From: Escherichia coli | GTDB lineage: Bacteria > Pseudomonadota > Gammaproteobacteria > Enterobacterales > Enterobacteriaceae | Assembly (NCBI RefSeq): GCF_030013205.1 | Contig: NZ_CP122648.1 | DNA length: 64,000 nt | Direction: 5' to 3' (one strand) | Part shown: positions 1 to 64,000 of the stretch, one piece after another | Numbering within the stretch: position 1 is the stretch's first letter | How the letters are laid out: each line of letters begins with the position of its first letter | Made by a program: the position numbers and the translations under genes | The notes under the pieces: model-generated | Databases searched by the model: none | What the model saw: the letters and a program-made list of their open reading frames with translations, nothing else | Told to the model about the DNA's origin: nothing

Positions 1-115
1 GCAAGACGTTTATTTGAAGATTATCGATATTGTACAGTCACACGGCGCGGACTTTGCCTTCCCCAGCCAGACGCTGTATATGGATAACATTACACCGCCG
101 GACCAGGGTCGCTAA
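1..115 (+). CDS. ynaI: C-terminal fragment of an MscS-family mechanosensitive channel; 5' end lies outside the window
   Basis: Open frame from the window edge to TAA at 113-115 (tail ...[14 protein letters not shown]). Name assigned from its position next to mppA in the recalled K-12 order. Confidence 0.5.
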
Positions 116-165
116 ATCAGACATCACTGGCGTTATCCACAAGGGTAACGCCAGTTCCCATCACA

Positions 166-1779
166 TCAATGCTTCACAATATACATAGTCCGACTGTACG
201 CCACATCTTCCGGGTTATTAATGGGATAACCTTTCAGCCACGGCTTGATTAATCGTCCATTGGTATATTGATAAATTGGTGCAATCGGTGCTTGCTCCAT
301 GAGGATTTTTTCTGCCGTATTGTAATCGGCATTACGCGCTTTAACGGTATTTTCCGTTGATGCCTGGGCCAGTACTTTGTCGTATGCCGGATTGTTAAAG
401 CGTGAAATATTCCCTGAATGCGTTGACGTTAACAACGTAAGGAAAGTGGAGGGTTCATTATAATCCCCTACCCATGAGGCGCGGATAACATCAAAATTGC
501 CGGTGTTACGGCTATCGATATAGGTTTTCCATTCCTGATTCTGCAATTTAACATCTACGCCAAGGTTCTTTTTCCACATCGATGCTACAGCAATCGCAAT
601 TTTTTGATGGTTTTCTGAAGTGTTATACAAAAGCGTCAGCTTCAGCGGTTTTTGCGGACCATAACCAGCTGCGCTCAACAAAGTTTTTGCCTGCGCATTC
701 AGTTCTTCCTGACTCATTTGTTCAAACGGCGAAGGCTCCGGCGTAAAACCGGCAGTAACATCTGGTGTAAAATGCCACGCTGGCTTTTCCCCCGTCCCCA
801 ACACTTTTTCGGTCATCAGGCGGCGATCTATCGTCATACTTAATGCCAGGCGAACACGCTGATCGGCCGTCGGCCCTTTTTGCGTGCTAAACGCATAATA
901 ATAGGTCCCGAGCTGCGGCGGCGTATAAACCTGCCCCGGAATATCCTTCAACAGCTTCTGATACATATTTTTCGGGAAGGATTCGGTGATATCAATATCC
1001 CCCGCGAGATAACGCTTAGTGGCTGCGGATTCCTGATTAATTGGCAGGAAGGTCACTTTTTGCAGTACCGTTTTGGCGTTATCCCAATAATGGGTATTCG
1101 GCACCACGACCAGTTTTTCATTGACTATGCGCTCTTTAAGAACATAAGCGCCATTGCCGATCAGATTTCCGGGTTTCGTCCACTCTTTACTGCTTTCTAC
1201 GTTGGCTTTTTGCACTGGGAAGAAGGCAAAGTTAGCGGTTAAATTCACAAACCACGGCAACGGTTTATCAAGCTGGATTTTCAAAGTATGGGCATCAACT
1301 GCGGTGACGCCAAGCTGGTCAGGCGTGGCTTTACCATCAATAATCGCCTGTGCGTTGTTAATTCCCGCCAGCGCGGCAAACCATGCAAATGGCGACAATG
1401 TTTTTGGGTCCACCAGACGTTGCCAGCTGTAGACAAAATCTTGCGCCGTTACCGGTGTGCCATCCGCCCATTTTGCGTTATCGCGCAGGGTAAAAGTCCA
1501 AATACGGTTGTCATTACTTTTCCACTGAGTCGCAACGCCGGGGACAATCTCCCCTTTCTCGTTCTGATTCACCAGTCCTTCAAACAGATCGCGAATGACC
1601 TGAATCTCCGGCAGGCCCACGGCTTTAGCGGGATCCAGAGACGCTGGCTCATCTTTAATGTGGCGCACCAGCTCCTGCTTCTCTGCCAGTACTGTGCCGC
1701 TCGGAACTTCAGCAGCATACGAAAGAGAAATGCTGCTGACCAACAGCGCACAACACGTGACTGAAACAGAGTGCTTCAT
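166..1779 (-). CDS. mppA: Periplasmic murein tripeptide-binding protein (OppA paralogue)
   Basis: 544-codon ORF in the track; N-terminus MKHSVSVTCCALLVSSISLSYA is a signal peptide. Start placed at the internal Met (MKHSV) to give the recalled 537 aa. Confidence 0.9.
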   Translation of the reverse strand: MKHSVSVTCCALLVSSISLSYAAEVPSGTVLAEKQELVRHIKDEPASLDPAKAVGLPEIQVIRDLFEGLVNQNEKGEIVPGVATQWKSNDNRIWTFTLRDNAKWADGTPVTAQDFVYSWQRLVDPKTLSPFAWFAALAGINNAQAIIDGKATPDQLGVTAVDAHTLKIQLDKPLPWFVNLTANFAFFPVQKANVESSKEWTKPGNLIGNGAYVLKERIVNEKLVVVPNTHYWDNAKTVLQKVTFLPINQESAATKRYLAGDIDITESFPKNMYQKLLKDIPGQVYTPPQLGTYYYAFSTQKGPTADQRVRLALSMTIDRRLMTEKVLGTGEKPAWHFTPDVTAGFTPEPSPFEQMSQEELNAQAKTLLSAAGYGPQKPLKLTLLYNTSENHQKIAIAVASMWKKNLGVDVKLQNQEWKTYIDSRNTGNFDVIRASWVGDYNEPSTFLTLLTSTHSGNISRFNNPAYDKVLAQASTENTVKARNADYNTAEKILMEQAPIAPIYQYTNGRLIKPWLKGYPINNPEDVAYSRTMYIVKH

Positions 1780-1836
1780 AAGTTTCCCTCTAACCGACAT
1801 TAAAATTGATGCGTAATTATTTGTTTCGCCTTAAAG

Positions 1837-1866
1837 AAATGCAAACAACTTCCATCAAAAAAGTGA
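1837..1866 (+). repeat. 30-bp exact direct repeat, copy A (AAATGCAAACAACTTCCATCAAAAAAGTGA), upstream of mppA
   Basis: Read directly from the sequence; identical 30-mer at 5725-5754. Confidence 0.85.
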
Positions 1867-2115
1867 CAAAGGAAGCATCAAATGTTTTAAGTATCAATAT
1901 ATCAAATCAGATTTAGTGTAAATAATAGTCTCCAAAATGCGGTAAAGCACATAGAACTCCGAACACTACGTTCGGGCTTCGCACGTTCAAACCCGTTTTC
2001 GGTATCATAATCAGCATCTGTCGCCATTGTACGAAGAATAAAAAATGACCAAAACGTTGAAAGGAACTGAGAATACGTTAAGAGAAGAATTAAATTAATG
2101 TATCAGCAAGTAGTG

Positions 2116-3015
2116 CTAAACAGCACCTTTATACTTCAGCCTATCTATAAATAATGAGAATGCCGAGCCAGCATGTCGACGGTGTGGATAGTACAGGTGA
2201 TAACCGGGTAAATCTGGTGTGAATTTATCCAAAACACGTATCAGTTTTTATTCTTTAATAGCCCGCTCAACTTGATCATAAGGTAGATACGCCAATCCAT
2301 GCCCATCAATTGCAGCATCAATGATCAGGTCTATCGTATTCAGTAAAAGCTGACCTTCCATGCGAACACGAACTTCACGTCCACCGCGTATTAATCTCCA
2401 GCGATTTGCTGTACCCGATGTGGGAAGATACAAATTAATTGCCTGATGATCTATTAATTGTGACACTGACGTTGGAGCACTTCGACGAGAAAAATAATCC
2501 GGTGAGCCAACAATAGCCATTGGTATATCTGGCCCGATTCGAATGGCGATCATATCTTTATCCATCTCCCCACCCAGACGGACGCCTGCATCAAAACGTT
2601 CAGAAACGACATCGGTCAAACCATAATCAATGGTAAGCTGGATATCAATTTCAGGATGCGATTTCAGGAATGTGCGCATAGCTGGTAACAATATCGTTTT
2701 TGCTGCATGTTCTACAGTAGTAATACGTATTGTCCCGGATGGGCGGTTCTGCAGATCGCTCAGGGATGTCAGGGCAGAATCTATGTCATGCAACATAGGG
2801 CCAAGAACAGACAAAAGATGCTCGCCCGCTTCAGTGGGTACAACGCTGCGCGTGGTTCGCGTCAGAAGCCGCAATCCCAATCGTTCTTCTATACGGCGCA
2901 CTATCTGGCTTAAAGCTGACTGCGCCATGCTCAGGCGGGCTGCTGCGCGAGTGAAGCTACGCTCCTCTGCAACGACGACAAACGCCATCAGATCAGCGAT
3001 TTCTTCACGCTTCAT
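2116..3015 (-). pseudogene. pgrR: LysR-family regulator PgrR interrupted by an in-frame TAA at 2248-2250; expressed ORF 2248-3015 is 255 codons
   Basis: N-terminal LysR HTH (MKREEIADLMAFVVVAEERSFTRAAARL...). Translating past the TAA in the same frame gives KLIRVLDKFTPDLPGYHLYYPHRRHAGSAFSLFIDRLKYKGAV then TAG at 2116-2118, a typical LysR C-terminus. 255 + 1 + 43 = 299 codons, the length I recall for PgrR. Confidence 0.75.
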
Positions 3016-3039
3016 TCAGTATCTCCATACAATCTATTA

Positions 3040-3053
3040 ATCATTTAAATGAT
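3040..3053. promoter_or_regulatory. 14-bp perfect palindrome ATCATTTAAATGAT in the divergent pgrR/ycjY promoter region; candidate LysR-type (PgrR) operator
   Basis: Palindrome read from sequence. Flanked by a direct repeat GGTCTAATCA (3055-3064 and 3073-3082) and a second palindrome GTGATATCAC (3104-3113). Operator assignment is inference. Confidence 0.35.
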
Positions 3054-3152
3054 AGGTCTAATCATAATTTAGGGTCTAATCAACTTAATGATCAATATCT
3101 ATAGTGATATCACCAACCGTCAAAACGAACCGACAACTCCATGAGGAACGGA

Positions 3153-4073
3153 ATGATGAATAATAAAGTCAGCTTCACTAACAGCAATAATCCAACCATC
3201 TCTTTGTCTGCAGTGATCTATTTCCCTCCAAAATTTGATGAAACCCGTCAGTATCCGGCAATTGTGGTATCTCACCCAGGTGGGGGCGTTAAAGAGCAAA
3301 CGGCTGGAACCTATGCCAAAAAACTGGCGGAAAAGGGATTTGTCACTATTGCTTATGACGCATCTTATCAAGGTGAAAGCGGCGGCGAGCCGCGTCAGTT
3401 AGAAAACCCATACATTCGTACTGAAGACGTCAGTGCCGTGATTGATTACCTGACAACGCTTTCTTATGTCGACAATACCCGAATTGGTGCGATGGGAATT
3501 TGTGCCGGTGCAGGATATACAGCCAATGCTGCAATTCAGGATCGCCGCATCAAGGCCATCGGTACTGTTAGTGCGGTCAATATTGGTTCGATGTTCCGTA
3601 ATGGTTGGGAAAACAATGTGAAATCTATTGATGCCCTACCATACGTTGACGCGGGTTCAAACGCCCGAACCAGCGATATTAGTAGCGGAGAATACGCCAC
3701 TATGCCACTGGCACCAATGAAGGAGTCCGATGCGCCGAACGAAGAACTGCGTCAGGCCTGGGAGTATTACCACACCCCTCGCGCGCAGTATCCAACAGCA
3801 CCGGGTTACGCTACTTTGCGCAGCCTTAACCAGATTATTACCTATGATGCTTACCATATGGCGGAAGTGTACCTGACTCAGCCGATACAGATTGTGGCGG
3901 GCAGCCAGGCAGGGAGCAAATGGATGAGTGACGACCTGTACGATCGAGCATCAAGCCAGGATAAACGCTATCACATTGTTGAAGGCGCAAACCATATGGA
4001 TCTTTATGACGGCAAAGTCTATGTGGCTGAAGCAATTTCAGTATTAGCGCCGTTCTTTGAGGAAACTCTGTAA
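3153..4073 (+). CDS. ycjY: Alpha/beta-hydrolase fold protein (dienelactone-hydrolase-like)
   Basis: ORF 3141-4073; start placed at MMNNKV. Recognised as YcjY by sequence recall. Confidence 0.85.
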   Translation: MMNNKVSFTNSNNPTISLSAVIYFPPKFDETRQYPAIVVSHPGGGVKEQTAGTYAKKLAEKGFVTIAYDASYQGESGGEPRQLENPYIRTEDVSAVIDYLTTLSYVDNTRIGAMGICAGAGYTANAAIQDRRIKAIGTVSAVNIGSMFRNGWENNVKSIDALPYVDAGSNARTSDISSGEYATMPLAPMKESDAPNEELRQAWEYYHTPRAQYPTAPGYATLRSLNQIITYDAYHMAEVYLTQPIQIVAGSQAGSKWMSDDLYDRASSQDKRYHIVEGANHMDLYDGKVYVAEAISVLAPFFEETL

Positions 4074-4147
4074 TGAAACATATTCAAATCCGCAATAGTG
4101 ATATGGCCTGGCATATTACTGCCAATAATCTGGGAAAAGTTTCATGA
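4073..4147 (+). CDS. ymjD: 24-codon small ORF (MKHIQIRNSDMAWHITANNLGKVS) bridging ycjY and ymjC
   Basis: ATG overlaps the ycjY stop (TAATG) and its TGA overlaps the ymjC ATG (ATGA); GAGGAA 12 nt upstream. Below the ORF-track length cut-off. Gene name is tentative. Confidence 0.3.
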   Translation: MKHIQIRNSDMAWHITANNLGKVS

Positions 4148-4770
4148 AAAATGTACTGATTCTTGGTGCTGGCGGTCAGATAGCCCGCCATGTGATTAAT
4201 CAACTGGCAGATAAACAAACCATTAAACAAACTTTATTTGCCCGTCAGCCAGCAAAAATCCACAAACCCTATCCCACTAATAGCAAGATTATTATGGGGG
4301 ATGTACTGAATCATGCAGCACTGAAGCAGGCCATGCAGGGACAGGATGTTGTGTATGCCAACCTTACGGGGGAAGATTTAGATATTCAGGCAAATTCAGT
4401 GATCGCTGCGATGAAAGCCGGTGATGTTAAACGTCTGATCTTTGTTCTTTCCCTCGGTATTTATGATGAAGTTCCAGGAAAATTTGGCGAATGGAATAAT
4501 GCAGTTATTGGTGAGCCCCTAAAACCATTCCGCAGGGCTGCGGATGCAATTGAGGCTTCTGGACTGGAATATACAATTCTTCGCCCTGCCTGGCTGACTG
4601 ATGAAGATATTATTGATTATGAGCTTACCTCACGCAATGAACCATTCAAAGGTACGATCGTATCACGTAAGAGTGTCGCTGCATTAATTACAGATATCAT
4701 CGATAAACCTGAGAAACACATTGGTGAGAATATAGGCATCAATCAACCGGTGATGCTGCCAACTTACTGA
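4144..4770 (+). CDS. ymjC: NAD(P)-binding Rossmann-fold oxidoreductase; 3' end altered by IS1 insertion
   Basis: N-terminal MKNVLILGAGGQIARH is a GxGxxG dinucleotide-binding motif. The last 7 codons (PVMLPTY) and the stop are encoded by the IS1 left end; the original 3' end continues at 5526-5559. Confidence 0.6.
   Translation: MKNVLILGAGGQIARHVINQLADKQTIKQTLFARQPAKIHKPYPTNSKIIMGDVLNHAALKQAMQGQDVVYANLTGEDLDIQANSVIAAMKAGDVKRLIFVLSLGIYDEVPGKFGEWNNAVIGEPLKPFRRAADAIEASGLEYTILRPAWLTDEDIIDYELTSRNEPFKGTIVSRKSVAALITDIIDKPEKHIGENIGINQPVMLPTY
4740..4748. repeat. IS1 target-site duplication, left copy (CAATCAACC)
   Basis: Identical 9-mer immediately flanks both IS1 ends. Confidence 0.85.
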
Positions 4771-4803
4771 TTTAGTGTATGATGGTGTTTTTGAGGTGCT
4801 CCA

Positions 4804-5079
4804 GTGGCTTCTGTTTCTATCAGCTGTCCCTCCTGTTCAGCTACTGACGGGGTGGTGCGTAACGGCAAAAGCACCGCCGGACATCAGCGCTATCTCTGCT
4901 CTCACTGCCGTAAAACATGGCAACTACAGTTCACTTACGCCGCCTCTCAGCCCGGTACGCACCAGAAAATCATTGATATGGCCATGAATGGCGTCGGATG
5001 TCGCGCCAGTGCACGCATTATTGGCGTTGGCCTCAACACGATTTTCCGCCACTTAAAAAACTCAGGCCGCAGTCGGTAA
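4804..5079 (+). CDS. insA: IS1 InsA
   Basis: 91-aa ORF with zinc-finger-like CPSCS...CSHC N-terminus; matches recalled InsA. Confidence 0.9.
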
Positions 5080-5501
5080 CCTCGCGCATACAACCGGGCA
5101 GTGATGTGATTGTCTGCGCTGAAATGGACGAACAGTGGGGCTACGTCGGTGCTAAATCACGTCAGCGCTGGCTGTTTTACGCGTATGACAGGATGCGGAG
5201 GACGGTTGTGGCGCACGTCTTCGGTGAACGCACTCTGGCCACACTGGAGCGTCTTCTGAGCCTGCTGTCGGCCTTTGAGGTCGTGGTATGGATGACGGAT
5301 GGCTGGCCGCTGTATGAATCACGCCTGAAGGGAAAGCTGCACGTTATCAGCAAGCGTTATACTCAGCGCATTGAGCGGCATAACCTGAATCTGAGACAAC
5401 ATCTGGCAAGGCTGGGACGGAAGTCACTGTCGTTCTCAAAATCGGTGGAGCTGCATGACAAGGTCATCGGGCATTATCTGAACATAAAACACTATCAGTA
5501 A
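4998..5501 (+). CDS. insB: IS1 InsB (transposase catalytic part, made as an InsAB' fusion by -1 frameshift)
   Basis: 167-aa ORF overlapping insA in the -1 frame; matches recalled InsB. Confidence 0.85.
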
Positions 5502-5516
5502 GTTGGAGTCATTACC

Positions 5517-5525
5517 CAATCAACC
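5517..5525. repeat. IS1 target-site duplication, right copy (CAATCAACC)
   Basis: Identical to 4740-4748. Confidence 0.85.
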
Positions 5526-5577
5526 CGGGACTGATGGTGATAAGACATTCTTCATGTAAATCAATTATATAGCTACC

Positions 5578-5612
5578 ATCGTACTGTACTATGTGCAGTA
5601 CGATTTATTAAA
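5578..5612 (+). terminator. Hairpin (ATCGTACTG / CAGTACGAT, 9-bp stem) followed by a T-rich stretch, downstream of the original ymjC stop
   Basis: Inverted repeat read from sequence; lies about 20 nt past the displaced ymjC stop at 5557-5559. Confidence 0.4.
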
Positions 5613-5724
5613 CTTATTAAGGTGAACTGATCAATCAGATGCGATTAACATGTGTAGAACCAGTAAGAATAAAATACGCCATGTATATAACATTACGACA
5701 ATTCTAATATCTGCACATCAATGA

Positions 5725-5754
5725 AAATGCAAACAACTTCCATCAAAAAAGTGA
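5725..5754 (+). repeat. 30-bp exact direct repeat, copy B, upstream of mpaA
   Basis: Identical to 1837-1866. Confidence 0.85.
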
Positions 5755-5849
5755 TACAAGATCGATAACATAGCGTTGAAGAAAAGGATTTGATAATCCG
5801 CAAAATTTGCACAACACTGCCTGTAATACTTCCTGAACCAGAGACGATC

Positions 5850-6552
5850 ATGACCGTAACTCGCCCACGCGCCGAACGCGGCGCATTTCCGCCCGGAACA
5901 GAACATTACGGACGTTCATTATTGGGCGCGCCGTTAATCTGGTTTCCGGCCCCTGCAGCCAGTCACGAAAGTGGTTTGATTCTGGCTGGCACTCACGGTG
6001 ATGAAAACTCTTCGGTCGTCACGCTCTCCTGTGCTCTGCGGACGTTGACACCGTCTTTGCGCCGCCATCATGTGGTGCTGTGTGTGAATCCTGACGGCTG
6101 CCAGTTGGGGTTACGGGCCAATGCTAATGGTGTGGATTTAAACAGAAACTTTCCGGCGGCGAACTGGAAGGAAGGTGAAACCGTTTATCGCTGGAACAGC
6201 GCCGCTGAAGAACGTGATGTCGTATTGCTGACAGGTGACAAACCTGGCTCCGAACCTGAAACCCAGGCGCTGTGCCAGCTTATACACCGCATTCAACCCG
6301 CCTGGGTGGTCTCATTCCACGATCCGCTGGCCTGTATTGAAGATCCCAGACACAGCGAATTAGGCGAATGGCTGGCCCAGGCGTTTGAATTGCCTCTGGT
6401 AACCAGCGTCGGTTATGAAACGCCTGGCTCTTTCGGCAGTTGGTGTGCAGATCTCAACTTGCATTGCATCACCGCAGAGTTTCCGCCCATCTCCTCCGAC
6501 GAAGCCAGCGAAAAATATCTCTTTGCGATGGCAAACTTGCTGCGCTGGCATC

Positions 6553-6578
<26 letters not shown>
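5850..6578 (+). CDS. mpaA: Murein peptide amidase A (gamma-D-Glu-meso-Dap amidase)
   Basis: ORF 5790-6578; start placed at MTVTRPRAER to give 242 aa. Recognised by sequence recall. Confidence 0.85.
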
Positions 6579-7559
<981 letters not shown>

Positions 7560-7635
7560 ATAGCGTTTGCTGTGTTATTGACAGTTAGCATAAACTAGGT
7601 GTGACGTTAACTATATGTAAACAGGAAAGATAATC

Positions 7636-8142
7636 ATGTCACAAACCGTTCATTTCCAGGGCAACCCGGTTACAGTCGCCAATTCCATCCCGCAGGCGGG
7701 TAGCAAAGCGCAGACTTTTACTCTCGTGGCAAAAGATCTGTCTGACGTCACCCTCGGTCAGTTTGCGGGTAAACGCAAAGTGCTGAACATTTTCCCGAGT
7801 ATTGATACCGGTGTTTGCGCCGCATCAGTACGTAAGTTTAATCAACTGGCAACCGAGATCGACAACACCGTTGTGCTGTGTATCTCTGCCGATCTGCCGT
7901 TCGCCCAGTCTCGTTTCTGCGGCGCAGAAGGTCTGAACAACGTTATCACCCTCTCCACTTTCCGTAATGCTGAATTCCTGCAAGCCTACGGTGTGGCAAT
8001 TGCTGATGGCCCACTGAAAGGTCTGGCAGCGCGTGCCGTTGTGGTTATTGATGAAAATGACAATGTGATTTTCAGCCAGCTGGTGGATGAAATCACCACC
8101 GAGCCGGATTACGAAGCAGCTCTGGCTGTACTGAAAGCATAA
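7636..8142 (+). CDS. tpx: Thiol peroxidase
   Basis: 168-aa ORF; recognised by sequence recall. Confidence 0.95.
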
Positions 8143-8145
8143 GTT

Positions 8146-8180
8146 AATATGCCTGATGGTGTTGCACCATCAGGCATATT
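8146..8180. terminator. Bidirectional intrinsic terminator between convergent tpx and tyrR (16-bp perfect stem, 3-nt loop)
   Basis: AATATGCCTGATGGTG-TTG-CACCATCAGGCATATT sits between the tpx stop (8140-8142) and the tyrR stop (8186-8188). Confidence 0.7.
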
Positions 8181-8185
8181 CGCGC

Positions 8186-9727
8186 TTACTCTTCGTTCTT
8201 CTTCTGACTCAGACCGTATTCCCGCAACTTATTGGCAATCGCGGTATGCGAAACGCCCAGGCGTTTTGCCAGTTTGCGCGTGCTGGGATAATTGCGATAA
8301 AGCTGGGTTAATACCGAGCGTTCAAAACGGCTGGTGATTTCGTCCAGCGAACCTTCCATCGCATCTTCGCCCACGGCTACCGTTGCGGCGTCATAATCCG
8401 GTAACAAAATATCCTGTGGACGCAGCTCATAACCGTCCAGTTGTGTCAGTGCGCGATAAATAGCGTTCTTTAACTGCCGCACATTTCCCGGCCACGCATA
8501 ACGCGTAAGTACAGTATTCAGGTCAGCGGCCAGTTTCGGACGCGGCACGCCCTGCTCGTCGGCAAAGCGGGCGACGAACAGCTCGGTTAACGGCATGATG
8601 TCCTGCGGACAGTCACGTAGCGGCGGCAGATTAAGCGTCAACACGTTCAGACGATAATAAAGATCTTCACGGAACACGCCTTTTTGCACCAGTTCGACAA
8701 GATTCTTCTGCGTCGCGCAAATCACCCGCACATCGACATGCACCTCATGGTCTTCGCCAACCCGACGGAAAGTGCCATCATTAAGGAAACGCAGTAATTT
8801 CGCCTGCATCCGTGGTGACATCTCACCTATTTCATCCAACAGCACCGAACCACCGTTCGCCTGCTCAAAGAACCCTTTCTTCCCTTCCGGAGCATGACCA
8901 AACAGTTCACTCTCGACCGCATCTTCCGGTATAGACGCACAGTTCAGCGCCAGATAGGGTTTGCCCGCGCGTGGGCTTGCCTGATGACAGGCATATGCAA
9001 AGAGATCTTTTCCGGTGCCGGTATCACCGGTTATCAGCAATGGCGCGCTTAGCATCGCCAGTTTCTGCGCCTGTTCGACAACATGCTTCATTTTCGGGCT
9101 GACGGCGACAATTTGACTGAAGGCGCTGACGTCCTGGGCGGCGACATTTTGCAACTGACGACCCATACGAATCGTTGATCGCAACATCACCACCGCACCG
9201 GTCAGGACGTGTTGATCATTTTCATCCTGAAGATAAACAGGCGTAATCTCCATCAGGAAATTCTGTCCATTAATAACGACATGCTCGTTATGGGAATCCT
9301 GCGGTTCGCTTTCCAGCCAGCGTAAAAAATTAAAGCCGTTAATCAATTGCGCGGCGGTATGGTTGCGCAGGCGATCCAATTTTTGCCCAAAAAGCTGACA
9401 GCTCGCCGGGTTCGCCATATCCACTTTGCTTTTCATATCGACAGAGAGCACAGGTTCAGGCAACGCTTCCAGTAACGCGCTCAACGCCAGATGCTCACGT
9501 TCAGAAGGCATCCACGGGACAGTACGGACATCGGTAACACCTGCAATACGGCGTATTTCGGCCATCAGACTGCTGAAACTCTCAAACTCCAGTTCAGCAA
9601 AATTGAGGTAGATTCGCCCAATGGGATCAATCTCAATACCGCGTAAATCAATGCCTCTTAGCACGAGTAGATCGAGTAATTCGCGGGTCAGACCGAGTCG
9701 GTCTTCACAAAAGACTTCCAGACGCAT
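8186..9727 (-). CDS. tyrR: Sigma54-type enhancer-binding-protein-family regulator TyrR
   Basis: ORF 8186-9754; start placed at MRLEVFCEDR to give 513 aa. Recognised by sequence recall. Confidence 0.9.
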   Translation of the reverse strand: MRLEVFCEDRLGLTRELLDLLVLRGIDLRGIEIDPIGRIYLNFAELEFESFSSLMAEIRRIAGVTDVRTVPWMPSEREHLALSALLEALPEPVLSVDMKSKVDMANPASCQLFGQKLDRLRNHTAAQLINGFNFLRWLESEPQDSHNEHVVINGQNFLMEITPVYLQDENDQHVLTGAVVMLRSTIRMGRQLQNVAAQDVSAFSQIVAVSPKMKHVVEQAQKLAMLSAPLLITGDTGTGKDLFAYACHQASPRAGKPYLALNCASIPEDAVESELFGHAPEGKKGFFEQANGGSVLLDEIGEMSPRMQAKLLRFLNDGTFRRVGEDHEVHVDVRVICATQKNLVELVQKGVFREDLYYRLNVLTLNLPPLRDCPQDIMPLTELFVARFADEQGVPRPKLAADLNTVLTRYAWPGNVRQLKNAIYRALTQLDGYELRPQDILLPDYDAATVAVGEDAMEGSLDEITSRFERSVLTQLYRNYPSTRKLAKRLGVSHTAIANKLREYGLSQKKNEE

Positions 9728-9797
9728 GGGAACCTTCACCTGAAAAAAGAACAATTAATATGATGATATGACACTATTTGGATAGCAGGAAGGTTTC

Positions 9798-9815
9798 TGT
9801 CAACAATCATTGACA
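9798..9815. promoter_or_regulatory. Candidate TyrR box (TGTCAA-N6-TTGACA) in the tyrR upstream region
   Basis: Palindrome fits the TGTAAA-N6-TTTACA pattern; tyrR is known to be autoregulated. Assignment of this particular site is inference. Confidence 0.4.
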
Positions 9816-9874
9816 CAAAGACGGAAAAACGGGCACTTCGGCGTAAAGATATCCGGTCAGCACCCGATATTGCA

Positions 9875-10936
9875 TTATTTTTCGCTGGGCGTTTTGCCTT
9901 TTTGCAGAGTTTCTTTCACCTGACCGATAAGCTGACGACGGAAATCCCCGAGGCGTGGCTTGTCATCGTCAATCCACGGCAGCGGGCGGCAAAGCTCCAT
10001 AGCTTTAATCCCCAGTCGTGCCGTCAGAAGTCCTGCACCAATCCCCTGAGCTGCGCGGGTAGACAAACGCGCAGCGAGATCTTGCGACATCCAGTCCATC
10101 CCCACTTCGCGAACCAGTTCGCTGGCTCCGGCGAAAGCGATATTCAGCAATACCAGCTTGAACAGGCGCAAACGGCTGTAATACCCCAGTTCAATGCCAT
10201 ACAGCGTGGCGATGCGATTAATCAAACGCAGATTGCGCCAGGCGATAAATGCCATATCCACCAGCGCCAGCGGGCTAACGGCGATCATTAACGTTGATTC
10301 CGCTGCCGAACGGCTGATTTCGCGCCGTGCCTGGGCATCTAAAACCGGCTGGACCAGATGAGCATACAGGCTGACCACTTCACGATCGTTCTGCGTTTCA
10401 TGGATTGAGGCATACCAGCGTTGCAGCGCCGGATGCGACTGATCAATACCCGCCTGCTGCGCCAGTTTTTCGCAGAATGCACGGCCTTTACCCGTGCCGT
10501 GACTGTGCAACAAATCGCGCGCTTCGTCGCGTTCATGGGCGCGCTGTCGCAAGCGCCATAAGCGCCGCCACTCTGTTACCACAGAACCTACGCCAGCGCC
10601 GATAATCAATGCCCCAGCGGCACATCCACCCAGCGCCACCCAGTCCTGGGTTTGCCAGGCGTTCATTGTCCACTGTACACCCTGCCCGACAACGCTTGCG
10701 CCAAACAGAGCCAACCCGCCCATCACCATTTTGCGCCACAGGCTGCGTTTCGGACGTAACGCTGCATCCATTACCGCTTCAACTTGCCCCTCTTCTTCCT
10801 GCGCTTCATCGAGCGTGGCCGGGGCAAAATTTTGCGCCTGATTTTCGTCAAAGGTCTGCTGCACCCTGAATTTTGGATTCTGATCGACCTCCAGTGGACC
10901 GTCGAAATCAATACGTGGTTTTAACGGTTCGGTCAT
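9875..10936 (-). CDS. ycjF: Inner-membrane protein of unknown function (UPF0283 family)
   Basis: 353-aa ORF with central hydrophobic segments; overlaps the ycjX stop by 4 bp. Confidence 0.85.
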
Positions 10937-12330
10937 CGCAATTTATCTCCTATTAAAAATTCCAGCGCAGCATCAAGGCGAATATGCGGCAGCGGTTTGT
11001 CGACATCCATCACCTGCGGACGAAACGCCTCAAACTGGAAGCCTTGCTTATCCCAGAACGCCTGACCAGGCAAACGTGCGGGAACTTCGCCAGGATAAAC
11101 AGTGAGCGGTGCGCCATCACTGAGTCGATTACCGCGCAGCGCCGGGATTTTCTCACCGTTAACATCAATAATGCCGCTGGTGGTCGCCTGAACTGACGCC
11201 AGCCCCAGGCAGTCCATGCTGATCCCTTCGAACGCCGCATTTTGCCAGGCATCCTGAATTAGTTGTTGCAGTAATGAAACCATATTGGCGTGCTGATCGA
11301 TGGTCACATGGTCTGCTTTAGTCGCAGCAAACAATAGCTTATCGATAACCGGCGAAAACAAACGCCGGAACAGGGTTCGCTGCCCGTAGTGGAAACTTTG
11401 CATCAGCTGCGTCAGCGCCAGACGCATATCATTAAATGCCTGTGGCCCACTGTTGAGAGGCTGCAGGCAATCCACCAGCACAATCTGGCGGTCAAAGCGC
11501 AGAAAATGATTCTTATAGAACCCCTTCACCACCTTCTCGCAATAATAATTAAAGCGCTCGCGCAGCATTCCGGCATTGGTATGCTTATCGGCCTGCGCCA
11601 GTTTGGACTCGCCCCAGGCATCGACATCCGGCCACGGGAAGAATTGCAGCGCGGGTGCTCCTGCCATATCTCCCGGCAAGACAAAGCGCCCAGGCTGAAT
11701 AAAGTGCAACCCCTGCTGTTTGCAGTGGTGGAGATACTCGGTCCAGGCGGCGGCAATGTCTGCCAGCCGGTTTTCGTCGGCAGGCGCTAGCGGGTCCAGC
11801 CCTTCGCACATCATTCGCCATTTCGCCGACCATTCGCCGCGCTGACCATTGAGTAAGCCCGTCATCTGGCGCGACCAGCTTAAATAGTCCTGCGCCAGCA
11901 TCGGCAGGTCGAGCAACCATTCGCCGGGGTAATCCACAATTTCCAGATACAGCGTGGAGGTGTCCTTAAAGTGGCGTAGCAGCGAATCGTTCGATTTAAA
12001 ACGTAACGCCAGGCGAATTTCACTGACGCCGCGCGTAGGCGTCGGCCAGGCGGGAGGATCGCCATATAACTGCGCCAACCCTTCATCATAGGTGAAGCGC
12101 GGAATGCCAAAGTCACGCTGGGGAATGCGTTTTACGCCCAGCAGGCGCTCTTCACGCACCGCACTTAAAAGCGGCAAACGTGCTCCGGCATGAATATTAA
12201 GCAACTGATTAACCATCGCGGTGATAAACGCTGTTTTGCCGCTGCGGCTAAGTCCGGTTACAGCGAGGCGCAGATGTCTGTCGACACCCCGATTCACCAG
12301 CGCATTAAGTTCATTTTTAAGTCGCTTCAT
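10933..12330 (-). CDS. ycjX: P-loop NTPase of unknown function
   Basis: 465-aa ORF; Walker A motif GLSRSGKT near the N-terminus. Confidence 0.85.
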
Positions 12331-12372
12331 TGCTGTCCTGTGGACCAGAAAAAACCATCAGTAATGATATGA

Positions 12373-12400
12373 ATGTGGGGGCCAGGCCATTGATTATCAA
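12373..12400 (-). promoter_or_regulatory. Candidate sigma32 promoter for ycjX-ycjF (-35 TTGATAA, 12-13 nt spacer, -10 CCCCCACAT)
   Basis: Read on the minus strand about 35-70 nt upstream of the ycjX start; fits CTTGAAA-N13-15-CCCCATNT. ycjXF are heat-shock regulon members as I recall. Confidence 0.45.
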
Positions 12401-12473
12401 CTGCCCGTGTTGTCATCGACGGACGAACTCCATAAGATGTGCAACATTCACGTTCGGACGGAGTTCCTGACCT

Positions 12474-13472
12474 ATGCCCCCTACTATTTATGATATTGCC
12501 AGGGTTGCAGGCGTATCAAAATCCACCGTATCACGCGTGCTGAATAAGCAAACCAATATCTCCCCGGAAGCGCGCGAAAAAGTGTTACGGGCCATTGAAG
12601 AATTACAGTATCAACCAAACAAGCTGGCACGCGCGCTGACCTCTTCGGGTTTTGATGCCATTATGGTGATTTCTACCCGTTCGACCAAAACTACGGCGGG
12701 TAATCCGTTTTTCTCGGAAGTTTTACATGCCATCACCGCCAAAGCTGAAGAAGAAGGTTTCGACGTGATATTGCAGACGTCGCACAACCTGGCAGAAGAC
12801 TTACAAAAATGCGAAAGCAAAATTAAGCAGAAAATGATTAAAGGCATTATTATGCTAAGTTCGCCAGCGGATGAGTCATTTTTTGCCCAACTCGATAAAT
12901 ATGATATTCCGGTGGTGGTAATTGGCAAAGTTGAAGGTCAATATGCCCATGTTTATTCTGTCGATACCGATAATTTTGGCGACAGCATTGCGTTGACCGA
13001 TGCGTTAATTGAAAGTGGGCATCAAAATATTGCCTGCCTGCATGCACCGCTTGATGTCCATGTTTCGGTTGACCGCGTTAATGGTTATAAGCAGAGTCTG
13101 GAAGATCATAATATTGCAGTGCGCAATGAGTGGATTGTTGACGGCGGTTATACCCATGAAACAGCCTTGCAAGCCGCACGGCAATTATTAAGCCAGTCGC
13201 CGTTGCCAGAAGCCGTATTTGCCACTGACAGCCTGAAATTAATGAGCATTTATCGTGCGGCAGCAGAGAAAAATATTGCTATTCCGCAGCAGTTAGTGGT
13301 GGTGGGTTATAGCAATGAAACGCTGTCATTTATTTTAACGCCTGCACCGGGCGGCATCGATGTTCCGACGCAGGAGTTAGGGCAACAAAGCTGCGAGTTA
13401 TTATTCCGCTTAATTGCCGGAAAACCGTCACCACAAAATATTACCGTTGCCACGCATATGTCGTTGAAATAA
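12474..13472 (+). CDS. ycjW: LacI-family transcriptional repressor
   Basis: 332-aa ORF with N-terminal LacI-type HTH ([20 protein letters not shown]). Confidence 0.85.
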
Positions 13473-13477
13473 ATGTA

Positions 13478-13509
13478 TGCCGGATTTGGCGCTCGCGCCG
13501 CATCCGGCA
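13478..13509. repeat. REP-like palindromic element between convergent ycjW and ompG
   Basis: Contains CGCCGCATCCGGCA, the reverse complement of the REP core GCCGGATGCGGCG. Confidence 0.45.
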
Positions 13510-13522
13510 ATTTAACCCATTA

Positions 13523-14428
13523 TCAGAACGAGTAATTTACGCCGACACCTGCATAATGGAATTTATCGCTGTCGCCTTCGTCGTGATCCTGCCACTCAAA
13601 CGCGTATTCCAGCGAAACGGAAAGACCATTCTGGAAATCATAACCGTAAAATAACCCCACACGGTTAAAATCATGGCCTTCACGTTCAATATCATCCTGC
13701 CAGTCCCAGTTACTCCAGCGATCCAGCCCAATGCGCGTATACGGCGTCACCGAGTGGTTGCCGAGCGTCAGCGGCAAATAGGCATGAATTTCTTGCGTGG
13801 AAAACTCACCGTTATTGCGACTGTCGTCCATATTGAAGCCGCGCTCGAGATAATAGTTCACTCGCAAAGCAACCGTTTCGTTGAAGGTATATTGCAGACC
13901 TGTTTCCGTTTCGACTCGGGTATCAGCGTAACCGGTCGTGTTCAGATCGTTGGCAAATTTATACATCGATAACCAACCGTTGAAACGTAAATCGTCAGTC
14001 AGTTTCACATCCCAGTCTGGCGCGATTTTCCAGCGCTGCATATTCGCCGTGTCTTTACCCGGTTCATCAACGTAGTGATAACCATAATTACGGAAACCGC
14101 CGGTCAGCCCGAAACTGAAATCATCGCTTTCGAGGAACTGATAATGCACCTCCAGCTCCGGGCGATCAAACCACGTTCCACGTTTACCCGCGCTATAATC
14201 TACCGGCCCTTCCTGATAATAGGCCAGAGAAATTCTCCACGGCCCGTTGGCGGCATTAAAATAGACAGAAGGCTCCGCGAGCCCATCCATATCTTCGCCA
14301 TAACCCTCGACGTTTTCTATTTCGTACATCGCGCCGATATTAAAGTGCCAGTCGTTCTTTTCCTCGGCCTGTGCGCAAGCCATTCCCGCACACATCACCA
14401 GTGCGGTACAAGGTAATAATTTTTTCAT
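13523..14428 (-). CDS. ompG: Outer-membrane porin OmpG
   Basis: 301-aa ORF with signal peptide and C-terminal aromatic residue (...GVNYSF). Confidence 0.9.
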   Translation of the reverse strand: MKKLLPCTALVMCAGMACAQAEEKNDWHFNIGAMYEIENVEGYGEDMDGLAEPSVYFNAANGPWRISLAYYQEGPVDYSAGKRGTWFDRPELEVHYQFLESDDFSFGLTGGFRNYGYHYVDEPGKDTANMQRWKIAPDWDVKLTDDLRFNGWLSMYKFANDLNTTGYADTRVETETGLQYTFNETVALRVNYYLERGFNMDDSRNNGEFSTQEIHAYLPLTLGNHSVTPYTRIGLDRWSNWDWQDDIEREGHDFNRVGLFYGYDFQNGLSVSLEYAFEWQDHDEGDSDKFHYAGVGVNYSF

Positions 14429-14472
14429 TATTGTTCCTTGTATTATCCTGGGGGAATGCCTTCCCCCTGTAT

Positions 14473-15555
14473 TTAGCGAATTGCTATTTCCATTTCTGCA
14501 TCAAAGAAATGACATTTAGTCATATCAAAATGAATAGTGATATTTTCTCCTGCATGATAATCATTTAACGCACCAGCACGGACCACCAGTTCGTGCCCCC
14601 CAACCGTGGTGTAGAGCATAAATTCAGCACCGGTTAATTCTGCCACGCTAATTTTGGCGGAAATGTTATTTTCCTCTTGCGCGTCCGGATGAATATCTTC
14701 CGGGCGTATTCCCATCACGATGGGCTTATGCAAACTTTCCTGTGTTTTCAGAACCGCTAATTTCTCTTCGGGAATGGTTAATTTAAGCGTTTCAGTAACG
14801 AATTTATCGCCATCGATCGTGCCGCGAATAAAATTCATCGCCGGTGATCCAATAAATCCGGCAACAAACATATTCGCGGGTTGGTTATAAACCGTTTTCG
14901 GCGCACCTACTTGCTGAACAATCCCATCCTTCATAATCACAATCCGCGTCGCCATGGTCATCGCTTCGGTCTGATCGTGGGTCACGTAGATCATGGTGGT
15001 GTTCAGTTTCTGATGCAGCTTGCTGATCTCTGCGCGCATTTGTACGCGCAGCTTGGCATCAAGGTTAGAGAGCGGTTCATCCATTAAAAACACGCCCGCT
15101 TCGCGCACAATCGCCCGCCCGAGCGCCACACGCTGGCGTTGCCCGCCGGAAAGCGCCCCCGGCTTGCGTTTCAGGTACTCTCGCAGACCGAGAATTTGCG
15201 CCGCCCAGTTCACCCGCTCATCAATCACCTCTTTGGCGATTTTTTGCATCTTCAGGCCAAACGCCATGTTGTCGTAAACCGTCATATGCGGATACAACGC
15301 GTAGTTCTGGAACACCATCGCGATATTGCGTGCTTTGGCTGGAACGTCGTTCATTCGTTTGCCGTCGATCAACAGATCGCCGCCGCTGATCTCCTCAAGC
15401 CCGGCAATCATGCGCAGGGTGGTCGATTTACCGCAGCCCGACGGGCCGACAAATACGATGAACTCTTTATCGGCAATTTCCAGGTTGAAGTCCTTCACCA
15501 CATGCACCTGGTTATCGTAGATTTTTTGAATATGTTGTAACGAAAGCTGAGCCAT
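14473..15555 (-). CDS. ycjV: ABC transporter ATP-binding protein (MalK-like), intact here
   Basis: 360-aa ORF with Walker A GPSGCGKST and signature LSGGQRQR. Confidence 0.85.
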   Translation of the reverse strand: MAQLSLQHIQKIYDNQVHVVKDFNLEIADKEFIVFVGPSGCGKSTTLRMIAGLEEISGGDLLIDGKRMNDVPAKARNIAMVFQNYALYPHMTVYDNMAFGLKMQKIAKEVIDERVNWAAQILGLREYLKRKPGALSGGQRQRVALGRAIVREAGVFLMDEPLSNLDAKLRVQMRAEISKLHQKLNTTMIYVTHDQTEAMTMATRIVIMKDGIVQQVGAPKTVYNQPANMFVAGFIGSPAMNFIRGTIDGDKFVTETLKLTIPEEKLAVLKTQESLHKPIVMGIRPEDIHPDAQEENNISAKISVAELTGAEFMLYTTVGGHELVVRAGALNDYHAGENITIHFDMTKCHFFDAEMEIAIR

Positions 15556-15568
15556 GTTGATTCCTTTG

Positions 15569-16228
15569 CTATACGTTTTGCCAGAAGGCCGATAACCGCG
15601 GCCAGGTGAGTGATTCCGTTGAGGGCAACAATAATTGCGCCCCGGTTAAGCCTGCGCCGATCCCCACCGAGCGCATACCGCTGGCGTTAATGGCGTCAAT
15701 GCCCGCCTGCGCATCTTCAATGCCGATACATGCCTGCGGCGGCACGCCCAGTCCGGCACAGGCGGCGAGAAAGATTTCCGGGTCCGGTTTCGAGTTTTTA
15801 AGTTGGGAAGCGTCCGCGCAGAAGGTGAAAAACTCACGCAGCTCCAGTGCATCTAAAATCGTCGGCGCATTGAGGGAGACAGAAGCCAGCCCTACCGGGA
15901 TCTGTTGTGCACGGAGATCTGTCAGCAAAGAGCGAATGCCGGGCAGCACAGCATTAACCGTCAGTTCGCGCAATGAATGGACGTAGAGCAGATTTTTGCG
16001 ATACGCCAGTTGCGCCCGTTCCTGTGGGTTAAAATCGCCCTCTTTACCCCCGTGTTGCAGAATGCGGCGCAGAGACTCATCGCGGCTGATCCCTTTTAGA
16101 GTTTCGTTAAACTGCGCATCAATGCTGATGCCAATTTCAGCGGCAATCTGCTGCCACGCCTGGAAATGCAGATGCGCGGTATCGGTGATTACTCCATCCA
16201 GATCGAAAATTACCCCTTGCAGTTTCAT
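15569..16228 (-). CDS. ycjU: Beta-phosphoglucomutase (HAD superfamily)
   Basis: 219-aa ORF with HAD motif I ([10 protein letters not shown]). Confidence 0.85.
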
Positions 16229-18492
16229 TCATTCTCCTGATGCGTGGTAGCGGTCCCATTGAAGGGCAAAATAAAATCACCCAAACAGAAAACAGATTCT
16301 TCAGCCACAGATATAAGCTGCCCGTTCAAACGCAGTGAAACGGGCGCAGAAGTTCGAATCGCAATACGCTGCGCGTCGAGAGTGACCTGTAATTCGCAGC
16401 CCTGCCAGAACAGAGGGAAAGACAACTGTTGCCACTGCACAGGTAACGCCGGATTCAAATTTAATTCACCGTCACGCACGCTCACCCCGGCAAAACCCTG
16501 AATCGCCCCCAGCCAGATAGCGCCAGTTGCGGCAGCATGGATACCGTCGTCGCAGCTATGCGGGTCAGCACCGAGATCGATTTCAGTCCCCTCCCGCCAG
16601 AACTGATAACTTTGCGCCAACAGGCCACAGCGTGCGGCAACAATGCCGTGGATCGCTTTACTCAGTGAAGAGTCGTGAATGGTGCGCGGTTCATAAAATT
16701 GCAGATTGGCAAGACACGATGCCGCTGAGTACTGCTCCGGCAGCATGTAATTGAGCATCACCACATCAGCTTGTTTGAGGATCTGCATCTCGTTCACTTC
16801 TGCGCGTGAATAATCCAGCAGAATGGTTTGCTTCCCCGCCGCCGCTTTGTATTTCGCCAGATTAATCGCTGGTTTCGCCATAAACGAATCATCCTGCGGC
16901 AAAACGCCGTCGGGCTGAATTTCTGGCAGCCGCAGTTCTTTAAGGAACATTTCGGCGCGATGGATAAATGCATCGTCGCTACAGCCAAACTGGCGGGCAA
17001 TACTCAGCGCCTGCTGGACGTTGTAATACGCCATATAGCTGGTGAAGGCGTTATTATTGACATGTTCGGTATATTCGTCAGGCCCAATAACATCATGAAT
17101 TTCCAGACGGTCGTTAACCCTCACCGCGCGGCTAATCCAGAACTTTGCAGTTTCCAGAAGTAGCGCCATGCCTTCATGCGCAATGAAACTTTCATCCCCC
17201 GTGGTCTGCCAGTATTGAATAACCGCCCAGGCGATATCGGCCACCAGATGATGTTCCGCCTGCGCCGAGGCCACTTTTTGCCGCAGCCCGGTGCGAATGT
17301 TAATGGCGGCAAATTCCGGCGTCTCTTCTTCGCCGCTGCGCGCGCTTTCCCACGGAAATAGCGCGCCCTGCCAGCCGTTGCGTCGCGCTTTCTCCTGCGC
17401 GCCTGGCAAGTTGTGCCAGCGATAACGCAGTAAACTTCTGGCAATCGTCGGTTCGCTAAACAGATGGAACGGCAGTAAAAATACTTCCGTATCCCAGAAA
17501 ACGTGGCCTTTGTAGCCTTCCCCGGTCAAACCTTTTGCCGCAATACTGCTGCGCTCGTCGTGAGCAGGCGTCATGATGCGTAGGTGATAAAGCGCATAAT
17601 CTAACGCTTGCTGATCGTGCGCATCGCCACCGTTTACCGTGATACGACGTTTCTGCCACCATTGACGCCAGTTTTCTGTGGATGCTGCAAGAAGTTGGTC
17701 GTAACTCTGCTGTACACACATTTCAAGCTGACGAAGCGACGCACTGCCCCACTCGTCTAAAGCGACGTGCCTGTCATCCCGCCAGTCGATCCACACCAGT
17801 TTTTGCAGCGTCAGCGTTTCGCCTGCGTGAAGTTGCGCACTGGTATGTTGCAGCAAGCGGCGCTCTTTGGCGGTATAGCATTGCTGCACATCACCGCTCA
17901 CCTTACAGCAACAGCTGATGGCCACATCACTGCGCCCATCCTGGGTGGTGTAGATCCCCTGCATCAGATGCTGACCAAATACCCGCACCTGGGTTTCGTC
18001 GAGATGTTGGCGACCGTGGTTGGTTTGCGTGGCGTCAATGCCTGTTGAAATCAGCACTGACGCGTCGGCGTCCAGCGCAGTAATAGTGATTTCCAGTGCA
18101 ATCAGCGGCAGGTGGTCTGCCGAAACAAAGCGACGGCTGGCGATGGTGTAACGCGCGCCGTTGCTGGTACACCAGACAACGTTGCGGCGTAATTCGCCAC
18201 TGGCAAAGTCAAGCTCACGCTGCCATGTTTCGCGGGATAACGAGAAAACCTCACCATTTATGGCAATCTCCATCCCCACGACATCAGGCAGGTTCACCAG
18301 TTCGTTGATTTCACCCTTACCCGCTCGATGATACAGCCCCGCCAGATACATGCCGCGCGTCTGGCGCGTGTAATCTTCTTCATGGCTGGCGCGAAGCCCA
18401 AGATAGCCGTTCCCCTGCGCCATCAGTGAAGCATATTTGTTCAGGGTATGCTGGCTGAAATGGGGTTCTGATAACGTTACTGGCCTGGTCAT
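16225..18492 (-). CDS. ycjT: Glycoside hydrolase family 65 phosphorylase (kojibiose phosphorylase)
   Basis: 755-aa ORF; 4-bp overlap with ycjU and ycjS. Confidence 0.85.
16243..16259. promoter_or_regulatory. 17-bp exact repeat (minus strand ATGGGACCGCTACCACG) 15-31 nt upstream of the ycjU start; candidate YcjW operator
   Basis: Identical 17-mer at 26172-26188 upstream of ycjM. Operator assignment is inference. Confidence 0.35.
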
Positions 18493-19544
18493 AATTCCAC
18501 ACGCGTCCCTGTTTCTGCGGATTGATACAACGCCGCCACCAGTTGCTGGATGATGTATCCCTGCTCGGCGTCGGCTATCATCACGGGCTTGCCCTGTACG
18601 TGATTGATAAAGGATTCCATACTGCGCAGATGACGGTTGTCGTCTGCCATTTCCCGTTGCATCAGCGTCATTAACTCACCGTTGTTATCGGTATAGATAT
18701 GTGCTGGAAACAGCGTTGCACCAGCTTTATCACCACAAAAGCTGACGTTCATAATCGACTGTTCGCGGATGTTGAGTGCAAATGACGTTTCCAGCCACAG
18801 AATGCCGCCGTTATGAAATTCAATGGTGCCAAATAACGAATCTTCGACGCTGTAAGTTGCCGGATCCCACTCGCCAAATTGACCACAGCTCTTTTGTGTG
18901 CCGATCTTTTGAAAGCTATGCGCGGTCACGCTTTTCACCGCCGGAAAGCCCAGTACATACATCGCCGCATCCAGCATATGAATGCCGATGTCGATCAGCG
19001 GCCCGCCGCCCTGCAATTCTTTATTGGTAAAAACGCCCCAGCCGGGAACGCCGCAGCGACGCAGGGCGCGGGCGGTGGTAACGTAAATCTCTCCCAAAAC
19101 GCCGTTGGTCACCTGTTCACGCAGCTGTTGCGTATCGAGTGCAAAACGATGGTGAAAGTCGTAGGCCAGCACCTTGCCCTGTTTGCGCGCGGTATCGCAC
19201 ATTTCCCGCGCCTGTTCTGGCGTCATGGCGGGCGGTTTTTCGCACATCACATGGCAGCCCGCTTCCAGCGCCATCAGGGTATGTTCGTAATGAAAACGGT
19301 TAGGTGAGCAGACGCTAACCACATCAGGTTTCACCGCCAGCAGCATGGCCTGCGGATCGTCCCACACGGATGCATTCCCGTATTTTTCTGCCAGCGCCTG
19401 CGCCTGGGAAAGGCGGCTGTCACAGACAGCCACCAGTTCCAGATCGTTGCGGGTGCAGTAGTACGAAGCATGAACCTTATCCGCCACCTGGCCTGCGCCG
19501 ATTATCGCGACCCGCAGTGGAGAGCTTGTCATTGCACTTTTCAC
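18489..19544 (-). CDS. ycjS: Gfo/Idh/MocA-family NAD-dependent oxidoreductase
   Basis: 351-aa ORF with N-terminal Rossmann motif (VAIIGAGQVA). Confidence 0.85.
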   Translation of the reverse strand: MKSAMTSSPLRVAIIGAGQVADKVHASYYCTRNDLELVAVCDSRLSQAQALAEKYGNASVWDDPQAMLLAVKPDVVSVCSPNRFHYEHTLMALEAGCHVMCEKPPAMTPEQAREMCDTARKQGKVLAYDFHHRFALDTQQLREQVTNGVLGEIYVTTARALRRCGVPGWGVFTNKELQGGGPLIDIGIHMLDAAMYVLGFPAVKSVTAHSFQKIGTQKSCGQFGEWDPATYSVEDSLFGTIEFHNGGILWLETSFALNIREQSIMNVSFCGDKAGATLFPAHIYTDNNGELMTLMQREMADDNRHLRSMESFINHVQGKPVMIADAEQGYIIQQLVAALYQSAETGTRVEL

Positions 19545-19553
19545 AAAGACCTC

Positions 19554-20342
19554 TTAGCAGGTACGCAACCAGGCCAAAGAATCACGGTACGCCTGGGCAG
19601 GATTTTCTGCCCGGATACGCCCTTCATACACCACATAACCCTGATAGTTATCGGCGCGCAGCTGTTCAAACAGCGCGTGGAAATCGAGGGTGCCGCTGCC
19701 CGGCTGGTAACGATGGTTATCGGCAATATGCACATGACCGAGCAGGTCGCGGTTGTCGTGCAGCGCCTGCGCCAGGTTATCTTCTTCGATATTCATGTGA
19801 TAGAAATCGCCGATAATCTGCACATGTTTAAGATCGTTTTCGACGATGTAACGACGAGCATCGGCGAGGGTGTTGATCATGTGATCCTGATAGCGGTTTA
19901 ACGGTTCGAGGTACACCACGGTTCCGGTACGCGCGGCTACCTGTTCCAGCACGCGCAGGGAATCACTCACCATTTTGCGGTCGCCATCCAGGCTGCGCGG
20001 CGAGGTCATCGGCGGTAAACGGAAGGTAAACATGCCCCATGCAGCAGGAACGACGATACCTTTACCGCCCACTTCGGCCAGCGCTTCAAGAATGCGTTCG
20101 ATCTGCTTTAAGCCATTAAGACGACGCTCTTCGATAAAGTCGCCAATCCAACCGTCATAGCCACCGCAGGCGGTGGTCACCGGTAAGCCGGTTTCTTTGA
20201 TTGCCGCTTTGACTTCTTCGATATTGTTGACCAGCAGTTTGCCGTCAATCTCAAAAATATCGAAGCCCATCTCTTTGATATAACGAAATTTCTCCAGAAT
20301 GTTTTCTGGAAAGAACGCCTGATTCTGTGTGCCGATTTTCAT
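19554..20342 (-). CDS. ycjR: Sugar-phosphate isomerase/epimerase (TIM-barrel)
   Basis: ORF 19554-20351; start tentatively placed at MKIGTQ to give 262 aa. Confidence 0.8.
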   Translation of the reverse strand: MKIGTQNQAFFPENILEKFRYIKEMGFDIFEIDGKLLVNNIEEVKAAIKETGLPVTTACGGYDGWIGDFIEERRLNGLKQIERILEALAEVGGKGIVVPAAWGMFTFRLPPMTSPRSLDGDRKMVSDSLRVLEQVAARTGTVVYLEPLNRYQDHMINTLADARRYIVENDLKHVQIIGDFYHMNIEEDNLAQALHDNRDLLGHVHIADNHRYQPGSGTLDFHALFEQLRADNYQGYVVYEGRIRAENPAQAYRDSLAWLRTC

Positions 20343-20360
20343 TTTTATCATTCCTTTGAA

Positions 20361-21413
20361 TTAAAACGTGACGCCCATTTTGATGCTCTGTTCCGGATGC
20401 TGGTCGACATACTGCATGTAACTTTCCGGGCTATTGGCAAAGGTCACCACCGGGTCGATTAAATCTTCACAATTGAGATAACCGTTCATCAGCAGTTCCC
20501 AACAGGTTTCTTCGATACGTTTGCGGCTCCAGCGCGGATAATCCGGGTTCGGCTCGCTGCACGCACGGGAGAAAACAATTTTGGCGTTATTGAAATGGGC
20601 TTCGCGTCCGAGGTTAAAACCTTCGGCAAACGGTTTGGCAAACGCGACATACGAGATGGTGCCGCCATATGCCAGGCCGCGAAGCGCCGATTGCAGCGCG
20701 TCGGCGTAACCGCTGGTTTCGATAATCACATCGGCACCCTGCTTGCCGGTCAGCGTTTTGATCTCTTTGCCTACGTCAGTGCCAATAGGGTTAAGGCAGA
20801 AATCCGCACCGTGTCGACGAGCAATATCACAACGATGGGCAATAGGATCGACGCCAATTACCACCGATGCGCCAGCGCGTTTCGCCAGTTGGATGGCAAT
20901 TTGACCGATCGCGCCAAGCCCTACCACCACGACAAAATCCCCTACGCGCACGTTGGCATCGCGCACGCCGCTCATGGCAAACTGCGCCGGGTCGTAGCAG
21001 ACGGCGTTTTTCCACGAACTGCCTTGCGGCATTTTGCGCAGCTTGTAGTTATTCACCGCGTTAATGATGACCGTTTCGGAAAGCGGGCCGTAGCCGCATA
21101 CGCTGTCGCCCACCGCGTAGTCGGTAACGTCGCTGCCGCACTCGATAATGTCGCCAACCACCATGTTGCCAAGCTGGAATTTGCCAAACTCAATGCCGCG
21201 CGGCGCATCTGCCGGACGCGGGGTAAACATCTGCCATTCGCCGTTAAAGTCTTCATCGATAAACGGGCTGGCGGCGCGGAAATCGACCACTTCCGTTCCA
21301 TGTTTCGGCGCGCCGAAACGCACGCGGATCTTCACTTCATTGGCTAAAATCGCCCGATCTTCATACTCAACCAGCGCAGCTACGCGCGGTGCTGTGGCTA
21401 CTAACTTTTTCAT
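20361..21413 (-). CDS. ycjQ: Zinc-dependent medium-chain dehydrogenase
   Basis: 350-aa ORF with GxGxxG NAD-binding motif (VVGLGAIGQ). Confidence 0.85.
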   Translation of the reverse strand: MKKLVATAPRVAALVEYEDRAILANEVKIRVRFGAPKHGTEVVDFRAASPFIDEDFNGEWQMFTPRPADAPRGIEFGKFQLGNMVVGDIIECGSDVTDYAVGDSVCGYGPLSETVIINAVNNYKLRKMPQGSSWKNAVCYDPAQFAMSGVRDANVRVGDFVVVVGLGAIGQIAIQLAKRAGASVVIGVDPIAHRCDIARRHGADFCLNPIGTDVGKEIKTLTGKQGADVIIETSGYADALQSALRGLAYGGTISYVAFAKPFAEGFNLGREAHFNNAKIVFSRACSEPNPDYPRWSRKRIEETCWELLMNGYLNCEDLIDPVVTFANSPESYMQYVDQHPEQSIKMGVTF

Positions 21414-21443
21414 GTAAAACTCCTTGTAAAGAAACTGGCCGCT

Positions 21444-22286
21444 TTAGCCCTTCACGCCACCGGCGGTCAAACCACTCTTAATAAAACGCTCCGAAAGCGC
21501 ATACATAATCACCACCGGCAATGCGGTCACCAGTGAGGCCGCCATCATCCGTCCCCAGATGTAATCAGGCGTACTGAACAGCGCGTTCAGGCCCACCGGT
21601 AAGGTGAAATTGCTGGCGCTGGAGAGGAAAATCGACGCAAACAGATAGTCGTTCCATGCCACCATAAAGCAGTAGACGAACACGGATATCAGCCCCGACA
21701 TCGCCAGGGGCACGGTGATACGGAAGATGATTTGCAGACGGTTGAGGCCATCCATCATCGCCGCTTCTTCGATCTCATCAGGGATGGTGTCGAAGTAGCT
21801 TTTCAGCATAAACACGGCGGTGGGCAGGGTTTGCGTCACCATGGTAATGATCAGCGCCATCTCGGTGTCGTAAATGCCCAGCGCGGTGATGATTTTGAAC
21901 AGCGGCACCACCAGCAAAATGCCAGAGAACATATACACCGTGTAAAAGCTGGCATTGATGGTCATCCGACCTTTAAAGCGCAGGCGGGAAAGCGCGTAAG
22001 CCCCAAGAATGCCGAGGAATACCGCCACCACGGATGAAACCACCGACACCACCAGACTGTTACGGAAGTAGTCGACAAACGGGAAAATCATCGGGTTAAA
22101 AATGTCGACGTAATGCTCCAGCGTCCACTGCTGCGGCAGCAGCGTAGGATGCAGTGAGATCGCCTCTTTCGCGCCCTTGAACGAGGTCATCAGCATCACA
22201 AAAAATGGAAACAGCGTGATGATGAGAAACAGCGCCAGCCCGCAGTAAAAACCGATGCGACTGAGTGTGCGTTTATTTGTTGCCAT
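21444..22286 (-). CDS. ycjP: ABC sugar transporter permease
   Basis: 280-aa multi-pass membrane ORF. Confidence 0.85.
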   Translation of the reverse strand: MATNKRTLSRIGFYCGLALFLIITLFPFFVMLMTSFKGAKEAISLHPTLLPQQWTLEHYVDIFNPMIFPFVDYFRNSLVVSVVSSVVAVFLGILGAYALSRLRFKGRMTINASFYTVYMFSGILLVVPLFKIITALGIYDTEMALIITMVTQTLPTAVFMLKSYFDTIPDEIEEAAMMDGLNRLQIIFRITVPLAMSGLISVFVYCFMVAWNDYLFASIFLSSASNFTLPVGLNALFSTPDYIWGRMMAASLVTALPVVIMYALSERFIKSGLTAGGVKG

Positions 22287-23154
22287 TGAGGTTCACCCGT
22301 TTCCTGGTCAGCAGAATGACAGCGAAAATAATGATGAAGAGCACCACCGAGATCGCCGCCGCTTTTCCTAAATCATTAAAGGCAAAGGCGGTTTTGTAGA
22401 GATATACACCGAGAATATCGACCTTGGTCGTCAGCAAATAAACATCCGCGAACATGTAGAACATCCAGATGGTGCGCAGGGTCACCACCGTCGCCAGGAC
22501 CGGCATAATCGCGGGCAGCGTGACGATGCGAAACCGTTGCCAGGCATTAGCGCCATCCATCTCTGCCGCTTCGTACAGCGATTTGTCGATGGTCTGCAAA
22601 ATCGCCAGAAACGAGATGAAGGCATACGGGAAGTAGCGCCAGATGGCGAACAGCACCACCAGCACAAAGCTACTGCCCGGATTATCGAACCACAGCGGCG
22701 CCTGCTCGTAGAGATGCAGAAGATCGACGCCGAGGTAGTTCACAATGCCGTAGCCGTTGTTGAACATGTATTTCCAGGCGAACACCAGCGAAATGGACGG
22801 CGTTACGTAGGAGAGGATCACCAGCGAACGCGCGGTTTTGCGCAGGCGGAACTCGCGGTTGAAAAACATCGCCACGGCCAGCCCGAGTACGGTGCTGCCC
22901 GCCACCACCAGCGCCGTATACCAGACCGTCATCCACAGCGAGTGCCAGAAGCCGGGATCGGAGAGAATGCGCACATAGTTACTCACCCCAACAAACGTTG
23001 ACTCGATGTTGGGATTGAGCGGCAGACGTAAAAAACTGATTTCGATATTCGACACCATCGGCCACGCCACCAGACCGCCCAGCAGTAATAAGCTGGGCGC
23101 GAGAAGCAACAGCGCAAAGGGCATATCGGAACGACCTGAAAAAAGCCTGTTCAT
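22273..23154 (-). CDS. ycjO: ABC sugar transporter permease
   Basis: 293-aa multi-pass membrane ORF; overlaps ycjP. Confidence 0.85.
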   Translation of the reverse strand: MNRLFSGRSDMPFALLLLAPSLLLLGGLVAWPMVSNIEISFLRLPLNPNIESTFVGVSNYVRILSDPGFWHSLWMTVWYTALVVAGSTVLGLAVAMFFNREFRLRKTARSLVILSYVTPSISLVFAWKYMFNNGYGIVNYLGVDLLHLYEQAPLWFDNPGSSFVLVVLFAIWRYFPYAFISFLAILQTIDKSLYEAAEMDGANAWQRFRIVTLPAIMPVLATVVTLRTIWMFYMFADVYLLTTKVDILGVYLYKTAFAFNDLGKAAAISVVLFIIIFAVILLTRKRVNLNGNK

Positions 23155-23174
23155 TGCGGATTCCTGTCCTGGGT

Positions 23175-24467
23175 TTAGTGCTGTTCAACCAACTCATCCA
23201 GCTTTTTCTGGCTCGTTTGCAGCGTGGTAGAGAGGTCGGCTTTACCCACGGTGACGTTATGCACCATGGAGCTCACCACGCCAGAACCCGTCACATCGCC
23301 CATGCGGGTAAAATTTTTATCCCCTACTGCGCCAAAGACCTGAATATTTGGCAGTTCGCTGATTAACTGATTTGGCAGCTCACCCAGCGCCTTAATAACG
23401 TCGTTGTCTTTCCAGGTGGCGGTAGTGACAACCGCTTTGTTCACCGGCAGCGCCGCGCCTGGCGACATCATCACCCAGTCGGCAATGTTGTCTGCCTGCT
23501 CCATAAAGGTGACAAATTTTTCAGCCGCTTCGGTCTCTTCAGTCTTTTGCCCGGCGGTAATGGTCAGCGAGGTCAACATGCCGTAGACCGCAGAGTTTTT
23601 CTCCGTTGGCACCACGAAACCGACGTTTTTCGGATCGCCTTCTTTAATCACAGCCGGAAGGATATAGGTGGAGTAAATCGCCATCGGCGCGGTGCCGTTC
23701 ATAAAGGCATCTTTCACTTCCATGATGTCGTTAGAACCCGGCATGGTGTTGGCGGCAAGGTCGCGGTAATAGGTCAGCGCCTGCATCATCTCTGGTGTAT
23801 CAAGGGTGATTTTGCCTTCGGCGTTAAAGACGTTGGCCTGGTTGGATAACGCAAACTGGGAGAAGGATTGTTCCGTCAGCACGCTTTCTGCCGTAGGCAG
23901 CGCAATACCGTATTTTTTATTCGCCGGGTCATTCAGTTTCTGTGCAACGTCCAGCAGCTGTTGCCAGTTTTTCGGCTCCTCCAGCCCCGCTTTTGCCAGC
24001 ACATCTTTGCGATACCAGATGCCGCCAATCCAGGCGCTGACCGGAACACCGGTCCAGGCGCTGCCATCTTCGGTGCGCACAATACGCAGTACGCCATCGT
24101 AGAACGCGCCTTCACCAACGTTGCTGATGACCGTGGCAACCGCTTTACGATCGATAAGCTGCTCTTTGTCCATAACTTTGGCGTAGTCATGGCTGGTTTC
24201 GATCACTTCCGGCAGCGAGCCGCTACGTGACAGGGTTATGACTTTGGTGTTATAGGCATCTTCTTCCACTGGCACTTGTTTAACGGTGATGCCCGGGTTT
24301 TCTTTTTCAAAACGGGCAATCAATTTACTGATAACGGCCTGACGCTCCTGCTCCACCGAAGAATGCATAAATTCGATGGATACATGGGTTTTATTTTCTT
24401 CTTTACAGCCTGAAATCAGGGCGCAGGAAACCAGTGCTGATAACAGCACGATTTTTGATTTAATCAT
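23175..24467 (-). CDS. ycjN: ABC transporter periplasmic sugar-binding lipoprotein
   Basis: 430-aa ORF with signal peptide and lipobox (LISGC). Confidence 0.85.
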   Translation of the reverse strand: MIKSKIVLLSALVSCALISGCKEENKTHVSIEFMHSSVEQERQAVISKLIARFEKENPGITVKQVPVEEDAYNTKVITLSRSGSLPEVIETSHDYAKVMDKEQLIDRKAVATVISNVGEGAFYDGVLRIVRTEDGSAWTGVPVSAWIGGIWYRKDVLAKAGLEEPKNWQQLLDVAQKLNDPANKKYGIALPTAESVLTEQSFSQFALSNQANVFNAEGKITLDTPEMMQALTYYRDLAANTMPGSNDIMEVKDAFMNGTAPMAIYSTYILPAVIKEGDPKNVGFVVPTEKNSAVYGMLTSLTITAGQKTEETEAAEKFVTFMEQADNIADWVMMSPGAALPVNKAVVTTATWKDNDVIKALGELPNQLISELPNIQVFGAVGDKNFTRMGDVTGSGVVSSMVHNVTVGKADLSTTLQTSQKKLDELVEQH

Positions 24468-24481
24468 GAGATGTTCCTTTT

Positions 24482-26161
24482 TTATTTAATCCACATAACC
24501 TGCCAGGGGCGCAGCGTTATTTCATTACCCAATATATCAACTTCACTAATCAGATCCCGACCGTGCAGATCAGTAATATTTATATGCTGAATATTTTCAC
24601 TGACATTAAACAATCCTGTCAGACAATTACCATCCGCGTTGTTTCTTTGAATACGCATTACGGATGAATTAACCGTATCGATGGTAAAATCATTATCCGG
24701 ATGAAACTCGTTATGACTGCAACGAAGTGTAATTAAACGCGACAACTGATGATATACCGCATGCCTTAATGTATCTTCATCGTTCAGTTCTCGGGTTATC
24801 TCTTCATTGTGATATTTTTTACGGTTAATCGCACGGTTATATCCCAGTTTTTCGACACCTGCGTAATCATTACGCGAGCCAAGAATACTTTGAATATATA
24901 TCGCTGGCACACCGGGGAAACTTAACAAAATCGCATGGGCAAGGATAAACCTGGCGCAACGTTCTACATCGCTACTCTCGCGGCGGCTTAACGCATCCAT
25001 ATAGGTGACATTTATTTCATAGGGACTGCGCGTACCGTCGGGATTATTTTTCCAGTTTACTAATGCACCTTCCTGCTGTAATGCCTCGACCAGCGCTAAT
25101 ATTTCGCTTTCGGGTAACAAGCCACGCAGTGGGTTCGGCCCGATGCCATCGTGAGAGGCGAGGAAGTTAAACCAGGTGGTGTTGCTGGAAGGTAGTGTCA
25201 GGTTTTGCGCCCACGCACAAAGCGCCTCAACGTTCTGTTTTTGCACCGCATGCAGCACCAGCGGCGGCAGCGAGAACTGGTACACCATATGTGCTTCGTC
25301 ATCGCCTTCGCCAAAGTAAGCAATGTTGTCTTTATGCGGAACATTGGTCTCGGTAATGATCACTGTGCCTGGCGCGACGTTATCAATAATCGACCGTAAC
25401 AGTTTGATAATCAGATGTGTTTTTTCCAGATGGATGCAGCTTGTTCCCGGCTCTTTCCATATAAAGCCAACGGCATCCAGACGGACGTATTCCGCGCCCT
25501 TTTCCAGATAACACAGCAATACATCCACCATCGCCAGCAACACTTCAGGGCTACGGTAATTGAGGTCAATTTGATCGTCGCTAAAGGTGGTCCATAAATG
25601 GCGCGTGGAATTATCATCCATTTGAAACGGTGTTAATAGCGGTAACGCACGCGGACGGGTGACGGCGCTGAGATCGGTTTGCGGATCAACCGCAATAAAA
25701 AAATCTTCAAAACCTGGATGCTGTTGTAAATAGTTTTTAAACCATTCACTTTTTGCCGACATATGGTTGCAGACAAAATCAAACATTAAATGACTGCATT
25801 CACCGAGTTGCTGAATATCCTGCCACTCCCCCGCTTCACTGGCGACCTGATGATAATCAATTACCGAAAACCCATCATCAGATGACCATGGATAAAAAGG
25901 TAATAAATGAACATGTGAAAAAATGCTTTGCAGCCATTGATGGTAAAACTGATTAAATGTGGGTAGTGGTTTTAAATCATTACTGTGAAATTGATCAGCA
26001 TAGGTAATTAACACGACATCACTTTCATCCCAGTGTTTTTTACGTCGCTGTGTAATTAATCGTTTCGCACTCTCAAGACGCGTTACAAGTTTCTGTAAAT
26101 GAGTTGCGGTAAATGTTCCACCGTAGATTTCGTCCAGGTAATCCGTAATTTTCTGTTTCAT
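24482..26161 (-). CDS. ycjM: GH13 sucrose-phosphorylase-family enzyme (glucosylglycerate phosphorylase)
   Basis: ORF 24482-26188; start placed at MKQKITDY (GGAAAGG 6 nt upstream) to give 559 aa. Confidence 0.85.
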   Translation of the reverse strand: MKQKITDYLDEIYGGTFTATHLQKLVTRLESAKRLITQRRKKHWDESDVVLITYADQFHSNDLKPLPTFNQFYHQWLQSIFSHVHLLPFYPWSSDDGFSVIDYHQVASEAGEWQDIQQLGECSHLMFDFVCNHMSAKSEWFKNYLQQHPGFEDFFIAVDPQTDLSAVTRPRALPLLTPFQMDDNSTRHLWTTFSDDQIDLNYRSPEVLLAMVDVLLCYLEKGAEYVRLDAVGFIWKEPGTSCIHLEKTHLIIKLLRSIIDNVAPGTVIITETNVPHKDNIAYFGEGDDEAHMVYQFSLPPLVLHAVQKQNVEALCAWAQNLTLPSSNTTWFNFLASHDGIGPNPLRGLLPESEILALVEALQQEGALVNWKNNPDGTRSPYEINVTYMDALSRRESSDVERCARFILAHAILLSFPGVPAIYIQSILGSRNDYAGVEKLGYNRAINRKKYHNEEITRELNDEDTLRHAVYHQLSRLITLRCSHNEFHPDNDFTIDTVNSSVMRIQRNNADGNCLTGLFNVSENIQHINITDLHGRDLISEVDILGNEITLRPWQVMWIK

Positions 26162-26171
26162 GTTGCCTTTC

Positions 26172-26188
26172 CGTGGTAGCGGTCCCAT
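26172..26188. promoter_or_regulatory. 17-bp exact repeat (minus strand ATGGGACCGCTACCACG) 11-27 nt upstream of the ycjM start; candidate YcjW operator
   Basis: Identical to 16243-16259. Sits at the head of the ycjM operon, overlapping the ribosome-binding region. Confidence 0.35.
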
Positions 26189-26329
26189 GAAACGAGAGAC
26201 TACTCCGCAGAAAATAAACTGTCAATTGAGCACAAGGGTTTTAGTCACGCAGGAAATCATTTTTTACCAGGGAAAAAGCGTATTTGTGAGCTGACGCAAA
26301 TAATCTATGGGGATGTAAATAAGGTGTGA

Positions 26330-26362
26330 CAGAAAAAGTAAACGGCGCATAAGCGCCGCTTA
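26330..26362 (-). terminator. Intrinsic terminator downstream of pspE (GC stem CGGCGC/GCGCCG then U-tract)
   Basis: On the minus strand the hairpin is followed by TTTACTTTTT, 13 nt after the pspE stop. Confidence 0.6.
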
Positions 26363-26374
26363 GGGTGGATTCTT

Positions 26375-26689
26375 TTAACCTTTGACCTTCGGCATTGCGA
26401 TGTCTTTCAGGCCACCGGCGTTCTCAACGTGGGTATATCCCATCTCGCTAAGGATCTCTTTTGCCTGCCCTGACTGGCGTCCGGCATTGCAATACACTTT
26501 CACGGTGTCGTTTTTATCCGGAACGGCGGTGGCAATGCGCTCTTTTACTTCCTTCAGGGGAATATTGATGGCCCCCTGAACGTGCTCTTGCTGATACTGC
26601 TCTGGAACACGAACATCGATCCAGTGTTCAGCGGCGAAAACGGGCAGTGAAAACACCAGTGTCAGAGCAAGTAAGCCTTTTTTAAACAT
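26375..26689 (-). CDS. pspE: Periplasmic rhodanese (thiosulfate sulfurtransferase)
   Basis: 104-aa ORF with signal peptide and rhodanese active-site Cys. Confidence 0.9.
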   Translation of the reverse strand: MFKKGLLALTLVFSLPVFAAEHWIDVRVPEQYQQEHVQGAINIPLKEVKERIATAVPDKNDTVKVYCNAGRQSGQAKEILSEMGYTHVENAGGLKDIAMPKVKG

Positions 26690-26763
26690 GTAAGCGTCCT
26701 TCTATGGATGAAAATTGCCATCCATAATATGCCTTAGCTTTAACAATTTTTGCGAAACTCCCC

Positions 26764-26985
26764 TCACCTTTTATAACGCTGCGCCAGTTTATTGGCAGCC
26801 CGACTTAACAGCGGTTCCAGCGCCACGGCCAGCAACATTTTCAGTGGTCGGCGAGCAACTGATTTTATCGCCCAGCCAGCTACACCCGCCGGGCCATAGC
26901 GCAGTGCGGTAAGAAGTACCAGCTTGCCTGCTAATTTGAAACCAGGCTTCACCTTTTGCCCGGCCTGTTGCCAGCGAGTATTCAT
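26764..26985 (-). CDS. pspD: Phage shock protein D
   Basis: ORF 26764-26997; start placed at MNTRWQQ to give 73 aa. Confidence 0.8.
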
Positions 26986-26993
26986 AACTTTCC

Positions 26994-27353
26994 TCACAGT
27001 TGACGGAAACGGCTACGTAACGTGAAAGTATCGGAAGTGACATAACGTTCCATCTCGCGTAAACGCGTTTCACTTGCCGCCAGTTCACGGTCGACTTCAT
27101 CCAGCAATTCACTGCTGGAAGGTAGCTGCTCACCAAAGGCCATGTTGTCCGGCATTGGATCAAGCGCAAATGACAAAATGATGTAAGCAACCAGGGTAAA
27201 CAGCGCCAGACCGAAGAAAATCGACAGCACCACCAGGATACGCACCAGTTTTACCGGTACATCAAAATAGTTGGCAATCCCGGCGCAAACGCCGCGTACC
27301 ATGCCCTGCTGCGGAATACGCCATAATTTTTTATTGAGATTAATGCCCGCCAT
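26994..27353 (-). CDS. pspC: Phage shock protein C
   Basis: 119-aa ORF; recognised by sequence recall. Confidence 0.9.
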
Positions 27354-27577
27354 TAGCGATCCCTCCAGTTCGGATGTTCTGCATCAAGAATAGATTCCAG
27401 CGCCTGAATACGTTCGCGCATCCGTTTTGCTTCATCAGCCAGTTGCGCTAATCGCTGCTGCTCACTTTGCGACAATTCACTGCGACCAGAACGATTGCTG
27501 TAATGCAGCCATAACCAGATCGGTAAAACAAACAGCACAAAAATGGTTAACGGAATAGCCAGAAATAGCGCGCTCAT
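27353..27577 (-). CDS. pspB: Phage shock protein B
   Basis: 74-aa ORF; recognised by sequence recall. Confidence 0.9.
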   Translation of the reverse strand: MSALFLAIPLTIFVLFVLPIWLWLHYSNRSGRSELSQSEQQRLAQLADEAKRMRERIQALESILDAEHPNWRDR

Positions 27578-27630
27578 AAGGACTCCTTAGACGATGAGCG
27601 GCGGCGCGTTCGGACGCCGCCTGGATGTTA

Positions 27631-28371
<741 letters not shown>

Positions 28372-28465
28372 TTATCTTTTTGATTTATAAAGATCTGATT
28401 GAAGAATCAACAGCAACATGCCAGGATGAGTTAGCGAATTACACTAACAAGTGGCGAATTTCATC

Positions 28466-29443
28466 ATGGCAGAATACAAAGATAATTTACTCGGTGAGGC
28501 GAACAGCTTTCTCGAAGTGCTGGAACAGGTTTCGCATCTCGCACCGCTGGACAAACCGGTGCTCATCATCGGCGAGCGCGGCACAGGTAAAGAGCTGATT
28601 GCCAGCCGTCTGCATTATCTCTCCTCCCGTTGGCAAGGGCCGTTTATTTCCCTTAACTGTGCGGCGTTAAATGAAAATCTGCTGGATTCCGAACTGTTTG
28701 GTCACGAAGCGGGCGCGTTTACCGGTGCGCAAAAACGTCATCCAGGGAGATTTGAACGTGCCGACGGCGGTACGCTATTTCTTGATGAACTCGCTACGGC
28801 ACCGATGATGGTGCAGGAGAAATTATTGCGCGTGATTGAGTACGGTGAACTGGAGCGCGTTGGCGGCAGCCAGCCATTGCAGGTGAATGTGCGGTTGGTA
28901 TGCGCGACGAATGCCGATCTCCCGGCGATGGTCAATGAAGGTACTTTTCGCGCTGACCTGCTCGACCGGCTGGCTTTCGATGTAGTGCAACTGCCGCCCC
29001 TGCGCGAGCGCGAAAGCGACATTATGCTGATGGCAGAACACTTTGCCATTCAGATGTGTCGGGAAATCAAGCTGCCTCTGTTCCCGGGTTTTACGGAGCG
29101 CGCCAGAGAAACATTGCTGAATTATCGCTGGCCGGGAAATATTCGTGAATTGAAAAACGTGGTGGAACGTTCGGTGTATCGCCACGGCACCAGCGATTAT
29201 CCGCTTGATGACATTATTATTGATCCCTTTAAACGGCGTCCGCCTGAAGACGCTATCGCCGTTTCAGAAACCACCTCGCTTCCAACACTGCCGCTGGATT
29301 TACGTGAGTTTCAGATGCAGCAGGAAAAAGAGTTGCTGCAACTCAGTTTGCAACAAGGGAAATATAACCAGAAGCGCGCAGCTGAATTGCTGGGGTTAAC
29401 CTATCATCAGTTCCGCGCGTTGTTGAAAAAGCACCAGATTTAG
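28466..29443 (+). CDS. pspF: Sigma54-dependent activator PspF (AAA+ enhancer-binding protein lacking a regulatory domain)
   Basis: ORF 28451-29443; start placed at MAEYKDNLL to give 325 aa; contains the GAFTGA motif. Confidence 0.9.
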   Translation: MAEYKDNLLGEANSFLEVLEQVSHLAPLDKPVLIIGERGTGKELIASRLHYLSSRWQGPFISLNCAALNENLLDSELFGHEAGAFTGAQKRHPGRFERADGGTLFLDELATAPMMVQEKLLRVIEYGELERVGGSQPLQVNVRLVCATNADLPAMVNEGTFRADLLDRLAFDVVQLPPLRERESDIMLMAEHFAIQMCREIKLPLFPGFTERARETLLNYRWPGNIRELKNVVERSVYRHGTSDYPLDDIIIDPFKRRPPEDAIAVSETTSLPTLPLDLREFQMQQEKELLQLSLQQGKYNQKRAAELLGLTYHQFRALLKKHQI

Positions 29444-29464
29444 CGAAGTTGGGCAATACAACTT

Positions 29465-29545
29465 GCCGGATGCGGCGTGAATGCTTTATCCGGCATACAT
29501 AATCAATACGTCGTTTGCAGGCCTGATAAGCGCAGCGCATCAGAC
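29465..29545. repeat. Two adjacent REP elements (BIME-like) between convergent pspF and puuE
   Basis: GCCGGATGCGGCGTGAATGCTTTATCCGGC followed by GCCTGATAAGCGCAGCGCATCAGAC. Confidence 0.6.
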
Positions 29546-29562
29546 ATTATTGCGTTGGGCTA

Positions 29563-30828
29563 TTAATCGTTCAGCGCATCCTGCAATATTTTCATTGCCG
29601 CATCGAATTGCGCATCCGGGATGGTCAGCGGATACAGGAAACGAATCACGTTGCCGTATGCGCCACAGGTCAGCAGAAGCAGCCCCTGCGCCAGCGCGCG
29701 TTGCTGGATTTTCTGTGCAATCGCCGCTGACGGCTCGCCCGTTTGCGGATCGTTAAACTCTGCCGCAATCATAGACCCCAGACCGCGTACCGCCGCGATG
29801 GCCGGAACGCTTTCTTTGGCATCAATCAACGTGTTTGTCAGGCGCTGGCCCAGTTGATTCGCGCGTTCACAGAGTGATTCTTTGTCGATAATGTTGAGCA
29901 CAGCGTGCGCGGCAGCCACCGCCAGCGGGTTCCCGGCGTAAGTACCACCCAACCCGCCCGGCGCGGGCGCGTCCATAATATTCGCGTTACCGACCACGCC
30001 CGAAAGCGGCATGCCGCCTGCGAGGCTTTTCGCCATCGTCATTAAGTCCGGCTTATCGGCGTAGTGATCCATGGCAAACAGTTTACCGGTACGCGCAAAG
30101 CCGCTTTGCACTTCATCGGCAATCATCACAATGCCGTGCTCGTCGCACAGGCGGCGAATGGCGGCAACCAGCTCTTTTGGTGCAACGTTGAAACCGCCTT
30201 CGCCCTGCACCGGTTCGAAAATAATCGCCGCCACCTGCTTCGCTTCAATGTCCGATTTAAACAAGCGTTCGATGGCGTCGAGAGAGTCCTGCGTTGAAAC
30301 GCCATGTAAATCTGACGGATAAGGTACGTGATATACCGAACCGGGGAACGGGCCGAAGCCGATTTTGTACGGCGCGACCTTTCCGGTCAGCGCCATGGTC
30401 ATATATGTACGACCGTGGAAGCCGCCGCTAAACGCAATCACGCCAGGGCGTCCGGTATGGGCGCGGGCGATTTTCACCGCGTTCTCCACCGCTTCCGCAC
30501 CGGTGGTGAAGAACGCAGTTTTAGCCTGCCCGCTCACCGGGGCAAGGGCGTTGATTTTCTCCGCCAGGGTGACGTAGCTTTCGTACGGCACAATCTGATA
30601 CGCCGTGTGGGTAAACTGTTGCAATTGCTGCTCCACCGCCGCGACCAGATCAGGGTGGCGATGCCCGGTATTCAGCACCGCAATGCCTGCGGCGAAATCG
30701 ATGTATTCGTTGCCCTCTACGTCCTTCAGCGTAGCGTTTTCTGCCGACTGGGCGAAGAAGTTACACATCACGCCAACCCCGCGTGGGGTAGCAGAAAGAC
30801 GACGCTGATGGAATTCATTGTTGCTCAT
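29563..30828 (-). CDS. puuE: 4-aminobutyrate aminotransferase (PLP-dependent)
   Basis: 421-aa ORF; recognised by sequence recall. Confidence 0.9.
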   Translation of the reverse strand: MSNNEFHQRRLSATPRGVGVMCNFFAQSAENATLKDVEGNEYIDFAAGIAVLNTGHRHPDLVAAVEQQLQQFTHTAYQIVPYESYVTLAEKINALAPVSGQAKTAFFTTGAEAVENAVKIARAHTGRPGVIAFSGGFHGRTYMTMALTGKVAPYKIGFGPFPGSVYHVPYPSDLHGVSTQDSLDAIERLFKSDIEAKQVAAIIFEPVQGEGGFNVAPKELVAAIRRLCDEHGIVMIADEVQSGFARTGKLFAMDHYADKPDLMTMAKSLAGGMPLSGVVGNANIMDAPAPGGLGGTYAGNPLAVAAAHAVLNIIDKESLCERANQLGQRLTNTLIDAKESVPAIAAVRGLGSMIAAEFNDPQTGEPSAAIAQKIQQRALAQGLLLLTCGAYGNVIRFLYPLTIPDAQFDAAMKILQDALND

Positions 30829-30865
30829 GTTTCACACCTTTTGACTCTTCACTGTTAATCGGAAA

Positions 30866-32146
30866 TTAAACGCCCAGACGATCGCGCAGGCTGTAATAAG
30901 CCGCGCCCATCGCGGTAAACGGAACGCGCAGCGTGCGCCCGCCGGGGAACGGGTAATGCGGCAGATTGGCGAAGGCGTCGAAACGCTCGGCGTCACCGCG
31001 CAGCAGTTCAGCAATCAAACGCCCGGCGAGGTGGGTACAGGTGACGCCGTGGCCGCTGTAGCCCTGCATGTAATAGATGTTGGTATCGAGGCGACCGAAC
31101 TGCGGCATCCGTGAAAGGGTCAGCAGGAAGTTGCCCGTCCAGCGATAGTCGATTTTGACGCCCTTCAGCTGCGGGAAGGTTTTCAGCAGTTTCGGCACCA
31201 CAAGACGCTCAACGTCATCCGGGTCTCGCGCGCCGTAGACCACGCCGCCGCCGTACAACAGGCGGTTATCGGCGGTAAGACGGTAGTAATCAAGCAGATA
31301 GTTACAGTCTTCCACGCAGTAGTTTTTCGGGATCAGCGAACGGGCTAAATCTTCCGACAGCCGCTCGGTGGTGATCACCTGCGTGCCGCACGGCATGCTG
31401 CGTTTCGCTAGTTCCGGCTCTACTTTATCGCCCAGATACGCATTCCCGGCGACAATCACATACTTCGCCGTCACCTGACCATTGGCAGTCCGCACCACGG
31501 CTGGCGTGGTGTGCTGGATCTGCGTCACGGCGGAAAGCTCATACACGCGCCCTCCGTTCAGGCGGATGGCATCGGCTTCACCAATGGCGAGGTTTAGCGG
31601 GTGAATATGCCCACCGCTGTGATCCAGAAGCGCACCAGTGTAGCGATCGCTGGCGACCTCGCGGCGAATAGCGTTGGCGTCCAGCAGCTCCAGCTGTTTA
31701 TTGCCGTAGCGTTCCCAGTTCTCTTTCTGCTCTTCGAGTGTGGCGAGCTGTTTATCATTCATCGCCACAAACAGGCCGCCGGGGCGGTAGTCGCAGTCAA
31801 TCTGATAACGTTTGATACGTTCGCGGATGATCTCTCCGCCTTCAAACATCATGCTGCCGAGCATACGGGCGGTGTCCATGCCGTAGCTTTTTTCGATCAC
31901 GTCGATGTCGCGGCTGTAGGAGTTCACAAGCTGCCCGCCATTGCGTCCGCTTGCGCCGAAGCCGATGCGTGAGGCTTCGAGAACCACTACATCAAAGCCC
32001 GCTTCCGCCAGATGCAGCGCGGAGGAAAGTCCGGTATAGCCGCCACCGACCACGCAAACGTCGCAGGAAATCGACTCATTCAGCGTGTCGAATGGCGCGT
32101 ATTTATTCGCACTGGCGGCGTAGTAACTGCTGGTATGTTCGGTCAT
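30866..32146 (-). CDS. puuB: Gamma-glutamylputrescine oxidase (FAD-dependent)
   Basis: 426-aa ORF with FAD-binding motif (VVGGGYTG). Confidence 0.9.
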   Translation of the reverse strand: MTEHTSSYYAASANKYAPFDTLNESISCDVCVVGGGYTGLSSALHLAEAGFDVVVLEASRIGFGASGRNGGQLVNSYSRDIDVIEKSYGMDTARMLGSMMFEGGEIIRERIKRYQIDCDYRPGGLFVAMNDKQLATLEEQKENWERYGNKQLELLDANAIRREVASDRYTGALLDHSGGHIHPLNLAIGEADAIRLNGGRVYELSAVTQIQHTTPAVVRTANGQVTAKYVIVAGNAYLGDKVEPELAKRSMPCGTQVITTERLSEDLARSLIPKNYCVEDCNYLLDYYRLTADNRLLYGGGVVYGARDPDDVERLVVPKLLKTFPQLKGVKIDYRWTGNFLLTLSRMPQFGRLDTNIYYMQGYSGHGVTCTHLAGRLIAELLRGDAERFDAFANLPHYPFPGGRTLRVPFTAMGAAYYSLRDRLGV

Positions 32147-32147
32147 T

Positions 32148-33635
32148 TCAGGCCTCCAGGCTTATCCAGATGGTTTTCAGTTCGGTGAATTTTTCAAGGG
32201 CATGCAGGGATTTGTCGCGCCCGTTGCCGCTCTGCTTATAGCCGCCAAACGGCACGGTCATATCGCCGTCGTTGTAGTTATTGACGAAGACGGAGCCGGC
32301 TTTCAGGCGACGGCTCATGCGGTGCGCGCGGGAGAGGTCGCGCGTCCATACTGCCGCGCCGAGGCCGTACTGGCTGTCGTTAGCAAGCTGTAGCGCCTGT
32401 TCTTCTGATGTGAAACGCGTGACCACCAGCACTGGACCGAAAATCTCTTCGCGGCTTAAGGACGCATTCGGGTCTACATCCACAAAGATGGTCGGGCCGA
32501 TGGCGGCAGCCAGCTCGGCGTTACGGCCATCCAGCAGCAGTTGCCCTTTGCTTTCGCCTTCACGAATAAAGCTATGGACCGAGTCGGCGTGGGCGCAGTC
32601 GATTAAGGTGCCCATGGTGGTTGCGGGATCAAGTGGATGACCCGGCTGCCAGTTTTGCGCCTGCTGTTTTAACAGGGCTAAGAATTCATCGGCGATGCTC
32701 TCTTCCAGCAACAAACGCGTTCCGGCGATGCACACCTGGCCCTGGTTGTAGAAAATGCCTGCGGCGGTGGCGCTTGCCGCCTGTTGCAAATTCGGGCAGT
32801 CGGCGAAAACGATGTTGGCGCTTTTGCCGCCCGCCTCCAGCCAGACGCGTTTCATGTTGCTGTCGCCCGCGTCCTTCAGCAGCTGTTTCCCGGTGCGGGT
32901 TGAGCCAGTAAAGGCAATGGCATCGATATCGTTATGGCGCGAAAGCGCCTGCCCGGCTTCATGACCAAAACCCGTCACCACGTTCAACACACCATCCGGC
33001 AGCCCCGCTTCTTTCGCCAGCCCCGCGAGACGAATCGCACTGAGCGGTGATTTTTCAGACGGTTTTAGAATCACGCTGTTTCCCGCCGCCAGCGCCGGGC
33101 CGAGTTTCCAGCAAGTCAGCAGCAGCGGGAAGTTCCACGGCACGATGGCGGCAATCACGCCGACCGGTTCACGCACGATCATCGCCAGCTCATGGCTACT
33201 GGTGGTCGCCACTTCGCCATACACTTTGTCGATCGCTTCGGCGTACCAGCGAATGGCGCGCGCCGCGCCGGGAATATCATCACGCAGACTGTGACGAATC
33301 GGTTTGCCGGTGTCGAGCGTTTCCAGCAGCGCCAGTTCTTCAGCGTTAGCTTCCATTAAATCGGCGAGTTTATTCAACACCGCTTTACGCTTAGCCGGAG
33401 AAGAGAGTGACCAGTCGCCACGTTCAAACACGCCGCGTGCTGCGCTCACCGCACGGTCGATATCGACGCTCTTGCCGCGGGCAATTTTCGCCAGCGGTGC
33501 CTGGGTGACCGGATCAACGGTTTCAAAAGTTTCATTTTCCGCCGCAGCAGTATATTCACCGTTAATAAATAAGCGGGTTTCAATGGCGAGACTTAACGCT
33601 TTATCCTGCCAGTAAGCCAGATGATGAAAATTCAT
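32148..33635 (-). CDS. puuC: NAD-dependent aldehyde dehydrogenase
   Basis: ORF 32148-33731; start placed at the internal Met (MNFHHLAYWQ) to give 495 aa. Confidence 0.85.
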   Translation of the reverse strand: MNFHHLAYWQDKALSLAIETRLFINGEYTAAAENETFETVDPVTQAPLAKIARGKSVDIDRAVSAARGVFERGDWSLSSPAKRKAVLNKLADLMEANAEELALLETLDTGKPIRHSLRDDIPGAARAIRWYAEAIDKVYGEVATTSSHELAMIVREPVGVIAAIVPWNFPLLLTCWKLGPALAAGNSVILKPSEKSPLSAIRLAGLAKEAGLPDGVLNVVTGFGHEAGQALSRHNDIDAIAFTGSTRTGKQLLKDAGDSNMKRVWLEAGGKSANIVFADCPNLQQAASATAAGIFYNQGQVCIAGTRLLLEESIADEFLALLKQQAQNWQPGHPLDPATTMGTLIDCAHADSVHSFIREGESKGQLLLDGRNAELAAAIGPTIFVDVDPNASLSREEIFGPVLVVTRFTSEEQALQLANDSQYGLGAAVWTRDLSRAHRMSRRLKAGSVFVNNYNDGDMTVPFGGYKQSGNGRDKSLHALEKFTELKTIWISLEA

Positions 33636-33784
33636 TATGACTCCTGTTTCACGTCTATCAGATATATGCAGTTTGTGAACGTCAGGGCGCAGAGATCCCC
33701 GGGCCGTATGCCCGTTTATTTCTGGCGACATTCTTTATAGATTGCCGGGCGCATTGCACTTACCCGGCTTACAGAACAAAAAGA

Positions 33785-34342
33785 TTAAAACGTGGTGGGC
33801 GTATGGGCGCTGATAATTCGGCAAATACCTGCCGACGTATTACTGAAACTGTGCGGGATGCCGGTATTAATGGCATAACTTTGCCCCGCGACGAGGTGGT
33901 AATCCTGACCATTAATCGTCAGAACAATTTCACCTTCCAGTACAGTGCCTATTTCCTCACCCTGATGCTTAATTCTTTCCCCAGTGGTTGTGCCCGGCTG
34001 GTAAGTTTCAAAGATCATCGCCAGCGTGCGATTCGGGTTACCGTTATGAACCAGCTTCATTGACACACCCTGACTGCCCATCTCAATTAAGTCGTCCTGA
34101 TTAATGACGACCTGCGGCTCATCAGGTTTTTCCGGCTCGGAAAAGAATTCCGAGAGTGACAGACCATACACCTTCAGCAGCTTTTGCAGCGTACTGATGG
34201 CAGGGCTGACTTTATCTTGTTCTATCGTACTGATAGCACTGTGAGTCAGCCCGGAGAGTTCGGCGGCACGACGTTGTGAAAGCCCCTGCTGCTGGCGGAT
34301 TTCCGACAAGCGTTTTCCTGGCGCCAGTCCCTCATCACTCAT
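33785..34342 (-). CDS. puuR: HTH (XRE) plus cupin repressor of the puu genes
   Basis: 185-aa ORF; recognised by sequence recall. Confidence 0.9.
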   Translation of the reverse strand: MSDEGLAPGKRLSEIRQQQGLSQRRAAELSGLTHSAISTIEQDKVSPAISTLQKLLKVYGLSLSEFFSEPEKPDEPQVVINQDDLIEMGSQGVSMKLVHNGNPNRTLAMIFETYQPGTTTGERIKHQGEEIGTVLEGEIVLTINGQDYHLVAGQSYAINTGIPHSFSNTSAGICRIISAHTPTTF

Positions 34343-34368
34343 ATTTGCATTTCCTTAAACTGTAGTGG

Positions 34369-35133
34369 TCAGAGTCGCTGTTTTTCAGCGATATGGTGCT
34401 GACAAGCGGTGATAAAGCCCTCGAACAATATACGCGAAAGCGCGTACTCGCTACTGTTCCATTCCGGGTGCCACTGTACGCCCAGCGCAAAAGGATGATT
34501 GATGACGCTAACCGCCTCAACTAAGCCATCCGGCGAGCGAGCTTCAACACGCAACCGTGGGCTAACGACCTTCGCCCCTTGTCCATGCAGAGAGTTTACC
34601 CAAAAGTTGCTACATTCAGGTAACAACGCAGACAGTAATCCCCCCTCTTCAACCTGAACTTCATGCGACGGCGCATATTGCTGCTCCACCGGCAGTTCGG
34701 GATCTTCCCGATGTTCCAGCAATTCAGGCTGTTCGCACAGCTTGCGATGCAACGAACCACCGGTTGCCACCACCAGTTCCTGTAAACCCCGGCAGATGGC
34801 GAAAATGGGGATGCGCCTTTCGAGTGCGGCATTAATTAACGCCATGCTCAGAAGATCACGCCCGGGATCGGCGTCAGGCTCATCGCCGTTTTCACCATAT
34901 AGGTGCGGCTGCACATTGCTGGGACTACCAGGAAGATAAATACCATCGAGTTTCGGCAAAAGTTGTTCAAGTAACGACGGTTCCGCCAGCGCATGTGGTA
35001 GCGCAATTGGCAAGCCGCCTGTGTGGATGATGGCATTCAGGTACTTTTCTTGCAGAGTCTGGGTCGCATGACCCTTAAGCCGGTTCCTGCACATTACGAC
35101 ACCGATAACCGGATTGTTCATTATATTTTCCAT
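34369..35133 (-). CDS. puuD: Gamma-glutamyl-GABA hydrolase (class I glutamine amidotransferase-like)
   Basis: ORF 34369-35145; start placed at MENIMNNPV to give 254 aa. Confidence 0.85.
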   Translation of the reverse strand: MENIMNNPVIGVVMCRNRLKGHATQTLQEKYLNAIIHTGGLPIALPHALAEPSLLEQLLPKLDGIYLPGSPSNVQPHLYGENGDEPDADPGRDLLSMALINAALERRIPIFAICRGLQELVVATGGSLHRKLCEQPELLEHREDPELPVEQQYAPSHEVQVEEGGLLSALLPECSNFWVNSLHGQGAKVVSPRLRVEARSPDGLVEAVSVINHPFALGVQWHPEWNSSEYALSRILFEGFITACQHHIAEKQRL

Positions 35134-35191
35134 GCTCAATCTCACAAAGTGGACTAAATTATCGCCATTACTGCGCTTTAAATGACCTTTA

Positions 35192-35205
35192 TGTTCAATA
35201 TTTTT
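35192..35205. promoter_or_regulatory. Candidate PuuR box in the puuA/puuD divergent region
   Basis: Minus-strand AAAATATTGAACA resembles the recalled PuuR consensus AAAATATAATGAACA. Recall is uncertain. Confidence 0.25.
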
Positions 35206-35286
35206 TCAATCTAGCAGTGGGTTTTCATTTTTGCAAACTCAATTTAACATTTGACAAACATTTAGTTTGCATACAGATTCGAATGG

Positions 35287-35301
35287 TGGTCATTATATTT
35301 T
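35287..35301. promoter_or_regulatory. Candidate PuuR box just upstream of puuA
   Basis: Minus-strand AAAATATAATGACCA, one mismatch to the recalled consensus. Confidence 0.3.
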
Positions 35302-35344
35302 ACGCTTTGATAACGAGCGGAAAACAAACCAAAGGCGAAGAATC

Positions 35345-36763
35345 ATGGAAACCAATATCGTTGAAGTAGAGAACTTTGTTCAGCAGTCAGAAGAGAGGCG
35401 GGGTAGCGCCTTTACGCAGGAAGTGAAACGCTACCTGGAGCGCTACCCGAATACGCAATATGTTGATGTTTTACTTACCGATTTGAATGGTTGCTTCCGT
35501 GGAAAACGTATTCCTGTTTCAAGCCTGAAGAAGCTCGAGAAAGGGTGTTATTTCCCGGCCTCGGTGTTTGCAATGGATATTCTGGGCAACGTAGTAGAAG
35601 AAGCGGGCCTGGGTCAGGAAATGGGCGAGCCGGATCGTACCTGTGTTCCTGTTCTCGGTTCCTTAACCCCTTCTGCCGCCGATCCAGAGTTTATCGGTCA
35701 GATGCTCCTGACCATGGTCGATGAAGATGGCGCTCCCTTTGACGTTGAGCCGCGGAACGTTCTTAACCGCCTGTGGCAGCAGCTGCGCCAGCGCGGATTG
35801 TTCCCGGTCGTAGCGGTAGAGCTGGAGTTCTATTTACTGGATCGCCAGCGCGACGCTGAAGGATATCTGCAACCGCCCTGCGCGCCCGGCACCGATGACC
35901 GCAATACACAAAGCCAGGTTTACTCCGTTGATAACCTCAACCACTTCGCCGACGTGCTCAATGATATTGATGAGCTGGCGCAGTTACAGCTGATTCCGGC
36001 AGATGGCGCGGTCGCTGAGGCCTCGCCAGGTCAGTTTGAAATCAATCTTTACCATACCGATAACGTGCTGGAAGCTTGCGATGATGCGCTGGCACTAAAA
36101 CGCCTGGTGCGTCTGATGGCAGAAAAGCATAAGATGCACGCCACTTTTATGGCGAAGCCGTATGAAGAGCACGCGGGCAGCGGGATGCATATCCATATCA
36201 GTATGCAAAATAACCGTGGCGAGAACGTGCTTTCTGACGCGGAAGGCGAAGATTCGCCGCTGCTGAAAAAGATGCTTGCCGGGATGATTGACCTGATGCC
36301 GTCATCAATGGCGTTGCTGGCACCAAACGTGAACTCGTATCGCCGCTTCCAGCCAGGTATGTATGTACCGACGCAGGCGTCGTGGGGCCATAACAACCGC
36401 ACCGTCGCCCTGCGTATTCCGTGCGGCGATCGCCATAATCACCGCGTGGAATATCGCGTGGCGGGTGCCGATGCCAACCCGTATCTGGTGATGGCGGCGA
36501 TTTTTGCCGGTATTTTGCATGGCCTTGATAACGAACTGCCATTACAGGAAGAAGTCGAAGGTAACGGGCTGGAACAGGAAGGCTTACCCTTCCCGATTCG
36601 TCAGAGCGATGCCCTGGGTGAGTTTATCGAGAATGATCACCTGCGCCGCTATTTAGGCGAACGGTTTTGCCATGTCTATCACGCCTGTAAAAATGATGAG
36701 CTGTTGCAGTTTGAGCGCCTCATCACAGAAACAGAAATTGAGTGGATGTTGAAAAACGCGTAA
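35345..36763 (+). CDS. puuA: Gamma-glutamylputrescine synthetase (glutamine synthetase family)
   Basis: ORF 35267-36763; start placed at METNIVEV to give 472 aa. Confidence 0.9.
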   Translation: METNIVEVENFVQQSEERRGSAFTQEVKRYLERYPNTQYVDVLLTDLNGCFRGKRIPVSSLKKLEKGCYFPASVFAMDILGNVVEEAGLGQEMGEPDRTCVPVLGSLTPSAADPEFIGQMLLTMVDEDGAPFDVEPRNVLNRLWQQLRQRGLFPVVAVELEFYLLDRQRDAEGYLQPPCAPGTDDRNTQSQVYSVDNLNHFADVLNDIDELAQLQLIPADGAVAEASPGQFEINLYHTDNVLEACDDALALKRLVRLMAEKHKMHATFMAKPYEEHAGSGMHIHISMQNNRGENVLSDAEGEDSPLLKKMLAGMIDLMPSSMALLAPNVNSYRRFQPGMYVPTQASWGHNNRTVALRIPCGDRHNHRVEYRVAGADANPYLVMAAIFAGILHGLDNELPLQEEVEGNGLEQEGLPFPIRQSDALGEFIENDHLRRYLGERFCHVYHACKNDELLQFERLITETEIEWMLKNA

Positions 36764-36764
36764 T

Positions 36765-36786
36765 ACCCCTTGCGGGGTTGTTTCAT
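36765..36786 (+). terminator. Short hairpin (ACCCC-TTGC-GGGGT) and T-rich tail after puuA
   Basis: Begins 2 nt after the puuA stop; weak stem. Confidence 0.3.
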
Positions 36787-37065
36787 CGGCCTGAGCGGAG
36801 CCAGGCCTGACATTTGCTGGTAATCCAGACATTTTCCGGATGTCGCGTTATGGAGCGCAGGCGGCAACGGGCTTCCGTTAACGATTAAGACTGTGACGAG
36901 GAAATGAGATGATGCCGATGATTAAATCCCCGCATGGCGAGGGAGGCTGCGTATGCGCCCCTCCTGCTACTGACTGGACTCCGCCCCCTTTGCTTCCCTT
37001 GCTAAACAGGTTTGATTTCAGGTCGACACGACCGCAAACCTTATTACGCAGGGGAGGCAGCAACT

Positions 37066-38451
37066 ATGGCTATTAATTCACCACTAACTATTGCTGCGCA
37101 ATCTGGCAAAACCCGTCTGCGAAAATCACTGAAATTGTGGCAGGTGGTGATGATGGGTCTGGCCTATCTCACGCCGATGACCGTATTTGATACTTTTGGT
37201 ATTGTCTCCGGCATTAGCGACGGTCACGTTCCGGCGTCCTATTTGCTGGCGCTGGCGGGCGTGCTGTTTACCGCTATCAGCTACGGCAAACTGGTTCGCC
37301 AGTTTCCGGAAGCCGGTTCGGCCTATACCTACGCGCAAAAGTCGATTAACCCGCACGTCGGATTTATGGTCGGCTGGTCATCGCTGCTGGATTATCTCTT
37401 TTTGCCAATGATCAACGTTTTATTGGCGAAAATCTATCTCTCCGCCCTCTTCCCGGAAGTGCCGCCGTGGGTGTGGGTGGTAACCTTCGTCGCCATTTTA
37501 ACCGCCGCGAATCTGAAGAGCGTCAACCTGGTTGCTAACTTCAATACCCTGTTTGTACTGGTGCAAATCTCCATCATGGTGGTGTTTATCTTCCTTGTGG
37601 TTCAGGGACTGCATAAAGGAGAAGGCGTTGGCACCGTCTGGTCACTTCAGCCGTTTATCAGCGAGAACGCGCACCTGATCCCGATTATTACCGGGGCGAC
37701 GATTGTCTGTTTCTCCTTCCTCGGTTTCGATGCGGTGACCACGCTTTCGGAAGAGACACCGGACGCCGCACGCGTGATCCCGAAAGCCATCTTCCTGACG
37801 GCGGTATACGGCGGCGTTATCTTTATCGCTGCGTCGTTCTTTATGCAGCTGTTCTTTCCCGATATCAGCCGCTTTAAAGACCCGGACGCCGCACTGCCTG
37901 AAATTGCGCTGTACGTCGGCGGCAAGCTCTTCCAGTCGATTTTCCTCTGCACCACGTTTGTGAACACGTTAGCGTCTGGCCTGGCTTCACATGCCAGCGT
38001 GTCGCGTCTGCTGTATGTGATGGGGCGTGACAATGTGTTTCCGGAGCGCGTGTTTGGCTATGTGCACCCGAAATGGCGGACTCCGGCACTGAACGTCATT
38101 ATGGTCGGGATTGTTGCGCTGTCGGCGCTGTTCTTTGATTTAGTCACCGCGACAGCATTGATTAACTTCGGTGCTCTGGTGGCATTTACCTTCGTAAATC
38201 TGTCGGTGTTTAATCATTTCTGGCGGCGTAAAGGAATGAATAAAAGCTGGAAGGATCACTTCCACTATTTGCTGATGCCGCTGGTTGGCGCGTTGACGGT
38301 GGGTGTGCTGTGGGTTAACCTCGAGTCAACGTCACTGACACTCGGTCTGGTATGGGCTTCGTTAGGCGGCGCATATTTGTGGTATCTGATCCGCCGCTAT
38401 CGCAAAGTGCCGTTGTATGATGGTGACAGAACGCCGGTGAGCGAAACGTAA
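37066..38451 (+). CDS. puuP: Putrescine importer (APC-family permease)
   Basis: ORF 37012-38451; start placed at MAINSPL to give 461 aa. Confidence 0.9.
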
Positions 38452-38584
38452 TAGTCGGATGCGCGGCGCATTATCCTGCCTGAGGGTAATGCACCGCGCC
38501 ATTAACTATAAAAAGATGTATGACCCGGATCACGAGTGCTATCATCCGCCCTTATGCTTAGCGCATTAACCCCAGGGGCAAATA

Positions 38585-38830
38585 ATGAACCACGATATCC
38601 CGCTAAAATATTTTGATATTGCCGATGAGTACGCGACCGAATGCGCAGAGCCTGTCGCAGACGCTGAACGCACACCGCTGGCCCACTACTTCCAGTTACT
38701 GCTCACCCGTTTGATGAACAATGAAGAGATCAGCGAAGAAGCCCAACATGAAATGGCTGCTGAAGCGGGGATTAATCCCGTACGCATTGATGAGATCGCA
38801 GAGTTTTTGAATCAATGGGGTAATGAGTAA
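38585..38830 (+). CDS. ymjA: Small acidic protein of unknown function
   Basis: 81-aa ORF; recognised by sequence recall. Confidence 0.8.
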
Positions 38831-38863
38831 TTATTTCATTGCAGACGCTCGGTCAGTATCGTT

Positions 38864-38894
38864 GCCCGGATAAAGCGTTCACGCCGCATCCGGC
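38864..38894. repeat. REP element downstream of ymjA
   Basis: GCCCGGATAAAGCGTTCACGCCGCATCCGGC. Confidence 0.55.
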
Positions 38895-39142
38895 TAAAAA
38901 TGACACGCACTGCAGCGTGCTTTAATGGGTTTCTCACGATCGTACCGCTCTGCTCCTCGCTAAGTTGTTCTGTGAGTTATAGTTATAGAGAAATCACGGG
39001 TACGAATGTTGAACAGATGGCGACGTCACCTGTTCAACGACCAACCACACGGCCCTCATTACGACCCCTGAACACAAACGGTAATGGCAAATGTCATTAA
39101 ATATTAGTAAGATAGCCTCTTTACATAAAATCCATTAATATT

Positions 39143-40786
39143 ATGCGCCAGGTATTATCGTCTCTTTTGGTGATTGCTGGACTTGTGAGTGGTCAGGCAA
39201 TCGCCGCGCCTGAATCCCCCCCGCATGCTGATATCCGCGATAGCGGTTTTGTCTATTGCGTCAGCGGGCAAGTCAACACCTTTAACCCATCCAAAGCGAG
39301 CAGTGGGTTAATTGTCGATACCCTTGCCGCCCAGTTTTATGATCGACTGCTGGATGTCGATCCCTATACCTATCGCCTGATGCCGGAACTTGCCGAAAGC
39401 TGGGAAGTACTCGACAACGGCGCGACCTATCGCTTCCACCTGCGTCGCGATGTTCCGTTTCAAAAAACCGACTGGTTTACTCCCACTCGTAAAATGAATG
39501 CCGACGATGTGGTGTTTACCTTCCAGCGAATTTTTGACCGCAACAACCCGTGGCATAACGTCAACGGCAGCAACTTCCCCTACTTCGACAGCCTGCAATT
39601 TGCCGATAACGTGAAAAGCGTCCGCAAACTGGATAATCATACGGTTGAGTTCCGACTCGCCCAGCCGGATGCTTCTTTTTTGTGGCACCTGGCGACCCAT
39701 TATGCATCGGTCATGTCGGCAGAATATGCCGGGAAGTTAGAGAAAGAAGATCGTCAGGAACAACTCGACCGTCAGCCGGTCGGCACTGGACCGTATCAGT
39801 TGTCGGAATACCGCGCCGGGCAATTTATTCGCCTACAACGTCATGATGACTTCTGGCGCGGCAAACCGTTAATGCCGCAGGTGGTGGTGGATTTAGGCTC
39901 CGGCGGTACCGGACGTCTGTCGAAACTCCTGACCGGAGAGTGCGACGTTCTGGCCTGGCCTGCTGCCAGTCAGCTATCCATTTTGCGTGACGACCCACGC
40001 TTGCGTTTAACGCTGCGTCCTGGGATGAACGTCGCCTATCTGGCATTCAACACCGCCAAACCGCCGCTAAATAATCCCGCTGTCCGCCATGCGCTGGCAC
40101 TGGCGATTAATAACCAGCGTCTGATGCAATCCATCTATTATGGTACGGCTGAAACGGCAGCCTCTATTTTACCGCGCGCCTCGTGGGCCTATGACAACGA
40201 GGCTAAAATTACTGAATACAATCCGGCGAAATCGCGCGAACAGTTGAAGGCGTTGGGGCTGGAAAACTTAACGCTGAAACTGTGGGTGCCAACACGTTCG
40301 CAGGCGTGGAACCCCAGTCCACTGAAAACCGCCGAACTGATTCAGGCGGATATGGCGCAGGTTGGCGTAAAAGTGGTGATTGTGCCGGTAGAAGGTCGTT
40401 TTCAGGAGGCGCGGTTGATGGATATGAGCCATGATCTGACGTTATCCGGTTGGGCGACGGACAGTAACGACCCGGACAGTTTCTTCCGTCCGTTACTGAG
40501 CTGCGCAGCAATTCATTCGCAGACCAACCTCGCCCACTGGTGCGATCCGAAATTCGACAGCGTGTTGCGTAAGGCGCTCTCCTCGCAGCAGCTGGCGGCG
40601 CGTATTGAAGCCTATGACGAAGCGCAAAGTATTCTGGCGCAGGAATTACCAATATTGCCGCTGGCCTCGTCATTGCGCTTGCAGGCCTATCGGTACGATA
40701 TCAAAGGTCTGGTACTTAGTCCGTTTGGTAACGCCTCCTTTGCTGGGGTGTATCGCGAGAAACAGGATGAGGTGAAAAAACCATGA
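39143..40786 (+). CDS. sapA: Periplasmic substrate-binding protein of the Sap ABC transporter
   Basis: 547-aa ORF with signal peptide; recognised by sequence recall. Confidence 0.9.
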
Positions 40787-41748
40787 TTATCTTCACCTTA
40801 CGCCGCATTTTGTTATTGATTGTCACCTTGTTCCTGCTGACCTTCGTTGGCTTCAGCTTGAGCTATTTCACCCCACATGCGCCGTTACAAGGCGCGTCAC
40901 TGTGGAATGCCTGGGTGTTCTGGTTTAATGGCCTGATCCACTGGGATTTTGGTGTTTCCAGCATTAACGGTCAACCGATTGCCGAACAGTTAAAAGAGGT
41001 CTTCCCGGCGACGATGGAACTGTGCATCCTCGCCTTCGGTTTTGCGCTGATTGTTGGCATCCCCGTGGGGATGATTGCCGGGATTACGCGCCATAAGTGG
41101 CAGGATAACTTGATCAACGCCATCGCCTTACTGGGCTTTTCAATCCCGGTGTTCTGGCTGGCGCTTCTGTTGACGCTGTTTTGTTCACTCACGCTAGGTT
41201 GGTTGCCCGTTTCAGGGCGTTTCGATCTGCTCTACGAAGTGAAACCGATTACCGGTTTTGCGTTGATTGATGCCTGGCTTTCGGACTCACCATGGCGGGA
41301 TGAAATGGTCATGAGCGCAATCCGCCATATGATATTGCCCGTGATCACCCTGTCGGTTGCGCCAACAACTGAAGTGATCCGACTGATGCGTATCAGCACT
41401 ATCGAAGTGTATGACCAGAACTATGTTAAAGCAGCGGCGACCCGCGGTTTGTCGCGCTTTACTATCTTGCGTCGCCACGTTCTGCATAACGCGTTACCTC
41501 CGGTTATTCCTCGCCTGGGCTTACAGTTTTCTACCATGCTGACGCTGGCGATGATCACCGAAATGGTTTTTAGCTGGCCGGGTTTAGGGCGCTGGTTAAT
41601 TAACGCCATCCGCCAGCAGGATTACGCAGCCATTTCCGCCGGAGTGATGGTGTGTGGCTCACTGGTCATTATTGTTAACGTGATTTCTGATATTTTGGGT
41701 GCCATGGCTAACCCTCTGAAACATAAGGAATGGTATGCCTTACGATAG
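40783..41748 (+). CDS. sapB: Sap ABC transporter permease
   Basis: 321-aa membrane ORF; 4-bp overlap with sapA. Confidence 0.9.
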
Positions 41749-42625
41749 CGTATACAGCGAAAAGCGCCCGCCGGGCACGCTGCGTACCGCCTGGCGCAAA
41801 TTTTATAGTGACGCCTCTGCGATGGTCGGCCTGTACGGCTGCGCGGGGCTGGCTGTACTGTGTATTTTTGGCGGCTGGTTTGCGCCTTACGGCATCGATC
41901 AGCAATTTCTCGGTTATCAATTATTGCCGCCGTCATGGTCGCGCTATGGCGAAGTTTCTTTCTTCCTTGGGACTGACGACCTGGGACGCGATGTTTTAAG
42001 CCGTTTACTGAGCGGAGCTGCGCCAACCGTAGGCGGCGCATTTGTGGTGACGCTTGCCGCGACGATCTGCGGCCTGATACTGGGCACCTTCGCCGGCGCG
42101 ACGCACGGCCTACGCTCAGCGGTGCTTAACCATATTCTGGATACCTTACTGGCGATCCCTTCCCTACTGCTGGCAATTATCGTTGTAGCGTTTGCCGGAC
42201 CGAGTTTGTCTCACGCCATGTTTGCCGTCTGGCTGGCGCTGCTGCCTCGTATGGTACGTTCGATTTACAGCATGGTGCATGACGAACTGGAAAAAGAGTA
42301 CGTTATCGCCGCCCGTCTGGATGGCGCATCAACGCTGAATATTCTCTGGTTTGCTGTGATGCCAAACATCACCGCCGGGCTGGTCACCGAGATCACCCGC
42401 GCACTGTCGATGGCAATTCTCGATATCGCCGCGCTGGGCTTTCTCGATCTCGGCGCACAACTCCCCTCGCCTGAATGGGGAGCGATGCTCGGTGATGCGC
42501 TGGAACTGATTTATGTCGCCCCGTGGACTGTCATGCTGCCAGGTGCGGCAATTATGATTAGCGTGCTGTTGGTTAACCTCCTTGGCGACGGTGTCCGTCG
42601 TGCAATTATTGCGGGGGTGGAATAA
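41735..42625 (+). CDS. sapC: Sap ABC transporter permease
   Basis: 296-aa membrane ORF; overlaps sapB. Confidence 0.9.
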
Positions 42626-43617
42626 TGCCATTACTCGATATTCGTAACCTGACCATTGAATTTAAAACCGGTGATGAGTGGGTTAAAGCCGTCGACCGCG
42701 TAAGTATGACCTTAACCGAAGGTGAAATCCGCGGTCTTGTTGGCGAATCCGGTTCCGGCAAGAGTCTGATTGCGAAAGCGATTTGTGGGGTGAATAAAGA
42801 TAACTGGCGTGTTACTGCTGACCGTATGCGTTTTGATGATATCGATTTGCTGCGTCTCTCCGCACGCGAACGGCGCAAGCTAGTTGGTCACAACGTGTCG
42901 ATGATTTTCCAGGAACCGCAGTCGTGTCTTGACCCTTCAGAACGTGTGGGTCGCCAGTTGATGCAAAACATCCCAGCCTGGACCTATAAAGGCCGTTGGT
43001 GGCAGCGTTTTGGCTGGCGCAAACGCCGTGCCATTGAACTGCTGCACCGTGTGGGGATTAAAGATCACAAAGATGCGATGCGCAGTTTTCCCTATGAGTT
43101 GACCGAAGGCGAATGTCAGAAAGTGATGATAGCCATTGCACTGGCGAATCAACCGCGTCTGCTGATTGCTGACGAACCGACAAACTCAATGGAGCCAACA
43201 ACCCAGGCGCAAATCTTTCGCCTCCTGACGCGTCTCAACCAAAACAGCAATACCACTATTTTGCTTATCAGCCATGACTTACAAATGCTTAGCCAATGGG
43301 CGGATAAAATTAACGTGCTTTACTGCGGTCAAACGGTGGAAACCGCGCCAAGTAAGGAATTGGTGACAATGCCACATCATCCTTATACCCAGGCGCTGAT
43401 CCGCGCGATACCAGACTTCGGCAGCGCGATGCCGCATAAAAATCGCCTCAATACGCTGCCCGGCGCTATCCCACTGCTGGAACAGTTACCGATTGGGTGT
43501 CGTCTGGGGCCGCGTTGCCCGTATGCACAACGAGAATGCATTGTGACGCCACGTTTGACGGGGGCGAAAAATCATCTCTATGCCTGTCATTTCCCGCTGA
43601 ACATGGAGAAAGAGTGA
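42625..43617 (+). CDS. sapD: Sap ABC transporter ATP-binding protein
   Basis: 330-aa ORF with Walker A GESGSGKS. Confidence 0.9.
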
Positions 43618-43618
43618 G

Positions 43619-44425
43619 ATGATCGAAACGCTGCTTGAAGTGCGTAATTTAAGTAAAACGTTCCGCTACCGGACCGGCTGGTTTCGTCGTCAGACCGTAG
43701 AAGCGGTAAAACCCTTGAGCTTTACGCTACGTGAAGGCCAGACACTGGCGATCATTGGTGAGAATGGTTCTGGTAAATCCACGCTGGCAAAAATGCTGGC
43801 GGGAATGATAGAACCTACCAGCGGCGAGTTATTGATTGACGATCATCCGCTGCATTTTGGCGATTATTCCTTCCGCAGTCAGCGTATTCGCATGATTTTT
43901 CAGGATCCTTCGACCTCGTTGAATCCCCGTCAACGTATCTCGCAAATTCTGGATTTTCCACTGCGTCTGAACACCGATCTGGAACCTGAACAGCGTCGCA
44001 AACAGATTATTGAAACGATGCGTATGGTTGGGCTGCTACCGGATCACGTCAGTTACTATCCGCATATGTTGGCACCCGGGCAAAAACAGCGTCTGGGGCT
44101 GGCGCGCGCGCTGATATTGCGCCCAAAAGTCATTATTGCCGATGAAGCCCTCGCCTCACTGGATATGTCGATGCGTTCGCAGTTGATTAATCTGATGCTT
44201 GAGTTACAGGAAAAACAGGGCATTTCGTATATTTATGTTACCCAGCATATCGGAATGATGAAGCACATTAGCGACCAGGTGCTGGTGATGCATCAGGGCG
44301 AGGTTGTCGAGCGAGGCAGCACCGCAGATGTGCTGGCATCGCCGCTGCATGAACTCACCAAACGGCTGATTGCCGGTCATTTTGGCGAGGCATTGACGGC
44401 GGATGCGTGGCGTAAGGACCGTTAG
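43619..44425 (+). CDS. sapF: Sap ABC transporter ATP-binding protein
   Basis: 268-aa ORF with Walker A GENGSGKST. Confidence 0.9.
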   Translation: MIETLLEVRNLSKTFRYRTGWFRRQTVEAVKPLSFTLREGQTLAIIGENGSGKSTLAKMLAGMIEPTSGELLIDDHPLHFGDYSFRSQRIRMIFQDPSTSLNPRQRISQILDFPLRLNTDLEPEQRRKQIIETMRMVGLLPDHVSYYPHMLAPGQKQRLGLARALILRPKVIIADEALASLDMSMRSQLINLMLELQEKQGISYIYVTQHIGMMKHISDQVLVMHQGEVVERGSTADVLASPLHELTKRLIAGHFGEALTADAWRKDR

Positions 44426-44432
44426 TGTTTTG

Positions 44433-44469
44433 CACCTCATCCTGACAGGGCCCCCCTCAGGATGAGGTG
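44433..44469. terminator. 13-bp perfect-stem hairpin between convergent sapF and the MFS gene; T-rich on the sapF side
   Basis: CACCTCATCCTGA ... TCAGGATGAGGTG with an 11-nt loop; abuts the MFS stop (44474-44476). Confidence 0.6.
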
Positions 44470-44473
44470 TTCA

Positions 44474-45637
44474 TTACTTTTGATTGTCGATTCTGGTGAG
44501 AGCAACCAGCAATGCCAGCGTATAACACACCGTAATTGCCAGACTCATTTTTAACAGTGTTTCTCCGCCAATTCCCGACAATGGCGCGGCTATACCGCCG
44601 AAGACAAACATGCTCATCCCCATCAACGCAGACGCCGTTCCAGATTCCTGCGTCCCTACTGCACTCATAGCCTCTGCCCCGCCAACAGTGCCGATGCCGC
44701 TACAAAATGCGATGGTGAAAAATAATGCCACCAGTGCCGGAATGGGCAATTGTATCCATGCGCATAAGACCGTGAGCATTGCACACAAAATTGCCGCTAT
44801 CAGGCCACCTCGCAACAATGTCATCGCGTTAATCCGTCGCGCCAGGCGCGAGAAGATCCATGAAGCAATGATAAGTCCGATGCCGTTAAGGCCAAACACC
44901 AGGCTAAATTGCATTGGACTAAAGCCAAATTCCTTCTGCAACACGAACGACGAAGAGCCGATATATGCAAACAAACCGGCCAGCATAAAACTTTGAATCA
45001 GGCAAAAGCGCATAAAACGGCGGTTCTGCACCACGCTTCGTCCGGTTAATAGCAATGATGAGCCCCTTTTATTTTCTGGCAAGGTCTCATTAATAAATAA
45101 CAGGCAGCCCAGCAACAGTACGGTGCTAATTTCAGCCATTACCCAGAATAAAGTGCGCCAGTCAAAAGTGCTGACAATGTACCCGCCCAGCACTGGCGAC
45201 AACACCGGTGCCAGGCCATTCACCGTCATTAACAGCGCAAAAAACTGGGTCAACGTTACTCCCTGATATTTGTCACGAGCAATAGAACGAGAGAGCACCG
45301 AACCACCCGCCCCCGCGATCCCTTGAATAAAACGCCAGACCACCAGCCAGTAAATATTGTTCGTTGTCGCGCACAAAATGGAAGAAACAATAAACAATAG
45401 CAACGACAAGATTAACGGACGTTTACGCCCTATTTTGTCGCTCAGAGGGCCAAATAACAGTTGTCCGACGCCAAGACCGATCAGTGATGCAGTCAGCGTT
45501 AATTGCGTTATGGTCGTGGTTGCCGCCAGTTGCTCAGACATCTCCGGCAAAGCCGGCAAATAAAGATCGGTACACATCGGGCCGATACCGGCTAAAAGAC
45601 CAAGAATCAATGCCCATGAAAGAGAGACTCTAGCCAT
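44474..45637 (-). CDS. MFS (DHA1, Bcr/CflA-like) efflux transporter; last gene of the efflux cluster
   Basis: 387-aa polytopic membrane ORF with MFS signature GPLSDKIGRKRP after the first helices; starts 8 nt after the OMF stop. Confidence 0.8.
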   Translation of the reverse strand: MARVSLSWALILGLLAGIGPMCTDLYLPALPEMSEQLAATTTITQLTLTASLIGLGVGQLLFGPLSDKIGRKRPLILSLLLFIVSSILCATTNNIYWLVVWRFIQGIAGAGGSVLSRSIARDKYQGVTLTQFFALLMTVNGLAPVLSPVLGGYIVSTFDWRTLFWVMAEISTVLLLGCLLFINETLPENKRGSSLLLTGRSVVQNRRFMRFCLIQSFMLAGLFAYIGSSSFVLQKEFGFSPMQFSLVFGLNGIGLIIASWIFSRLARRINAMTLLRGGLIAAILCAMLTVLCAWIQLPIPALVALFFTIAFCSGIGTVGGAEAMSAVGTQESGTASALMGMSMFVFGGIAAPLSGIGGETLLKMSLAITVCYTLALLVALTRIDNQK

Positions 45638-45645
45638 ATTATTCC

Positions 45646-47019
45646 TTACTTGAGTGATGACATGCCGCCGTCCAGCGACTGCCAGAGCGTGATTCGGTTT
45701 GTAAAATCAGTCAGTTGTAGTGCCAGCAGCGCCTGCTGTGCGCTCCACAAGCTGCGCTGCGCCGTCAACACGGTCAGGTAATCACCAACACCCGCCTGAT
45801 AGCGACGCAAGCCAACATCGACCGTTTGTTGCTCAGCTTTAACATACTGGCGCTGTGCATCCAGTTGCTCTTCAAGCGTGGTCCGCCGCGCCAGTGCGTT
45901 AGCGACATCTTTAAATGCGCTCTGAACGGTTTTTTCATAGGTGGCAATGAGTCCACGCTTTTGTGCTTCTGCGTAACGAAGCTGCGCCAGATTACTTCCG
46001 CCAGTGAACAGCGGTAATGTGACCGATGGCGTAAATGACCAGATCTGCATTCCGTGGCTGAACAACGACGACAATGCGTCACTGCCAACACCAGCGCTGG
46101 CAGTCAGCGAAATCGTCGGAAAAAAGTTAGCCCGCGCCGCGCCAATATCGGCATTGGCGCTCTTCAAATTATGTTCCGCTTCCTGGATATCCGGGCGACG
46201 CAGCAGAACGTCAGATGACACTCCCGCAGGAACCAGACTTATCATTTGTTCCGGCAGGCTTTCCAGTGTTCCCGGTAGCAGATTTTCCGCAAGCGTTGTA
46301 CCTGCCAGTAAGTTCAGCGCATTTTTATCCTGCATCACTTGTGTCTGATAGCTGGCAACGCTGGCGCGCGCTTGCTGATAAACACTCATCGCCTCACTGA
46401 CATCTGTCGCTGCCGCCGTGCCAACCTGTTGCTGGCGCTGGATAATTTTCAATGAGTTTTCTGCACTGGCCATCGTTTCTTTTGCCAGGGCCAGGTTGCT
46501 GTTATCAGCCGCCAGTGTCAGCCAGGCGGTGCTGATTTCAGCAATCAGCGTTAAACGAGTGTTCTGGGCTGTAAATTCACTGGCAAGCCAGGTTTCCCGC
46601 GCCGCCCGAGATAAACTCTGATTACGACCAAACAGATCTAACGTAAAACTGGACACCGTGCCGTCAGCCTCGGCAGTGGTTTCCGTACCATTCGCCAGCG
46701 AACGACTGCGGGTTGAACTTAAGGCCGCATTCACCGTCGGGAATAACGACGCATTAGTTTGCCCATAGAGCGCCCGTGCTGAGTCAATATCAGCAATCGC
46801 TTTTTGCACATCGCGGTTACTGTTCAGTGCAATAGTCACCACCTGCTGCAATCGGGGATCGTGGATCACCTGCTGCCAGTCATGGCTGATTGCCTTTCCC
46901 TGGCCCTGTGCTCCCGGCAAGGTCGCCGGGATTGGGGATTCAGGCGTGCTGTAGTGGGGCTCGAGCGAGACACATCCCGCACTCAACAGCACCAGAAAAA
47001 TAAGAGAACGACGCAACAT
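45646..47019 (-). CDS. Outer-membrane efflux lipoprotein (OMF, NodT/OprM family)
   Basis: 457-aa ORF with lipoprotein signal peptide (LLSAGC) and the long coiled-coil-rich body typical of OMFs. Confidence 0.8.
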   Translation of the reverse strand: MLRRSLIFLVLLSAGCVSLEPHYSTPESPIPATLPGAQGQGKAISHDWQQVIHDPRLQQVVTIALNSNRDVQKAIADIDSARALYGQTNASLFPTVNAALSSTRSRSLANGTETTAEADGTVSSFTLDLFGRNQSLSRAARETWLASEFTAQNTRLTLIAEISTAWLTLAADNSNLALAKETMASAENSLKIIQRQQQVGTAAATDVSEAMSVYQQARASVASYQTQVMQDKNALNLLAGTTLAENLLPGTLESLPEQMISLVPAGVSSDVLLRRPDIQEAEHNLKSANADIGAARANFFPTISLTASAGVGSDALSSLFSHGMQIWSFTPSVTLPLFTGGSNLAQLRYAEAQKRGLIATYEKTVQSAFKDVANALARRTTLEEQLDAQRQYVKAEQQTVDVGLRRYQAGVGDYLTVLTAQRSLWSAQQALLALQLTDFTNRITLWQSLDGGMSSLK

Positions 47020-47022
47020 AAC

Positions 47023-50000
47023 TTACTCCTGACGGCGCGGTTTACCGGCAAACAAACGTTTCACCAGTACAAAAAACAGAGGAACAAAGAAAATAGCCAG
47101 CAACGTAGCGGTCAGCGTACCGCCAATAATGCCCGTACTAATGGCGATGCGGCTGTTCGCCCCTGCGCCGGTTGCTATCGCCAGCGGCATTACCCCCGCA
47201 ATAAACGCCAGCGAGGTCATGATGATTGGGCGTAAACGAGTCTGCGCCGCGCGTAATGCCGCACGACTCAAGGAATAGCCCTCTGCAACCGCCGCTTCAG
47301 CAAATTCCACAATCAGAATGGCGTTTTTCGACGACAAGCCGATAGTGGTTAATAGCGCCACCTGGAAGTAAACATCGTTGTTTAAATCACGCATCCAGGC
47401 CGCCAGCGCCGCGCCAAGAAGCCCCAGAGGGATCACCAGAATGACCGAGAACGGGACTGACCAGCTTTCGTACAGTGCTGCAAGGCAGAGGAAAACCACC
47501 AGAATAGAAACTGCATACAGACTCAATGCCTGACCGCTGGCCAGTTTCTCCTGCAATGACAAACCACTCCAGGCCCAGGTTGTTCCCGCAGGAAGACTGT
47601 TTGCCAGTTCCTCCATTTTTGTCATTGCATCGCCGGAACTAAAGCCAGTCGCATTTTCCCCCTGAATTTCATAGGCTGCCGAGCCGTTGTAGCGCACCAG
47701 TCTTTCCGGTCCATACAGCCAGCGGGTGGTCGCAAAAGCAGAGAATGGTGTCATGGCGTTATCGCTGCCGCGCACAAACCATTTACCTAAGTCTGACGGC
47801 GCGGAACGAAATTCGCTGTCGCCCTGAATGTAGACTTTTTTCACACGACCACGGTCAATAAAGTCATTCACATAAGTACCGCCCCACGCACTGGACAGGG
47901 TGTCGGTGACATCATTCAAACTCAACCCTAATGACACCACTTTATTGCTATCAATATCTACCTGCAATTGCGGCATTTGTGGCAAATCATTGGCGCGTAC
48001 AGAATGTAACTCCGGACTTTGATTCGCTTTTTCTATCAACTGATTACGCATTTGCAGCAGTGTTTCACGATCGGTTCCACCGTTAGCTAACAATTCAAAC
48101 GTAAAACCATTGCTTTGCCCCAGCCCATCAACGGCTGGCGGCGTCATCGCAAATACCGTGGCATCACGAATTGTGCCCAGCTCTTTGGTTGCCCGTAGGG
48201 CGATAGCCTGGGCGGTGTTTTCTGCCCCTTTACGTTGAGACCAGTTTTTCAACGAAACAAACGCCATCCCGGTGTTCTGTCCGCTGCCGCTAAAACTGAA
48301 ACCATCAACGGTAAAGATGACATCGGTATTTGCTTTCTCGTTAATCAGGAACCAGTCAACAATCTGGCGATTCACTTCTGCTGTACGGGCAGCGGTCGCC
48401 CCGGCCGGCAGCGTGTACTGCACCATGATTTCGCCCTGGTCTTCAGTGGGTAAGAAACTGCCCGGCAGTTTCCACATCATCAGGGCCATTCCACCACCCA
48501 GTACGACATAAAGCCCCATCGTTCGAGCAGCACGGCGCAGGACATAAATTACGCCTCGCTGATATTTATCTTCAGTACGGCGGTAAAAGCGGTTAAATGC
48601 GCCAAAAAAGCCTTTTTTATGTGGCGGAACATGCTGGAGGACGGAACCGCACAGGGCGGGAGTCAAGGTCAATGCCACTACCACGGAAAGCAGCATTGCG
48701 GAGATAATGGTTATCGAAAACTGACGATAAATTACCCCCGTAGATCCCCCAAAGAAGGCCATAGGCAGGAATACGGCTGACAACACCAGCGCAATGGCAA
48801 CCAGTGCGCCAGAAATCTCGCCCATTGATTTTTCCGTGGCTTCACGCGCGGGCAACCCTTCGTCACGCATAATGCGTTCGACGTTCTCCACCACCACAAT
48901 GGCATCGTCCACCAGCAAGCCGATCGCCAGCACCATTGCAAACAACGTCAGGGTATTAATCGAATAGCCAAACAACGCAAGAACGCCGAATGTGCCCAGC
49001 AAAACGACGGGGACAGCTAACGCCGGAATCAGTGTGGCACGCAGGTTTTGCAGGAATAAATACATCACGCAAACCACCAATACGATGGCTTCAAACAGCG
49101 TCTGAATTACGTCCTCTACAGAGATTTTAATAAATTCAGTGCTGTCTTTCGGGTATGCGATGTCGTATCCCTGCGGCATGTTCCGCTGGAATTCGGCAAT
49201 CTTATCCTTGACCAGCGTCGCCGTATTCAGCGCATTCGCACCGGGCGAAAGCATTACAGCAACCCCGGCAGACGGGTGACCGTTAAGTTTGCCGATAGCG
49301 GTATAATCTTCACTGCCCATCTCAACGCGAGCCACATCTTTTATACGAACAACTGCGCCGTCTGACTGGCTTTTCACGATAATATTTTTGAACTGATCCA
49401 CCGTCTGCAAGCGAGACTGCGCACGTACCGTTGCGGTCAGTTGCTGAGTATTCGGTGAAGGCAATGCCCCTATTTTCCCGGCAGTAACCTGCACGTTTTG
49501 CGCTTCAATAGCACTTTGCACGTCTGAAGGCATTAGCGAGTAAGACGCCAGTTTGGCCGGGTCAAGCCAGATGCGCATAGCGTATTCCGCGCCAAAGACT
49601 TGCAGACTCCCCACACCTTCAACACGCGCCAGCGGGTCCTGAACGTTACTAACCAACCAGTCGGCGATATCCGAACTGGAGGCTTTGTCAGTGGTGTCAT
49701 ACACGGCAGCAATCAGCAAAAAGTTGCTTTGTGATTTCTCCACCGTAACACCCGTTTGCTGCACTTCGCTGGGTAGGCGCGACTCCGCCTGCTGAATTTT
49801 ATTCTGCACCTGAACCTGTGCAGTATCTGGATCGGTACCTTGTTCAAAGGTCACATTAATACTGACCGAACCATCAGAGCTGCTGGTTGAGCTGAAATAG
49901 AGTAAATTATCAAGCCCAGTGAGTTGTTGCTCGATAACCTGAGTCACGCTGTTCTCCAGCGTTTCGGCAGAAGCACCAGTATAAGTGGCTGAAATTTTAA

Positions 50001-50130
50001 TGGTCGGTGGCGCAACGTCAGGATATTGTGCGACGGGCAATGTGCGAATAGCCAGAATCCCCGCCAACATAATCAAAATGGCGATAACCCAGGCAAAGAC
50101 CGGGCGGCGAACAAAAAAGCGCGAAAACAT
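47023..50130 (-). CDS. RND (HAE1, AcrB/MexB-like) inner-membrane efflux pump
   Basis: 1035-aa ORF with strong recalled similarity to AcrB blocks (MFSRFF..RPVFAWVIAI..., VQVQNK..., GLLVDDAIVVVENVER, NDVYFQVALLTTIGLS). Start overlaps the MFP stop (TGATG). Confidence 0.85.
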   Translation of the reverse strand: MFSRFFVRRPVFAWVIAILIMLAGILAIRTLPVAQYPDVAPPTIKISATYTGASAETLENSVTQVIEQQLTGLDNLLYFSSTSSSDGSVSINVTFEQGTDPDTAQVQVQNKIQQAESRLPSEVQQTGVTVEKSQSNFLLIAAVYDTTDKASSSDIADWLVSNVQDPLARVEGVGSLQVFGAEYAMRIWLDPAKLASYSLMPSDVQSAIEAQNVQVTAGKIGALPSPNTQQLTATVRAQSRLQTVDQFKNIIVKSQSDGAVVRIKDVARVEMGSEDYTAIGKLNGHPSAGVAVMLSPGANALNTATLVKDKIAEFQRNMPQGYDIAYPKDSTEFIKISVEDVIQTLFEAIVLVVCVMYLFLQNLRATLIPALAVPVVLLGTFGVLALFGYSINTLTLFAMVLAIGLLVDDAIVVVENVERIMRDEGLPAREATEKSMGEISGALVAIALVLSAVFLPMAFFGGSTGVIYRQFSITIISAMLLSVVVALTLTPALCGSVLQHVPPHKKGFFGAFNRFYRRTEDKYQRGVIYVLRRAARTMGLYVVLGGGMALMMWKLPGSFLPTEDQGEIMVQYTLPAGATAARTAEVNRQIVDWFLINEKANTDVIFTVDGFSFSGSGQNTGMAFVSLKNWSQRKGAENTAQAIALRATKELGTIRDATVFAMTPPAVDGLGQSNGFTFELLANGGTDRETLLQMRNQLIEKANQSPELHSVRANDLPQMPQLQVDIDSNKVVSLGLSLNDVTDTLSSAWGGTYVNDFIDRGRVKKVYIQGDSEFRSAPSDLGKWFVRGSDNAMTPFSAFATTRWLYGPERLVRYNGSAAYEIQGENATGFSSGDAMTKMEELANSLPAGTTWAWSGLSLQEKLASGQALSLYAVSILVVFLCLAALYESWSVPFSVILVIPLGLLGAALAAWMRDLNNDVYFQVALLTTIGLSSKNAILIVEFAEAAVAEGYSLSRAALRAAQTRLRPIIMTSLAFIAGVMPLAIATGAGANSRIAISTGIIGGTLTATLLAIFFVPLFFVLVKRLFAGKPRRQE

Positions 50131-51251
50131 CAGGCGTTGCCTCCATTAGCCTGAACTTCAACAGCCTTGACGGTCTGCCCTGAAGTGACTTTGGCAGAAC
50201 CTTCAACAATCAGTCGGTCGCCGTTGTGCAGGCCGTTCAGCACCAGCCATTTATCACCATACGTTTCTCCCGTTTCGAGCGTTCGCTGCTCTACTTTATT
50301 GTCTTTATTCACCACCAGCGCAGTTGCATTGCCTTTAGCATCGCGCGTGACGCCCTGTTGCGGCGCGAGAATAGCGTCTTCCATCACGCCTTCATCGACA
50401 CGAGCGCGAACAAACATTCCCGGTAATAACTGCTGTTGTGGATTGGGGAAAATCGCCCGTAATGTCACCGAACCGGTAGACTCATCTACAGCGACTTCGG
50501 TGAGTTCCAGACGCCCTTTTTCGCTGTAGGTTGTGCCATCTTCCAGAATAAGTGAGACGCTCATGGTGTCACTGTTGGTCGCCAGTGACTGTTTACGCAG
50601 ACGTAATAAATCGACACTGGAGCGAGTGAGGTCGACATACATTGTCTCCAGACCACGAATAGTCGTTAACGCTGTATCTTGCGACGCGGTCACCAGTGCG
50701 CCAGGGGTTACCGACGAAATGCCAATTCGCCCTGAAATCGGTGCGGTTACCGTGGTCCAGTCAAGATTAATGCGCGCAGTTTCCAGCGCGGCTTTTTTCG
50801 CCTCTACACTGGCTTTATCTTGTGCACAGGTAGACTGAGCATCATCAGCATCCTGTTGTGAAACACCGTTCTCTTTCACCAGTCGGGCATAACGCTGCGC
50901 TTTCTGGCAATCGGCTTTTACCAGTGCCTGTGCTTGTTGTAATGCTGCCCGAGCTTCATTCCATGCAGCCTGATAACTGGCCGCATCAATCTGGTAGAGA
51001 GGCTGTCCAGCCTTGACCAGATCCCCTTCCTTAAATAAGCGTTTCTGGATAATTCCCCCAACCTGCGGACGTACTTCAGCACTGAGCGCAGCACTGGTGC
51101 GTCCGGTTAATTCACTGACTACCGAGACCGGTTGAGATTTGACTGTAACAACGCCGACTTCTGTTTCTGACGGGGATGAATTGTTACTTTGCGTATTATC
51201 ACAACCAGATAAGAGCAGCATTGCCACTACAGATGTTGCTATATACTTCAT
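50130..51251 (-). CDS. Periplasmic membrane-fusion lipoprotein (AcrA/MexA family)
   Basis: ORF 50130-51284; start placed at MKYIATSVVAMLLLSGC (lipobox, GGAG 8 nt upstream). Confidence 0.8.
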   Translation of the reverse strand: MKYIATSVVAMLLLSGCDNTQSNNSSPSETEVGVVTVKSQPVSVVSELTGRTSAALSAEVRPQVGGIIQKRLFKEGDLVKAGQPLYQIDAASYQAAWNEARAALQQAQALVKADCQKAQRYARLVKENGVSQQDADDAQSTCAQDKASVEAKKAALETARINLDWTTVTAPISGRIGISSVTPGALVTASQDTALTTIRGLETMYVDLTRSSVDLLRLRKQSLATNSDTMSVSLILEDGTTYSEKGRLELTEVAVDESTGSVTLRAIFPNPQQQLLPGMFVRARVDEGVMEDAILAPQQGVTRDAKGNATALVVNKDNKVEQRTLETGETYGDKWLVLNGLHNGDRLIVEGSAKVTSGQTVKAVEVQANGGNA

Positions 51252-51278
51252 TATTTTCTCCAGGGTGAGAAATACCCT

Positions 51279-51298
51279 CCTCATTAAAATTAATGAGG
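51279..51298. promoter_or_regulatory. Perfect inverted repeat CCTCATTAA-aa-TTAATGAGG 28-47 nt upstream of the MFP start; candidate operator
   Basis: Read from sequence; 9-bp arms, 2-bp spacer. Confidence 0.35.
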
Positions 51299-51335
51299 AT
51301 ATGTCAGGGATATTCAGTTATAACGAACCCGCATC

Positions 51336-51351
51336 GCGAAATGAATTTCGC
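51336..51351. promoter_or_regulatory. Perfect inverted repeat GCGAAAT-ga-ATTTCGC between tetR and the MFP gene; candidate operator
   Basis: Read from sequence; 7-bp arms, 2-bp spacer. Confidence 0.35.
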
Positions 51352-51361
51352 AATGAAATAA

Positions 51362-51379
51362 GGGGGATTAATATCCCCC
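51362..51379 (-). terminator. GC hairpin (GGGGGA-TATTAA-TCCCCC) followed by a U-rich tract on the minus strand, 20 nt after the tetR stop
   Basis: Minus strand reads hairpin then TTATTTCATT; candidate terminator or attenuator between regulator and pump genes. Confidence 0.4.
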
Positions 51380-51399
51380 GCTATTGGTTAATTCTGTTC

Positions 51400-51966
51400 T
51401 TATTTATTTATCAACATACTAACAATATCCTGATATATTTCCTGCAGATGTTGTGGATCGCTTTTTTGCGGTGTTAAACGACGATAAACCGTACCTTCCA
51501 TCATGGTAGCAAACACTTCAACGCAGCAACGAATGTGCTCGTCGCTAAGATGGGGATGCATTCTTTTCATATGTGCACAACCGTTAGCGAACATTCTGGC
51601 GTCAGCTTCTTCAAGCATTGCCATAACCCGCGGGTTGCGTGTGGCTTCTGCAGCCACTTCCAGCATCAGCGCGTCGTCGTCCTCATTTAAGGATTTACGC
51701 AAGGCAAGGACTTCCGGGAAGTGATCGGTACGCGCGTCAATGTCCATTTGGGCAATACGAAAGTCGATGATACGGCGAACCATCTCTTCAATAATGGCGT
51801 CTTTGTTGGCGAAGTAACGATATATCTGACCCACGCTAAGCTGAGCTTCGCTGGCAATTTGCGACATACTGGCGGCATGAAACCCGCAGCGACGAAAACA
51901 CCGACGGGCGGCGTTAATGATTTCATCCTGACGCTGTTTGTGGCGTATCTCCAGCTTGCTGGTCAT
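51400..51966 (-). CDS. TetR/AcrR-family transcriptional regulator, co-oriented with and upstream of the pump genes
   Basis: ORF 51400-52065; start placed at MTSKLEIRHK (AGGAGA 5 nt upstream) so the HTH (AARRCFRRCGFHAASMSQIASEAQLSVGQIYRYF) sits at the usual N-terminal position. The longer 221-codon version would read through the palindrome at 51992-52009. Confidence 0.75.
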   Translation of the reverse strand: MTSKLEIRHKQRQDEIINAARRCFRRCGFHAASMSQIASEAQLSVGQIYRYFANKDAIIEEMVRRIIDFRIAQMDIDARTDHFPEVLALRKSLNEDDDALMLEVAAEATRNPRVMAMLEEADARMFANGCAHMKRMHPHLSDEHIRCCVEVFATMMEGTVYRRLTPQKSDPQHLQEIYQDIVSMLINK

Positions 51967-51991
51967 TTCTGTCTCCTGGCCTATCACTTGG

Positions 51992-52009
51992 TGAGAATGA
52001 TCGTTCTCA
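51992..52009. promoter_or_regulatory. 18-bp imperfect palindrome TGAGAATGATCGTTCTCA 26 nt upstream of the proposed tetR start; candidate autoregulatory operator
   Basis: Two mismatches from perfect dyad symmetry. Confidence 0.35.
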
Positions 52010-52443
52010 TTTTTGCTGATTATACGTTTCTCCAAAGTAATGGAAAGTATTTTTATCTTATTCATGGTGCATATTCTGATAATGAAGAGATTGTGGAGAT
52101 TATGTGAAGATAGTTGACAATATTAAGTTGGGGTCAATTCATCAGAAAGGCTGCTACTTGTTGTCGCCAGTTCTGTTTTCATCATCAAACTTATCGGAGC
52201 TAATACGAATAGTTTCAGAGTCAGATTCTATAAGATATTCCCCCAACCTACCCCTTGCAGGCGTCAAGAGTAGATAACGCAAAATGCTCTGTACCGCAGC
52301 TTCTCTCCGGTACAGAAAGCGCAACTATAGCCACCCACAGCCAGGTTGATTATAATAACCGTTTATCTGTTCGTACTGTTTACTAAAACGACGAATCGCC
52401 TGATTTTCAGGCACAACAAGCATCAACAATAAGGATTAAAGCT

Positions 52444-53232
52444 ATGGGTTTTCTTTCCGGTAAGCGCATTCTGGTAACCGGTGTTGCCAGCAAACTGTCC
52501 ATCGCCTACGGTATCGCTCAGGCGATGCACCGCGAAGGAGCTGAACTGGCATTCACCTACCAGAACGACAAACTGAAAGGCCGCGTAGAAGAATTTGCAG
52601 CTCAATTGGGTTCTGACATCGTTCTGCAGTGCGATGTTGCCGAAGATGCCAGCATCGACACCATGTTCGCTGAACTGGCGAAAGTTTGGCCGAAATTTGA
52701 CGGTTTCGTACACTCTATTGGTTTTGCACCTGGCGATCAGCTGGATGGTGACTATGTTAACGCCGTTACCCGTGAAGGCTTCAAAATTGCTCACGACATC
52801 AGCTCCTACAGCTTCGTTGCAATGGCAAAAGCTTGCCGCTCCATGCTGAATCCGGGTTCTGCCCTGCTGACCCTTTCCTACCTTGGCGCTGAGCGCGCTA
52901 TCCCGAACTACAACGTTATGGGTCTGGCAAAAGCGTCTCTGGAAGCAAACGTGCGCTATATGGCGAACGCGATGGGTCCGGAAGGTGTGCGTGTTAACGC
53001 CATCTCTGCGGGTCCGATCCGTACTCTGGCGGCTTCCGGTATCAAAGACTTCCGCAAAATGCTGGCTCATTGCGAAGCCGTTACCCCGATTCGCCGTACC
53101 GTTACCATTGAAGATGTGGGTAACTCTGCGGCATTCCTGTGCTCCGATCTCTCTGCCGGTATCTCCGGTGAAGTGGTCCACGTTGACGGCGGTTTCAGTA
53201 TCGCTGCAATGAACGAACTCGAACTGAAATAA
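52444..53232 (+). CDS. fabI: Enoyl-ACP reductase (NADH)
   Basis: 262-aa ORF; recognised by sequence recall. Confidence 0.95.
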
Positions 53233-53375
53233 TCGTTCTGTTGGTCAAGACGGGCGGCGTTCTGCCGCCCGTTATCTCTGTTATACCTTTCTGATATTTG
53301 TTATCGCCGATCCGTCTTTCTCCCCTTTCCGCCTTGCGTCAGGATAACGATTTCCTTTACGACCAAGGAGCGCCC

Positions 53376-54503
53376 ATGGAACAACGCCACATCACCGGCA
53401 AAAGCCACTGGTATCATGAAACGCAATCCAGTACTGCGGAGAATGACGTTCTGCCTCTGGTCCCGGAAGCCGCAAAGGTTAGCGATCCCTTTCTGCTCGA
53501 CGTGATCCTTGATGAAAAAACGCTGGCCCCCTTCCTTTCATGGCTGGACCCTGCGCGCGTTCTTGCAGCGGAGTTATTCCCTGACCAGCTTACCGTGACC
53601 CGTTCACAGACCTTCACCGCTTATGAACGCTTGTCGACGGCCCTGACGGTTGCTCAGGTTTGCGGCGTCCAACGGTTATGTAACTACTATTCGGCGCGAC
53701 TTACGCCGCTCCCCGGGCCTGATTCCTCCAGGGAAAGTAATCATCGGTTGGCACAAATCACGCAATATGCCCGCCAACTGGCTAGCTCGCCTTCTATTAT
53801 CGACAACCGATCGCGCCAGCATCTGAATGACGTCGGTCTTACTGTCTGGGACTGTGTGATCATTAATCAAATCATTGGTTTTATTGGCTTTCAGGCGCGG
53901 ACCATTGCGACATTTCAGGCTTATCTCGGGCATCCGGTACGCTGGTTACCCGGTCTGGAGATACAAAACTATGCCGACGCGTCACTGTTTGCTGATGAAT
54001 CAATACGCTGGCGAAGCAGCTATGATGTGGAAAAACTACCTGAAGAGTACACAAAAAGTTCAACTACAGAACTTTGCCAACTGGCCGAAACACTCTCTCT
54101 CCACCCTATTTCACTTTCCCTTCTCGAAAAGTTGTTAAACAGCACACGGGTTAATACACAGCCGGATAATCAGCTTGCGGCGTTGATATGCGCGCGGATA
54201 AATGGCAGTCCTGCTTGTTTTGCCGCCTGTATGGATTCATCAAATGAATATAAAAAAATCAGCCCCCTTCTGCGCAAGGGCGAAAATGAAATTAACCAAT
54301 GGGCTGACCGTCATTCTGTTGAGCGCGCTACCGTTCAGGCGATACAATGGCTGACCCGAGCACCCGATCGCTTTAGCGCCGCCCAGTTCAGCCCTTTACT
54401 CGAACACGAAAAATCATCAACGCAGATTATTAATCTGCTGGTATGGAGCGGGCTGTGTGGCTGGATAAATCGCTTAAAAATCGCGTTGGGTGAGACATAT
54501 TAA
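53376..54503 (+). CDS. yciW: CMD-domain protein of unknown function
   Basis: ORF 53298-54503; start placed at MEQRHITG to give 375 aa. Confidence 0.75.
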
Positions 54504-54570
54504 CCTTGCCGCGTCAGACAGATTCGCGTAAAACTGTCAGCCGCTCTAATGGCCACCAAAATAGACAATT

Positions 54571-56505
54571 ATGTTTCAGGACAACCCGCTGCTAGCGCAG
54601 CTTAAACAGCAACTGCATTCCCAGACGCCACGCGCTGAAGGGGTGGTAAAAGCCACAGAAAAAGGCTTTGGCTTCCTGGAAGTCGACGCGCAAAAAAGTT
54701 ATTTCATTCCGCCGCCGCAGATGAAAAAAGTCATGCATGGCGACCGAATTATCGCGGTTATCCACAGTGAAAAAGAACGTGAATCCGCAGAGCCAGAAGA
54801 ACTGGTTGAACCGTTTCTGACTCGTTTCGTGGGTAAAGTTCAGGGCAAAAATGACCGTCTGGCCATCGTTCCTGATCATCCACTCTTAAAAGACGCCATT
54901 CCTTGCCGCGCAGCCCGTGGCCTGAACCACGAGTTTAAAGAAGGCGACTGGGCGGTTGCCGAAATGCGCCGTCATCCGCTGAAAGGCGATCGTTCTTTCT
55001 ATGCTGAACTAACACAATACATCACTTTTGGTGACGACCACTTTGTACCGTGGTGGGTTACCCTTGCGCGCCATAATCTGGAAAAAGAAGCACCAGACGG
55101 CGTCGCTACCAAAATGCTCGATGAAGGTCTGGTTCGTGAAGATCTGACCGCGCTGGATTTTGTCACCATCGACAGTGCCAGCACAGAAGATATGGATGAC
55201 GCCCTTTTCGCTAAGGCGTTGCCGGATGACAAACTTCAGCTGATTGTGGCGATTGCCGATCCAACCGCGTGGATTGCTGAAGGCAGCAAGCTGGACAAAG
55301 CCGCGAAAATTCGCGCATTCACCAACTATCTGCCTGGCTTCAACATCCCTATGCTGCCTCGCGAGCTTTCTGACGATCTCTGCTCACTGCGCGCCAATGA
55401 AGTCCGCCCGGTACTGGCATGCCGCATGACGCTCTCCGCTGATGGCACCATTGAAGATAATATCGAATTCTTTGCTGCCACCATCGAATCCAAAGCGAAG
55501 CTGGTGTATGACCTGGTTTCTGACTGGCTGGAAAATACCGGTGACTGGAAGCCTGAAAGTGAAGCAATTGCCGAACAAGTCCGTTTGTTAGCGCAAATTT
55601 GCCAACGCCGCGGCGAGTGGCGTCATAACCACGCACTGGTATTTAAAGATCGCCCGGATTACCGCTTTATTCTCGGTGAAAAAGGTGAAGTGCTGGATAT
55701 CGTCGCCGAGCCTCGTCGCATTGCCAACCGTATCGTCGAAGAAGCGATGATTGCCGCTAACATTTGTGCGGCCCGCGTACTGCGCGATAAGCTCGGTTTT
55801 GGTATCTATAACGTGCATATGGGCTTTGATCCGGCAAATGCCGACGCGCTGGCAGCGTTGCTGAAAACGCACGGTCTGCATGTCGATGCCGAAGAAGTGC
55901 TCACGCTGGACGGTTTCTGCAAACTGCGTCGTGAACTGGATGCGCAACCAACTGGTTTCCTCGACAGCCGCATTCGTCGCTTCCAGTCATTTGCTGAAAT
56001 TAGCACTGAACCCGGTCCTCACTTTGGCCTCGGTCTGGAGGCATACGCCACCTGGACTTCGCCGATCCGTAAATATGGCGACATGATCAACCACCGTCTG
56101 CTGAAAGCGGTTATCAAAGGCGAAACTGCGACGCGTCCGCAGGATGAAATCACTGTCCAAATGGCCGAGCGTCGCCGTCTCAACCGAATGGCAGAACGTG
56201 ATGTTGGCGACTGGTTATACGCACGCTTCCTGAAAGACAAAGCCGGGACCGACACCCGTTTCGCGGCGGAAATTGTCGATATCAGCCGTGGTGGCATGCG
56301 TGTGCGTTTGGTTGATAACGGCGCTATCGCCTTTATTCCGGCACCTTTCTTACACGCTGTGCGCGATGAACTGGTTTGCAGCCAGGAAAACGGCACTGTA
56401 CAAATTAAAGGTGAAACGGCTTACAAAGTGACTGACGTTATTGACGTCACCATTGCCGAAGTCCGCATGGAAACCCGCAGCATTATTGCGCGCCCGGTCG
56501 CGTAA
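54571..56505 (+). CDS. rnb: Exoribonuclease II
   Basis: 644-aa ORF; recognised by sequence recall. Confidence 0.95.
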
Positions 56506-56738
56506 TCTCCTTTCACGGCCCATTCCTCATGAATGGGCCGTTTATTTCCCCGCTCCACCTTCGTCATATCCCGGCAGATTTTTAACTGACTTTCGTTTGA
56601 AAACTGGCGTTTTTCCAAAACTGGATTACAAATAAATATATAAAAAAACAATGCGTTTAGCCGCCGTTAATTTCATGTAAGTCATGTTGTTCCTTTTATT
56701 TAACCGCGGACTCCGCTGTTAACCGGAGGATATGCATC

Positions 56739-58724
56739 ATGAAAACCGTTAGGGAGTCCACAACGTTGTACAACTTTCTCGGATCGCACAATCCATACTG
56801 GCGGTTAACGGAAAGCAGCGATGTTTTGCGCTTTTCTACCACCGAAACCACAGAACCTGAACGTACGTTGCAGTTATCTGCCGAACAGGCTGCTCGCATC
56901 AGGGAAATGACGGTCATCACCTCCAGCCTGATGATGAGTCTGACCGTCGATGAAAGTGATCTTTCTGTACATCTGGTAGGACGAAAAATCAATAAACGGG
57001 AATGGGCTGGCAACGCGTCTGCATGGCATGACACACCAGCAGTTGCTCGTGATTTATCACACGGGCTTTCCTTTGCTGAGCAGGTAGTTTCTGAAGCACA
57101 TTCCGCAATAGTGATTCTCGACAGCCGGGGGAATATCCAACGCTTCAATCGGTTATGTGAAGATTACACAGGGTTGAAAGAACATGACGTCATTGGGCAA
57201 AGCGTGTTTAAACTGTTTATGAGCCGTCGTGAAGCTGCGGCATCCAGGCGCAATAACCGTGTATTTTTTCGAAGCGGCAATGCATATGAAGTCGAACTGT
57301 GGATACCAACACGTAAAGGCCAGCGGCTGTTTCTGTTTCGCAATAAATTTGTCCACAGCGGCAGTGGCAAGAACGAGATTTTTTTAATCTGTTCCGGCAC
57401 CGACATTACCGAAGAGCGCCGCGCTCAGGAGCGACTGCGTATTCTGGCAAATACCGACAGTATCACCGGACTGCCGAATCGTAACGCAATGCAGGAGTTA
57501 ATCGATCACGCCATTAATCAGGCAGATAACAATAAAGTTGGGGTTGTGTATCTTGATTTGGATAATTTTAAAAAGGTCAACGACGCTTATGGGCATTTGT
57601 TTGGTGACCAGCTATTACGCGACGTGTCATTGGCCATTTTAAGCTGTCTCGAACATGATCAGGTGTTGGCGCGTCCAGGTGGCGATGAGTTTCTGGTACT
57701 GGCATCCAATACCTCACAAAGCGCGCTGGAAGCAATGGCATCACGAATTTTGACTCGCTTACGACTCCCCTTCCGCATTGGTTTAATTGAAGTTTATACC
57801 AGCTGTTCAGTGGGTATTTCACTCTCTCCCGAACATGGTTCGGACAGCGCGGCTATTATTCGTCACGCCGACACAGCAATGTACACAGCGAAGGAAGGCG
57901 GACGAGGACAATTTTGCGTTTTTACTCCAGAAATGAATCAGCGGGTATTTGAATATCTCTGGCTGGATACCAACTTGCGTAAAGCACTGGAAAACGATCA
58001 GTTGGTTATTCACTATCAACCGAAAATCACCTGGCGTGGCGAAGTGCGCAGTCTGGAAGCACTAGTACGTTGGCAGTCACCTGAACGTGGGTTGATTCCA
58101 CCGTTGGACTTCATTTCCTACGCCGAAGAGTCAGGGCTAATTGTGCCTTTAGGCCGTTGGGTGATTCTCGATGTCGTACGCCAGGTGGCAAAGTGGCGGG
58201 ATAAAGGTATTAACCTGCGAGTGGCGGTAAACATTTCTGCACGTCAGCTCGCCGATCAAACCATTTTCACCGCCCTGAAACAGGTTCTCCAGGAACTCAA
58301 TTTTGAATACTGCCCTATTGATGTTGAACTGACGGAGAGCTGCCTGATTGAGAATGATGAACTGGCACTTTCTGTTATTCAACAATTTAGCCAACTAGGT
58401 GCGCAAGTGCATCTGGACGATTTTGGTACCGGCTACTCTTCACTTTCGCAACTGGCGCGCTTTCCGATCGATGCCATCAAACTTGACCAGGTTTTTGTTC
58501 GAGATATTCACAAACAACCTGTCTCGCAGTCACTGGTCCGGGCGATCGTCGCTGTGGCCCAGGCATTGAATCTTCAGGTGATCGCTGAAGGAGTGGAGAG
58601 TAAAAAGGAAGATGCTTTTTTAACCAAGAACGGGATCAATGAGCGGCAAGGATTTTTGTTTGCCAAACCGATGCCCGCCGTCGCCTTCGAACGTTGGTAT
58701 AAACGCTATCTGAAGCGCGCATAA
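56739..58724 (+). CDS. pdeR: Cyclic-di-GMP phosphodiesterase with PAS, GGDEF and EAL domains
   Basis: 661-aa ORF; EAL motif (EALVRWQ) present. Confidence 0.9.
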   Translation: MKTVRESTTLYNFLGSHNPYWRLTESSDVLRFSTTETTEPERTLQLSAEQAARIREMTVITSSLMMSLTVDESDLSVHLVGRKINKREWAGNASAWHDTPAVARDLSHGLSFAEQVVSEAHSAIVILDSRGNIQRFNRLCEDYTGLKEHDVIGQSVFKLFMSRREAAASRRNNRVFFRSGNAYEVELWIPTRKGQRLFLFRNKFVHSGSGKNEIFLICSGTDITEERRAQERLRILANTDSITGLPNRNAMQELIDHAINQADNNKVGVVYLDLDNFKKVNDAYGHLFGDQLLRDVSLAILSCLEHDQVLARPGGDEFLVLASNTSQSALEAMASRILTRLRLPFRIGLIEVYTSCSVGISLSPEHGSDSAAIIRHADTAMYTAKEGGRGQFCVFTPEMNQRVFEYLWLDTNLRKALENDQLVIHYQPKITWRGEVRSLEALVRWQSPERGLIPPLDFISYAEESGLIVPLGRWVILDVVRQVAKWRDKGINLRVAVNISARQLADQTIFTALKQVLQELNFEYCPIDVELTESCLIENDELALSVIQQFSQLGAQVHLDDFGTGYSSLSQLARFPIDAIKLDQVFVRDIHKQPVSQSLVRAIVAVAQALNLQVIAEGVESKKEDAFLTKNGINERQGFLFAKPMPAVAFERWYKRYLKRA

Positions 58725-58871
58725 GTAGATGAATATATATACTTAGCGATATATTCCGTAATTATATATCGTATTCCCGGATGATAATTAGCCGTTGCTG
58801 TTAAACACTTCTCTTTTAGCGGCAATTTTTGCATTATTCATTTTCCCACTTTTGCTATAAGGATGTCCTTG

Positions 58872-59045
58872 ATGTCTGAATTTGATGCCCAGCGCGTTGC
58901 CGAACGTATTGATATTGTGTTAGATATCCTTGTGGCAGGCGATTACCACTCTGCGATCCATAATCTCGAGATACTTAAAGCAGAACTCTTGCGCCAGGTT
59001 GCTGAATCTACGCCAGACATCCCGAAGGCACCGTGGGAGATTTAA
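58872..59045 (+). CDS. yciZ: Small protein of unknown function (UPF0509)
   Basis: ORF 58863-59045; start tentatively placed at MSEFDAQ. Confidence 0.6.
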
Positions 59046-59134
59046 CAATCGTGCCTTCAGGTTTTCCTATTTGAGGATGCCCGGCGCGTCAGTATTTTTT
59101 TATTTAGTATTATAACGTTATAAGAATTACAGCG

Positions 59135-59884
59135 ATGAATTCCCGACAACAAACTATTCTACAGATGGTCATTGACCAGGGTCAGGTTAGCGTAACCGAT
59201 CTGGCAAAAGCCACTGGAGTTTCTGAAGTTACCATTCGCCAGGATCTCAACACCCTCGAAAAACTGAGTTACCTCCGCCGTGCACATGGTTTTGCAGTTT
59301 CGCTTGATAGTGATGACGTCGAAACCCGTATGATGAGCAACTATACGCTGAAGCGTGAACTCGCCGAGTTTGCCGCGTCACTGGTTCAACCGGGCGAAAC
59401 CATCTTTATCGAAAATGGCAGCAGCAATGCCCTGCTCGCCCGGACTCTGGGCGAGCAGAAGAAAAATGTCACGATCATCACGGTCAGCAGCTACATCGCG
59501 CATTTGCTGAAAGACGCGCCTTGTGAAGTCATTTTGCTCGGTGGCGTGTACCAGAAAAAAAGCGAAAGTATGGTTGGTCCTTTGACACGCCAGTGCATCC
59601 AACAGGTGCATTTCAGCAAAGCATTTATTGGTATTGATGGCTGGCAACCTGAAACTGGGTTTACCGGTCGCGATATGATGCGTACCGATGTGGTCAATGC
59701 CGTGCTGGAAAAAGAGTGCGAAGCGATAGTCCTGACTGACAGCTCGAAATTTGGTGCTGTACATTCATACTCCATCGGCCCCGTTGAGCGATTCAATCGC
59801 GTGATTACCGATTCGAAAATACGCGCCAGCGATCTGATGCATCTTGAGCACAGTAAACTCACCGTTCACGTCGTTGACATTTAA
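59135..59884 (+). CDS. yciT: DeoR-family transcriptional regulator
   Basis: 249-aa ORF with N-terminal DeoR HTH. Confidence 0.85.
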
Positions 59885-59901
59885 CCATTTCCCTTCTCTA
59901 C

Positions 59902-59929
59902 GGATGATTTGCTGTTTTGCAAATCATCC
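59902..59929 (+). terminator. 11-bp perfect-stem hairpin (GGATGATTTGC / GCAAATCATCC) after yciT; weak U-tract
   Basis: Starts 18 nt after the yciT stop. Confidence 0.4.
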
Positions 59930-60152
59930 GCTCTAAGATGATTCCTGGTTGATAATTAAGACTATTTACCTGTTATTAACACTCTCAAGATATAAAATTA
60001 TTATCAGCGATATAACAGGAAGTCATTATCACCTGCGTGATATAACCCTGCGCGCGAGCGGATTTCACGGAATAATTTCACCTGGCTTATTCTTAGCTAT
60101 TATAGTTATAGAGAGCTTACTTCCGTGAATCATAAATTCAGGAGAGAGTATT

Positions 60153-60371
60153 ATGTTTGTAACGAGCAAAAAAATGACCGCGGCTGTTCTGGCAATTACC
60201 CTGGCAATGTCTCTGAGTGCCTGTTCTAACTGGTCTAAACGGGACCGCAACACCGCAATCGGTGCAGGTGCAGGGGCATTAGGCGGTGCAGTACTGACCG
60301 ATGGCAGTACGTTGGGTACATTAGGTGGTGCAGCCGTCGGTGGTGTTATTGGTCACCAGGTCGGTAAATAA
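60153..60371 (+). CDS. osmB: Osmotically inducible lipoprotein B
   Basis: 72-aa ORF with lipobox (LSAC) and glycine-zipper repeats. Confidence 0.95.
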   Translation: MFVTSKKMTAAVLAITLAMSLSACSNWSKRDRNTAIGAGAGALGGAVLTDGSTLGTLGGAAVGGVIGHQVGK

Positions 60372-60467
60372 TCGTAAATAAATGTCGATTATCGACTCGC
60401 AATTATAATACGCTTGATTCTGTTCAGTACGAAATAACTGAATAATACACACAGTAAAATATTCGAA

Positions 60468-60495
60468 AGCCACGGATATATCCGTGGCTTTTTAT
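60468..60495 (+). terminator. Intrinsic terminator after osmB (AGCCACGGA-TATA-TCCGTGGCT then TTTTAT)
   Basis: Perfect 9-bp stem followed by a T-tract; ends 2 nt before the yciH stop. Confidence 0.75.
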
Positions 60496-60496
60496 G

Positions 60497-60823
60497 TTAG
60501 CCGCCTGCGAGTTTTACCTTCATCCCTTTCGCTTCAAGCAGTGATTTTAATAAATCACGCTTATCGCCCTGGATTTCAATAATTCCATCTTTAACTGCTC
60601 CGCCGCAGCCGCATTTTTTCTTCAGTTCCGCTGCCAGTTTCGTCAGTTCGGCATCATCGAGATCGACACCGGTAATCAGGCAAACGCCCTTACCTTTACG
60701 TCCACTGGTCTGACGCTGAATACGCACCACACCGTCGCCTTTAGGGCGTACAGGGGCCGCTTTTGGCTCATCAATACGTCCGGTTTCCGTTGAGTAGACC
60801 AGACGGCTGTTGGAATCACTCAT
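60497..60823 (-). CDS. yciH: SUI1/eIF1-family translation factor homologue
   Basis: ORF 60497-60826; start placed at the second Met, overlapping the pyrF stop. Confidence 0.85.
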   Translation of the reverse strand: MSDSNSRLVYSTETGRIDEPKAAPVRPKGDGVVRIQRQTSGRKGKGVCLITGVDLDDAELTKLAAELKKKCGCGGAVKDGIIEIQGDKRDLLKSLLEAKGMKVKLAGG

Positions 60824-61560
60824 CATGCACTCCGCTGTAAAGAGGCGTTGATCGCTTTCAGCGTCTGCGCTGGATCTACCGATTGCGTTACCGGGCGACC
60901 AATCACCATATAATCAACACCAGCCGCCAACGCCTGTTCTGGCGTCATAATGCGGCGCTGGTCACCTGCTTCACTCCCCTGCGGACGAATGCCCGGTGTA
61001 ACCAGTTTGAACTCCTGACCGAATACCTGTTTAAAGCGCACAGCTTCCTGAGCAGAACACACCACACCATCAAGGCCACATTTTTGCGTCAGTGCCGCCA
61101 GACGTTCTGCATAATCTGCAGGTGACAGTGTCACGCCAAGATCGGCCAGGTCGCTGGCTTCCATGCTGGTCAATACTGTCACCGCAATCAAAAGCGGTGC
61201 ATCTTTGCCAAACGGAACCAGTGCCTCACGCGCTGCGGTCATCATACGCGCCCCACCGGAGGCGTGAACATTCACCATCCACACGCCTAAGTCAGCTGCA
61301 GCAGCGACAGCGTGCGCTGCAGTGTTGGGAATATCGTGAAATTTCAGGTCGAGGAAGATATCAAAACCACGCTGTTGAAGTTCGCGTACAAATTGAGGTC
61401 CAAACAGCGTAAACATCTCTTTGCCGACTTTCAGACGACAATCGCGTGGGTCGATCTTGTCGACAAAGGCCAGCGCGGCATCACGATTATGATAATCAAG
61501 GGCAACAACCACAGGAGAATTCGTAACAGCGCGGGAAGAAGATGAAGCAGTTAACGTCAT
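60823..61560 (-). CDS. pyrF: Orotidine-5'-phosphate decarboxylase
   Basis: ORF 60823-61620; start placed at [11 protein letters not shown] to give 245 aa. Confidence 0.9.
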
Positions 61561-61750
61561 GACCAGACCTTCTTGATGATGGGCACCGGAAGTGGCGCGA
61601 AACAGGTAAACGGCGAGCATTCTACCCGTGGAAATAAAAAATTAACAGTTGCGATTTCTCCCCTGGCAGGCTTTTCTGCGCCCGAGTTACCGGAGCACAA
61701 TGAACATTAATTATTAGTATGTTGTAACTAAAGTCGGATTTTTTTAAAAA

Positions 61751-62920
61751 TTACAGGCCGTCAAGACCGCGAATCGGTTTAATGGTTGACCAGGCCCGAC
61801 AAGACGGACAATGCCAGTAGAGGGTGTATGCGGTAAAACCACATTTCTGGCAGCGATAACGAGGCTTACTACGCACCTTCTCGCCAACCATGTCACGCAG
61901 CACCATCAGACTCTCTTTGGCACGCCCTTCTTCCGCTTCATTTAAGTGGTAATCCATAAGCTTATGGAACACACGCATGGTCGGATGACGCTGAAGCTGA
62001 CGCGTAATATAGACCTGTGCGGCCTCACTACCGTCGCGCGCTTCGATGATGTCCGCAAGCATCAGTTCAGCATCGGCACCGGTGTTCTCTTCCACCGCGC
62101 GCTGCAGGAACTCTGCCCATTCGGCAGTTTTACCCAACTGCTGGTAGCAGGTTTGCAGCATTTCCAGCGTTTCGCTGACCAGTTCTCTGTCCTGGGATAT
62201 CACGCGTTGCAGACTTTCGACGGCTTTGGCGTATTCTCCTTTCGCCATAAATACGCGTCCCATCATGATGGATACGCGGGCGCTGTTTTTATCTGCCGCC
62301 GCACCTTTTTTTAACAAGGCCATGGCACGATCGAGATCGTCGCTGGCCATATGCTGCAGGGCTAACTCACAGTAGAAATGGGCAATTTCGACGCGCTGTT
62401 TATCTTTACCCAGCTTCACCAGGCGTTCGGCAACATCAATTGCTTTCTGCCACTCGCTGGTAGCCTGGTAGATTTGTAGCAACTGTTGCAGCGCGCCAAT
62501 GCGGAAGTCAGTTTCATCGGTCAGCTGATTGAACATGTCTTCCGCGCGGTCGTATAACCCGGCGGCCATGTAATCACGCCCCAGTTGTTGAATCGCCAAC
62601 AGACGCTGTTCATAGGTCAGCGAGGCGCTTTCCATTAGGGTCTGATGGATGCGAATAGCGCGATCAACTTCGCCACGCGAACGGAACAGGTTTCCGAGCG
62701 TAAGGTGGGCTTCAACGGTACCCGTATCCTCTTTAAGCATATCGAGAAACAGGTCTACCGCTTTATCCTGTTGATTACTAAGCAGGAAGTTAACCCCCGC
62801 TACGTAATCACGCGACAAGCGGTTGGCTTCATCTTGCTTGTTTTGTTGCGCACTTCTGCGGCCCATATACCAGCCATAGGCAGCGGCTACAGGCAAAAGC
62901 AGAAACAACAACTCCAGCAT
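61751..62920 (-). CDS. lapB: LPS assembly regulator LapB (TPR repeats plus C-terminal rubredoxin-like CxxC pairs)
   Basis: 389-aa ORF; C-terminus has CQKCG...CPSC. Confidence 0.9.
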   Translation of the reverse strand: MLELLFLLLPVAAAYGWYMGRRSAQQNKQDEANRLSRDYVAGVNFLLSNQQDKAVDLFLDMLKEDTGTVEAHLTLGNLFRSRGEVDRAIRIHQTLMESASLTYEQRLLAIQQLGRDYMAAGLYDRAEDMFNQLTDETDFRIGALQQLLQIYQATSEWQKAIDVAERLVKLGKDKQRVEIAHFYCELALQHMASDDLDRAMALLKKGAAADKNSARVSIMMGRVFMAKGEYAKAVESLQRVISQDRELVSETLEMLQTCYQQLGKTAEWAEFLQRAVEENTGADAELMLADIIEARDGSEAAQVYITRQLQRHPTMRVFHKLMDYHLNEAEEGRAKESLMVLRDMVGEKVRSKPRYRCQKCGFTAYTLYWHCPSCRAWSTIKPIRGLDGL

Positions 62921-62926
62921 AGAAAG

Positions 62927-63235
62927 TTATTCCTTCGCCGCTGACGAATGCGGCGCTACAGCCACGTCAGTCGCGGGTGAAAGCTGGTTTTCCAGTCGCT
63001 TTATTTTACGTTCAGCGCGCGCCAGGGAAACACGAACTCGCAGCCAGAACAGACCGCAAATCAGCCAACCGATAGCAAACCCCGCAGCAAACAATACCGC
63101 CAGCAATGTGGAAATACGGTACTCCCCTTGCGCTAACAGATAATTAAACGTCACCTGTTGATCGTTCTGCGCACCTAACGTGACCGAAATCACGAAGATC
63201 GCTAACACCAGTAAGAAAATGAGTAAATATTTCAC
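62927..63235 (-). CDS. lapA: LPS assembly protein LapA (small inner-membrane protein)
   Basis: 102-aa ORF with two hydrophobic helices. Confidence 0.85.
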   Translation of the reverse strand: MKYLLIFLLVLAIFVISVTLGAQNDQQVTFNYLLAQGEYRISTLLAVLFAAGFAIGWLICGLFWLRVRVSLARAERKIKRLENQLSPATDVAVAPHSSAAKE

Positions 63236-63383
63236 ATTACTTCCCGTTATGTGGTTAGAGCGAATAAATTATGGTCAACTTACCGCAATAGCCCTTTAAA
63301 GTACCATTTTCGCGCCGTCTGCGAAATGGCATCCACGCGCATTGTTGATGATTTAAGGGCTAAATTCGGAAAATCAACCAGCG

Positions 63384-64000
63384 TTAACTTTCTTGTTCTC
63401 GTTGTGCAATTTCGCGATTTTCTTCCGCAGGTGGTGTTAATGGCCCACAAATTCGTTGCGCAAGCCACGTTGCCACCGCCACCAGCGCCCACGAAATCAA
63501 CGTAGCTACCACCAGATCGCGTGGCCAATGCATCCCGAGCAGCAGGCGGCTTCCCATGACTCCCGTTGCCCAGACCAACAAGATAGCAATGGTTAATGTT
63601 CGCCGACGCGGCCACAGCAAACCAACGGCCAGCAGCGCCCAACTGGCAGCAAACATCGTGTGACCGGAAGGAAAGGCAAACCCAGTCTCTTTCTGCCAGT
63701 GTGAACGCAAATATTGTGGGATGTTTTTCTCTTCAGCCAACTGTTCTTTCACTAGATTTCCGCGTTCTGCTCGCTTTAAAGTGTAGAACTCATCAACCGG
63801 AATATGATGTGTTTTTTCCAGCCAGATAACAAAAGGTCGTGGTTCCTGGACTTTGTCTTTGATCCAGGATTTAACGCCTTGTCCCACAAGAATTGCCGCC
63901 GCCAGAATGGCAAATAACATAATGGCAGCCTTAATGCGAAAACGCAGACACCAGAGAAACCAACCGAATAAAATCAAATGTGTAATGACGCCCCAGGGCT
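63384..64000 (-). CDS. pgpB: Phosphatidylglycerophosphatase B (PAP2 family), 5' end beyond the window
   Basis: ORF runs off the window edge; C-terminal 197 aa match recalled PgpB. Confidence 0.85.
   Translation of the reverse strand, partial: PWGVITHLILFGWFLWCLRFRIKAAIMLFAILAAAILVGQGVKSWIKDKVQEPRPFVIWLEKTHHIPVDEFYTLKRAERGNLVKEQLAEEKNIPQYLRSHWQKETGFAFPSGHTMFAASWALLAVGLLWPRRRTLTIAILLVWATGVMGSRLLLGMHWPRDLVVATLISWALVAVATWLAQRICGPLTPPAEENREIAQREQES

Follow-up and report, generated by a model that had tools for sequence, protein, structure and literature searches.

A 30-bp Direct Repeat between mppA and mpaA of Escherichia coli Is Very Probably the Scar of a Cassette Insertion

The window analysed here is a whole stretch of 64,000 nucleotides of Escherichia coli DNA (contig NZ_CP122648.1). 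It contains the gene mppA on the minus strand, whose start codon ends at position 1779, and the gene mpaA, which starts at position 5850. A 30-mer is present twice between these two genes, in the same orientation (Table 1). The left copy is located 58-87 bp upstream of mppA and the right copy 96-125 bp upstream of mpaA. These results bear out the original prediction of an exact direct repeat about 60-90 bp upstream of mppA and 95-125 bp upstream of mpaA. The claim that the match is beyond chance also holds, as none of 100 shuffled controls gave any match, and the window contains no third place resembling the 30-mer with three or fewer mismatches. A repeat search stretched the repeat to 37 nt at 92% identity, with only four of the seven added positions matching. 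More generally, the 7-17 bp beyond the left copy weakly resemble the sequence beyond the right copy (4/7 here and 11/17 in O157:H7).

Table 1. Features of the mppA-mpaA region; positions are those of the window.
Feature	Position	Strand	Remarks
30-mer, left (mppA-side) copy	1837-1866	+	Exact match; derived 'CCATC' variant; sequence AAATGCAAACAACTTCCATCAAAAAAGTGA
30-mer, right (mpaA-side) copy	5725-5754	+	Exact match to left copy in this strain; sequence AAATGCAAACAACTTCCATCAAAAAAGTGA
Inserted cassette	1867-5724		Non-coding left end, pgrR, ycjY, SDR gene, IS1, hairpin, non-coding right end; absent from the ancestral locus
pgrR, LysR-family regulator	2116-3015	-	Pseudogene here (internal stop in translation); RefSeq annotation and LysR-family profile matches
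ycjY, alpha/beta hydrolase	3153-4073	+	First gene of the cassette operon; RefSeq annotation
SDR-family oxidoreductase gene	4144-4770	+	Full-length counterpart of the K-12 ymjC/ymjD pseudogene; 3' end cut by IS1
IS1	4749-5516	+	Later insertion; 9-bp target duplication CAATCAACC at 4740-4748 and 5517-5525
Terminator-like hairpin	5578-5604	+	Downstream of the SDR gene; fold -17.2 kcal/mol, z = -3.1
mppA sigma-70 promoter, predicted	1816-1844	-	-35 TTGCAT (1844..1839) inside left copy; 17-bp spacer; -10 AATAAT (1821..1816)
mpaA core promoter, putative	5790-5818	+	TTGATA, 17-bp spacer, AACACT; weak, inferred by reading the sequence

We also considered whether the 30-mer belongs to a dispersed repeat family such as REP/BIME, ERIC or MITE. 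Of 5426 E. coli genomes, 4932 contain the 30-mer in its exact form and none has it at more than two places, so that it is not the widespread repeat that the original prediction had named as the finding that would speak against it. An Rfam scan of positions 1-8000 yielded nothing relevant, the one sub-threshold match being inside pgrR.

The 3.9-kb spacing between the two copies includes IS1; without this element the insert measures about 3.08 kb; the K-12-like version is about 2.4 kb long and that of O157:H7 about 3.96 kb. IS1 was rejected as the cause of the 30-bp repeat, because the element made a 9-bp duplication of its own and is missing from the JNE112863, O157:H7 and K-12-like versions of the cassette. 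The K-12-type cassette has undergone an internal deletion, absent from the window, which took the 3' part of the SDR gene together with the terminator-like hairpin and stops within 1 bp of the outer edge of the right copy. The hairpin stretch is likewise absent from the Escherichia sp. E1V33 sequence. No integrase or recombinase gene was found in four structural variants of the cassette, including the longest, 3.96-kb form. The cassette also lacks a transposase and encodes only the LysR regulator, hydrolase(s) and the SDR. Terminal inverted repeats are absent from its ends (starting at 1867 and ending at 5724), being present only in the internal IS1, and a search for further direct repeats at these ends found none.

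The genes mppA and mpaA are back-to-back neighbours in about 70 further enterobacterial species, E. albertii, E. whittamii and other Escherichia lineages among them. All these adjacent loci have a conserved spacer of about 182 bp (182-192 bp) that contains one copy of the 30-mer. E. albertii, E. whittamii, other Escherichia species, Citrobacter, Enterobacter, Kluyvera and others lack the cassette. The empty site of E. coli itself measures 57 + 30 + 95 = 182 bp and contains exactly one copy, which answers the question, raised with the original prediction, of whether genomes without the segment keep a single one. On this comparison, the single copy is evidently the ancestral state across the Enterobacteriaceae. 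Given the conserved neighbourhood with its one-copy spacer, the cassette of E. coli is an insertion, and the 30 bp on its two sides are duplicated native spacer: a direct duplication flanks the insert and one copy is present at the empty site, as expected for a duplicated target. The comparison also supports the alternative offered originally, in which the pgrR-ycjY-ymjC segment is bracketed by the copies as direct repeats or as the scar of a recombination. It is hardly conceivable that the two-copy arrangement is ancestral and that all single-copy genomes, outgroups and E. coli alike, arose by deletion. Deletion between the repeats does occur, but this scenario needs independent, identical losses in dozens of genera with colinear one-copy spacers, and the module is demonstrably mobile, being found in unrelated contexts.

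The same four-gene module is present on Klebsiella conjugative plasmids in two different contexts, with 79% nucleotide identity, and the homology is limited to the region from the LysR stop codon through the SDR terminator. It is also present in a Pluralibacter chromosome and on other contigs, in further contexts. Homologues of YcjY with 82-89% amino-acid identity are found in Pluralibacter, Rhizobium, Sphingomonas and Burkholderia. This distribution shows the module to be foreign and mobile. Neither the non-coding ends of the cassette nor the 30-mer was found beside the module in the Klebsiella plasmids, Pluralibacter, a JGI genome and nuo-adjacent metagenome contigs, and none of the module copies compared revealed a donor junction. 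Within E. coli, the diversity of the cassette (1.6-2.2%) is similar to that of its flanks and the junctions are common to all occupied genomes, and therefore the data fit one old insertion. In Escherichia sp. E1V33, the E. coli-like sequence runs about 40-55 bp past the right copy. Transfer of the cassette into this strain fits ordinary homologous recombination, and Campbell-type integration of an excised circle was rejected because of this overrun.

The perfect identity of the two copies in the window is a lineage-specific trait. In most E. coli, the copies are identical at 28 of 30 positions, the left one reading ..CCATC.. and the right one ..CCGGC.., and in K-12-like, JNE112863 and O157:H7 strains the identity is 27-28/30. 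The left copy contains the AT variant in these three groups as well as in the strain of the window. An exact right-hand junction with the AT variant was found in 32 genomes only, and two exact copies are present in at most about 60 of the 5426 genomes (no more than about 1% of complete genomes). The single copies of the outgroups have CCGGC or a close variant at this place, like the right copy in most E. coli; these outgroups include the MOD1-EC7003 lineage, which has the flanks most similar to those of E. coli. CCGGC in the right copy is therefore the ancestral form, and CCATC in the left copy the derived one. The GG-to-AT change arose later in the left copy, and in the lineage of the window the right copy was homogenised to AT, most likely by gene conversion, giving the 30/30 match.

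An empty site is present in 173 of the 5426 E. coli genomes (about 3% of complete genomes). Fourteen of these 173 contain the derived, left-type (AT) copy, and they represent three flank haplotypes that are 22-24 and 37-53 substitutions apart. The other approximately 159 genomes, e.g., IAI39 and ST648, contain GG-type copies, and these sites could be either never-occupied or excised. The empty-site strain CP131_Sichuan was compared with a K-12-like strain. The two do not differ at any position in the 2336 bp to the left of the junction, and to the right they are identical for 1857 bp, with the first difference at 1858 bp. The copy retained by CP131_Sichuan is of the AT type and is joined to the right-hand flank. 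One hybrid repeat is thus kept between otherwise unchanged flanks, and this identity on both sides indicates that the cassette was excised precisely, in nature, between the repeats. Excision is recurrent among E. coli. Retention of the AT variant on excision from an AT/GG parent requires a crossover in the last 11 bp, a very short stretch. In some cases, an empty allele may instead have been imported by short-tract recombination.

Deletions between short direct repeats in E. coli are either RecA-dependent, near the minimal homology length, or RecA-independent and due to replication slippage. In the case described here, a segment of 2.4-3.9 kb between repeats of 28-30 bp was lost precisely, one hybrid copy was left, and the retained variant marks the position of the crossover; it was observed here as a natural polymorphism only. 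On rare occasions, the cassette is now deleted precisely with the repeats as substrates, which restores the single-copy site.

Islands bounded by attL and attR sites resemble this locus in that repeats of tens of bp surround acquired genes and that precise excision regenerates an empty site. The copies could be the cores of attL and attR of a small integrative island whose site-specific recombinase was lost or acts in trans. Direct repeats flanking foreign DNA, the precise excision to a single site in natural strains and the end of the K-12-type deletion so close to the outer edge of the right copy would all agree with this, but precise excision is equally expected from repeat-mediated deletion. 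Moreover, no cassette variant encodes an integrase or recombinase, and the insertion site is not a tRNA or tmRNA gene or the 3' end of a gene. In Klebsiella plasmids, Pluralibacter and other contigs, the module has no 30-mer flanks and its homology stops at the gene ends, and the right recombination endpoint in E1V33, beyond the repeat, fits ordinary homologous recombination. We therefore regard the att-site explanation as highly unlikely.

The original prediction also proposed that the 30-mer is a shared cis-element of mppA and mpaA. In a consensus scan, the predicted mppA promoter appeared as TTTGCA-18-AATAAT at 1845..1816, and its -35 and -10 hexamers are located in the blocks with the highest conservation among 73 intergenic sequences. 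The scan gave no strong sigma-70 match for mpaA; the putative promoter, which is below the scan threshold, has its hexamers in conserved blocks 36 bp downstream of the right copy, placing the 30-mer at about -100 to -71. An operator for PgrR or another murein-recycling regulator, kept identical in both copies by selection, would suit the facts that the 30-mer includes the predicted mppA -35 and extends over two blocks with conservation across genera, and that mppA and mpaA act in the same pathway. Such an operator would be expected as independent copies upstream of each gene in relatives, but in about 70 species a single copy is common to both genes. In addition, the position at which the copies differ in most E. 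coli is not a conserved one, an identity of 28/30 needs no selection given a species diversity of 1-2%, and on the mpaA side the copy precedes the putative core promoter by about 70-100 bp. For PgrR (YcjZ), the reported SELEX sites, as given in PMC5934670, include the ycjY/ycjZ spacer and not the upstream regions of mppA or mpaA, nor the 30-mer. On these grounds, an operator under selection is unlikely. The cis-element proposal is not supported as an account of why there are two copies: these are paralogues from a single duplication event and not sites maintained independently, and the element is shared only by descent. The stretch is promoter DNA all the same, given the predicted mppA -35 and the two conserved blocks.

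The same source, which summarises Shimada et al. 2013, lists ycjY-ymjDC-mpaA, ycjG and ycjXF-tyrR as the PgrR regulon of E. coli K-12. The genes involved are the same ones, and both pgrR and the reported site in the ycjY/ycjZ spacer lie within the inserted cassette. In K-12, ycjY is linked to mpaA following a deletion specific to that lineage and absent from the window.

Taken together, the two 30-bp copies are very probably a target duplication that arose when the cassette was inserted into the ancestral mppA/mpaA spacer. In the ancestor, mppA and mpaA were divergent neighbours, their promoters lying back to back in about 182 bp of spacer. A horizontally acquired cassette, with pgrR (LysR) divergent from a hydrolase-hydrolase-SDR operon and with its own terminator-like hairpins, entered between these promoters in the E. 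coli lineage. Where it went in, 30 bp (spacer positions 58-87) ended up on either side, and therefore neither gene lost the DNA next to its promoter: mppA retained the -10, the -35 inside the repeat and the upstream DNA to about -58, and mpaA everything from about -100 downstream.

With respect to the mechanism, classical target-site duplications, such as the 9 bp generated by IS1, also double native sequence around foreign DNA and have one copy at the empty site, and the IS1 inside the cassette shows this form. However, they are 2-14 bp long, in contrast to the 30 bp found here, and the cassette has neither terminal inverted repeats nor a transposase; the mechanism was therefore probably not transposition. 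We know of no bacterial transposition system that yields a 30-bp duplication and, because no donor junction was found either, the way in which the duplication formed is conjectural; the promoter assignments are likewise ones that we infer. As a guess, we favour illegitimate integration, independent of a recombinase, at a staggered break that was then filled in.

A tentative extension of this explanation, which we consider possible but somewhat doubtful, links two readings. The duplication would be a record of a recombinase-independent insertion, by a staggered break and fill-in or by end-joining at imperfect microhomology, of which the similarity beyond the left copy may be a hint. The role of PgrR in peptidoglycan recycling in K-12 would largely be an accident of insertion and deletion, the K-12-type deletion having removed the cassette terminator and fused the ycjY operon to mpaA. 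If true, PgrR would not control mpaA in strains with a full cassette, such as that of the window.

The 30-bp repeat is thus real but a fairly ordinary insertion scar, not a new kind of element; it is not a regulatory motif, and operator searches should not draw on it. The pgrR-ycjY-SDR genes, annotated in the murein-recycling neighbourhood of K-12, are a foreign, plasmid-associated module within an otherwise conserved divergent promoter. The K-12 operon ycjY-ymjDC-mpaA is lineage-specific, which is useful for reading pan-genome calls and data on the PgrR regulon. With its natural presence/absence polymorphism, the locus offers a natural system for deletion between short repeats.

Scanning the window for the 30-mer AAATGCAAACAACTTCCATCAAAAAAGTGA returned two exact matches, both on the plus strand, and no third match when up to three mismatches were allowed; 100 shuffles gave zero matches. 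The direct repeat is therefore real and, as the original prediction stated, far beyond chance. The copies are located 58-87 bp upstream of mppA (left copy) and 96-125 bp upstream of mpaA (right copy), in line with the predicted distances. The window matches the E. coli ETEC4079 chromosome exactly, and the features of the locus are listed in the table. In this strain the cassette between the copies is decaying, as is part of the murein-peptide pathway: pgrR has an internal stop, ycjG a frameshift and the SDR gene an IS1. Terminator-like hairpins are present at both cassette ends.

Features of the mppA-mpaA locus (window coordinates)
Feature	Position	Strand	Remarks
mppA	166-1779	minus	
Predicted mppA promoter	1844..1839, 1821..1816	minus	-35 TTGCAT (within left copy), 17-bp spacer, AATAAT
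Left copy	1837-1866	plus	
Hairpin CCGAACGTAGTGTTCGG	1959-1975	minus	flagged terminator-like; non-coding left cassette end, downstream of pgrR
pgrR	2116-3015	minus	pseudogene, internal stop (RefSeq annotation of identical record)
ycjY	3153-4073	plus	
SDR oxidoreductase	4144-4770	plus	
IS1	4749-5516		later insertion; 9-bp duplication CAATCAACC
Hairpin	5578-5604		terminator-like; -17.2 kcal/mol, z = -3.1
Right copy	5725-5754	plus	
Candidate mpaA promoter, best	5790-5795, 5813-5818	plus	TTGATA, 17 bp, AACACT; in conserved blocks, below scan threshold
mpaA	5850-6578	plus	
ycjG	6553-7517		L-Ala-D/L-Glu epimerase; frameshifted (RefSeq annotation of identical record)

We searched for MpaA relatives in one genome per species and kept 80 loci. 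In all non-Escherichia genera with mppA near mpaA, including Citrobacter, Enterobacter, Kluyvera, Lelliottia, Leclercia, Trabulsiella, Raoultella and Kosakonia, the pair is adjacent and divergent with a spacer of 182-192 bp (228 bp in C. koseri), and pgrR, ycjY and the SDR gene are absent from it; the only exceptions are two Salmonella subspecies. E. albertii, E. whittamii and three other Escherichia lineages are also cassette-free and have a 182-bp spacer. The outgroup spacers align colinearly, each with one copy of the 30-mer region. Comparison of 73 distinct spacers places the 30-mer at positions 58-87, where it covers two blocks of strong conservation, GAAATGCAAAC and AAAGTGAT, and the variable stretch between them. 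The spacer of E. coli strain 98218 measures 182 bp (57 + 30 + 95), exactly what remains after removal of the inter-copy DNA and one copy. Genomes without the intervening segment, namely strain 98218 and the outgroups, thus keep a single copy, and judging from these alignments this is the ancestral state.

The two exceptions, Salmonella enterica subsp. arizonae and diarizonae (L023:6848-10000 and L026:6562-10000 of the compared loci), carry a different islet of ~3.1-3.4 kb in the mppA/mpaA spacer. Within it, a gene for a protein of the cytolethal distending toxin B family (NCBIfam score 379 bits, cutoff 189) is flanked by two lipoprotein-like ORFs. Towards mppA, other sequence stands in place of the conserved promoter blocks; in diarizonae, homology to the ancestral spacer starts again within the region equivalent to the 30-mer. 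This short spacer has thus been struck more than once, independently.

The E. coli cassette exists in four forms: pgrR, two alpha/beta hydrolase genes and the SDR gene in O157:H7 (~3.96 kb); one hydrolase gene plus the SDR gene in JNE112863 (~3.08 kb), to which the window adds IS1; and a K-12-like form (~2.4 kb) in which the SDR gene breaks off after 138 bp. This deletion derivative is the K-12 ymjC/ymjD pseudogene (L003:4644-4812): the deletion removes the terminator-like hairpin together with the SDR 3' part and extends up to the right copy's outer edge, its endpoint lying at most 1 bp from that edge. No recombinase or transposase gene was found in any cassette variant, no inverted repeats were found at the cassette ends, and an Rfam scan of the locus returned nothing.

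The four-gene module (LysR gene divergent from hydrolase-hydrolase-SDR) is also present, at 79% nucleotide identity, in two different contexts on conjugative Klebsiella plasmids, where homology is confined to the stretch between the LysR stop and a point shortly beyond the SDR terminator. The chromosome of Pluralibacter gergoviae, a JGI contig of 3 Mb and metagenome contigs (there beside nuo genes) carry a LysR-hydrolase-hydrolase form. YcjY homologues with 82-89% amino-acid identity occur in alpha- and beta-proteobacteria (Rhizobium, Mesorhizobium, Sphingomonas, Burkholderia) and Pluralibacter. These unrelated contexts and distant homologues show that the module is mobile and did not originate in murein recycling. 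YcjY is an uncharacterised alpha/beta hydrolase, for which such cross-class conservation is unusually high; its best match in NCBIfam is a partial, sub-cutoff one to a quorum-quenching lactonase family. Five PLSDB "plasmid" records also match the cassette (NZ_CP134663.1, NZ_CP141089.1, NZ_OL790696.1, NZ_CP141085.1 and CP054253.1). Several such records are 4.8-4.9 Mb and others are 250-385 kb with pgrR, ycjY and mpaA; they are probably misfiled chromosomes or chromosome fragments, which would account for six "plasmid" 30-mer places in the E. coli collection.

Within E. coli, cassettes show 35-48 differences in 2207 bp, similar to the flanks, and the outer junctions are common to all occupied genomes, which points to one old insertion. 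In Escherichia sp. E1V33 the flanks are 10-13% diverged from E. coli and the K-12-type cassette only ~3%; its left copy is native-type, its right copy E. coli-type, and E. coli-like sequence runs ~40-55 bp beyond the latter, a pattern that fits introgression by homologous recombination. The K-12 deletion junction is the same in this lineage (L006:9740-9906).

The single copies of outgroups, including MOD1-EC7003, the Escherichia lineage with flanks closest to E. coli, read CTTCCGGC (CCGGC, GG) or close variants. In K-12-like, JNE112863 and O157:H7 strains the right copy is GG and the left copy AT (CCATC), which makes AT a derived feature of the left copy. The window has AT in the right copy as well, hence the perfect 30/30 match; gene conversion, with the left copy as donor, is the likely cause. 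This state is rare: 32 genomes have AT at the exact right-hand junction. Among 5426 complete E. coli genomes, 4932 contain the exact 30-mer, at 4992 places in total; two exact copies can therefore be present in ~60 at most. The maximum is two places per genome, which rules out a dispersed repeat family.

An empty junction was found in 173 of these 5426 genomes. In 14 of them the AT copy is joined to the mpaA-side flank, a state that only descent from occupied genomes would be expected to produce. These AT-type sites fall on three flank haplotypes, 22-24 and 37-53 substitutions apart. Among them, CP131_Sichuan shows no difference from a K-12-like strain for 2336 bp left of the junction, first departs from it at 1858 bp on the right, and keeps the K-12-specific G in gatGacat. 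With K-12-type (AT/GG) parents the crossover must lie within the last 11 bp of the repeat, which suggests slippage or microhomology and not classical homologous recombination. The other ~159 empty sites (e.g., IAI39, ST648) are GG-type or variants, and may be excised or never occupied.

The predicted mppA promoter was also reported by a consensus scan, and both its hexamers lie in the most conserved spacer blocks; the rest of the left copy covers about -36 to -58. The right copy would be at about -100 to -71 of the candidate mpaA promoter. These positions indicate that the insertion fell between two predicted back-to-back promoters and that the duplication left each gene with its own upstream DNA. 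The copies are most probably duplicated promoter spacer, and the proposed shared cis-element is not an independently evolved operator. SELEX placed PgrR binding in the ycjY/ycjZ spacer, inside the cassette, and the regulon as listed there comprises ycjY-ymjDC-mpaA, ycjG and ycjXF-tyrR (PMC5934670). Since the K-12 type has lost the hairpin and the SDR 3' part, PgrR control of mpaA would occur by read-through and be specific to that type.

Our preferred guess is that the cassette integrated illegitimately at a staggered break, where fill-in would have duplicated 30 bp. To our knowledge, this length is outside the duplication range of known transposases. The 7-17 bp after the left copy weakly resemble the sequence after the right copy (4/7 in the window, 11/17 in O157:H7), which could reflect joining at imperfect microhomology, or chance. 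In its behaviour the repeat resembles a target-site duplication or att-type repeat, but the cassette differs from transposons (no inverted repeats, no transposase, wrong duplication length) and from integrase islands (no integrase, no co-travelling core). Our literature search found no paper describing the repeat, but it is of a familiar kind. The alternative reading in the original prediction, direct repeats bracketing pgrR-ycjY-ymjC, is borne out by the one-copy ancestral spacer and the precise loss at empty sites: the best explanation is that promoter spacer was duplicated in association with an insertion and that the copies now permit precise excision.

Follow-up and report, generated by a model that had tools for sequence, protein, structure and literature searches.

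The question raised by this locus is whether the LysR-family regulator gene pgrR (ycjZ) has truly been interrupted by a stop codon, and what such an interruption would mean for the regulator and for the genes under its control. The window, that is, the whole stretch of DNA analysed here, comprises 64,000 nucleotides of Escherichia coli sequence (NCBI RefSeq assembly GCF_030013205.1, contig NZ_CP122648.1). Within it, pgrR is arranged as follows.

2116..3015, minus strand: pgrR (ycjZ) pseudogene, a 299-codon LysR-family frame with an internal stop (from identity to annotated pgrR and from PGAP)
2248..2250, minus strand: premature TAA in place of Lys256 (AAA) (from alignment; 35-mer present in 7/5,426 genomes)
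2251..3015, minus strand: surviving 255-aa ORF, with the complete wHTH, the linker helix and the effector domain as far as helix 246-254
2116..2247, minus strand: orphaned 43 codons and the native TAG, corresponding to strands 259-261 and 272-277 and helix 284-293

A 931-bp region of the window matched annotated pgrR at 98.4-100% identity in about 5,200 (5,207) E. coli genomes, in which the matched gene is annotated as 'DNA-binding transcriptional regulator PgrR'. At 95-100% identity a pgrR match was obtained in 5,242 of the 5,426 complete E. coli genomes, while no pgrR match whatever was found in the other 184 of these 5,426. The gene order was also the usual one, mppA - pgrR <> ycjY - SDR - mpaA - ycjG - tpx - tyrR. 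Both the sequence and the synteny (mppA - pgrR <> ycjY...mpaA - ycjG) are thus those of a PgrR orthologue, and the naming of the gene as pgrR in the preliminary description is borne out. On the minus strand, the ATG-initiated ORF (3015..2248) encodes 255 aa and ends at a TAA (2250-2248). Past this TAA the pgrR frame stays open for 43 codons, encoding KLIRVLDKFTPDLPGYHLYYPHRRHAGSAFSLFIDRLKYKGAV, down to the native TAG (2118-2116). Full-length PgrR has 299 aa, of which residues 256-299 (44 residues) are lost to the TAA. The position of the stop, the tail peptide and the number of lost codons had all been given correctly in the preliminary description, which also attributed the stop to a single-base change from a sense codon and proposed to identify that codon by alignment with pgrR of other E. 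coli. The alignment with FDAARGOS_1281 and a K-12-like strain revealed that codon 256 is AAA (Lys256) in intact alleles and TAA here (GAA AAA AAA CTG to GAA TAA AAA CTG), confirming the single-base origin with AAA as the ancestral codon. The mutated base is window position 2250, A on the plus strand and T on the coding strand, and the change is one A>T transversion within an A8 run. Furthermore, the orphaned tail matches the 3' end of intact pgrR base for base, indicating that the open frame after the TAA did not arise by chance. A stop that replaces a sense codon of the orthologues, followed by a homologous frame downstream, is what defines a nonsense pseudogene.

In a 35-mer search, exactly seven of the 5,426 complete E. 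coli genomes carried the TAA allele, and each of the seven came from swine: K_EC180 from Korea, and ETEC1748, ETEC4067, ETEC4069, ETEC4070, ETEC4071 and ETEC4079 from Belgium. Every 28-base seed of the probe spans the T, and the test would miss a TAA allele that had another SNP less than about 10 bases away; a looser search at an identity of at least 99% returned eight records, compared with seven by the stricter 35-mer test. The ancestral 67-mer carrying AAA had an exact match in 4,276 genomes. In public assemblies, gene calling gave the identical 255-aa protein on 31 contigs, and the collection indexes it in 53 blocks; of the 24 contigs that were read, most were drafts that begin exactly where the SDR gene runs into IS1 (see below). 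The K_EC180 assembly was built from PacBio reads with Illumina polishing (PMC8071739). The occurrence of the allele in seven complete genomes, one of them Illumina-polished, and of the same protein on 31 contigs indicates that it was inherited and did not come from sequencing error. The pgrR nonsense allele is real, inherited and specific to one pig-associated clone. It is also already known, as the public RefSeq annotation flags the gene as a pseudogene: PGAP labelled pgrR 'pseudo, internal stop' in all four records inspected, namely K_EC180 (locus tag IGX36_RS13115), ETEC1748, ETEC4079 and ETEC4070. The PGAP coordinates of pgrR in ETEC1748 equal those found here, and the window is the same as ETEC1748 positions 2754694-2818693 save for one 1-bp deletion.

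The age of the mutation can be judged from ETEC6333 (pig, Netherlands; NZ_CP122600.1), in which pgrR is intact. In the 2,987 bp that run from mppA to the start of ycjY, this genome differs from the window at a single base, the one that creates the stop, and its SDR gene and mpaA region are also identical to those of the window. The one-base difference indicates that the stop is derived and very young, and the youth of the stop in turn explains the preserved tail without any need for read-through.

What the truncation takes away was examined with domain models, family alignments and a predicted structure. In intact PgrR, Pfam placed HTH_1 (PF00126) at residues 7-65 (E = 2.8e-21), which falls inside the surviving 255-aa ORF, a protein for which PF00126 is itself listed, so that the wHTH expected of an LTTR is complete. 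LysR_substrate (PF03466) covers residues 90-294 (model positions 2-205 of 209), and the complete LTTR effector domain, with its two subdomains and two crossovers, is not present here because the ORF ends after residue 255. NCBIfam held no PgrR-specific model and gave hits to paralogue models only, all below their cut-offs. An AlphaFold2 model of intact PgrR, built from 85 full-length relatives, had a mean pLDDT of 93.9 and displayed the canonical LTTR fold at the usual length of ~300 aa, which only the ancestral frame reaches. In this model helix 246-254 stops at the truncation point. Residues 256-299, absent from the product, contribute strands 259-261 and 272-277 and helix 284-293 (pLDDT 86-99); by standard LTTR topology we take these to be the second crossover, one strand of subdomain I and the helix that closes the C-terminus. 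The tail was also conserved in the 85 relatives, with the consensus GxLVxVLxDWxPxxxGxxLYYPxRRxxxxALRAFIDxLR and L258 conserved at 90% or more. The truncation of the C-terminal domain named in the preliminary description is thus upheld, and Pfam, tail conservation and the AlphaFold2 model show that the lost part belongs to the LysR effector domain and is conserved. Homologues ending at the position of the stop were looked for as well; full-length relatives in the family have about 294-310 aa and nearly all of them align to the query through roughly residues 290-298, which leaves the reading of the TAA as premature unrefuted.

Judged from the model and from family conservation, the 255-aa product is likely unable to complete its effector domain, with loss of function as the consequence. 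It would keep the wHTH and the linker helix but go without the second crossover, the subdomain I strand and the C-terminal helix. Incomplete periplasmic-binding-protein-like domains usually misfold, and PgrR(1-255) most likely does not fold properly or is unstable, and does not work as a repressor. A literature search on C-terminal truncations of LysR proteins found none that was relevant, and inactivation of LTTRs by C-terminal truncation is argued here from the structure model and general knowledge. Another possibility is that truncated PgrR is made and still binds its operators through a wHTH/linker dimer, so that it acts as an effector-blind or weakened repressor with partial repression. 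In fact, residues 1-86 (HTH_1 and linker helix 62-86) and most of subdomain II are untouched in the 255-aa product, the truncated ORF has a normal start and a normal upstream region, and in other LysR proteins the wHTH and linker helix alone can dimerise and bind DNA. However, the lost part is a core strand of subdomain I together with the terminal helix, both high-confidence parts of the model and conserved across the relatives; this, along with the reach of the full-length relatives and the usual fate of incomplete domains of this type, makes a partially active repressor unlikely.

Loss of PgrR would bear on the genes that it controls. The PgrR regulon has been listed as ycjG, ycjXF-tyrR and ycjY-ymjDC-mpaA, and ycjY/ycjZ was a SELEX target of PgrR (PMC5934670). 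Autoregulation by PgrR is negative (PMC10505187), and PgrR was described as lowering mpaA expression in rich medium (bioRxiv 10.1101/2022.11.17.516864). In the window, the control region and the operon are laid out as follows.

3016..3152, no strand assigned: divergent pgrR/ycjY control region, with a palindrome and a direct repeat
3153..4073, plus strand: ycjY (alpha/beta hydrolase), first gene of the PgrR-controlled operon, intact
4144..4770, plus strand: SDR oxidoreductase gene, the whole form of K-12 ymjD/ymjC, nearly whole here
4749..5516, plus strand: IS1, 768 bp, insA/insB, in the same orientation as the operon
5850..6578, plus strand: mpaA (murein tripeptide amidase), intact, with IS1 between it and the ycjY promoter

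The spacer between pgrR and ycjY contains a palindrome, ATCATTTAAATGAT, at 3040-3053 and a direct repeat, GGTCTAATCA, at 3055-3064 and 3073-3082, whose starts are 18 bp apart. The palindrome and the repeats are candidate PgrR operator elements. The spacer has three substitutions relative to FDAARGOS_1281 and K-12-like alleles, two of which (3066 and 3071, between the GGTCTAATCA repeats) are common to 193 genomes, and all of 3016-3152 is identical in ETEC6333, where pgrR is intact. The operator region was thus not specifically altered in the clone, and clone-specific operator mutations were rejected on these grounds.

The operon itself is not of the K-12 type. Comparison of window 4144-4770 with the K-12 type of locus (4748-4885 in the numbering of that sequence) revealed that 'ymjD-ymjC' of K-12 is what is left of a gene for a 212-aa SDR (NAD-binding) protein. 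Many E. coli strains have this gene whole, so the K-12 operon names transfer poorly to this strain. Here the SDR product has 208 aa in place of the 212 in other strains, its last codons being replaced by IS1 sequence. The inserted element interrupts the operon where the SDR gene ends, leaving ycjY-SDR on one side and mpaA on the other, and has every mark of IS1: a length of 768 bp, terminal inverted repeats (GGTGATGCTGCC... and ...GGAGTCATTACC), insA/insB with their programmed frameshift, and, flanking it, CAATCAACC as a 9-bp duplication of the target (4740-4748 and 5517-5525). PGAP labels it 'IS1 family transposase, programmed frameshift'. A 35-mer across the IS1 junction was present in precisely the seven TAA genomes. 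The preliminary description had named PgrR as a reported repressor of ycjY-ymjD-ymjC-mpaA and proposed that its truncation could derepress these genes. The first part agrees with the cited regulon, but the operon in this strain is a different one, containing the SDR gene and IS1. Derepression is plausible for ycjY and the SDR gene, while its extension to mpaA is not upheld in so simple a form, as an IS1 with its 9-bp duplication separates the SDR gene from mpaA.

The consequences can be set out as follows. Loss of PgrR would abolish negative autoregulation and raise transcription from the pgrR promoter, and it would make ycjY and the SDR gene constitutively transcribed from the ycjY promoter. 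Polarity is a classical property of IS1 insertions, and polarity of this kind would be expected to uncouple mpaA from the ycjY promoter. If this is so, derepression would reach ycjY and the SDR gene and probably not mpaA. The latter may have its own promoter or be served by IS1-driven transcription; a consensus scan of 1800-6000 for promoters and terminators gave counts near the shuffle expectation.

Other lesions are recorded at this locus in one strain or another, and one of them lies next to mpaA.

6553..7517, minus strand: ycjG (L-Ala-D/L-Glu epimerase), frameshifted by a 1-bp deletion at 7088/7089

The deletion changes GCGCCTGCC to GCGCTGCC and splits ycjG, itself a listed member of the PgrR regulon, into two 161-aa ORFs, and PGAP flags the gene as 'frameshifted'. 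It is the 1-bp difference from ETEC1748 given above. Among the 5,426 genomes it was found only in ETEC4079, which identifies the window as ETEC4079 (NZ_CP122643.1); as a singleton, it could be genuine and specific to this strain or a fault of the assembly. Furthermore, ETEC6333 carries an IS3-family element inside ycjY (locus positions 4603-6859, NZ_CP122600.1), which is a second, independent IS insertion in the ycjY-SDR-mpaA operon, and in K-12 most of the SDR gene has been deleted. The ycjG frameshift, the IS3 element in ycjY and the K-12 deletion together favour decay of the locus, and its simplest reading is erosion, or relaxed selection, on a dispensable murein-tripeptide catabolic cluster and not regulatory innovation. 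Each of pgrR, ycjY, the SDR gene and ycjG carries a lesion in some lineage, which suggests that E. coli can do without this cluster. All things considered, the locus is well accounted for, and probably correctly so, by a recent and inherited Lys256 AAA->TAA change in a swine ETEC/Stx2e clone, with loss of PgrR and erosion of the locus.

The same lesions could be viewed as the outcome of selection, in which loss of PgrR in a pig-adapted clone was favoured to raise ycjY/SDR or ycjG, or to offset the polarity of IS1 on mpaA. The TAA and IS1 are perfectly linked in all seven genomes, the sister lineage was struck independently in the same operon by IS3, and other shortened PgrR forms recur in the protein cluster of the 255-aa form, although many of these entries are labelled 'partial' and some merely end at contig ends, so that they are perhaps contig-end cuts. 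However, repeated lesions are equally consistent with relaxed selection, the SDR gene having been lost in K-12 as well, and the order in which the TAA and IS1 arose within the clone cannot be set. We consider selection for the loss of PgrR improbable. Its boldest version, that the linked pgrR stop and IS1 adaptively rewired the way in which a globally spread pig ETEC/Stx2e clone handles murein tripeptides, is more doubtful still. Were it true, ycjY and the SDR gene would be constitutive, mpaA would be uncoupled, gut muropeptide turnover or release would be altered, and the independent IS insertions in sister lineages would reflect repeated selection on the operon.

Two further explanations would leave PgrR whole. 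Read-through or recoding at the TAA could still yield the full-length protein, as the frame downstream is perfectly preserved. However, a preserved frame is what is expected of a very young mutation (one difference in about 3 kb from ETEC6333), UAA is recognised by both release factors, no recoding signal near the TAA was seen in the pgrR sequence read, and PGAP treats the gene as a pseudogene, making read-through highly improbable. There is next to no chance that sequencing or assembly went wrong in an A-rich homopolymer and that the gene is really intact: the change does lie within an A8 run and long-read assemblies err in homopolymers, but it is a substitution and not an indel, and an artefact is ruled out by its presence in seven complete assemblies from two countries, among them the Illumina-polished K_EC180, and by the truncated protein on 31 contigs.

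The TAA allele is a single base by which one swine ETEC/Stx2e clone, known from Belgium and Korea, can be cleanly recognised. A natural pgrR mutant together with the near-isogenic, pgrR-intact ETEC6333 should also be useful for studies on PgrR and peptidoglycan recycling. Beyond strain biology the stop is of little consequence, being that of an ordinary pseudogene, while the locus cautions against carrying K-12 operon models over to other strains.

Elsewhere in the window, two further features stood out. Between sapF and fabI (about 44474-51966) there is a five-gene efflux cluster encoding an MFS transporter, an outer-membrane subunit, an RND permease, a periplasmic adaptor and a TetR regulator. 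It is presumably absent from the K-12 gene order and may be an accessory island. Between rnb and pdeR (about 56582-56685), a small pseudogene is annotated by PGAP as 'frameshifted hypothetical protein' in the corresponding region of ETEC1748.

Among known systems, the nearest are the other carriers of the allele. The RefSeq pgrR pseudogenes of K_EC180, ETEC1748, ETEC4067, ETEC4069, ETEC4070, ETEC4071 and ETEC4079 have the same allele and the same IS1 junction, with no difference from the window. The reference for function is K-12, whose PgrR was reportedly described as a LysR-type regulator of peptidoglycan recycling by Shimada, Yamazaki and Ishihama in 2013 (Genes Cells 18:123, as cited in PMC5934670 and PMC10505187). 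At about 98.5% nucleotide identity, K-12 pgrR (ycjZ) is one and the same gene and shares the mppA-pgrR/ycjY synteny, and its pgrR/ycjY control region has four substitutions relative to the window, none of them clone-specific. However, K-12 PgrR has 299 aa with AAA at codon 256, whereas the window encodes 255 aa with TAA at this codon, and the K-12 operon holds the ymjD/ymjC remnant where the window has a nearly whole SDR gene and IS1. The K-12 remnant and the IS3-disrupted ycjY of ETEC6333 are, like the stop, independent inactivating lesions associated with the ycjY-SDR-mpaA operon; the deletion in K-12 and the IS3 element in ETEC6333 strike target genes, whereas the stop in the window strikes the regulator. 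Beyond E. coli, AphB (3szp/3t1b) and CrgA (3hhg) matched the intact PgrR model over about 290-298 columns (Foldseek E about 1e-23 to 1e-24), and their sequences align with intact PgrR to residue 292 for AphB and to residue 278 for CrgA. These two proteins share only about 26% identity with PgrR, and their effectors and targets differ from its own. Nevertheless, as matches to the intact PgrR model they show what the tail lost in the swine clone contributes to the LysR fold.

Follow-up and report, generated by a model that had tools for sequence, protein, structure and literature searches.

The spacer between the divergent pgrR and ycjY genes of Escherichia coli is probably a composite operator and promoter core that belongs to a self-contained LysR-type pgrR/ycjY module. 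The element is an ordinary LysR-type transcriptional regulator (LTTR) operator and is largely known; binding of PgrR at this locus and its autoregulation have already been published. PgrR carries the domains of an LTTR, an N-terminal HTH_1 (PF00126) and a LysR substrate-binding domain (PF03466), as do all close homologues, and the NCBIfam LTTR models that match it are of the YafC, AaeR and GcvA-like types.

The DNA analyzed, a stretch of 64 kb referred to here as the window, comes from a swine ETEC-like E. coli chromosome. A 25 kb part is 100% identical to the swine ETEC strain ETEC4079, and 2 kb is 100% identical to strain K_EC180. ETEC4079 alone matches the window base for base, and sister ETEC strains have one additional base over 25 kb. 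The gene list of the region ends with ycjG, after mpaA (Table 1). At 7087, ycjG has one C fewer than in K-12, K_EC180 and SCU-172, giving a frameshift that may be a true lesion or may stem from faulty assembly. The IS1 copy sits inside the 3′ end of the SDR gene, is bordered by a 9-bp target duplication (CAATCAACC at 4740-4748 and 5517-5525) and sets ycjY and mpaA apart. The first in-frame ATG of ycjY is at 3141, and the start annotated by NCBI is used here.

Table 1. Genes and regulatory features of the pgrR-ycjY region, in positions of the window.
Feature	Positions	Strand	Description
mppA	166-1779	minus	
pgrR	2248-3015	minus	Truncated to 255 aa (full length 299 aa); ATG at 3015; from ORFs
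pgrR-ycjY divergent intergenic spacer	3016-3152		137 bp, 34% G+C; from ORFs, NCBI annotation and composition
Spacer segment, pgrR side	3016-3035		15-30% identity to window
Conserved regulatory core (phylogenetic footprint)	3036-3105		70 bp; 81-90% identity, 62/70 typical
Site 1, TAATCATTTAAATGAT	3038-3053		Contains ATCATTTAAATGAT (3040-3053); proposed high-affinity PgrR recognition site (RBS)
pgrR −10, TATCAT	3049-3054	minus	Predicted by promoter scans, start near 3042; conserved in all genera
Direct repeat copy 1, GGTCTAATCA	3055-3064	plus	Bears the third TAATCA half-site
Degenerate middle dyad	3061-3074		ATCATAATTTAGGG here, ATCATGATTTTGGG in K-12; putative ABS-35-type subsite
Direct repeat copy 2, GGTCTAATCA	3073-3082		Holds both −35 hexamers, back to back
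pgrR −35, TAGACC	3078-3073	minus	Predicted by promoter scans
ycjY −35, TAATCA	3077-3082	plus	Predicted by promoter scans
Site 2, TAATCAACTTAATGAT	3077-3092		Repeats the site 1 dyad (ATCA-N6-TGAT); candidate PgrR site of the ABS-10 type, close to the promoter
ycjY −10, TATAGT	3100-3105	plus	Predicted by promoter scans, start near 3112
Palindrome GTGATATCAC	3104-3113		Overlaps predicted ycjY −10/start; lineage-restricted; chance p = 0.16
Spacer segment, ycjY side	3106-3140		46-66% identity to window
ycjY ribosome-binding site and annotated start	3143-3155	plus	GAGGAA at 3143-3148, ATG at 3153; ATGAGGAAC and GATGATGAA conserved
ycjY	3153-4073	plus	Hydrolase gene; NCBI annotation
NAD(P)H-binding SDR gene (ymjC/ymjD-type)	from 4144		Interrupted by IS1
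IS1	4749-5516		Complete, 768 bp
mpaA	5849-6578		
Third codon positions of pgrR and ycjY			39-57% identity to window

The original prediction had placed a perfect 14-bp palindrome, a direct repeat and a second palindrome between the two start codons, where the operator of a LysR-type autoregulator is expected. Direct reading and a repeat search confirmed the 14-bp palindrome, the two repeat copies, 18 bp apart from start to start, and the second, 10-bp palindrome, which is also perfect; all three lie between the pgrR ATG and ycjY. In mononucleotide shuffles of the spacer, a palindrome of at least 14 bp had p = 0.013 and an exact 10-mer direct repeat p = 0.016, while a palindrome of at least 10 bp appeared in 16% of the shuffled spacers. 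Over the whole window, five 14-bp palindromes were observed against 4.6 expected, so that such a palindrome is by itself unremarkable. The sequence statistics on their own are only suggestive, and the functional case depends on conservation.

Within the species the elements are uniform. The palindrome, the direct repeat and GTGATATCAC are all identical in K-12, and an 81-bp core is present as a single copy in 5222 of the 5426 complete E. coli genomes, at ≥95% identity except for one partial match. Each of these genomes has it in one place, with no core-like sequence elsewhere. The positions that commonly vary, 3066 and 3071, are located in the stretch separating the repeat copies. At these positions the window has the minority allele (A, A) and most genomes have the K-12 allele (G, T); at least 99% identity to the core of the window was found in just 195 of the 5222 genomes. 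In the proposed middle half-site, A3071 weakens the TG.

A scan of species-representative genomes for PgrR yielded 13 loci, and in 11 of them pgrR and ycjY again form a divergent pair, separated by about 125 bp. These 11 come from a second Escherichia, Citrobacter, Kluyvera, Pseudocitrobacter, Shimwellia, Serratia and two MAGs. Ten loci were aligned with the window and K-12 (12 sequences), and Table 1 gives the identities between the window and the nine sequences from other genera. With the neutral rate taken as 0.55, the typical 62 of 70 identities in the core have a binomial p of ~1e-9. The 14-bp palindrome is the invariant heart of the core across genera: it lies within ATTAATCATTTAAATGATA (3036-3054), which is invariant in 11 of the 12 aligned sequences and has one substitution in the remaining one, a MAG. 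Further along, GGGTCTAATCA (3072-3082) is nearly invariant, CTTAAT (3084-3089) is invariant, and CTATAGT (3099-3105) is invariant in 12 of 12 sequences, while 3094-3098 varies. Repeat copy 1 reads AGTCCAATCA outside Escherichia, a match at 8 of 10 positions that retains AATCA.

This conservation, far above neutral, argues against the reading that the palindromes and the repeat arose by chance in an AT-rich spacer, for which the window-wide palindrome count and the frequency of 10-bp palindromes in the shuffles would speak. The related proposal that they form RNA or DNA hairpins, as in an attenuator or terminator, is at odds with their weak folding energies (−1.2 to −1.9 kcal/mol for the palindromes; z-scores −0.96 to +0.36), and a search of the spacer returned no Rfam family match. 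Together, conservation and folding refute both explanations for the 14-bp palindrome and the repeat, and as an account of the region we consider them extremely improbable. Chance is possible for GTGATATCAC only. That palindrome is kept in two of the three clades, Escherichia and a Serratia-type clade, where it is intact or nearly so (GTGATATCAC, GTGTGATCAC, GTGGTATCAC), and is replaced by GTTATCCCAT in the Citrobacter-type clade. Its absence there, its chance-level statistics and its overlap with the predicted ycjY −10 and start leave the second palindrome unsupported as a core operator element.

The perfect 14-bp palindrome is part of site 1, which has T-N10-A dyad symmetry and covers the pgrR −10. 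A second copy of this dyad, overlooked in the original prediction, is found at site 2, with the dyad proper, ATCAACTTAATGAT, at 3079-3092. Sites 1 and 2 match at 13 of 16 positions (p = 0.0027) and, in other genera, at 14 of 16 (p ~1e-4). ATCA-N6-TGAT occurs seven times in the window versus 1.3 expected, and two of the occurrences are in the pgrR-ycjY spacer. The unit that the sites share is a TAATCA(T) half-site. Sites 1 and 2 each hold an inverted pair of it, the left half of site 2 being repeat copy 2, and repeat copy 1 holds a single one. The direct repeat supplies half-sites to the operator and is not a separate operator type; its second copy is also the pair of predicted −35 hexamers. 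The degenerate middle dyad has its center 21 bp from that of site 1. The overlap between the right half of this dyad and the pgrR −35 could be the sole cause of its conservation.

Other places and other readings of the motif were also considered. ATCA-N6-TGAT, with up to one mismatch, was not found upstream of ycjG-tpx or ycjX, the other reported PgrR targets in the window. The other intergenic matches, at 1854 and 5742, were set aside as part of a 30-bp cassette-boundary repeat described below. Fur-box and IHF-like readings of the AATGAT and ATCAA strings, made by eye, were rejected, with about 10 of 19 matches or no conserved TTR; ATCAA of the E. coli spacer is ATCAT in other genera. PgrR homologues at 58% and 65% identity keep a divergent hydrolase partner. 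Their spacers have different dyads, both perfect, ATATGCATAT (65%, at 2899-3000 of its locus) and TTGTTAATTAACAA (58%), and both proteins have substitutions in the predicted recognition helix. Because of these different dyads, the motif is uncheckable in deeper relatives; those at 65%, 58%, 53% and 49% identity were discarded as motif tests for their different dyads or different gene context.

A weight-matrix promoter scan of the E. coli and Citrobacter-type spacers gave one shared candidate per strand. The candidate pgrR promoter, TAGACC-18-TATCAT, was likewise predicted in PMC3946193. On the plus strand, TAATCA-17-TATAGT is the sole candidate common to the two types of spacer and differs from the ycjY promoter given in PMC3946193, ATGATA-19-TCTAAT, whose spacer we count as 20. 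The invariance of CTATAGT beside variable flanks supports TATAGT as the ycjY −10; this invariant hexamer was also missing from the elements first listed. The ROSE supplement has no start-site entry for pgrR or ycjY, and the tunable-TF paper does not mention PgrR. Relative to the predicted ycjY start, the centers of site 1, the middle dyad and site 2 fall at −65.5, −44.5 and −26.5; these positions (−65, −45 and −27) are conditional, because both transcription starts are predicted.

Published data place PgrR at this spacer. Genomic SELEX detected a peak of PgrR (YcjZ) in the ycjY/ycjZ spacer, and the listed regulon comprises ycjG, ycjXF-tyrR and ycjY-ymjDC-mpaA (PMC5934670). DAP-seq enrichment of PgrR at the pgrR promoter is listed as 5632-fold, compared with 4413 for LacI at lacZYA (PMC10505187, Suppl. 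Data 6). Both methods resolve the spacer and not single bases. Upon knock-down of pgrR by CRISPRi in PPTP-seq, the pgrR promoter rose by log2 0.97, 0.69 and 0.57, and negative autoregulation was confirmed with a tunable PgrR strain (PMC10505187). In the same work the ycjY promoter responded weakly (log2 0.60, 0.28 and 0.34, below the authors' threshold) and the ycjX promoter gave no response; the supplement gives the RegulonDB-listed repression of ycjY-ymjDC-mpaA by PgrR. These findings, together with the invariant palindrome, bear out the general claim that the operator of a LysR-type autoregulator is located here. For the ycjY promoter, the supplement also lists a 57.5-fold UlaR DAP-seq peak, derepression when ulaR is knocked down in LB, and H-NS binding evidence (PMC10505187). 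UlaR and H-NS may share the control region with PgrR.

The close packing of promoter and dyad elements allows a different interpretation, in which the conserved block is promoter architecture, that is, two overlapping σ70 promoters with AT-rich upstream elements and perhaps H-NS or UlaR sites. The palindromes and repeats would then be by-products of packing, and PgrR would contact a small or different part of the spacer. Repeat copy 2 indeed coincides exactly with both back-to-back −35 hexamers, the pgrR −10 is formed by the palindrome's right half, and σ70 RNA polymerase holoenzyme alone selects the spacer in SELEX (PMC3946193). The UlaR and H-NS data and the low G+C content of the spacer also fit, and promoter function accounts for 3049-3054, 3073-3082 and 3100-3105. 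However, 3036-3054 is a run of 19 invariant bases, although the hexamers of promoters can accommodate substitutions, and this run includes the left half of the palindrome, which is in no hexamer. A second 16-bp copy of the dyad is unneeded for promoter function, and the DAP-seq enrichment of PgrR is far above that of other factors. We regard this promoter-architecture interpretation as unlikely.

The GTCTAA motifs, which resemble the sigma-E (RpoE) −10 consensus, were counted in favor of a further alternative, in which they are sigma-E −10 elements and the spacer is mainly an envelope-stress promoter region and not a LysR operator. RpoE holoenzyme gave a SELEX-chip peak of 17.2 at ycjY/ycjZ, among the higher values in the rows listed, and the promoters of pgrR and ycjY are described there as known to depend on RpoE, with reference to Shimada 2013 (PMC5493296). 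Against this, a scan of both strands for GGAACTT-(15-17)-TCNAA found no intergenic candidate in E. coli, where the two matches lie at the ycjY start or inside ycjY. In the Citrobacter-type spacer, the scan found one weak intergenic match, GCAATTA-17-TCCAA (4/7), and neither GTCTAA had an AAC core at the appropriate distance. Repeat copy 1 has GTCCAA in other genera. An envelope-stress region in place of an operator is thus quite improbable, while a sigma-E promoter acting together with the operator is compatible with the scan.

We return to the composite operator and promoter core, and propose how it might work. We infer from the sequence the bases contacted by PgrR, both transcription starts and an inducer-driven switch. 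The pgrR and ycjY promoters would be two back-to-back σ70 promoters, and PgrR would read TAATCA(T) half-sites in ATCA-N6-TGAT dyads at three sites. Site 1, the perfect palindrome, would be the high-affinity site; by covering the pgrR −10 and start, it would mediate autorepression, with the ycjY start about 65 bp downstream of it. Site 2 would lie over the ycjY −35 and the promoter spacer, and ycjY would be blocked by a tetramer that spans both sites. The middle site, which starts with repeat copy 1, would be an alternative position for the promoter-proximal dimer. A co-inducer could shift this dimer to the middle site and so free the ycjY −35.

Several features of this proposal follow the known LTTR layout, in which an RBS, an ABS-35 and an ABS-10 span 50-60 bp and a 'sliding dimer' moves between subsites (PMC8407307). 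The conserved stretch from site 1 to site 2 (3036-3096) is 61 bp, giving the span of about 60 bp typical of a generic LTTR operator. As in such an operator, regulator and target are divergently transcribed, weaker related sites cover the target −35 and spacer, and the strong dyad overlaps the regulator's own −10 and would lie about 65 bp upstream of the predicted target start. PgrR likewise acts as a repressor in laboratory conditions without known inducer. The differences are an even 14-bp palindrome and a promoter-proximal dyad that is nearly as good as the RBS. The dyad departs from the canonical T-N11-A LTTR box, in its strict form only, since ATCA-N6-TGAT is an even palindrome and hence T-N10-A; box variants T-N10-A and T-N9-A are reported for many LTTRs (PMC8407307). 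The even length of the dyad, the weak response of the ycjY promoter to pgrR knock-down and the different dyads of deeper homologues weigh against the operator model. So do the 39-bp spacing between the centers of sites 1 and 2, which corresponds to a non-integral number of helical turns, and the part of the conservation that promoter hexamers alone explain, notably at 3072-3082 and 3099-3105. We know of no inducer, DNA bending or footprint shift for PgrR.

The arrangement recalls that of BenM and CatM at benA and catB of Acinetobacter baylyi, where two good dyads of the same sequence flank a degenerate middle site, as the PgrR sites do. In BenM and CatM, occupation of the two good dyads leads to repression, and occupation of site 1 and the middle site to activation; their middle site is also about 21 bp from site 1. 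BenM sites are ATAC-N7-GTAT, with site 3 near −12 and 52 bp from site 1, whereas the third PgrR site is 39 bp from site 1 and near −27. BenM itself is distant from PgrR, matching it in the N-terminal region only (E = 5e-12). The best matches among solved structures were AphB of Vibrio cholerae (3szp/3t1b), CrgA of Neisseria (3hhg) and 3mz1, with E = 1e-29 to 1e-34. These share the full-length LTTR architecture of PgrR, but none of these matches is listed as a complex with DNA, and they are uninformative on the PgrR half-site. Their operators are not known to be related in sequence to that of PgrR.

In the strain analyzed, codon 256 of pgrR is changed from AAA to TAA (plus-strand T to A at 2250), with loss of the last 44 residues; in the identical strain, the annotation makes the gene a pseudogene because of an internal stop. 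At most 7 of 5229 E. coli genomes carry the exact 60-mer around the nonsense site; the mutation is a recent, rare lesion. The C-terminal part of an LTTR contributes to the effector domain, so the truncated PgrR is likely defective, and the module is probably derepressed and decaying. The operator itself is intact and, with its regulator truncated, is probably unoccupied or poorly occupied in this strain.

The module also has defined boundaries. An exact 30-nt direct repeat, AAATGCAAACAACTTCCATCAAAAAAGTGA, at 1837-1866 and 5725-5754 brackets the segment containing pgrR, ycjY, the SDR gene and IS1. When the two outer flanks were joined through one repeat copy and used as a query for the empty site, one-piece matches of 99.1-99.7% were found in 174 of the 5426 complete E. 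coli genomes, with mppA and mpaA adjacent. As the empty-site genomes keep a single repeat copy, the pgrR-ycjY module is a precise presence/absence cassette. K-12 is without the right-hand repeat copy. The boundary repeat contains ATCAAAAAAGTGA(C/T) (1854-1867 and 5742-5755), which fits or nearly fits ATCA-N6-TGAT; its occurrence in the upstream regions of mppA and mpaA may be a coincidence or may represent a weak site for PgrR or another regulator.

Outside E. coli the surroundings differ. Two loci from other genera were examined, and neither mppA nor mpaA was found near their pgrR-ycjY pair. The row of genes in Citrobacter sp. Cu233 comprises ycjY, a second, 40%-identical α/β-hydrolase, an NAD(P)H-binding SDR and an FMN oxidoreductase of the OYE type. 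Among the close homologues of PgrR are some whose annotation places them on Klebsiella plasmids. The different neighbors in other genera call into question peptidoglycan recycling as the native role of the module. It is conceivable, though we put this forward tentatively and with more doubt than confidence, that PgrR-ycjY is a horizontally mobile cassette of LysR regulator, α/β-hydrolase and reductase genes with its own three-site, inducer-responsive operator, which was inserted precisely in an ancestral divergent spacer between mppA and mpaA of E. coli and is not intrinsically devoted to peptidoglycan recycling.

The analysis offers little new biology at the operator itself. It provides a base-level proposal for the PgrR sites, two ATCA-N6-TGAT dyads with a degenerate middle site, and a revised guess at the ycjY promoter with TATAGT as its −10, which would make footprinting and mutagenesis straightforward. 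If the mobile-cassette proposal is true, the reported control of mpaA by PgrR would arise incidentally, from transcripts that start at the inserted ycjY promoter and read through, and the real signal of PgrR would be a small molecule processed by the products of the hydrolase and reductase genes. That the cassette is missing from 174 E. coli genomes and, in other genera, adjoins hydrolase and reductase genes instead of genes for murein peptides cautions against inferring the function of PgrR from its neighbors in E. coli.

Follow-up and report, generated by a model that had tools for sequence, protein, structure and literature searches.

The small open reading frame (ORF) considered here lies in a 64,000-nucleotide stretch of an Escherichia coli genome (contig NZ_CP122648.1; hereafter the window), where it is chained between ycjY, a gene for an alpha/beta hydrolase, and a gene for an SDR-family oxidoreductase. 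The features of this part of the window are as follows.

2116..3015, minus strand: pgrR, a divergent gene for a LysR-type repressor; its ORF ends at 2248 in the window.
3153..4073, plus strand: ycjY, alpha/beta hydrolase, 306 aa from the PGAP start (the mechanical ORF begins at 3141).
4059-4064, plus strand: GAGGAA, a Shine-Dalgarno-like element within the last ycjY codons (F-F-E-E-T-L).
4073..4147, plus strand: 24-codon remnant ORF with the product MKHIQIRNSDMAWHITANNLGKVS (24 aa), a stop-loss allele of K-12 ymjD.
4144..4770, plus strand: ORF for an NAD(P)H-binding SDR-family oxidoreductase (208 aa; PF13460, E = 2.5e-54).
4749..5516, plus strand: IS1 (768 bp), in the 3' end of the SDR gene.

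The frame that the original prediction had described, running for 24 codons from ATG to TGA between the ycjY stop and the start of ymjC, is present both in the sequence and in the list of ORFs, and its two neighbours had been named correctly, although the prediction had missed that the frame itself bears the name ymjD in K-12. Its ATG (4073-4075) shares A4073 with the ycjY TAA (4071-4073), giving TAATG at 4071-4075, and its TGA (4145-4147) overlaps the ATG of the SDR gene (4144-4146), giving ATGA at 4144-4147. The GAGGAA element is equally real, but had been placed slightly too close: instead of lying 12 nt upstream, it begins 14 nt 5' of the ATG and leaves a spacer of 8 nt, which is well placed for a Shine-Dalgarno sequence. 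As read from the sequence, the SDR start is preceded by a weak Shine-Dalgarno only (GGGA, 4131-4134), and a search of 4000-4200 returned no promoter-like or terminator-like site, and thus no internal SDR promoter. The ycjY product matches the Pfam families Peptidase_S15, Hydrolase_4, DLH and Abhydrolase_1, while the SDR ORF is the full-length orthologue of the K-12 pseudogene ymjC, with its final residues replaced through the IS1 insertion. The 24-aa peptide itself is hydrophilic, lacks a membrane-spanning segment and matched no Pfam family.

When the query region was compared with 5,426 complete E. coli genomes, it matched many of the strains in two separate parts, which pointed to a second hydrolase gene at the locus, here called hydrolase-2. 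In E. coli HB-Coli0 an intact 310-aa alpha/beta hydrolase (WP_000680602.1) begins at the same TAATG as the small ORF, as does the O157:H7 copy, and in both loci the hydrolase-2 gene ends 17 nt 5' of the annotated SDR start. Because the intact protein shares 42% identity with YcjY across 299 aa and matches the same alpha/beta hydrolase families in Pfam, hydrolase-2 is, by these measures, a real gene and a paralog of its upstream neighbour ycjY. Both ends of this gene, as it stands in relatives, have homologous counterparts in the window that remain in frame with it, on either side of a deletion.

4073..4127, plus strand: 5' hydrolase-2 remnant, 55 nt, comprising codons 1-18 and the first base of codon 19.
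4127..4128, plus strand: deletion junction, GCCAATA / ATCTGGGA; the missing 867 nt correspond to L004 2679-3545 in HB-Coli0.
4128..4135, plus strand: 3' hydrolase-2 remnant, the last 8 coding nt in the same frame (AT, then the last two codons, CTG GGA, Leu-Gly).
4136..4138, plus strand: former stop codon of hydrolase-2 and ymjD, TAA in the intact gene and in K-12, AAA (Lys22) here.

Window positions 4073-4127 are identical to HB-Coli0 (L004 2624-2678) at 54 of 55 positions. The deletion is in frame, 867 nt being a multiple of three and equal to 289 codons, and K-12, B2-type strains and Escherichia sp. E1V33 all share its junction, which shows no evident microhomology. Elsewhere in the species, the O157:H7 strain Z563 (L003 2624-3554) carries a hydrolase-2 gene that is present but frameshifted, open for 122 codons and annotated as a pseudogene, which represents a third, independent route to the loss of hydrolase-2.

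In K-12 the junction is identical and the TAA is kept, yielding a 21-aa product, MKHIQIRNSDMDWHIAANNLG. The curated record of the K-12 genome (NC_000913.3) annotates this frame as ymjD (b4673, YP_009518774.1, 'uncharacterized protein YmjD') at 1390868..1390933, with a 1-nt overlap with ycjY (1390933..1391853) and a stop codon that falls 5 nt before the ymjC start. EcoGene is reported to have described ymjD as an 'expressed deletion pseudogene fusion remnant', and tagged YmjD was reportedly detected in K-12 by Hemm and colleagues in 2008. Exact peptide look-up of the 21-aa form returned 'Protein YmjD' (UniProt YMJD_ECOLI), and the exact 24-aa peptide of the window has already been deposited as a hypothetical E. 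coli protein, on 620 contigs; in RefSeq genomes, PGAP leaves both the 21- and the 24-codon remnants unannotated. Relative to the ancestral GGA TAA GTT TCA TGA, the window carries a T-to-A substitution at 4136, and its frame runs on through K-V-S to the TGA at 4145-4147, while K-12 keeps the TAA and has a G-to-T substitution at 4139. The window ORF thus agrees with ymjD in position and in identity and junction, and differs from it in lacking a 21-codon frame that ends at TAA. At the level of sequence, it is an allele of the ymjD locus, separated from K-12 ymjD by a one-substitution allelic difference and not a different locus, and the feature is therefore already known: it is ymjD, here in the form of a common stop-loss allele. 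The gene has been assigned to a transcription unit, ycjY-ymjDC, with a constitutive sigma-70 promoter (PMC3946193), and ycjY-ymjDC-mpaA is included in the PgrR regulon, where it is listed as 'ycjY-ymfDC-mpaA' (PMC5934670), 'ymfDC' evidently standing for ymjDC.

The polarity of this change was established by scanning species-representative genomes with the intact hydrolase-2 protein, followed by tblastn of its neighbours. A divergent pgrR, ycjY and hydrolase-2, often followed by an SDR gene, were found in Serratia, Citrobacter, Pseudocitrobacter and Shimwellia at 85-88% protein identity, and the same cluster was found in many Rhizobiales and other bacteria at 60-81% protein identity, with a spacer of ~100 nt between ycjY and hydrolase-2 in Rhizobiales. 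In the enterobacterial loci, ycjY ends and hydrolase-2 begins within a shared TAATG, and in four of the five a GAGGAG lies in the last ycjY codons, the exception being Serratia sp. PL17 with AAAGGA; the Shine-Dalgarno is kept as GAGGAG or GAGGAA in Citrobacter, Pseudocitrobacter, Shimwellia and Serratia grimesii. Since the cluster is found across enterobacterial genera and in Rhizobiales with hydrolase-2 as a full-length YcjY paralog, the intact arrangement with its TAATG overlap, and in most loci its Shine-Dalgarno, is on this comparison ancestral, and the small ORF is derived from it by deletion. As a separate observation, a pgrR/ycjY/hydrolase-2 cassette, sometimes with the SDR gene, is common to Enterobacterales, Rhizobiales and other Alphaproteobacteria, and the ~75-85% protein identity of YcjY and hydrolase-2 across Enterobacterales and Alphaproteobacteria suggests that the whole pgrR-ycjY-hydrolase-2 cluster may have been transferred horizontally between these groups.

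Within E. coli, the ymjD locus has three common states: the 310-aa gene, the 21-codon remnant and the 24-codon remnant. The full hydrolase-2 gene (at least 80% covered) is present in 1,272 of the 5,426 complete genomes and the deletion allele in about 3,700-3,900 of them. A window-like 24-codon junction is carried by 1,520 genomes, most of them one mismatch from the window; the exact 65-mer of the window occurs in 85 of the 5,426, and the exact K-12 65-mer in 843. All of the 24-codon strains that were fetched (ABU 83972, FDAARGOS_1259, SCU-124 and Escherichia sp. E1V33) have Ala16, not Thr16. Among the rows sampled, the 24-codon allele mostly sits beside an intact SDR gene and the 21-codon allele beside the truncated ymjC. 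This pairing of the 24-codon allele with an intact SDR gene is not strict, since Escherichia sp. E1V33 (L042) has the allele together with the SDR truncation breakpoint of K-12, and SCU-124 (L047) has it together with an independent SDR truncation; the ATGA overlap is thus retained even where the gene downstream is no longer intact. E1V33 is unusual in another respect: it is ~3% divergent in ycjY, yet shares the hydrolase-2 junction and the K-12 SDR breakpoint while carrying the AAA allele, a combination that implies either recombination inside the locus or ancient polymorphisms that the lineages have in common.

The small ORF bears no sign of purifying selection on its peptide in the ten deletion alleles compared, in which replacements outnumber synonymous changes and divergence is not reduced, a comparison of low power with too few sites for dN/dS. 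Its five variable sites comprise one synonymous change, A12D, A16T, the stop/Lys difference and one site immediately behind the former stop. The window differs from K-12 at 4 of 75 positions in the ORF and at 22 of 1,061 in the flanking sequence (one-sided Fisher test, p = 0.087; low power). The original prediction had looked to conservation of the frame among relatives for support, and had named its interruption in close relatives as part of the outcome that would count against it. What the genomes hold is the latter: depending on the strain, the frame is 21, 24 or 310 codons long or is interrupted by IS1, which is not the pattern of a conserved small protein, although the statistical power of the comparison is low.

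The interruptions belong to a wider pattern of insertion at this locus. Strains YZ22PE106 and 181.1 carry IS1 within the remnant ORF, behind codons 7 and 15, respectively; in HCP30S3_I2 the element follows closely on the TAA, and in COL60J it sits within the intact hydrolase-2 gene. The IS1 of the window is flanked by a 9-bp target duplication, CAATCAACC, at 4740-4748 and 5517-5525, and is missing from the SDR gene of the otherwise near-identical strain CFSAN018748. With independent insertions at five positions in five strains, IS1 has repeatedly targeted the ~1 kb between ycjY and mpaA. At pgrR, the window differs from CFSAN018748 at nt 2250 (A versus T), which creates the nonsense codon K256* (2248-2250) and removes the last 44 residues; should K256* abolish PgrR function, repression of the ycjY operon might be lifted in this strain. 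The locus is thus decaying further in the window, where the SDR gene has lost its 3' end to IS1 and pgrR is shortened by a nonsense codon.

The N-terminus of the SDR gene also differs between the alleles. Both deletion alleles lack 12 nt (ATGAGAAATATT) that are present in the intact-cluster strains (L004 3557-3585 versus window 4139-4160), where they are accompanied by an upstream in-frame ATG. Comparison with the sequence V-K-N-I-I-Q-K-V-L-I-L-G of Citrobacter and Pseudocitrobacter suggests that this upstream ATG (M-R-N-I-M-K-N-V...) may be the ancestral SDR start. It likewise suggests that the true start in the intact-cluster strains would lie four codons 5' of the PGAP call and 5 nt after the hydrolase-2 stop. 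The 12 nt would then be four N-terminal SDR codons, lost between near-repeats.

Taken together, these comparisons lead us to a reading to which we assign a probability of roughly 0.9, namely that the 24-codon ORF is the remnant of an in-frame deletion followed by a stop-loss, a product of ordinary gene decay that is passively translated and has no selected role. The ancestral operon comprised ycjY, a second alpha/beta hydrolase gene (310 aa, the YcjY paralog) and the SDR oxidoreductase gene, followed in E. coli by mpaA, with hydrolase-2 beginning at the TAATG overlap behind a GAGGAR Shine-Dalgarno. An in-frame deletion of 867 nt fused the first 55 nt of hydrolase-2 to its last 8 coding nt and stop codon, producing the 21-codon ymjD, and a later T-to-A change in the lineage of the window converted TAA to AAA, adding K-V-S up to a TGA that happens to overlap the SDR start. 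Since the start codon and the Shine-Dalgarno come from the ancestral full-length gene, the stop-start arrangement is explained by descent and is no chance coincidence.

The same history bears on whether the remnant is read by ribosomes. As the ancestral initiation region has stayed intact, ribosomes that complete ycjY, or that bind GAGGAA, probably still initiate at 4073 and would make a short, probably functionless peptide. Those that terminate on the SDR start codon could reinitiate there, and since that start has only the weak GGGA upstream, the remnant may passively maintain SDR translation, relaying it from ycjY without selection for that role. The case for translation of the small ORF draws on its conserved initiation signals and on the reported detection of tagged YmjD in K-12, and the remnant is most likely passively translated.

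Of the other readings, the one that survives best, though we consider it unlikely, is that the remnant has become a selected coupling ORF, in which the stop-loss was favoured for putting TGA on the SDR start and so restoring tight termination-reinitiation after the deletion. On this view, to which the same low probability applies, the change from TAA to AAA would have restored efficient translation to an SDR gene that the loss of its neighbour had left with a weak Shine-Dalgarno; if true, it would be a case in nature of a pseudogene remnant co-opted as a coupling uORF. In its favour, the ATGA overlap exists only in the AAA allele, the SDR start has just GGGA (4131-4134) before it, and among the sampled rows the AAA allele mostly stands beside an intact SDR gene, in all 25 listed rows of one search as well as in rows H96 and H98-H104, while the TAA allele stands beside the truncated ymjC in rows H81-H95. 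This association is, however, explained equally well by linkage within ~200 bp and is to be expected from shared ancestry, and the 24-codon allele also occurs with a truncated SDR gene in E1V33 and SCU-124, where there is no intact gene to couple to. The K-12 allele, moreover, stops merely 5 nt before the same ATG, a distance still within the range of reinitiation, and the window's own SDR gene is interrupted by IS1.

It is slightly less probable still that the frame is an untranslated chance product, an inert spacer passed over by ribosomes. In its favour, PGAP leaves the ORF uncalled in RefSeq genomes, but the start codon, the overlap with the ycjY stop and the Shine-Dalgarno are those of a real cross-genus gene, unchanged here, and K-12 curators accept ymjD as a gene. 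Nor is an unusually stable fold apparent that could mask the start: the RNA of 4050-4180 is predicted to fold no more stably than shuffled sequences do (z = -0.24), even though the minimum free energy fold pairs the bases just after the small-ORF ATG with the SDR start region.

Least probable of all is a functional small protein, a YmjD peptide with its own role and hence a new gene born from the deletion remnant; ymjD is protein-coding in the K-12 annotation and 'Protein YmjD' in UniProt, the ORF is open in most of the deletion-allele genomes sampled and the tagged protein has reportedly been seen in K-12, but the length of the peptide differs by lineage (21 or 24 aa), it carries the A12D and A16T replacements with divergence not lower than that of the flanks, IS1 interrupts it in YZ22PE106 and 181.1, the 1,272 intact-gene genomes have no separate ORF, and the hydrophilic peptide has neither a membrane-spanning segment nor a Pfam family. 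A leader peptide, an attenuator and an sRNA were also considered and found unsupported, as no Rfam family was matched in 2900-6000, the fold is not unusual and 4000-4200 holds no terminator-like site. The suggestion that the frame might be a coupling ORF or a small protein thus stands in part, in that it corresponds to an annotated small-protein gene in K-12 and has the anatomy of a coupled start, but a dedicated or selected role in coupling is unsupported.

In light of the preferred reading, decay of hydrolase-2 followed by stop-loss, a seemingly designed chaining of starts and stops can come about through the decay of a gene: once an in-frame deletion within the gene has left its old initiation site at the head of a very short ORF, one stop-loss is enough to produce an exact ATGA overlap. 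When genomes are scanned, short 'coupled' ORFs should accordingly be compared with relatives that may hold the full-length gene before they are named as small-protein candidates. The importance of the locus extends little beyond annotation, as it represents the known decay of ymjD and no new coupling device.

The window ORF can be set beside three known systems. With intact hydrolase-2 (e.g. WP_000680602.1) it shares the start codon, the Shine-Dalgarno, the ycjY overlap, the first 18 codons and the last two, but the 289 internal codons, including the whole catalytic domain, are gone, and no hydrolase is possible. With K-12 ymjD it shares the locus directly after ycjY, the 1-nt stop/start overlap, the junction, 19 of 21 residues (A versus D at residue 12 and T versus A at residue 16, window versus K-12) and the start of the downstream gene. 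It differs in that K-12 has 21 codons ending in TAA, where the window has AAA and 24 codons ending in a TGA that overlaps the downstream ATG, and in that the gene downstream is a truncated ymjC in K-12 and a near-full-length SDR gene clipped by IS1 in the window. The third system is translational coupling of the kind seen in the trp operon, where termination-reinitiation at overlapping AUGA or UAAUG stop/start codons is established. The small ORF opens with one of these overlaps, UAAUG, and closes with the other, AUGA (TAATG and ATGA in the DNA), within one operon and on a transcript listed as ycjY-ymjDC. In contrast to coupling of the trp-operon type, however, the overlaps here are by-products of a deletion and a stop-loss, and not conserved features of two functional genes.

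Follow-up and report, generated by a model that had tools for sequence, protein, structure and literature searches.

An iso-IS1 element interrupts the gene of an SDR-family oxidoreductase close to its 3′ end in the porcine Escherichia coli strain ETEC4079, from which a window of 64,000 nucleotides (64 kb) was analyzed. We consider it highly probable that a single recent transposition of an active iso-IS1 into codons 202/203 of this gene, in the ancestor of a porcine clade, produced the arrangement as part of the near-neutral decay of the surrounding gene module. The element would have entered an AT-rich target once in the ancestor of this small clade, with vertical inheritance thereafter. The insertion itself is already annotated in seven RefSeq genomes and is ordinary textbook IS1 biology.

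Repeat, ORF and profile analysis of the window identifies positions 4749-5516 as a complete IS1 of 768 bp, and the claim to this effect in an earlier, sequence-only reading is borne out by the inverted repeats, the open reading frames, the frameshift site and the match to NF033558. The left inverted repeat (IRL, 4749-4771, + strand; 23 nt, GGTGATGCTGCCAACTTACTGAT) shows 0 mismatches to the canonical IS1 IRL and is the sole such site in the 64-kb window. The right inverted repeat (IRR, 5494-5516, + strand; 23 nt) is an imperfect inverted copy of IRL, the pair being 83% complementary over 23 nt. A promoter-like site, CTGCCA-16-TATGAT (4756-4783), begins in IRL and faces insA (4804-5079, + strand), which has 91 codons and a GTG start in the PGAP annotation. 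The A6C -1 programmed frameshift site TTAAAAAACTC (5053-5063, + strand) lies in the insA frame and joins insA to insB′. The insB′ frame is open, and a -1 shift at A6C gives an uninterrupted InsAB′ transposase of 232 aa (4804-5501, + strand), which matches the NCBIfam profile NF033558 (transpos_IS1) with 242.8 bits, against a cutoff of 100, over profile positions 1-199 of 199. PGAP labels the IS1 transposase gene "programmed frameshift". Every defining IS1 feature that was tested was found, namely the length, the inverted repeats, the frameshift fusion, the NF033558 score and a 9-bp duplication with an empty site.

The element has in common with the IS1 family its 768 bp, the 23-nt imperfect terminal repeats starting GGTGATGCTGCC, the insA/insB′ arrangement read through an A6C -1 frameshift, the 9-bp target duplication and the AT-rich target region. 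It differs from the K-12 copies IS1A (93.4% identity) and IS1F (96.0%) and is therefore an iso-IS1 variant. Copies with at least 99% identity to it account for only 150 of ~9,600 matching records, and among the matches listed all 100% copies (25/25) come from pig isolates, where they lie on chromosomes as well as plasmids. The variant is apparently pig-associated. IS1 occupies ~20 places in ETEC4079, and because the number of places varies from ~13 to 22 per chromosome in this lineage, IS1 appears to be still transposing there. The present case illustrates this ongoing expansion in the porcine lineage and carries little weight beyond strain typing.

The target-site duplication CAATCAACC is located at 4740-4748 (left copy, + strand, abutting IRL) and at 5517-5525 (right copy, + strand, abutting IRR), in agreement with the identical flanking 9-bp copies described before. 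The window contains exactly 2 copies of CAATCAACC, each touching one IS1 end. The presence of at least 2 copies anywhere in the window is not rare in itself (14/100 shuffles); the chance identity of two directly flanking 9-mers is ~4^-9 = 3.8e-6. The IS1 transposase InsAB′ cleaves its target with a stagger of 9 bp, and after repair the target is present twice. At this site, InsAB′ would have cut 9 bp apart and subsequent repair would have doubled CAATCAACC. In the sister strain ETEC1701, the empty site has the sequence ...GGCATCAATCAACCCGGGACTG..., in which CAATCAACC occurs once. The GC content around the target is 35-37%, compared to 51% for the window. AT-rich DNA is a favored IS1 target, and the low-GC target fits this preference.

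The distribution of the insertion dates it and establishes that it is real. Seven complete, independently assembled genomes share this insertion together with its duplication: six are from Belgium (ETEC1748, 4067, 4069, 4070, 4071 and 4079) and one is from South Korea (K_EC180). ETEC4079 is the same as ETEC1748 over 60 kb except for one base, which is private to ETEC4079. Sister pig strains, including ETEC1701, 4068, 4075, 6333 and 6334, the O139:H1 strains P15-25 and W13-16, and EC556, EC571 and EC581, have the empty site, with a single CAATCAACC and 100%-identical flanks. Apart from IS1, the 50 kb compared show only 6 SNPs and 2 single-base indels between ETEC4068 and the window. A query with the reconstructed empty site finds the contiguous, uninterrupted site in 2,913 of 5,426 complete E. 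coli genomes. The insertion is derived, because these 2,913 genomes keep the uninterrupted site; as judged from these sequences, it is also recent and vertically inherited in a small clade.

The transposition is genuine rather than an assembly artefact, because seven assemblies share the insertion and near-identical sisters have the single-copy empty site. This is the conclusion that the sequence-only reading had drawn from the duplication, and the comparison with IS1-free alleles of related genomes that it had proposed upholds it, in the sisters as well as among the 5,426 genomes. The artefact that it had raised as the opposing case is an IS1 copy misplaced or collapsed into the site, and a genome with ~20 IS1 places is the usual setting for such misassembly. 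Nevertheless, we regard this explanation as scarcely credible. The 9-bp duplication is perfect and is single-copy in the empty allele, and the same junctions recur in seven complete assemblies from two countries and different platforms, the one from the other country (K_EC180) having been sequenced with PacBio RS II and Illumina (PMC8071739). An artefact is excluded on these grounds.

Without IS1, the SDR ORF encodes 212 aa and ends ...GINQPGTDGDKTFFM*. In the window, it has become a chimeric SDR/NmrA-like oxidoreductase ORF (4144-4770, + strand) of 208 aa, in which residues 1-202 are native and are followed by VMLPTY; the product ends ...GINQPVMLPTY*, with its stop codon at 4768-4770, inside IRL. 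The displaced 3′ end of the gene (P-GTDGDKTFFM-stop, 5524-5559, + strand; stop 5557-5559) encodes the C-terminal motif of the family. The earlier reading had seven IS1-encoded codons, PVMLPTY, replacing a tail still readable from 5526. The replacement is real, but its extent requires adjustment. The proline codon is common to both alleles, being formed by CC from the target together with either G from IS1 or C from the original sequence. The insertion at codons 202/203 thus exchanges 10 residues (GTDGDKTFFM) for 6 (VMLPTY), and the displaced end reads from 5524. PGAP names the protein "SDR family oxidoreductase" and treats the 208-aa form as an ordinary CDS; the intact allele has 212 aa.

The Rossmann core is kept. 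The protein matches Pfam PF13460 (NAD_binding_10) with E = 3e-54 over residues 8-189 and model positions 1-184 of 184, and the GxxGxxG/A test finds the N-terminal dinucleotide-binding motif (G8-A-G-G11-Q-I-A14). The AlphaFold model consists of alternating beta/alpha elements, the last beta-strand comprising residues 196-200. Both the Pfam core (residues 8-189) and this last strand remain in the IS1 allele. Aligned over the full 212 residues, PDB entry 3QVO ("NmrA family protein") shares 98% identity with the SDR protein, its tail GTDGDKPFFM included; the last 10 of these residues are missing from the window allele.

Homologs of the SDR family are widespread (4,746 at E <= 1e-10) and nearly always 211-212 aa long. 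With 22 homologs aligned, the most divergent at 66% identity, the C-terminus P-G-(T/S)-D-G-D-K-P-Y-F-M is among the best conserved segments: D205, D207, K208, F211 and M212 do not vary, and conservation reaches at least 90% at G206, P209 and Y210. The motif is recognizable even in the distant PDB homologs 4ipt and 3r6d. When the alleles are tested for this conserved subfamily tail, it is present in the intact allele of the sister strains and absent from the IS1 allele (...INQPVMLPTY). In the AlphaFold model, pLDDT is below 50 for tail residues 206-212 and for the conserved loop 105-123. In the IS1 allele, the SDR frame continues into IRL and terminates after six foreign codons, with loss of the C-terminal DGDKP(Y/F)FM motif. 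The enzyme is probably lost or impaired by the insertion, since the insertion removes the invariant C-terminal D-G-D-K-P-Y-F-M motif; it would be either inactivated or crippled. The retained core and last strand, the low confidence of the modelled tail and the ordinary CDS call by PGAP weigh against such a loss. The identity of the replaced tail as a conserved motif is an addition to the sequence-only reading. In K_EC180, the SDR gene carries a further frameshift, apparently a 1-bp deletion.

The names ymjD and ymjC used in the earlier reading are acceptable by orthology, but K-12 ymjC is a 60-codon deletion remnant. In the window, ymjD (4073-4147, + strand) is likewise a remnant: it preserves the initial ~18 codons of a second alpha/beta-hydrolase gene, which this lineage has lost by deletion and which E. 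coli ET479 and STEC2018-553 still have intact. The K-12 sequence of ymjD and of the first ~46 codons of ymjC aligns almost base for base with the window locus. From there the two differ. The K-12 deletion extends from ~codon 47 of ymjC to ~140 bp upstream of mpaA, whereas the gene in the window is full length, with IS1 10 codons before its end. Over the complete E. coli genomes, the 3′ segment of the SDR gene is absent from 2,484/5,426 (~46%).

Other E. coli genomes have received IS1 in the same module independently. In Ecol_745, 181.1, ET479, STEC2018-553 and B19374, the elements are each bordered by a separate 8-9-bp duplication; the interrupted sequences are ycjY, ymjD, the gene of the second hydrolase, the SDR gene and the ymjC remnant. 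The sites, duplications and IS1 variants all differ from those of the window, which marks them as separate events. The shared orientation of all the module insertions reflects a search bias, since only same-strand pieces were joined. An IS1 hotspot was considered and rejected, because a total of five or six insertions within ~2.5 kb, out of thousands of genomes, does not clearly exceed chance.

The module begins with ycjY (3153-4073, + strand), encoding an alpha/beta hydrolase, and its LysR regulator is encoded by pgrR (2116-3015, - strand). In the window, pgrR is a pseudogene owing to K256*, with TAA at 2248-2250. The change from AAA to TAA lies inside an A8 run; all seven IS1-bearing genomes have it, and it is confined to them. 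In ETEC1701, the same run has independently been shortened to A7, which results in a frameshift. The dead pgrR of the IS1 clade had escaped the sequence-only reading. A Shigella-like origin, suggested by the broken appearance of pgrR and ycjG, is rejected, as the window matches E. coli ETEC4079. As a separate observation, an Rfam scan of positions 1-10,000 returned nothing at threshold and one sub-threshold RAGATH-10 match, inside pgrR. As a clonal marker, the IS1 insertion combined with pgrR K256* cleanly identifies a porcine ETEC/Stx2e-type sublineage present in Belgium and South Korea.

Comparison with other genera indicates what the locus once contained. In Klebsiella/Salmonella and Stenotrophomonas, the module consists of LysR-hydrolase-hydrolase-SDR genes and further oxidoreductases, without mpaA; the divergent LysR regulator is 87% identical to PgrR and the YcjY-like hydrolase 93% identical to its counterpart. 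K-12 ymjC and ymjD are relics of this conserved module, which has been lost repeatedly in E. coli by deletion, IS1 and point mutation. This lineage has lost the second hydrolase, this clade the regulator, and nearly half of E. coli the SDR gene. The simplest reading of these sequences is an accessory module in continuing decay under relaxed selection, in which IS1 would be one near-neutral step. A non-random clustering of lesions in the module was also considered; it is weakened by the 6 SNPs and 2 indels that lie elsewhere in the 50 kb compared with the sister.

The joint occurrence of the two lesions also allows an adaptive explanation, in which they are functionally linked. Loss of PgrR would have derepressed ycjY-SDR-(mpaA), and a polar IS1 would then have been selected to stop a harmful over-expression of MpaA, whose excess would divert murein tripeptide from recycling; the reverse order is equally conceivable. 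PgrR is reported to control ycjY-ymjDC-mpaA (PMC5934670), both lesions are found in exactly the same genomes, and the independent frameshift of ETEC1701 at the same A8 run hints at recurrent loss. If true, this would tie IS polarity to the control of murein-peptide catabolism and to the balance of recycling versus degradation in a pig-adapted pathogen. However, we find it very unlikely. Any two mutations that became fixed along one short branch would be found together, and several further differences distinguish the clade from a sister within 50 kb. The chance of a nonsense mutation beside one of ~10 new IS1 copies is ~0.1, as a rough, uncomputed estimate, and the A8 run is a mutable homopolymer. 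In addition, a hairpin and a 290-bp spacer part mpaA from the module, to which it does not belong in other genera. Near-neutral decay of the LysR-hydrolase-hydrolase-SDR module, with the insertion as a further step, would account for both lesions.

The gene mpaA (5850-6578, + strand), encoding murein tripeptide amidase, is intact (NF007897, 478.7 bits) and starts 334 bp past the right end of IS1. We regard mpaA as a neighbor and not an ancestral member, because the module is found in other genera without it. The spacer between the SDR gene and mpaA has 34% GC. At its upstream side is a hairpin (5578-5604, + strand) with a 12-bp stem, 19 nt after the original SDR stop and followed by the tail TTATTAAA. 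Its predicted dG is -17.2 kcal/mol (z -3.0). The hairpin fails the standard terminator rule and was left uncalled by the terminator scan; it is possible, judging from its sequence and position, that it acts as a weak terminator closing the module. The same palindrome was considered as a LexA box and rejected by eye, since the span from CTG to CAG is 15 nt and not 16. Downstream of the hairpin, the spacer contains two promoter-like sites, TTAACA-19-TAAAAT (5645-5675) and TTGATA-17-AACACT (5790-5818). A stricter promoter scan of the spacer, requiring at least 9/12 positions and 16-18 nt spacing, found none. Inspection of the spacer by eye for a sigma-54 site gave only an off-spacing match on the wrong strand. 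At IRR, no hybrid outward promoter was seen by eye, as no acceptable -10 lies 16-18 nt from TTGGAG.

The insertion lengthens the distance from the ycjY promoter region to mpaA by 777 bp, with IS1 oriented like both. Classically, an IS1 insertion is strongly polar through Rho-dependent termination. Transcription from the ycjY promoter would mostly end in the poorly translated IS1 by such polarity, and any read-through contribution to mpaA would be lost; mpaA probably keeps expression from its own spacer. The earlier reading was physically correct in placing IS1 between mpaA and the genes ycjY-ymjD-ymjC with their promoter, and this agrees with the K-12 listing, in which PgrR controls ycjY-ymjDC-mpaA as one unit (PMC5934670). 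Any functional effect is less secure, because the operon evidence comes from K-12, where neither the hairpin nor one half of the spacer survived the deletion, which left ymjC within 81 bp of mpaA, and because another paper from the same group gives the unit as ycjY-ymjDC, omitting mpaA (PMC3946193), and the spacer has promoter-like sites. From the sequence, a substantial effect of IS1 on mpaA seems doubtful. A further point against our preferred explanation is that mpaA may depend on the ycjY promoter more than assumed, given the K-12 listing as one unit (PMC5934670) and the failure of the hairpin under the terminator rule.

A stronger version holds that the insertion matters mainly by silencing mpaA, which would be transcribed essentially from the ycjY promoter alone, so that the clade could not use murein tripeptide. 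The K-12 listing, the strong polarity of IS1 and the empty result of the stricter promoter scan all argue in this direction, as does a 1-bp deletion at position 7087 causing a frameshift in ycjG, the next pathway gene, in ETEC4079. Even so, we consider such silencing unlikely. The K-12 arrangement to which the listing refers was itself created by the deletion, the shorter unit excludes mpaA, and the candidate promoters at 5645-5675 and 5790-5818 lie downstream of the hairpin. The ycjG frameshift is private to ETEC4079 and may be an assembly error. That K-12 ymjC and ymjD are relics of a repeatedly lost module advises caution in treating the K-12 "ycjY-ymjDC-mpaA operon" as a functional peptidoglycan-recycling unit. 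In all seven IS1-bearing genomes, both mpaA and mppA are intact.

The seven IS1-bearing genomes (the six Belgian isolates ETEC1748, 4067, 4069, 4070, 4071 and 4079, and K_EC180 from South Korea) also share a lesion in the LysR regulator gene pgrR. This gene lies on the minus strand at window 2116–3015 and carries the nonsense mutation K256* at 2248–2250, where AAA is changed to TAA within an A8 run. Among the 5,240 genomes with this segment, K256* is confined to the seven IS1 genomes and is found in 0 others. The pgrR gene of the sister pig strain ETEC1701, which has an empty IS1 site, is frameshifted at the same run by an A8 to A7 change, independent of K256*. In K_EC180, the SDR gene (L018 3045–3670) has acquired an extra 1-bp frameshift besides the IS1 insertion common to the clade, and it is labelled "frameshifted" by PGAP.

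Five more independent IS1 insertions were found in the module, in Ecol_745, 181.1, ET479, STEC2018-553 and B19374 (L003–L007). They interrupt ycjY, ymjD, the gene for the second hydrolase, the SDR gene or what remains of ymjC, with the target duplications TAATCCAAC, GCATATTG, TGTCTCAG, ACTGAAGTG and ACCCTATCC, and the IS1 variants involved are not alike.

The ymjD reading frame (window 4073–4147) is what remains of a second alpha/beta-hydrolase gene (310 aa), of which it retains the first ~18 codons. The hydrolase gene is complete in E. coli ET479 and STEC2018-553, as well as in Klebsiella/Salmonella, and is deleted in the window and in K-12. A hairpin with a 12-bp stem and a 3-nt loop (window 5578–5604; ΔG −17.2 kcal/mol, z −3.0) lies 19 nt 3' of the original SDR stop, with TTATTAAA after it. 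This hairpin may act as a weak terminator or as a palindromic site for protein binding, and the K-12 deletion spans it.

In the Klebsiella/Salmonella and Stenotrophomonas contigs (L013–L017), the SDR gene lies within a conserved module without mpaA, composed of a LysR regulator, two hydrolases, the SDR, adh_short and an OYE flavin oxidoreductase. Therefore, the primary role of PgrR is probably to regulate this redox/hydrolase module. Defence genes of the CBASS/Pycsar type (SMODS, AGS_C, SLATT_6, PycTM) come after the module in L013 and L014.

Comparison with the sister strain ETEC4068 revealed single-base differences in ycjW, ycjT and ycjM, which are part of the ycj sugar-utilisation cluster, at window 13297, 16233 and 25137. 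For all three genes, the RefSeq protein accession in ETEC4068 is not the one in ETEC1748, which is identical in sequence to the window here; thus, these differences are amino-acid changes. An accessory efflux cluster between sapF and fabI (window ~44,500–52,000) encodes a TetR regulator, an RND adaptor, an RND permease, an outer-membrane factor and an MFS transporter. ETEC4068 has a frameshift at an A-run (window 50113) in its RND permease gene, and the annotation of its RND adaptor gene is that of an incomplete pseudogene.

The L-Ala-D/L-Glu epimerase gene ycjG (window 6553–7517, minus strand) is frameshifted in ETEC4079 by a 1-bp deletion at ~7087–7088, CGCGCCTGCC becoming CGCGCTGCC. Since the deletion occurs in ETEC4079 only (1 of 5,414 genomes), it reflects either a mutation private to this genome or an error in its assembly. 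The convergent mpaA and ycjG overlap at their 3' ends by 26 bp (window 6553–6578). In E. coli, ycjG–mpaA has been described as a convergent "excludon", and mpaA–ycjG–tpx as a non-contiguous operon, in a 2025 paper (PMC12288877).

Follow-up and report, generated by a model that had tools for sequence, protein, structure and literature searches.

Among the systems closest to the locus described here is the pspA operon of Yersinia enterocolitica, pspABCD-ycjXF (Darwin laboratory), of which ycjX and ycjF are reported to form part; non-polar deletions in Yersinia gave robust phenotypes for pspF, pspA, pspB and pspC only. The two genes have been described as adjacent 'in almost all species' (PMC3041696), and DUF463, the family of YcjX, is present also in 14% of the genomes without any Psp domain. 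For E. coli, psp and ycjXF were described by Huvet et al. as being expressed under different conditions, so that they may not interact functionally.

At the protein level, the structure of the YcjX orthologue of Shewanella oneidensis has been solved (PDB 6NZ4, 6NZ5 and 6NZ6; Tsai et al. 2019, J Mol Biol 431:3179, as cited in PMC11237479) and, as far as the names of these entries and the title of the paper indicate, binding and hydrolysis of GTP are described for this orthologue. Another group of comparable systems is that of the DO-GTPase/GAP1 type (Kaur et al. 2020, PMC7159879), built on TRAFAC GTPases with a glutamate in Walker B, in which transmembrane components are frequent and to whose DO-GTPase family the psp-linked GTPase was assigned by Ravi et al. 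(2024). Bacterial dynamin-like proteins such as LeoA and BDLP are, in turn, GTPases that remodel membranes.

The ycjXF module is a 'known unknown' and not a discovery. Both genes, their promoter, the fold of the GTPase and the link to psp have been published before. The present analysis adds the near-universal ATGA coupling of the genes, the division of lineages between those with a sigma32 promoter and those with the pair embedded in psp, the sugar island that lies between ycjXF and psp in E. coli, and the confidently predicted fold of YcjF, which has no solved relative, with its strikingly conserved polar core.

Organization of the ycjX-ycjF locus

The window analysed is the whole 64 kb stretch of DNA, and its ycjX and ycjF genes, correctly named in the sequence-only reading, can be identified with essential certainty as those of the E. 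coli chromosomal operon ycjX-ycjF(-tyrR). The locus is 100% identical to E. coli chromosomes and was found, annotated as ycjX, in 5415 of 5426 complete E. coli genomes. Its main features are the following:

10933..12330, minus strand: ycjX coding sequence (open reading frame of 465 aa), YcjX-family (DUF463) GTPase
9875..10936, minus strand: ycjF coding sequence (open reading frame of 353 aa), inner-membrane protein (DUF697 / TIGR01620 / UPF0283)
12336..12339, minus strand: Shine-Dalgarno sequence AGGA of ycjX, 5 nt before the ATG
10933..10950, minus strand: translational-coupling junction ycjX/ycjF, with GGAG, 10 nt, then ATGA
8186..9727, minus strand: tyrR (from the annotation), co-oriented and downstream of ycjF, third gene of the ycjXF-tyrR unit

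The AGGA/GGA block upstream of ycjX is kept in the intergenic alignment. At the junction, which reads ...GCG ATGA CC on the minus strand, the ATG of ycjF (10936..10934) and the TGA of ycjX (10935..10933) are shared in an overlap of 4 bp, as the sequence-only reading had claimed, and a GGAG (10950..10947) stands 10 nt before the ycjF ATG. Both genes are translationally coupled through this ATGA overlap. Downstream, a ycjXF-tyrR transcription unit is recorded in RegulonDB (quoted in PMC3041696 and PMC5934670), and no terminator-like (intrinsic) site was found in the gap between ycjF and tyrR. A search for RNA elements around the ycjXF operon gave no Rfam match at E values up to 1.

YcjX is a predicted Ras-like GTPase

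YcjX matched PF04317 (DUF463) over its full length (E 2e-181; 604 bits against a cut-off of 25), the alignment spanning residues 20-464 and the whole profile (1-443 of 443), and no Pfam family besides DUF463 was found at E 0.1 or better. A weak esterase match in the Pfam search was spurious. The guanine nucleotide-binding motifs are located as follows:

12232..12255, minus strand: G1 / Walker A GLSRSGKT, residues 26-33
11920..11934, minus strand: G3 / Walker B DYPGE, residues 133-137, with the family-typical glutamate
11311..11322, minus strand: G4 guanine-specificity motif TKAD, residues 337-340

The Walker A sequence is thus present where it had been noticed from the letters of the DNA, and its G26, G31, K32 and T33 were invariant in both YcjX alignments, as was the complete DYPGE, E137 included. 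K338 and D340 of the G4 motif likewise showed no variation in alignments containing the crystallised protein of Shewanella, and the three motifs are invariant across the E. coli, Vibrio and Shewanella proteins.

A profile search of the PDB with YcjX returned YcjX entries only, with 6NZ4/5/6, named 'YcjX stress protein', matching at E 1e-124. The Shewanella protein is 47% identical to that of E. coli over residues 6-464 and shares with it G1, G3 (DYPGE), G4 (TKAD) and the single-domain PF04317 architecture, but its structure is solved whereas E. coli YcjX has none of its own. By class, YcjX is a soluble GTPase of the Ras-like (TRAFAC) type and belongs to the YcjX/DUF463 family, its activity being predicted from sequence. 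The earlier description of the pair as an NTPase and a partner with no assigned function still holds in the sense that no published biochemical function was found in the literature naming ycjX or ycjF, but it is somewhat outdated for the NTPase itself given the structures of its orthologue. Neither the Pfam search nor the PDB profile search detected in YcjX a GTPase domain of the dynamin type, the kind found in dynamin-like membrane-remodelling GTPases.

YcjF is a predicted membrane protein with a conserved polar core

YcjF matched PF05128 (DUF697; E 1e-55, 188 bits against a cut-off of 27.7) and TIGR01620 over residues 10-336 (E 3e-129, 431 bits against a cut-off of 160), and its weak Pfam matches consisted of just a sub-threshold EcsC (E 0.027). 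The polytopic membrane protein recognized beside the NTPase in the sequence-only reading is borne out by prediction, with four hydrophobic spans in the hydropathy profile (residues 69-88, 98-123, 210-236 and 256-279) that are distributed between two regions:

10568..10732, minus strand: YcjF transmembrane hairpin, residues 69-123 (hydropathy and flanking charges)
9914..10390, minus strand: YcjF DUF697 core, residues 183-341 (Pfam match)

The hairpin is flanked on both sides by segments rich in Arg and Lys, predicting an N-in orientation with the loop outside. An AF2 model of YcjF was confident (pLDDT 85.9, pTM 0.74) and all-helical, with helices 66-95 and 99-144 covering the hairpin region and predicted cytoplasmic helices at residues 125-210, and no solved structural relative of this model was found. 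Conservation was counted over 105 representatives of 50%-identity clusters, among which D200, D227, R234, Y246, G298 and R317 of the core are invariant, and S221, P222, W233, E273, S292, Q297, R307 and G309 nearly so. In the N-terminal tail, Phe11, Phe29 and Phe37 are conserved. No domain fusion turned up among the 150 best cluster representatives of the YcjF subfamily; those of greatest length differ only in having longer disordered N-termini.

YcjF is therefore predicted to be an integral inner-membrane protein with two clear hydrophobic helices and two more within the DUF697 core, which may either span the membrane or form a bundle in the cytoplasm. Its predicted layout starts with an acidic N-terminal tail in the cytoplasm, followed by a single transmembrane hairpin and the highly conserved core.

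ycjXF is transcribed from a sigma32 promoter

The sequence upstream of ycjX was scored against the sigma32 consensus TTGAAA-N12-15-CCCCATNT, which revealed two elements:

12395..12400, minus strand: sigma32 promoter -35 TTGATA, 5/6 match to TTGAAA (TTGATAA in the sequence-only reading, 12394..12400)
12373..12380, minus strand: sigma32 promoter -10 CCCCACAT, 6/7 match to CCCCATNT (CCCCCACAT in the sequence-only reading, 12373..12381)

The complete promoter sequence, cagTTGATAAtcaatggcctggCCCCCACATtc (12400..12373, minus strand), has the form TTGATA-14 nt-CCCCACAT, matches the consensus at 11 of 13 positions with a spacer of 14, and ends 42 nt upstream of the ycjX ATG. Only 3 sites in the full 64 kb, both strands counted, reach this score, and about 0.003 such matches would be expected by chance on the relevant strand of the 143-nt intergenic region. 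Across genera of the Enterobacteriaceae the box is the only conserved block of an otherwise diverged intergenic region (alignment consensus TTGATnC...CCCCATnTnATA), with the -35 conserved as TTGAT; in 11 of 17 loci the -10 is kept as CCCCATnT and lies 43-53 nt before the ATG, whereas outside this family a sigma32-like box was detected in 5 of 63 loci and at scattered distances. Conservation of the box is confined to the Enterobacteriaceae.

In vivo data agree with this assignment. The sigma32 ChIP signal at ycjX is 2.9, equal to that of dnaK (PMC2996942), a ycjX sigma32 promoter is cited in PMC3041696 from Nonaka 2006 and RegulonDB, and both ycjX and ycjF are early heat-responsive (PMC7572479). 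The single mismatches in the -10 (CCCCACAT vs. CCCCATNT) and in the -35, together with a sigma70-like pair further upstream on the same strand (12519..12490), could be read as signs that the box is coincidental and that another promoter drives ycjXF, but the low chance expectation, the fixed position of the box in Enterobacteriaceae and the concordance of sigma32 occupancy, heat induction and published assignment leave this reading with a negligible probability and already effectively refuted. Therefore, ycjXF is transcribed from a sigma32 promoter, the good match given in the sequence-only reading being backed by experimental data, and both proteins accordingly increase in parallel within minutes after heat shock or other envelope damage that induces sigma32.

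The sigma32 regulon of Nonaka et al. (2006) reportedly contains members that act at the inner membrane, such as htpX and ftsH. These resemble ycjXF in promoter class, in early heat induction and in having one partner in the membrane, but they are proteases with known substrates, whereas YcjXF lacks any protease or chaperone domain.

Relationship with the phage-shock operon

The sequence-only reading missed the most informative context of the locus, which is its long-known link to the psp operon. Two further features of the window are relevant here:

26375..28299, minus strand: pspABCDE operon, ancestral upstream neighbour of ycjX
12474..26188: ycjM-V/ompG/ycjW sugar-utilisation island, which separates psp from ycjX in the E. 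coli window

The end of pspE (26375) and the start of ycjX (12330) are in this way about 14 kb apart. In contrast, pspABC(D/E) lies directly upstream of ycjX and co-oriented with it in around 59 of 80 species; pspE is 120 nt from ycjX in E. albertii, and pspD is at only 4 nt in Yersinia, Serratia, Pantoea and Rahnella. As pspD abuts ycjX in Yersinia, Serratia, Pantoea and their relatives, there is no room for a ycjX promoter of its own in these genomes. The operon of Y. enterocolitica resembles the present one in gene order (ycjX, then ycjF), in the ATGA overlap and in its envelope-stress context, but it differs in that its ycjXF has no promoter of its own, whereas the E. coli pair has a sigma32 promoter. 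No sigma54 box was found upstream of ycjX in a scan that scored the pspA control at 10/11, and in the window ycjXF is neither within the psp operon nor co-transcribed from its PspF/sigma54 promoter.

ycjXF descends from the 3' end of the psp operon and has been detached from it here by the sugar island; the psp-ycjXF linkage is ancestral and has been lost in the genome of the window. The increase of ycjX and ycjF, in RNA as well as in protein, during phiX174 lysis also supports a link of the pair to envelope stress. The split between lineages with an own sigma32 promoter and those in which the pair is embedded in the psp operon is clean.

Comparison of the locus among 80 species

At least 590 homologous loci were retrieved with a peptide pattern from the YcjX alignment (the DYPGE stretch), and loci of 80 species were compared. 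In all 80 ycjF directly follows ycjX, and 70 of them, from Escherichia to Vibrio, share the ATGA overlap. Overlaps of 4 bp are common in bacterial operons generally, and it could be argued that YcjX and YcjF do unrelated jobs and that their overlap reflects genome compaction within a stress operon. Reports of YcjX-YcjF binding, or of a phenotype for either protein, were not found in the accessible literature, and a model of YcjX and YcjF fused through a 25-residue Gly-Ser linker, based on a shallow paired alignment of 16 rows (16 genomes), gave no confident interface (pLDDT 64.3, pTM 0.46, with the N-tail of YcjF at pLDDT 24-43). However, the adjacency and the overlap persist across lineages that differ in upstream gene, in promoter and in downstream spacing, and the presence/absence profiles of ycjX and ycjF across the phylogeny are nearly identical, which makes independent functions improbable. 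A YcjX-YcjF complex at the membrane is the likely arrangement.

Downstream of the pair, tyrR is directly adjacent in around 73 of the 80 loci. Together with the RegulonDB unit, the lack of a terminator-like site between ycjF and tyrR, and the report by Ravi et al. of psp operons that carry both an ACT-PAS NtrC-like regulator and the GTPase, this co-transcription and synteny might indicate that ycjXF serves in the regulation or transport of aromatic amino acids. Nevertheless, the gap between ycjF and tyrR can be as short as 90 nt or exceed 5 kb, insertions being found there in Kluyvera, Hafnia, Dickeya and Yersinia, neither YcjX nor YcjF contains a domain related to the binding or transport of amino acids, and the inducers are heat and envelope damage, not aromatic amino acids. 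We give this function very little credence.

The identity of YcjX tracks taxonomy, from 99% down to 50%, indicating vertical inheritance, and the neighbours (psp genes, ycjF, tyrR and tpx) are constant in the 80 species, without a second YcjX-like hit in any locus. These data bear on the kinship with DO-GTPase/GAP1 systems, according to which YcjX would be an anti-phage or abortive-infection switch and YcjF a membrane-disrupting effector released on infection. The assignment by Ravi et al., the TRAFAC fold, the DYPGE glutamate, the frequent membrane context of those systems and the rise of ycjX and ycjF RNA and protein during phiX174 infection and lysis are in line with such a role. However, while the Walker B glutamate is found here, the paired paralogous GTPase and the neighbourhood of variable effectors are not, nor is there a GAP1-like three-domain partner among the neighbouring genes. 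The genes belong to the core genome at a fixed position and are driven by the housekeeping heat-shock sigma factor, and a search with defence-system profiles gave no PADLOC match at ycjXF. A conflict system is thus very unlikely.

Discussion

The above results are best explained by a stress-induced GTPase switch that acts with YcjF at the inner membrane and assists the heat-shock and Psp envelope responses in an accessory capacity, a function that we consider probable, if far from assured. YcjF would be the membrane receptor or effector of YcjX, and YcjX would alternate between its GTP and GDP states on it, on the cytoplasmic side of the inner membrane. This cycle may switch an activity that resides in the polar, conserved core of DUF697. 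Under stress, such an activity could help to preserve the inner membrane, or the proteins in it, or to repair them, and ycjXF would act in parallel with PspA and with the genes for membrane quality control that sigma32 governs.

A bolder version, to which we assign a low probability, is that the DUF697 core is a previously unseen membrane-embedded fold in which Asp200, Asp227, Arg234 and Arg317 together with Glu273 build an ion or lipid site gated by the GTP cycle of YcjX. If this were true, YcjXF would be a device gated by GTP that works with PspA to relieve damage to the inner membrane or to repair it, and one that lineages have rewired from PspF/sigma54 to sigma32 control.

With respect to the biology of E. 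coli, ycjXF belongs to the small set of operons that are bound by sigma32 and strongly induced by heat but have a cellular role still to be assigned. That it is inherited together with the phage-shock operon suggests a part in maintaining the inner membrane, and a role for the YcjX GTPase at the stressed membrane would fill a gap in both the heat-shock and the Psp fields.

Gene layout and conservation of the ycjXF locus

The two genes of the pair (ycjXF) were located as follows:

10933..12330, minus strand: ycjX, an ORF of 465 aa with GLSRSGKT at residues 26-33
9875..10936, minus strand: ycjF, an ORF of 353 aa

Their junction reads GGAG-10 nt-ATGA, with a 4-bp overlap of the ycjX stop codon with the ycjF start codon, so both the Walker A protein and the overlap claimed in the sequence-only reading were found. 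The region was matched in 5415 of 5426 complete E. coli genomes, with tyrR, ycjF, ycjX and ycjW as the annotation there; several swine E. coli chromosomes were 100% identical over the 2.8 kb around ycjXF, and strain K_EC180 showed 99.98% identity to the window across 32.5 kb. The locus is the already catalogued ycjXF(-tyrR) operon; its two proteins are members of the YcjX and YcjF/DUF697 families, and the operon itself is a member of the sigma32 regulon.

A scan with a YcjX alignment of one genome per species confirmed at least 590 loci, 80 of which (Enterobacterales, Vibrionaceae and Aeromonas) were kept for comparison. The ATGA overlap was present in 70 of these, and ycjF was directly 3' of ycjX in all 80, an adjacency that makes independent functions for the two proteins unlikely. 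The GTPase YcjX and the membrane protein YcjF are produced jointly, from translationally coupled genes of invariant order. The tyrR gene was downstream in ~73/80 loci; beyond this synteny and read-through into tyrR, nothing points to a role linked to TyrR.

The promoter of ycjX

On the minus strand 5' of ycjX, the sequence TTGATAA-tcaatggcctgg-CCCCCACAT (12400..12373) ends 42 nt from the ATG and matches 11 of the 13 specified positions of the sigma32 consensus used for scoring (TTGAAA-N12-15-CCCCATNT). Counting both strands, just three sites in the 64-kb window score at least as high as this box, which gives a chance expectation of ~0.003 for the relevant strand of the 143-nt spacer. When the upstream regions of 16 Enterobacteriaceae genomes were aligned, the gene 5' of ycjX varied by genus (ycjW, pspE or pspD), and the sole block conserved in this diverged alignment was TTGATnC...CCCCATnTnATA, 5' of the ribosome-binding site. 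A score of at least 10 was reached at 43-53 nt from the ycjX ATG in 11/17 Enterobacteriaceae loci, and in 5/63 loci of other families at scattered distances. A sigma32 promoter at ycjX was reported by Nonaka et al. (2006) and RegulonDB, according to the passages of PMC3041696 that quote them; the sigma32 ChIP value of ycjX (2.9) equals that of dnaK and is the top value of that table (PMC2996942), and both ycjX and ycjF are among the early heat-responsive genes (PMC7572479). Therefore, a chance match is excluded by the expected number of sites, the conserved block and these published data, and the sigma32 promoter proposed from the sequence holds. No sigma54-type box was found 5' of ycjX, while the window's pspA promoter, used as a positive control, scored 10/11.

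Further sites and genes observed in the window were:

38813..38839, minus strand: 11/13 sigma32 match between puuP and sapA, without a co-oriented gene downstream
16029..16055, plus strand: 11/13 sigma32 match within a pgmB-like gene, on the opposite strand
12490..12519, minus strand (that of ycjX): sigma70-like match TTGATA-18 nt-TATCAT (10/12), inside the ycjW start, ~160 nt 5' of ycjX
2116..3015, minus strand: pgrR (ycjZ) with an internal stop codon (...AIKE*KLIRV...), leaving a 255-aa ORF vs. ~299 aa
4749..~5500, plus strand: IS1 copy (left inverted repeat at 4749; InsB-like ORF 4998..5501) adjoining a frameshifted SDR oxidoreductase gene, between ycjY and mpaA

The first two, the only other 11/13 sigma32 matches, are probably due to chance, and the third may be either an additional promoter of the housekeeping type or a chance match. 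As PgrR is listed among the regulators of ycjXF-tyrR (PMC5934670), this layer of control has probably been lost in the strain.

YcjX belongs to the DUF463 GTPase family

YcjX matched Pfam PF04317 (DUF463, YcjX-like) over its whole length (E 2e-181) and PDB 6NZ4, 6NZ5 and 6NZ6 ('YcjX stress protein'; E 1e-124), the crystallised orthologue being 47% identical to the E. coli protein in the alignment. These entries are reportedly those of Tsai et al. 2019. The GTPase motifs G1 (GLSRSGKT), G3 (DYPGE, 133-137) and G4 (TKAD, 337-340; guanine specificity) are kept in E. coli YcjX and were invariant in alignments with the crystallised orthologue and Vibrio proteins. No hydrophobic segment was found in YcjX, and no further Pfam or PDB family was matched at permissive thresholds.

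The psp-linked GTPase has been assigned in the literature to the 'DO-GTPase' family, whose Walker B glutamate YcjX carries, as would be expected of an anti-phage conflict system of this type. However, neither a paired GTPase, variable effectors nor a GAP1-like partner was found around ycjXF in the 80 loci, PADLOC gave no match at ycjXF, and the locus is core, syntenic and inherited vertically; by the features tested, ycjXF is not such a system. A dynamin-like system was likewise rejected by the features tested.

YcjF has a conserved DUF697 core

YcjF matched DUF697 (PF05128, residues 183-341) and TIGR01620, and no PDB relative was found by sequence. Among 1.84 billion cluster representatives, 1471 clusters of relatives were identified, nearly all full-length representatives having 330-400 aa; among the 150 best, longer relatives differed only by longer disordered N-termini. 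The AlphaFold2 model (alignment of 105 diverse sequences) was confident (pLDDT 85.9, pTM 0.74) and all helical, with four predicted parts: an N-terminal tail, acidic and little conserved except for three phenylalanines (residues 11, 29 and 37); a transmembrane hairpin (69-123), in agreement with the membrane partner described from the sequence, whose Arg/Lys-rich flanks on both sides imply an N-in orientation; a cytoplasmic helical segment; and the DUF697 core. This core is far more conserved than the rest of the protein, with D200, D227, R234, Y246, G298 and R317 invariant and S221, P222, W233, E273, S292, Q297, R307 and G309 near-invariant, and two helices within it are sufficiently hydrophobic for membrane embedding. 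Residues 223-272 (window ~10121..10270, minus strand), among the most conserved DUF697 helices, gave a sub-threshold match to EcsC (PF12787; E 0.027, 14.6 bits vs. a cut-off of 30.4), another membrane protein without known role, to which DUF697 may possibly be remotely related.

Linkage of ycjXF to the psp operon

In ~59/80 loci, pspF and then pspA-B-C with or without pspD and pspE were directly 5' of ycjX and co-oriented. A gap of 4 nt separates the stop codon of pspD from the start of ycjX in Yersinia, Serratia, Rahnella, Pantoea and Tatumella:

~9990-10001 in compared loci L018, L019, L024, L026, L030, L034, L038, L043, L050 and L056: 4-nt pspD-ycjX junction, no sigma32-like box

Such a gap leaves no room for a dedicated promoter, and ycjXF must be read there from the psp promoter, in agreement with the pspABCD-ycjXF operon published for Y. 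enterocolitica (PMC3467454). In Enterobacteriaceae the spacer is 50-300 nt, in most cases with the sigma32 box inside. Judged from these upstream regions, the same gene pair has apparently undergone a lineage-specific switch of regulatory input, sigma32 box vs. psp embedding. Variable psp linkage was already documented by Huvet et al. (2010; PMC3041696) in 32/81 operons, the promoter comparison being explicitly left as a future task.

In the window, the 14-kb ycjM-V/ompG/ycjW sugar-utilisation cluster (12474..26188) separates pspE from ycjX. In E. albertii (L002) and in one E. coli-labelled genome (L003) the cluster is missing from this position and pspE ends ~120 nt from ycjX, so that it looks inserted into an ancestral psp-ycjXF-tyrR array. 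In this genome ycjXF is outside the psp operon, though descended from it; the pair looks like an ancestral tail of that operon which gained heat-shock control in one family and was parted from psp in E. coli.

A putative membrane switch under stress control

The pair is under stress control, through sigma32 here and through the psp operon elsewhere, and envelope damage by phiX174 increases RNA and protein of both genes. YcjF would anchor YcjX to the membrane and probably act as its effector; the GTP/GDP state of YcjX may govern the activity of the conserved polar DUF697 core, with an output that would aid the inner membrane under stress; lipid or ion handling, PspA recruitment or membrane-protein quality control could be this output. 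We consider a YcjX-YcjF complex at the membrane somewhat probable. The prediction for a fused YcjX-linker-YcjF (16-row paired alignment) showed no confident interface (pLDDT 64, pTM 0.46). Against the membrane model, 14% of the genomes that lack Psp domains carry DUF463, and Yersinia deletions outside pspF, A, B and C had no robust phenotype (PMC3467454).

The 39 papers found to name ycjX or ycjF gave no published function for the pair, as the sequence-only reading had held, although that reading missed both the structures of 2019 and the link to psp. The ycjXF pair is a tractable 'known unknown' of modest interest.
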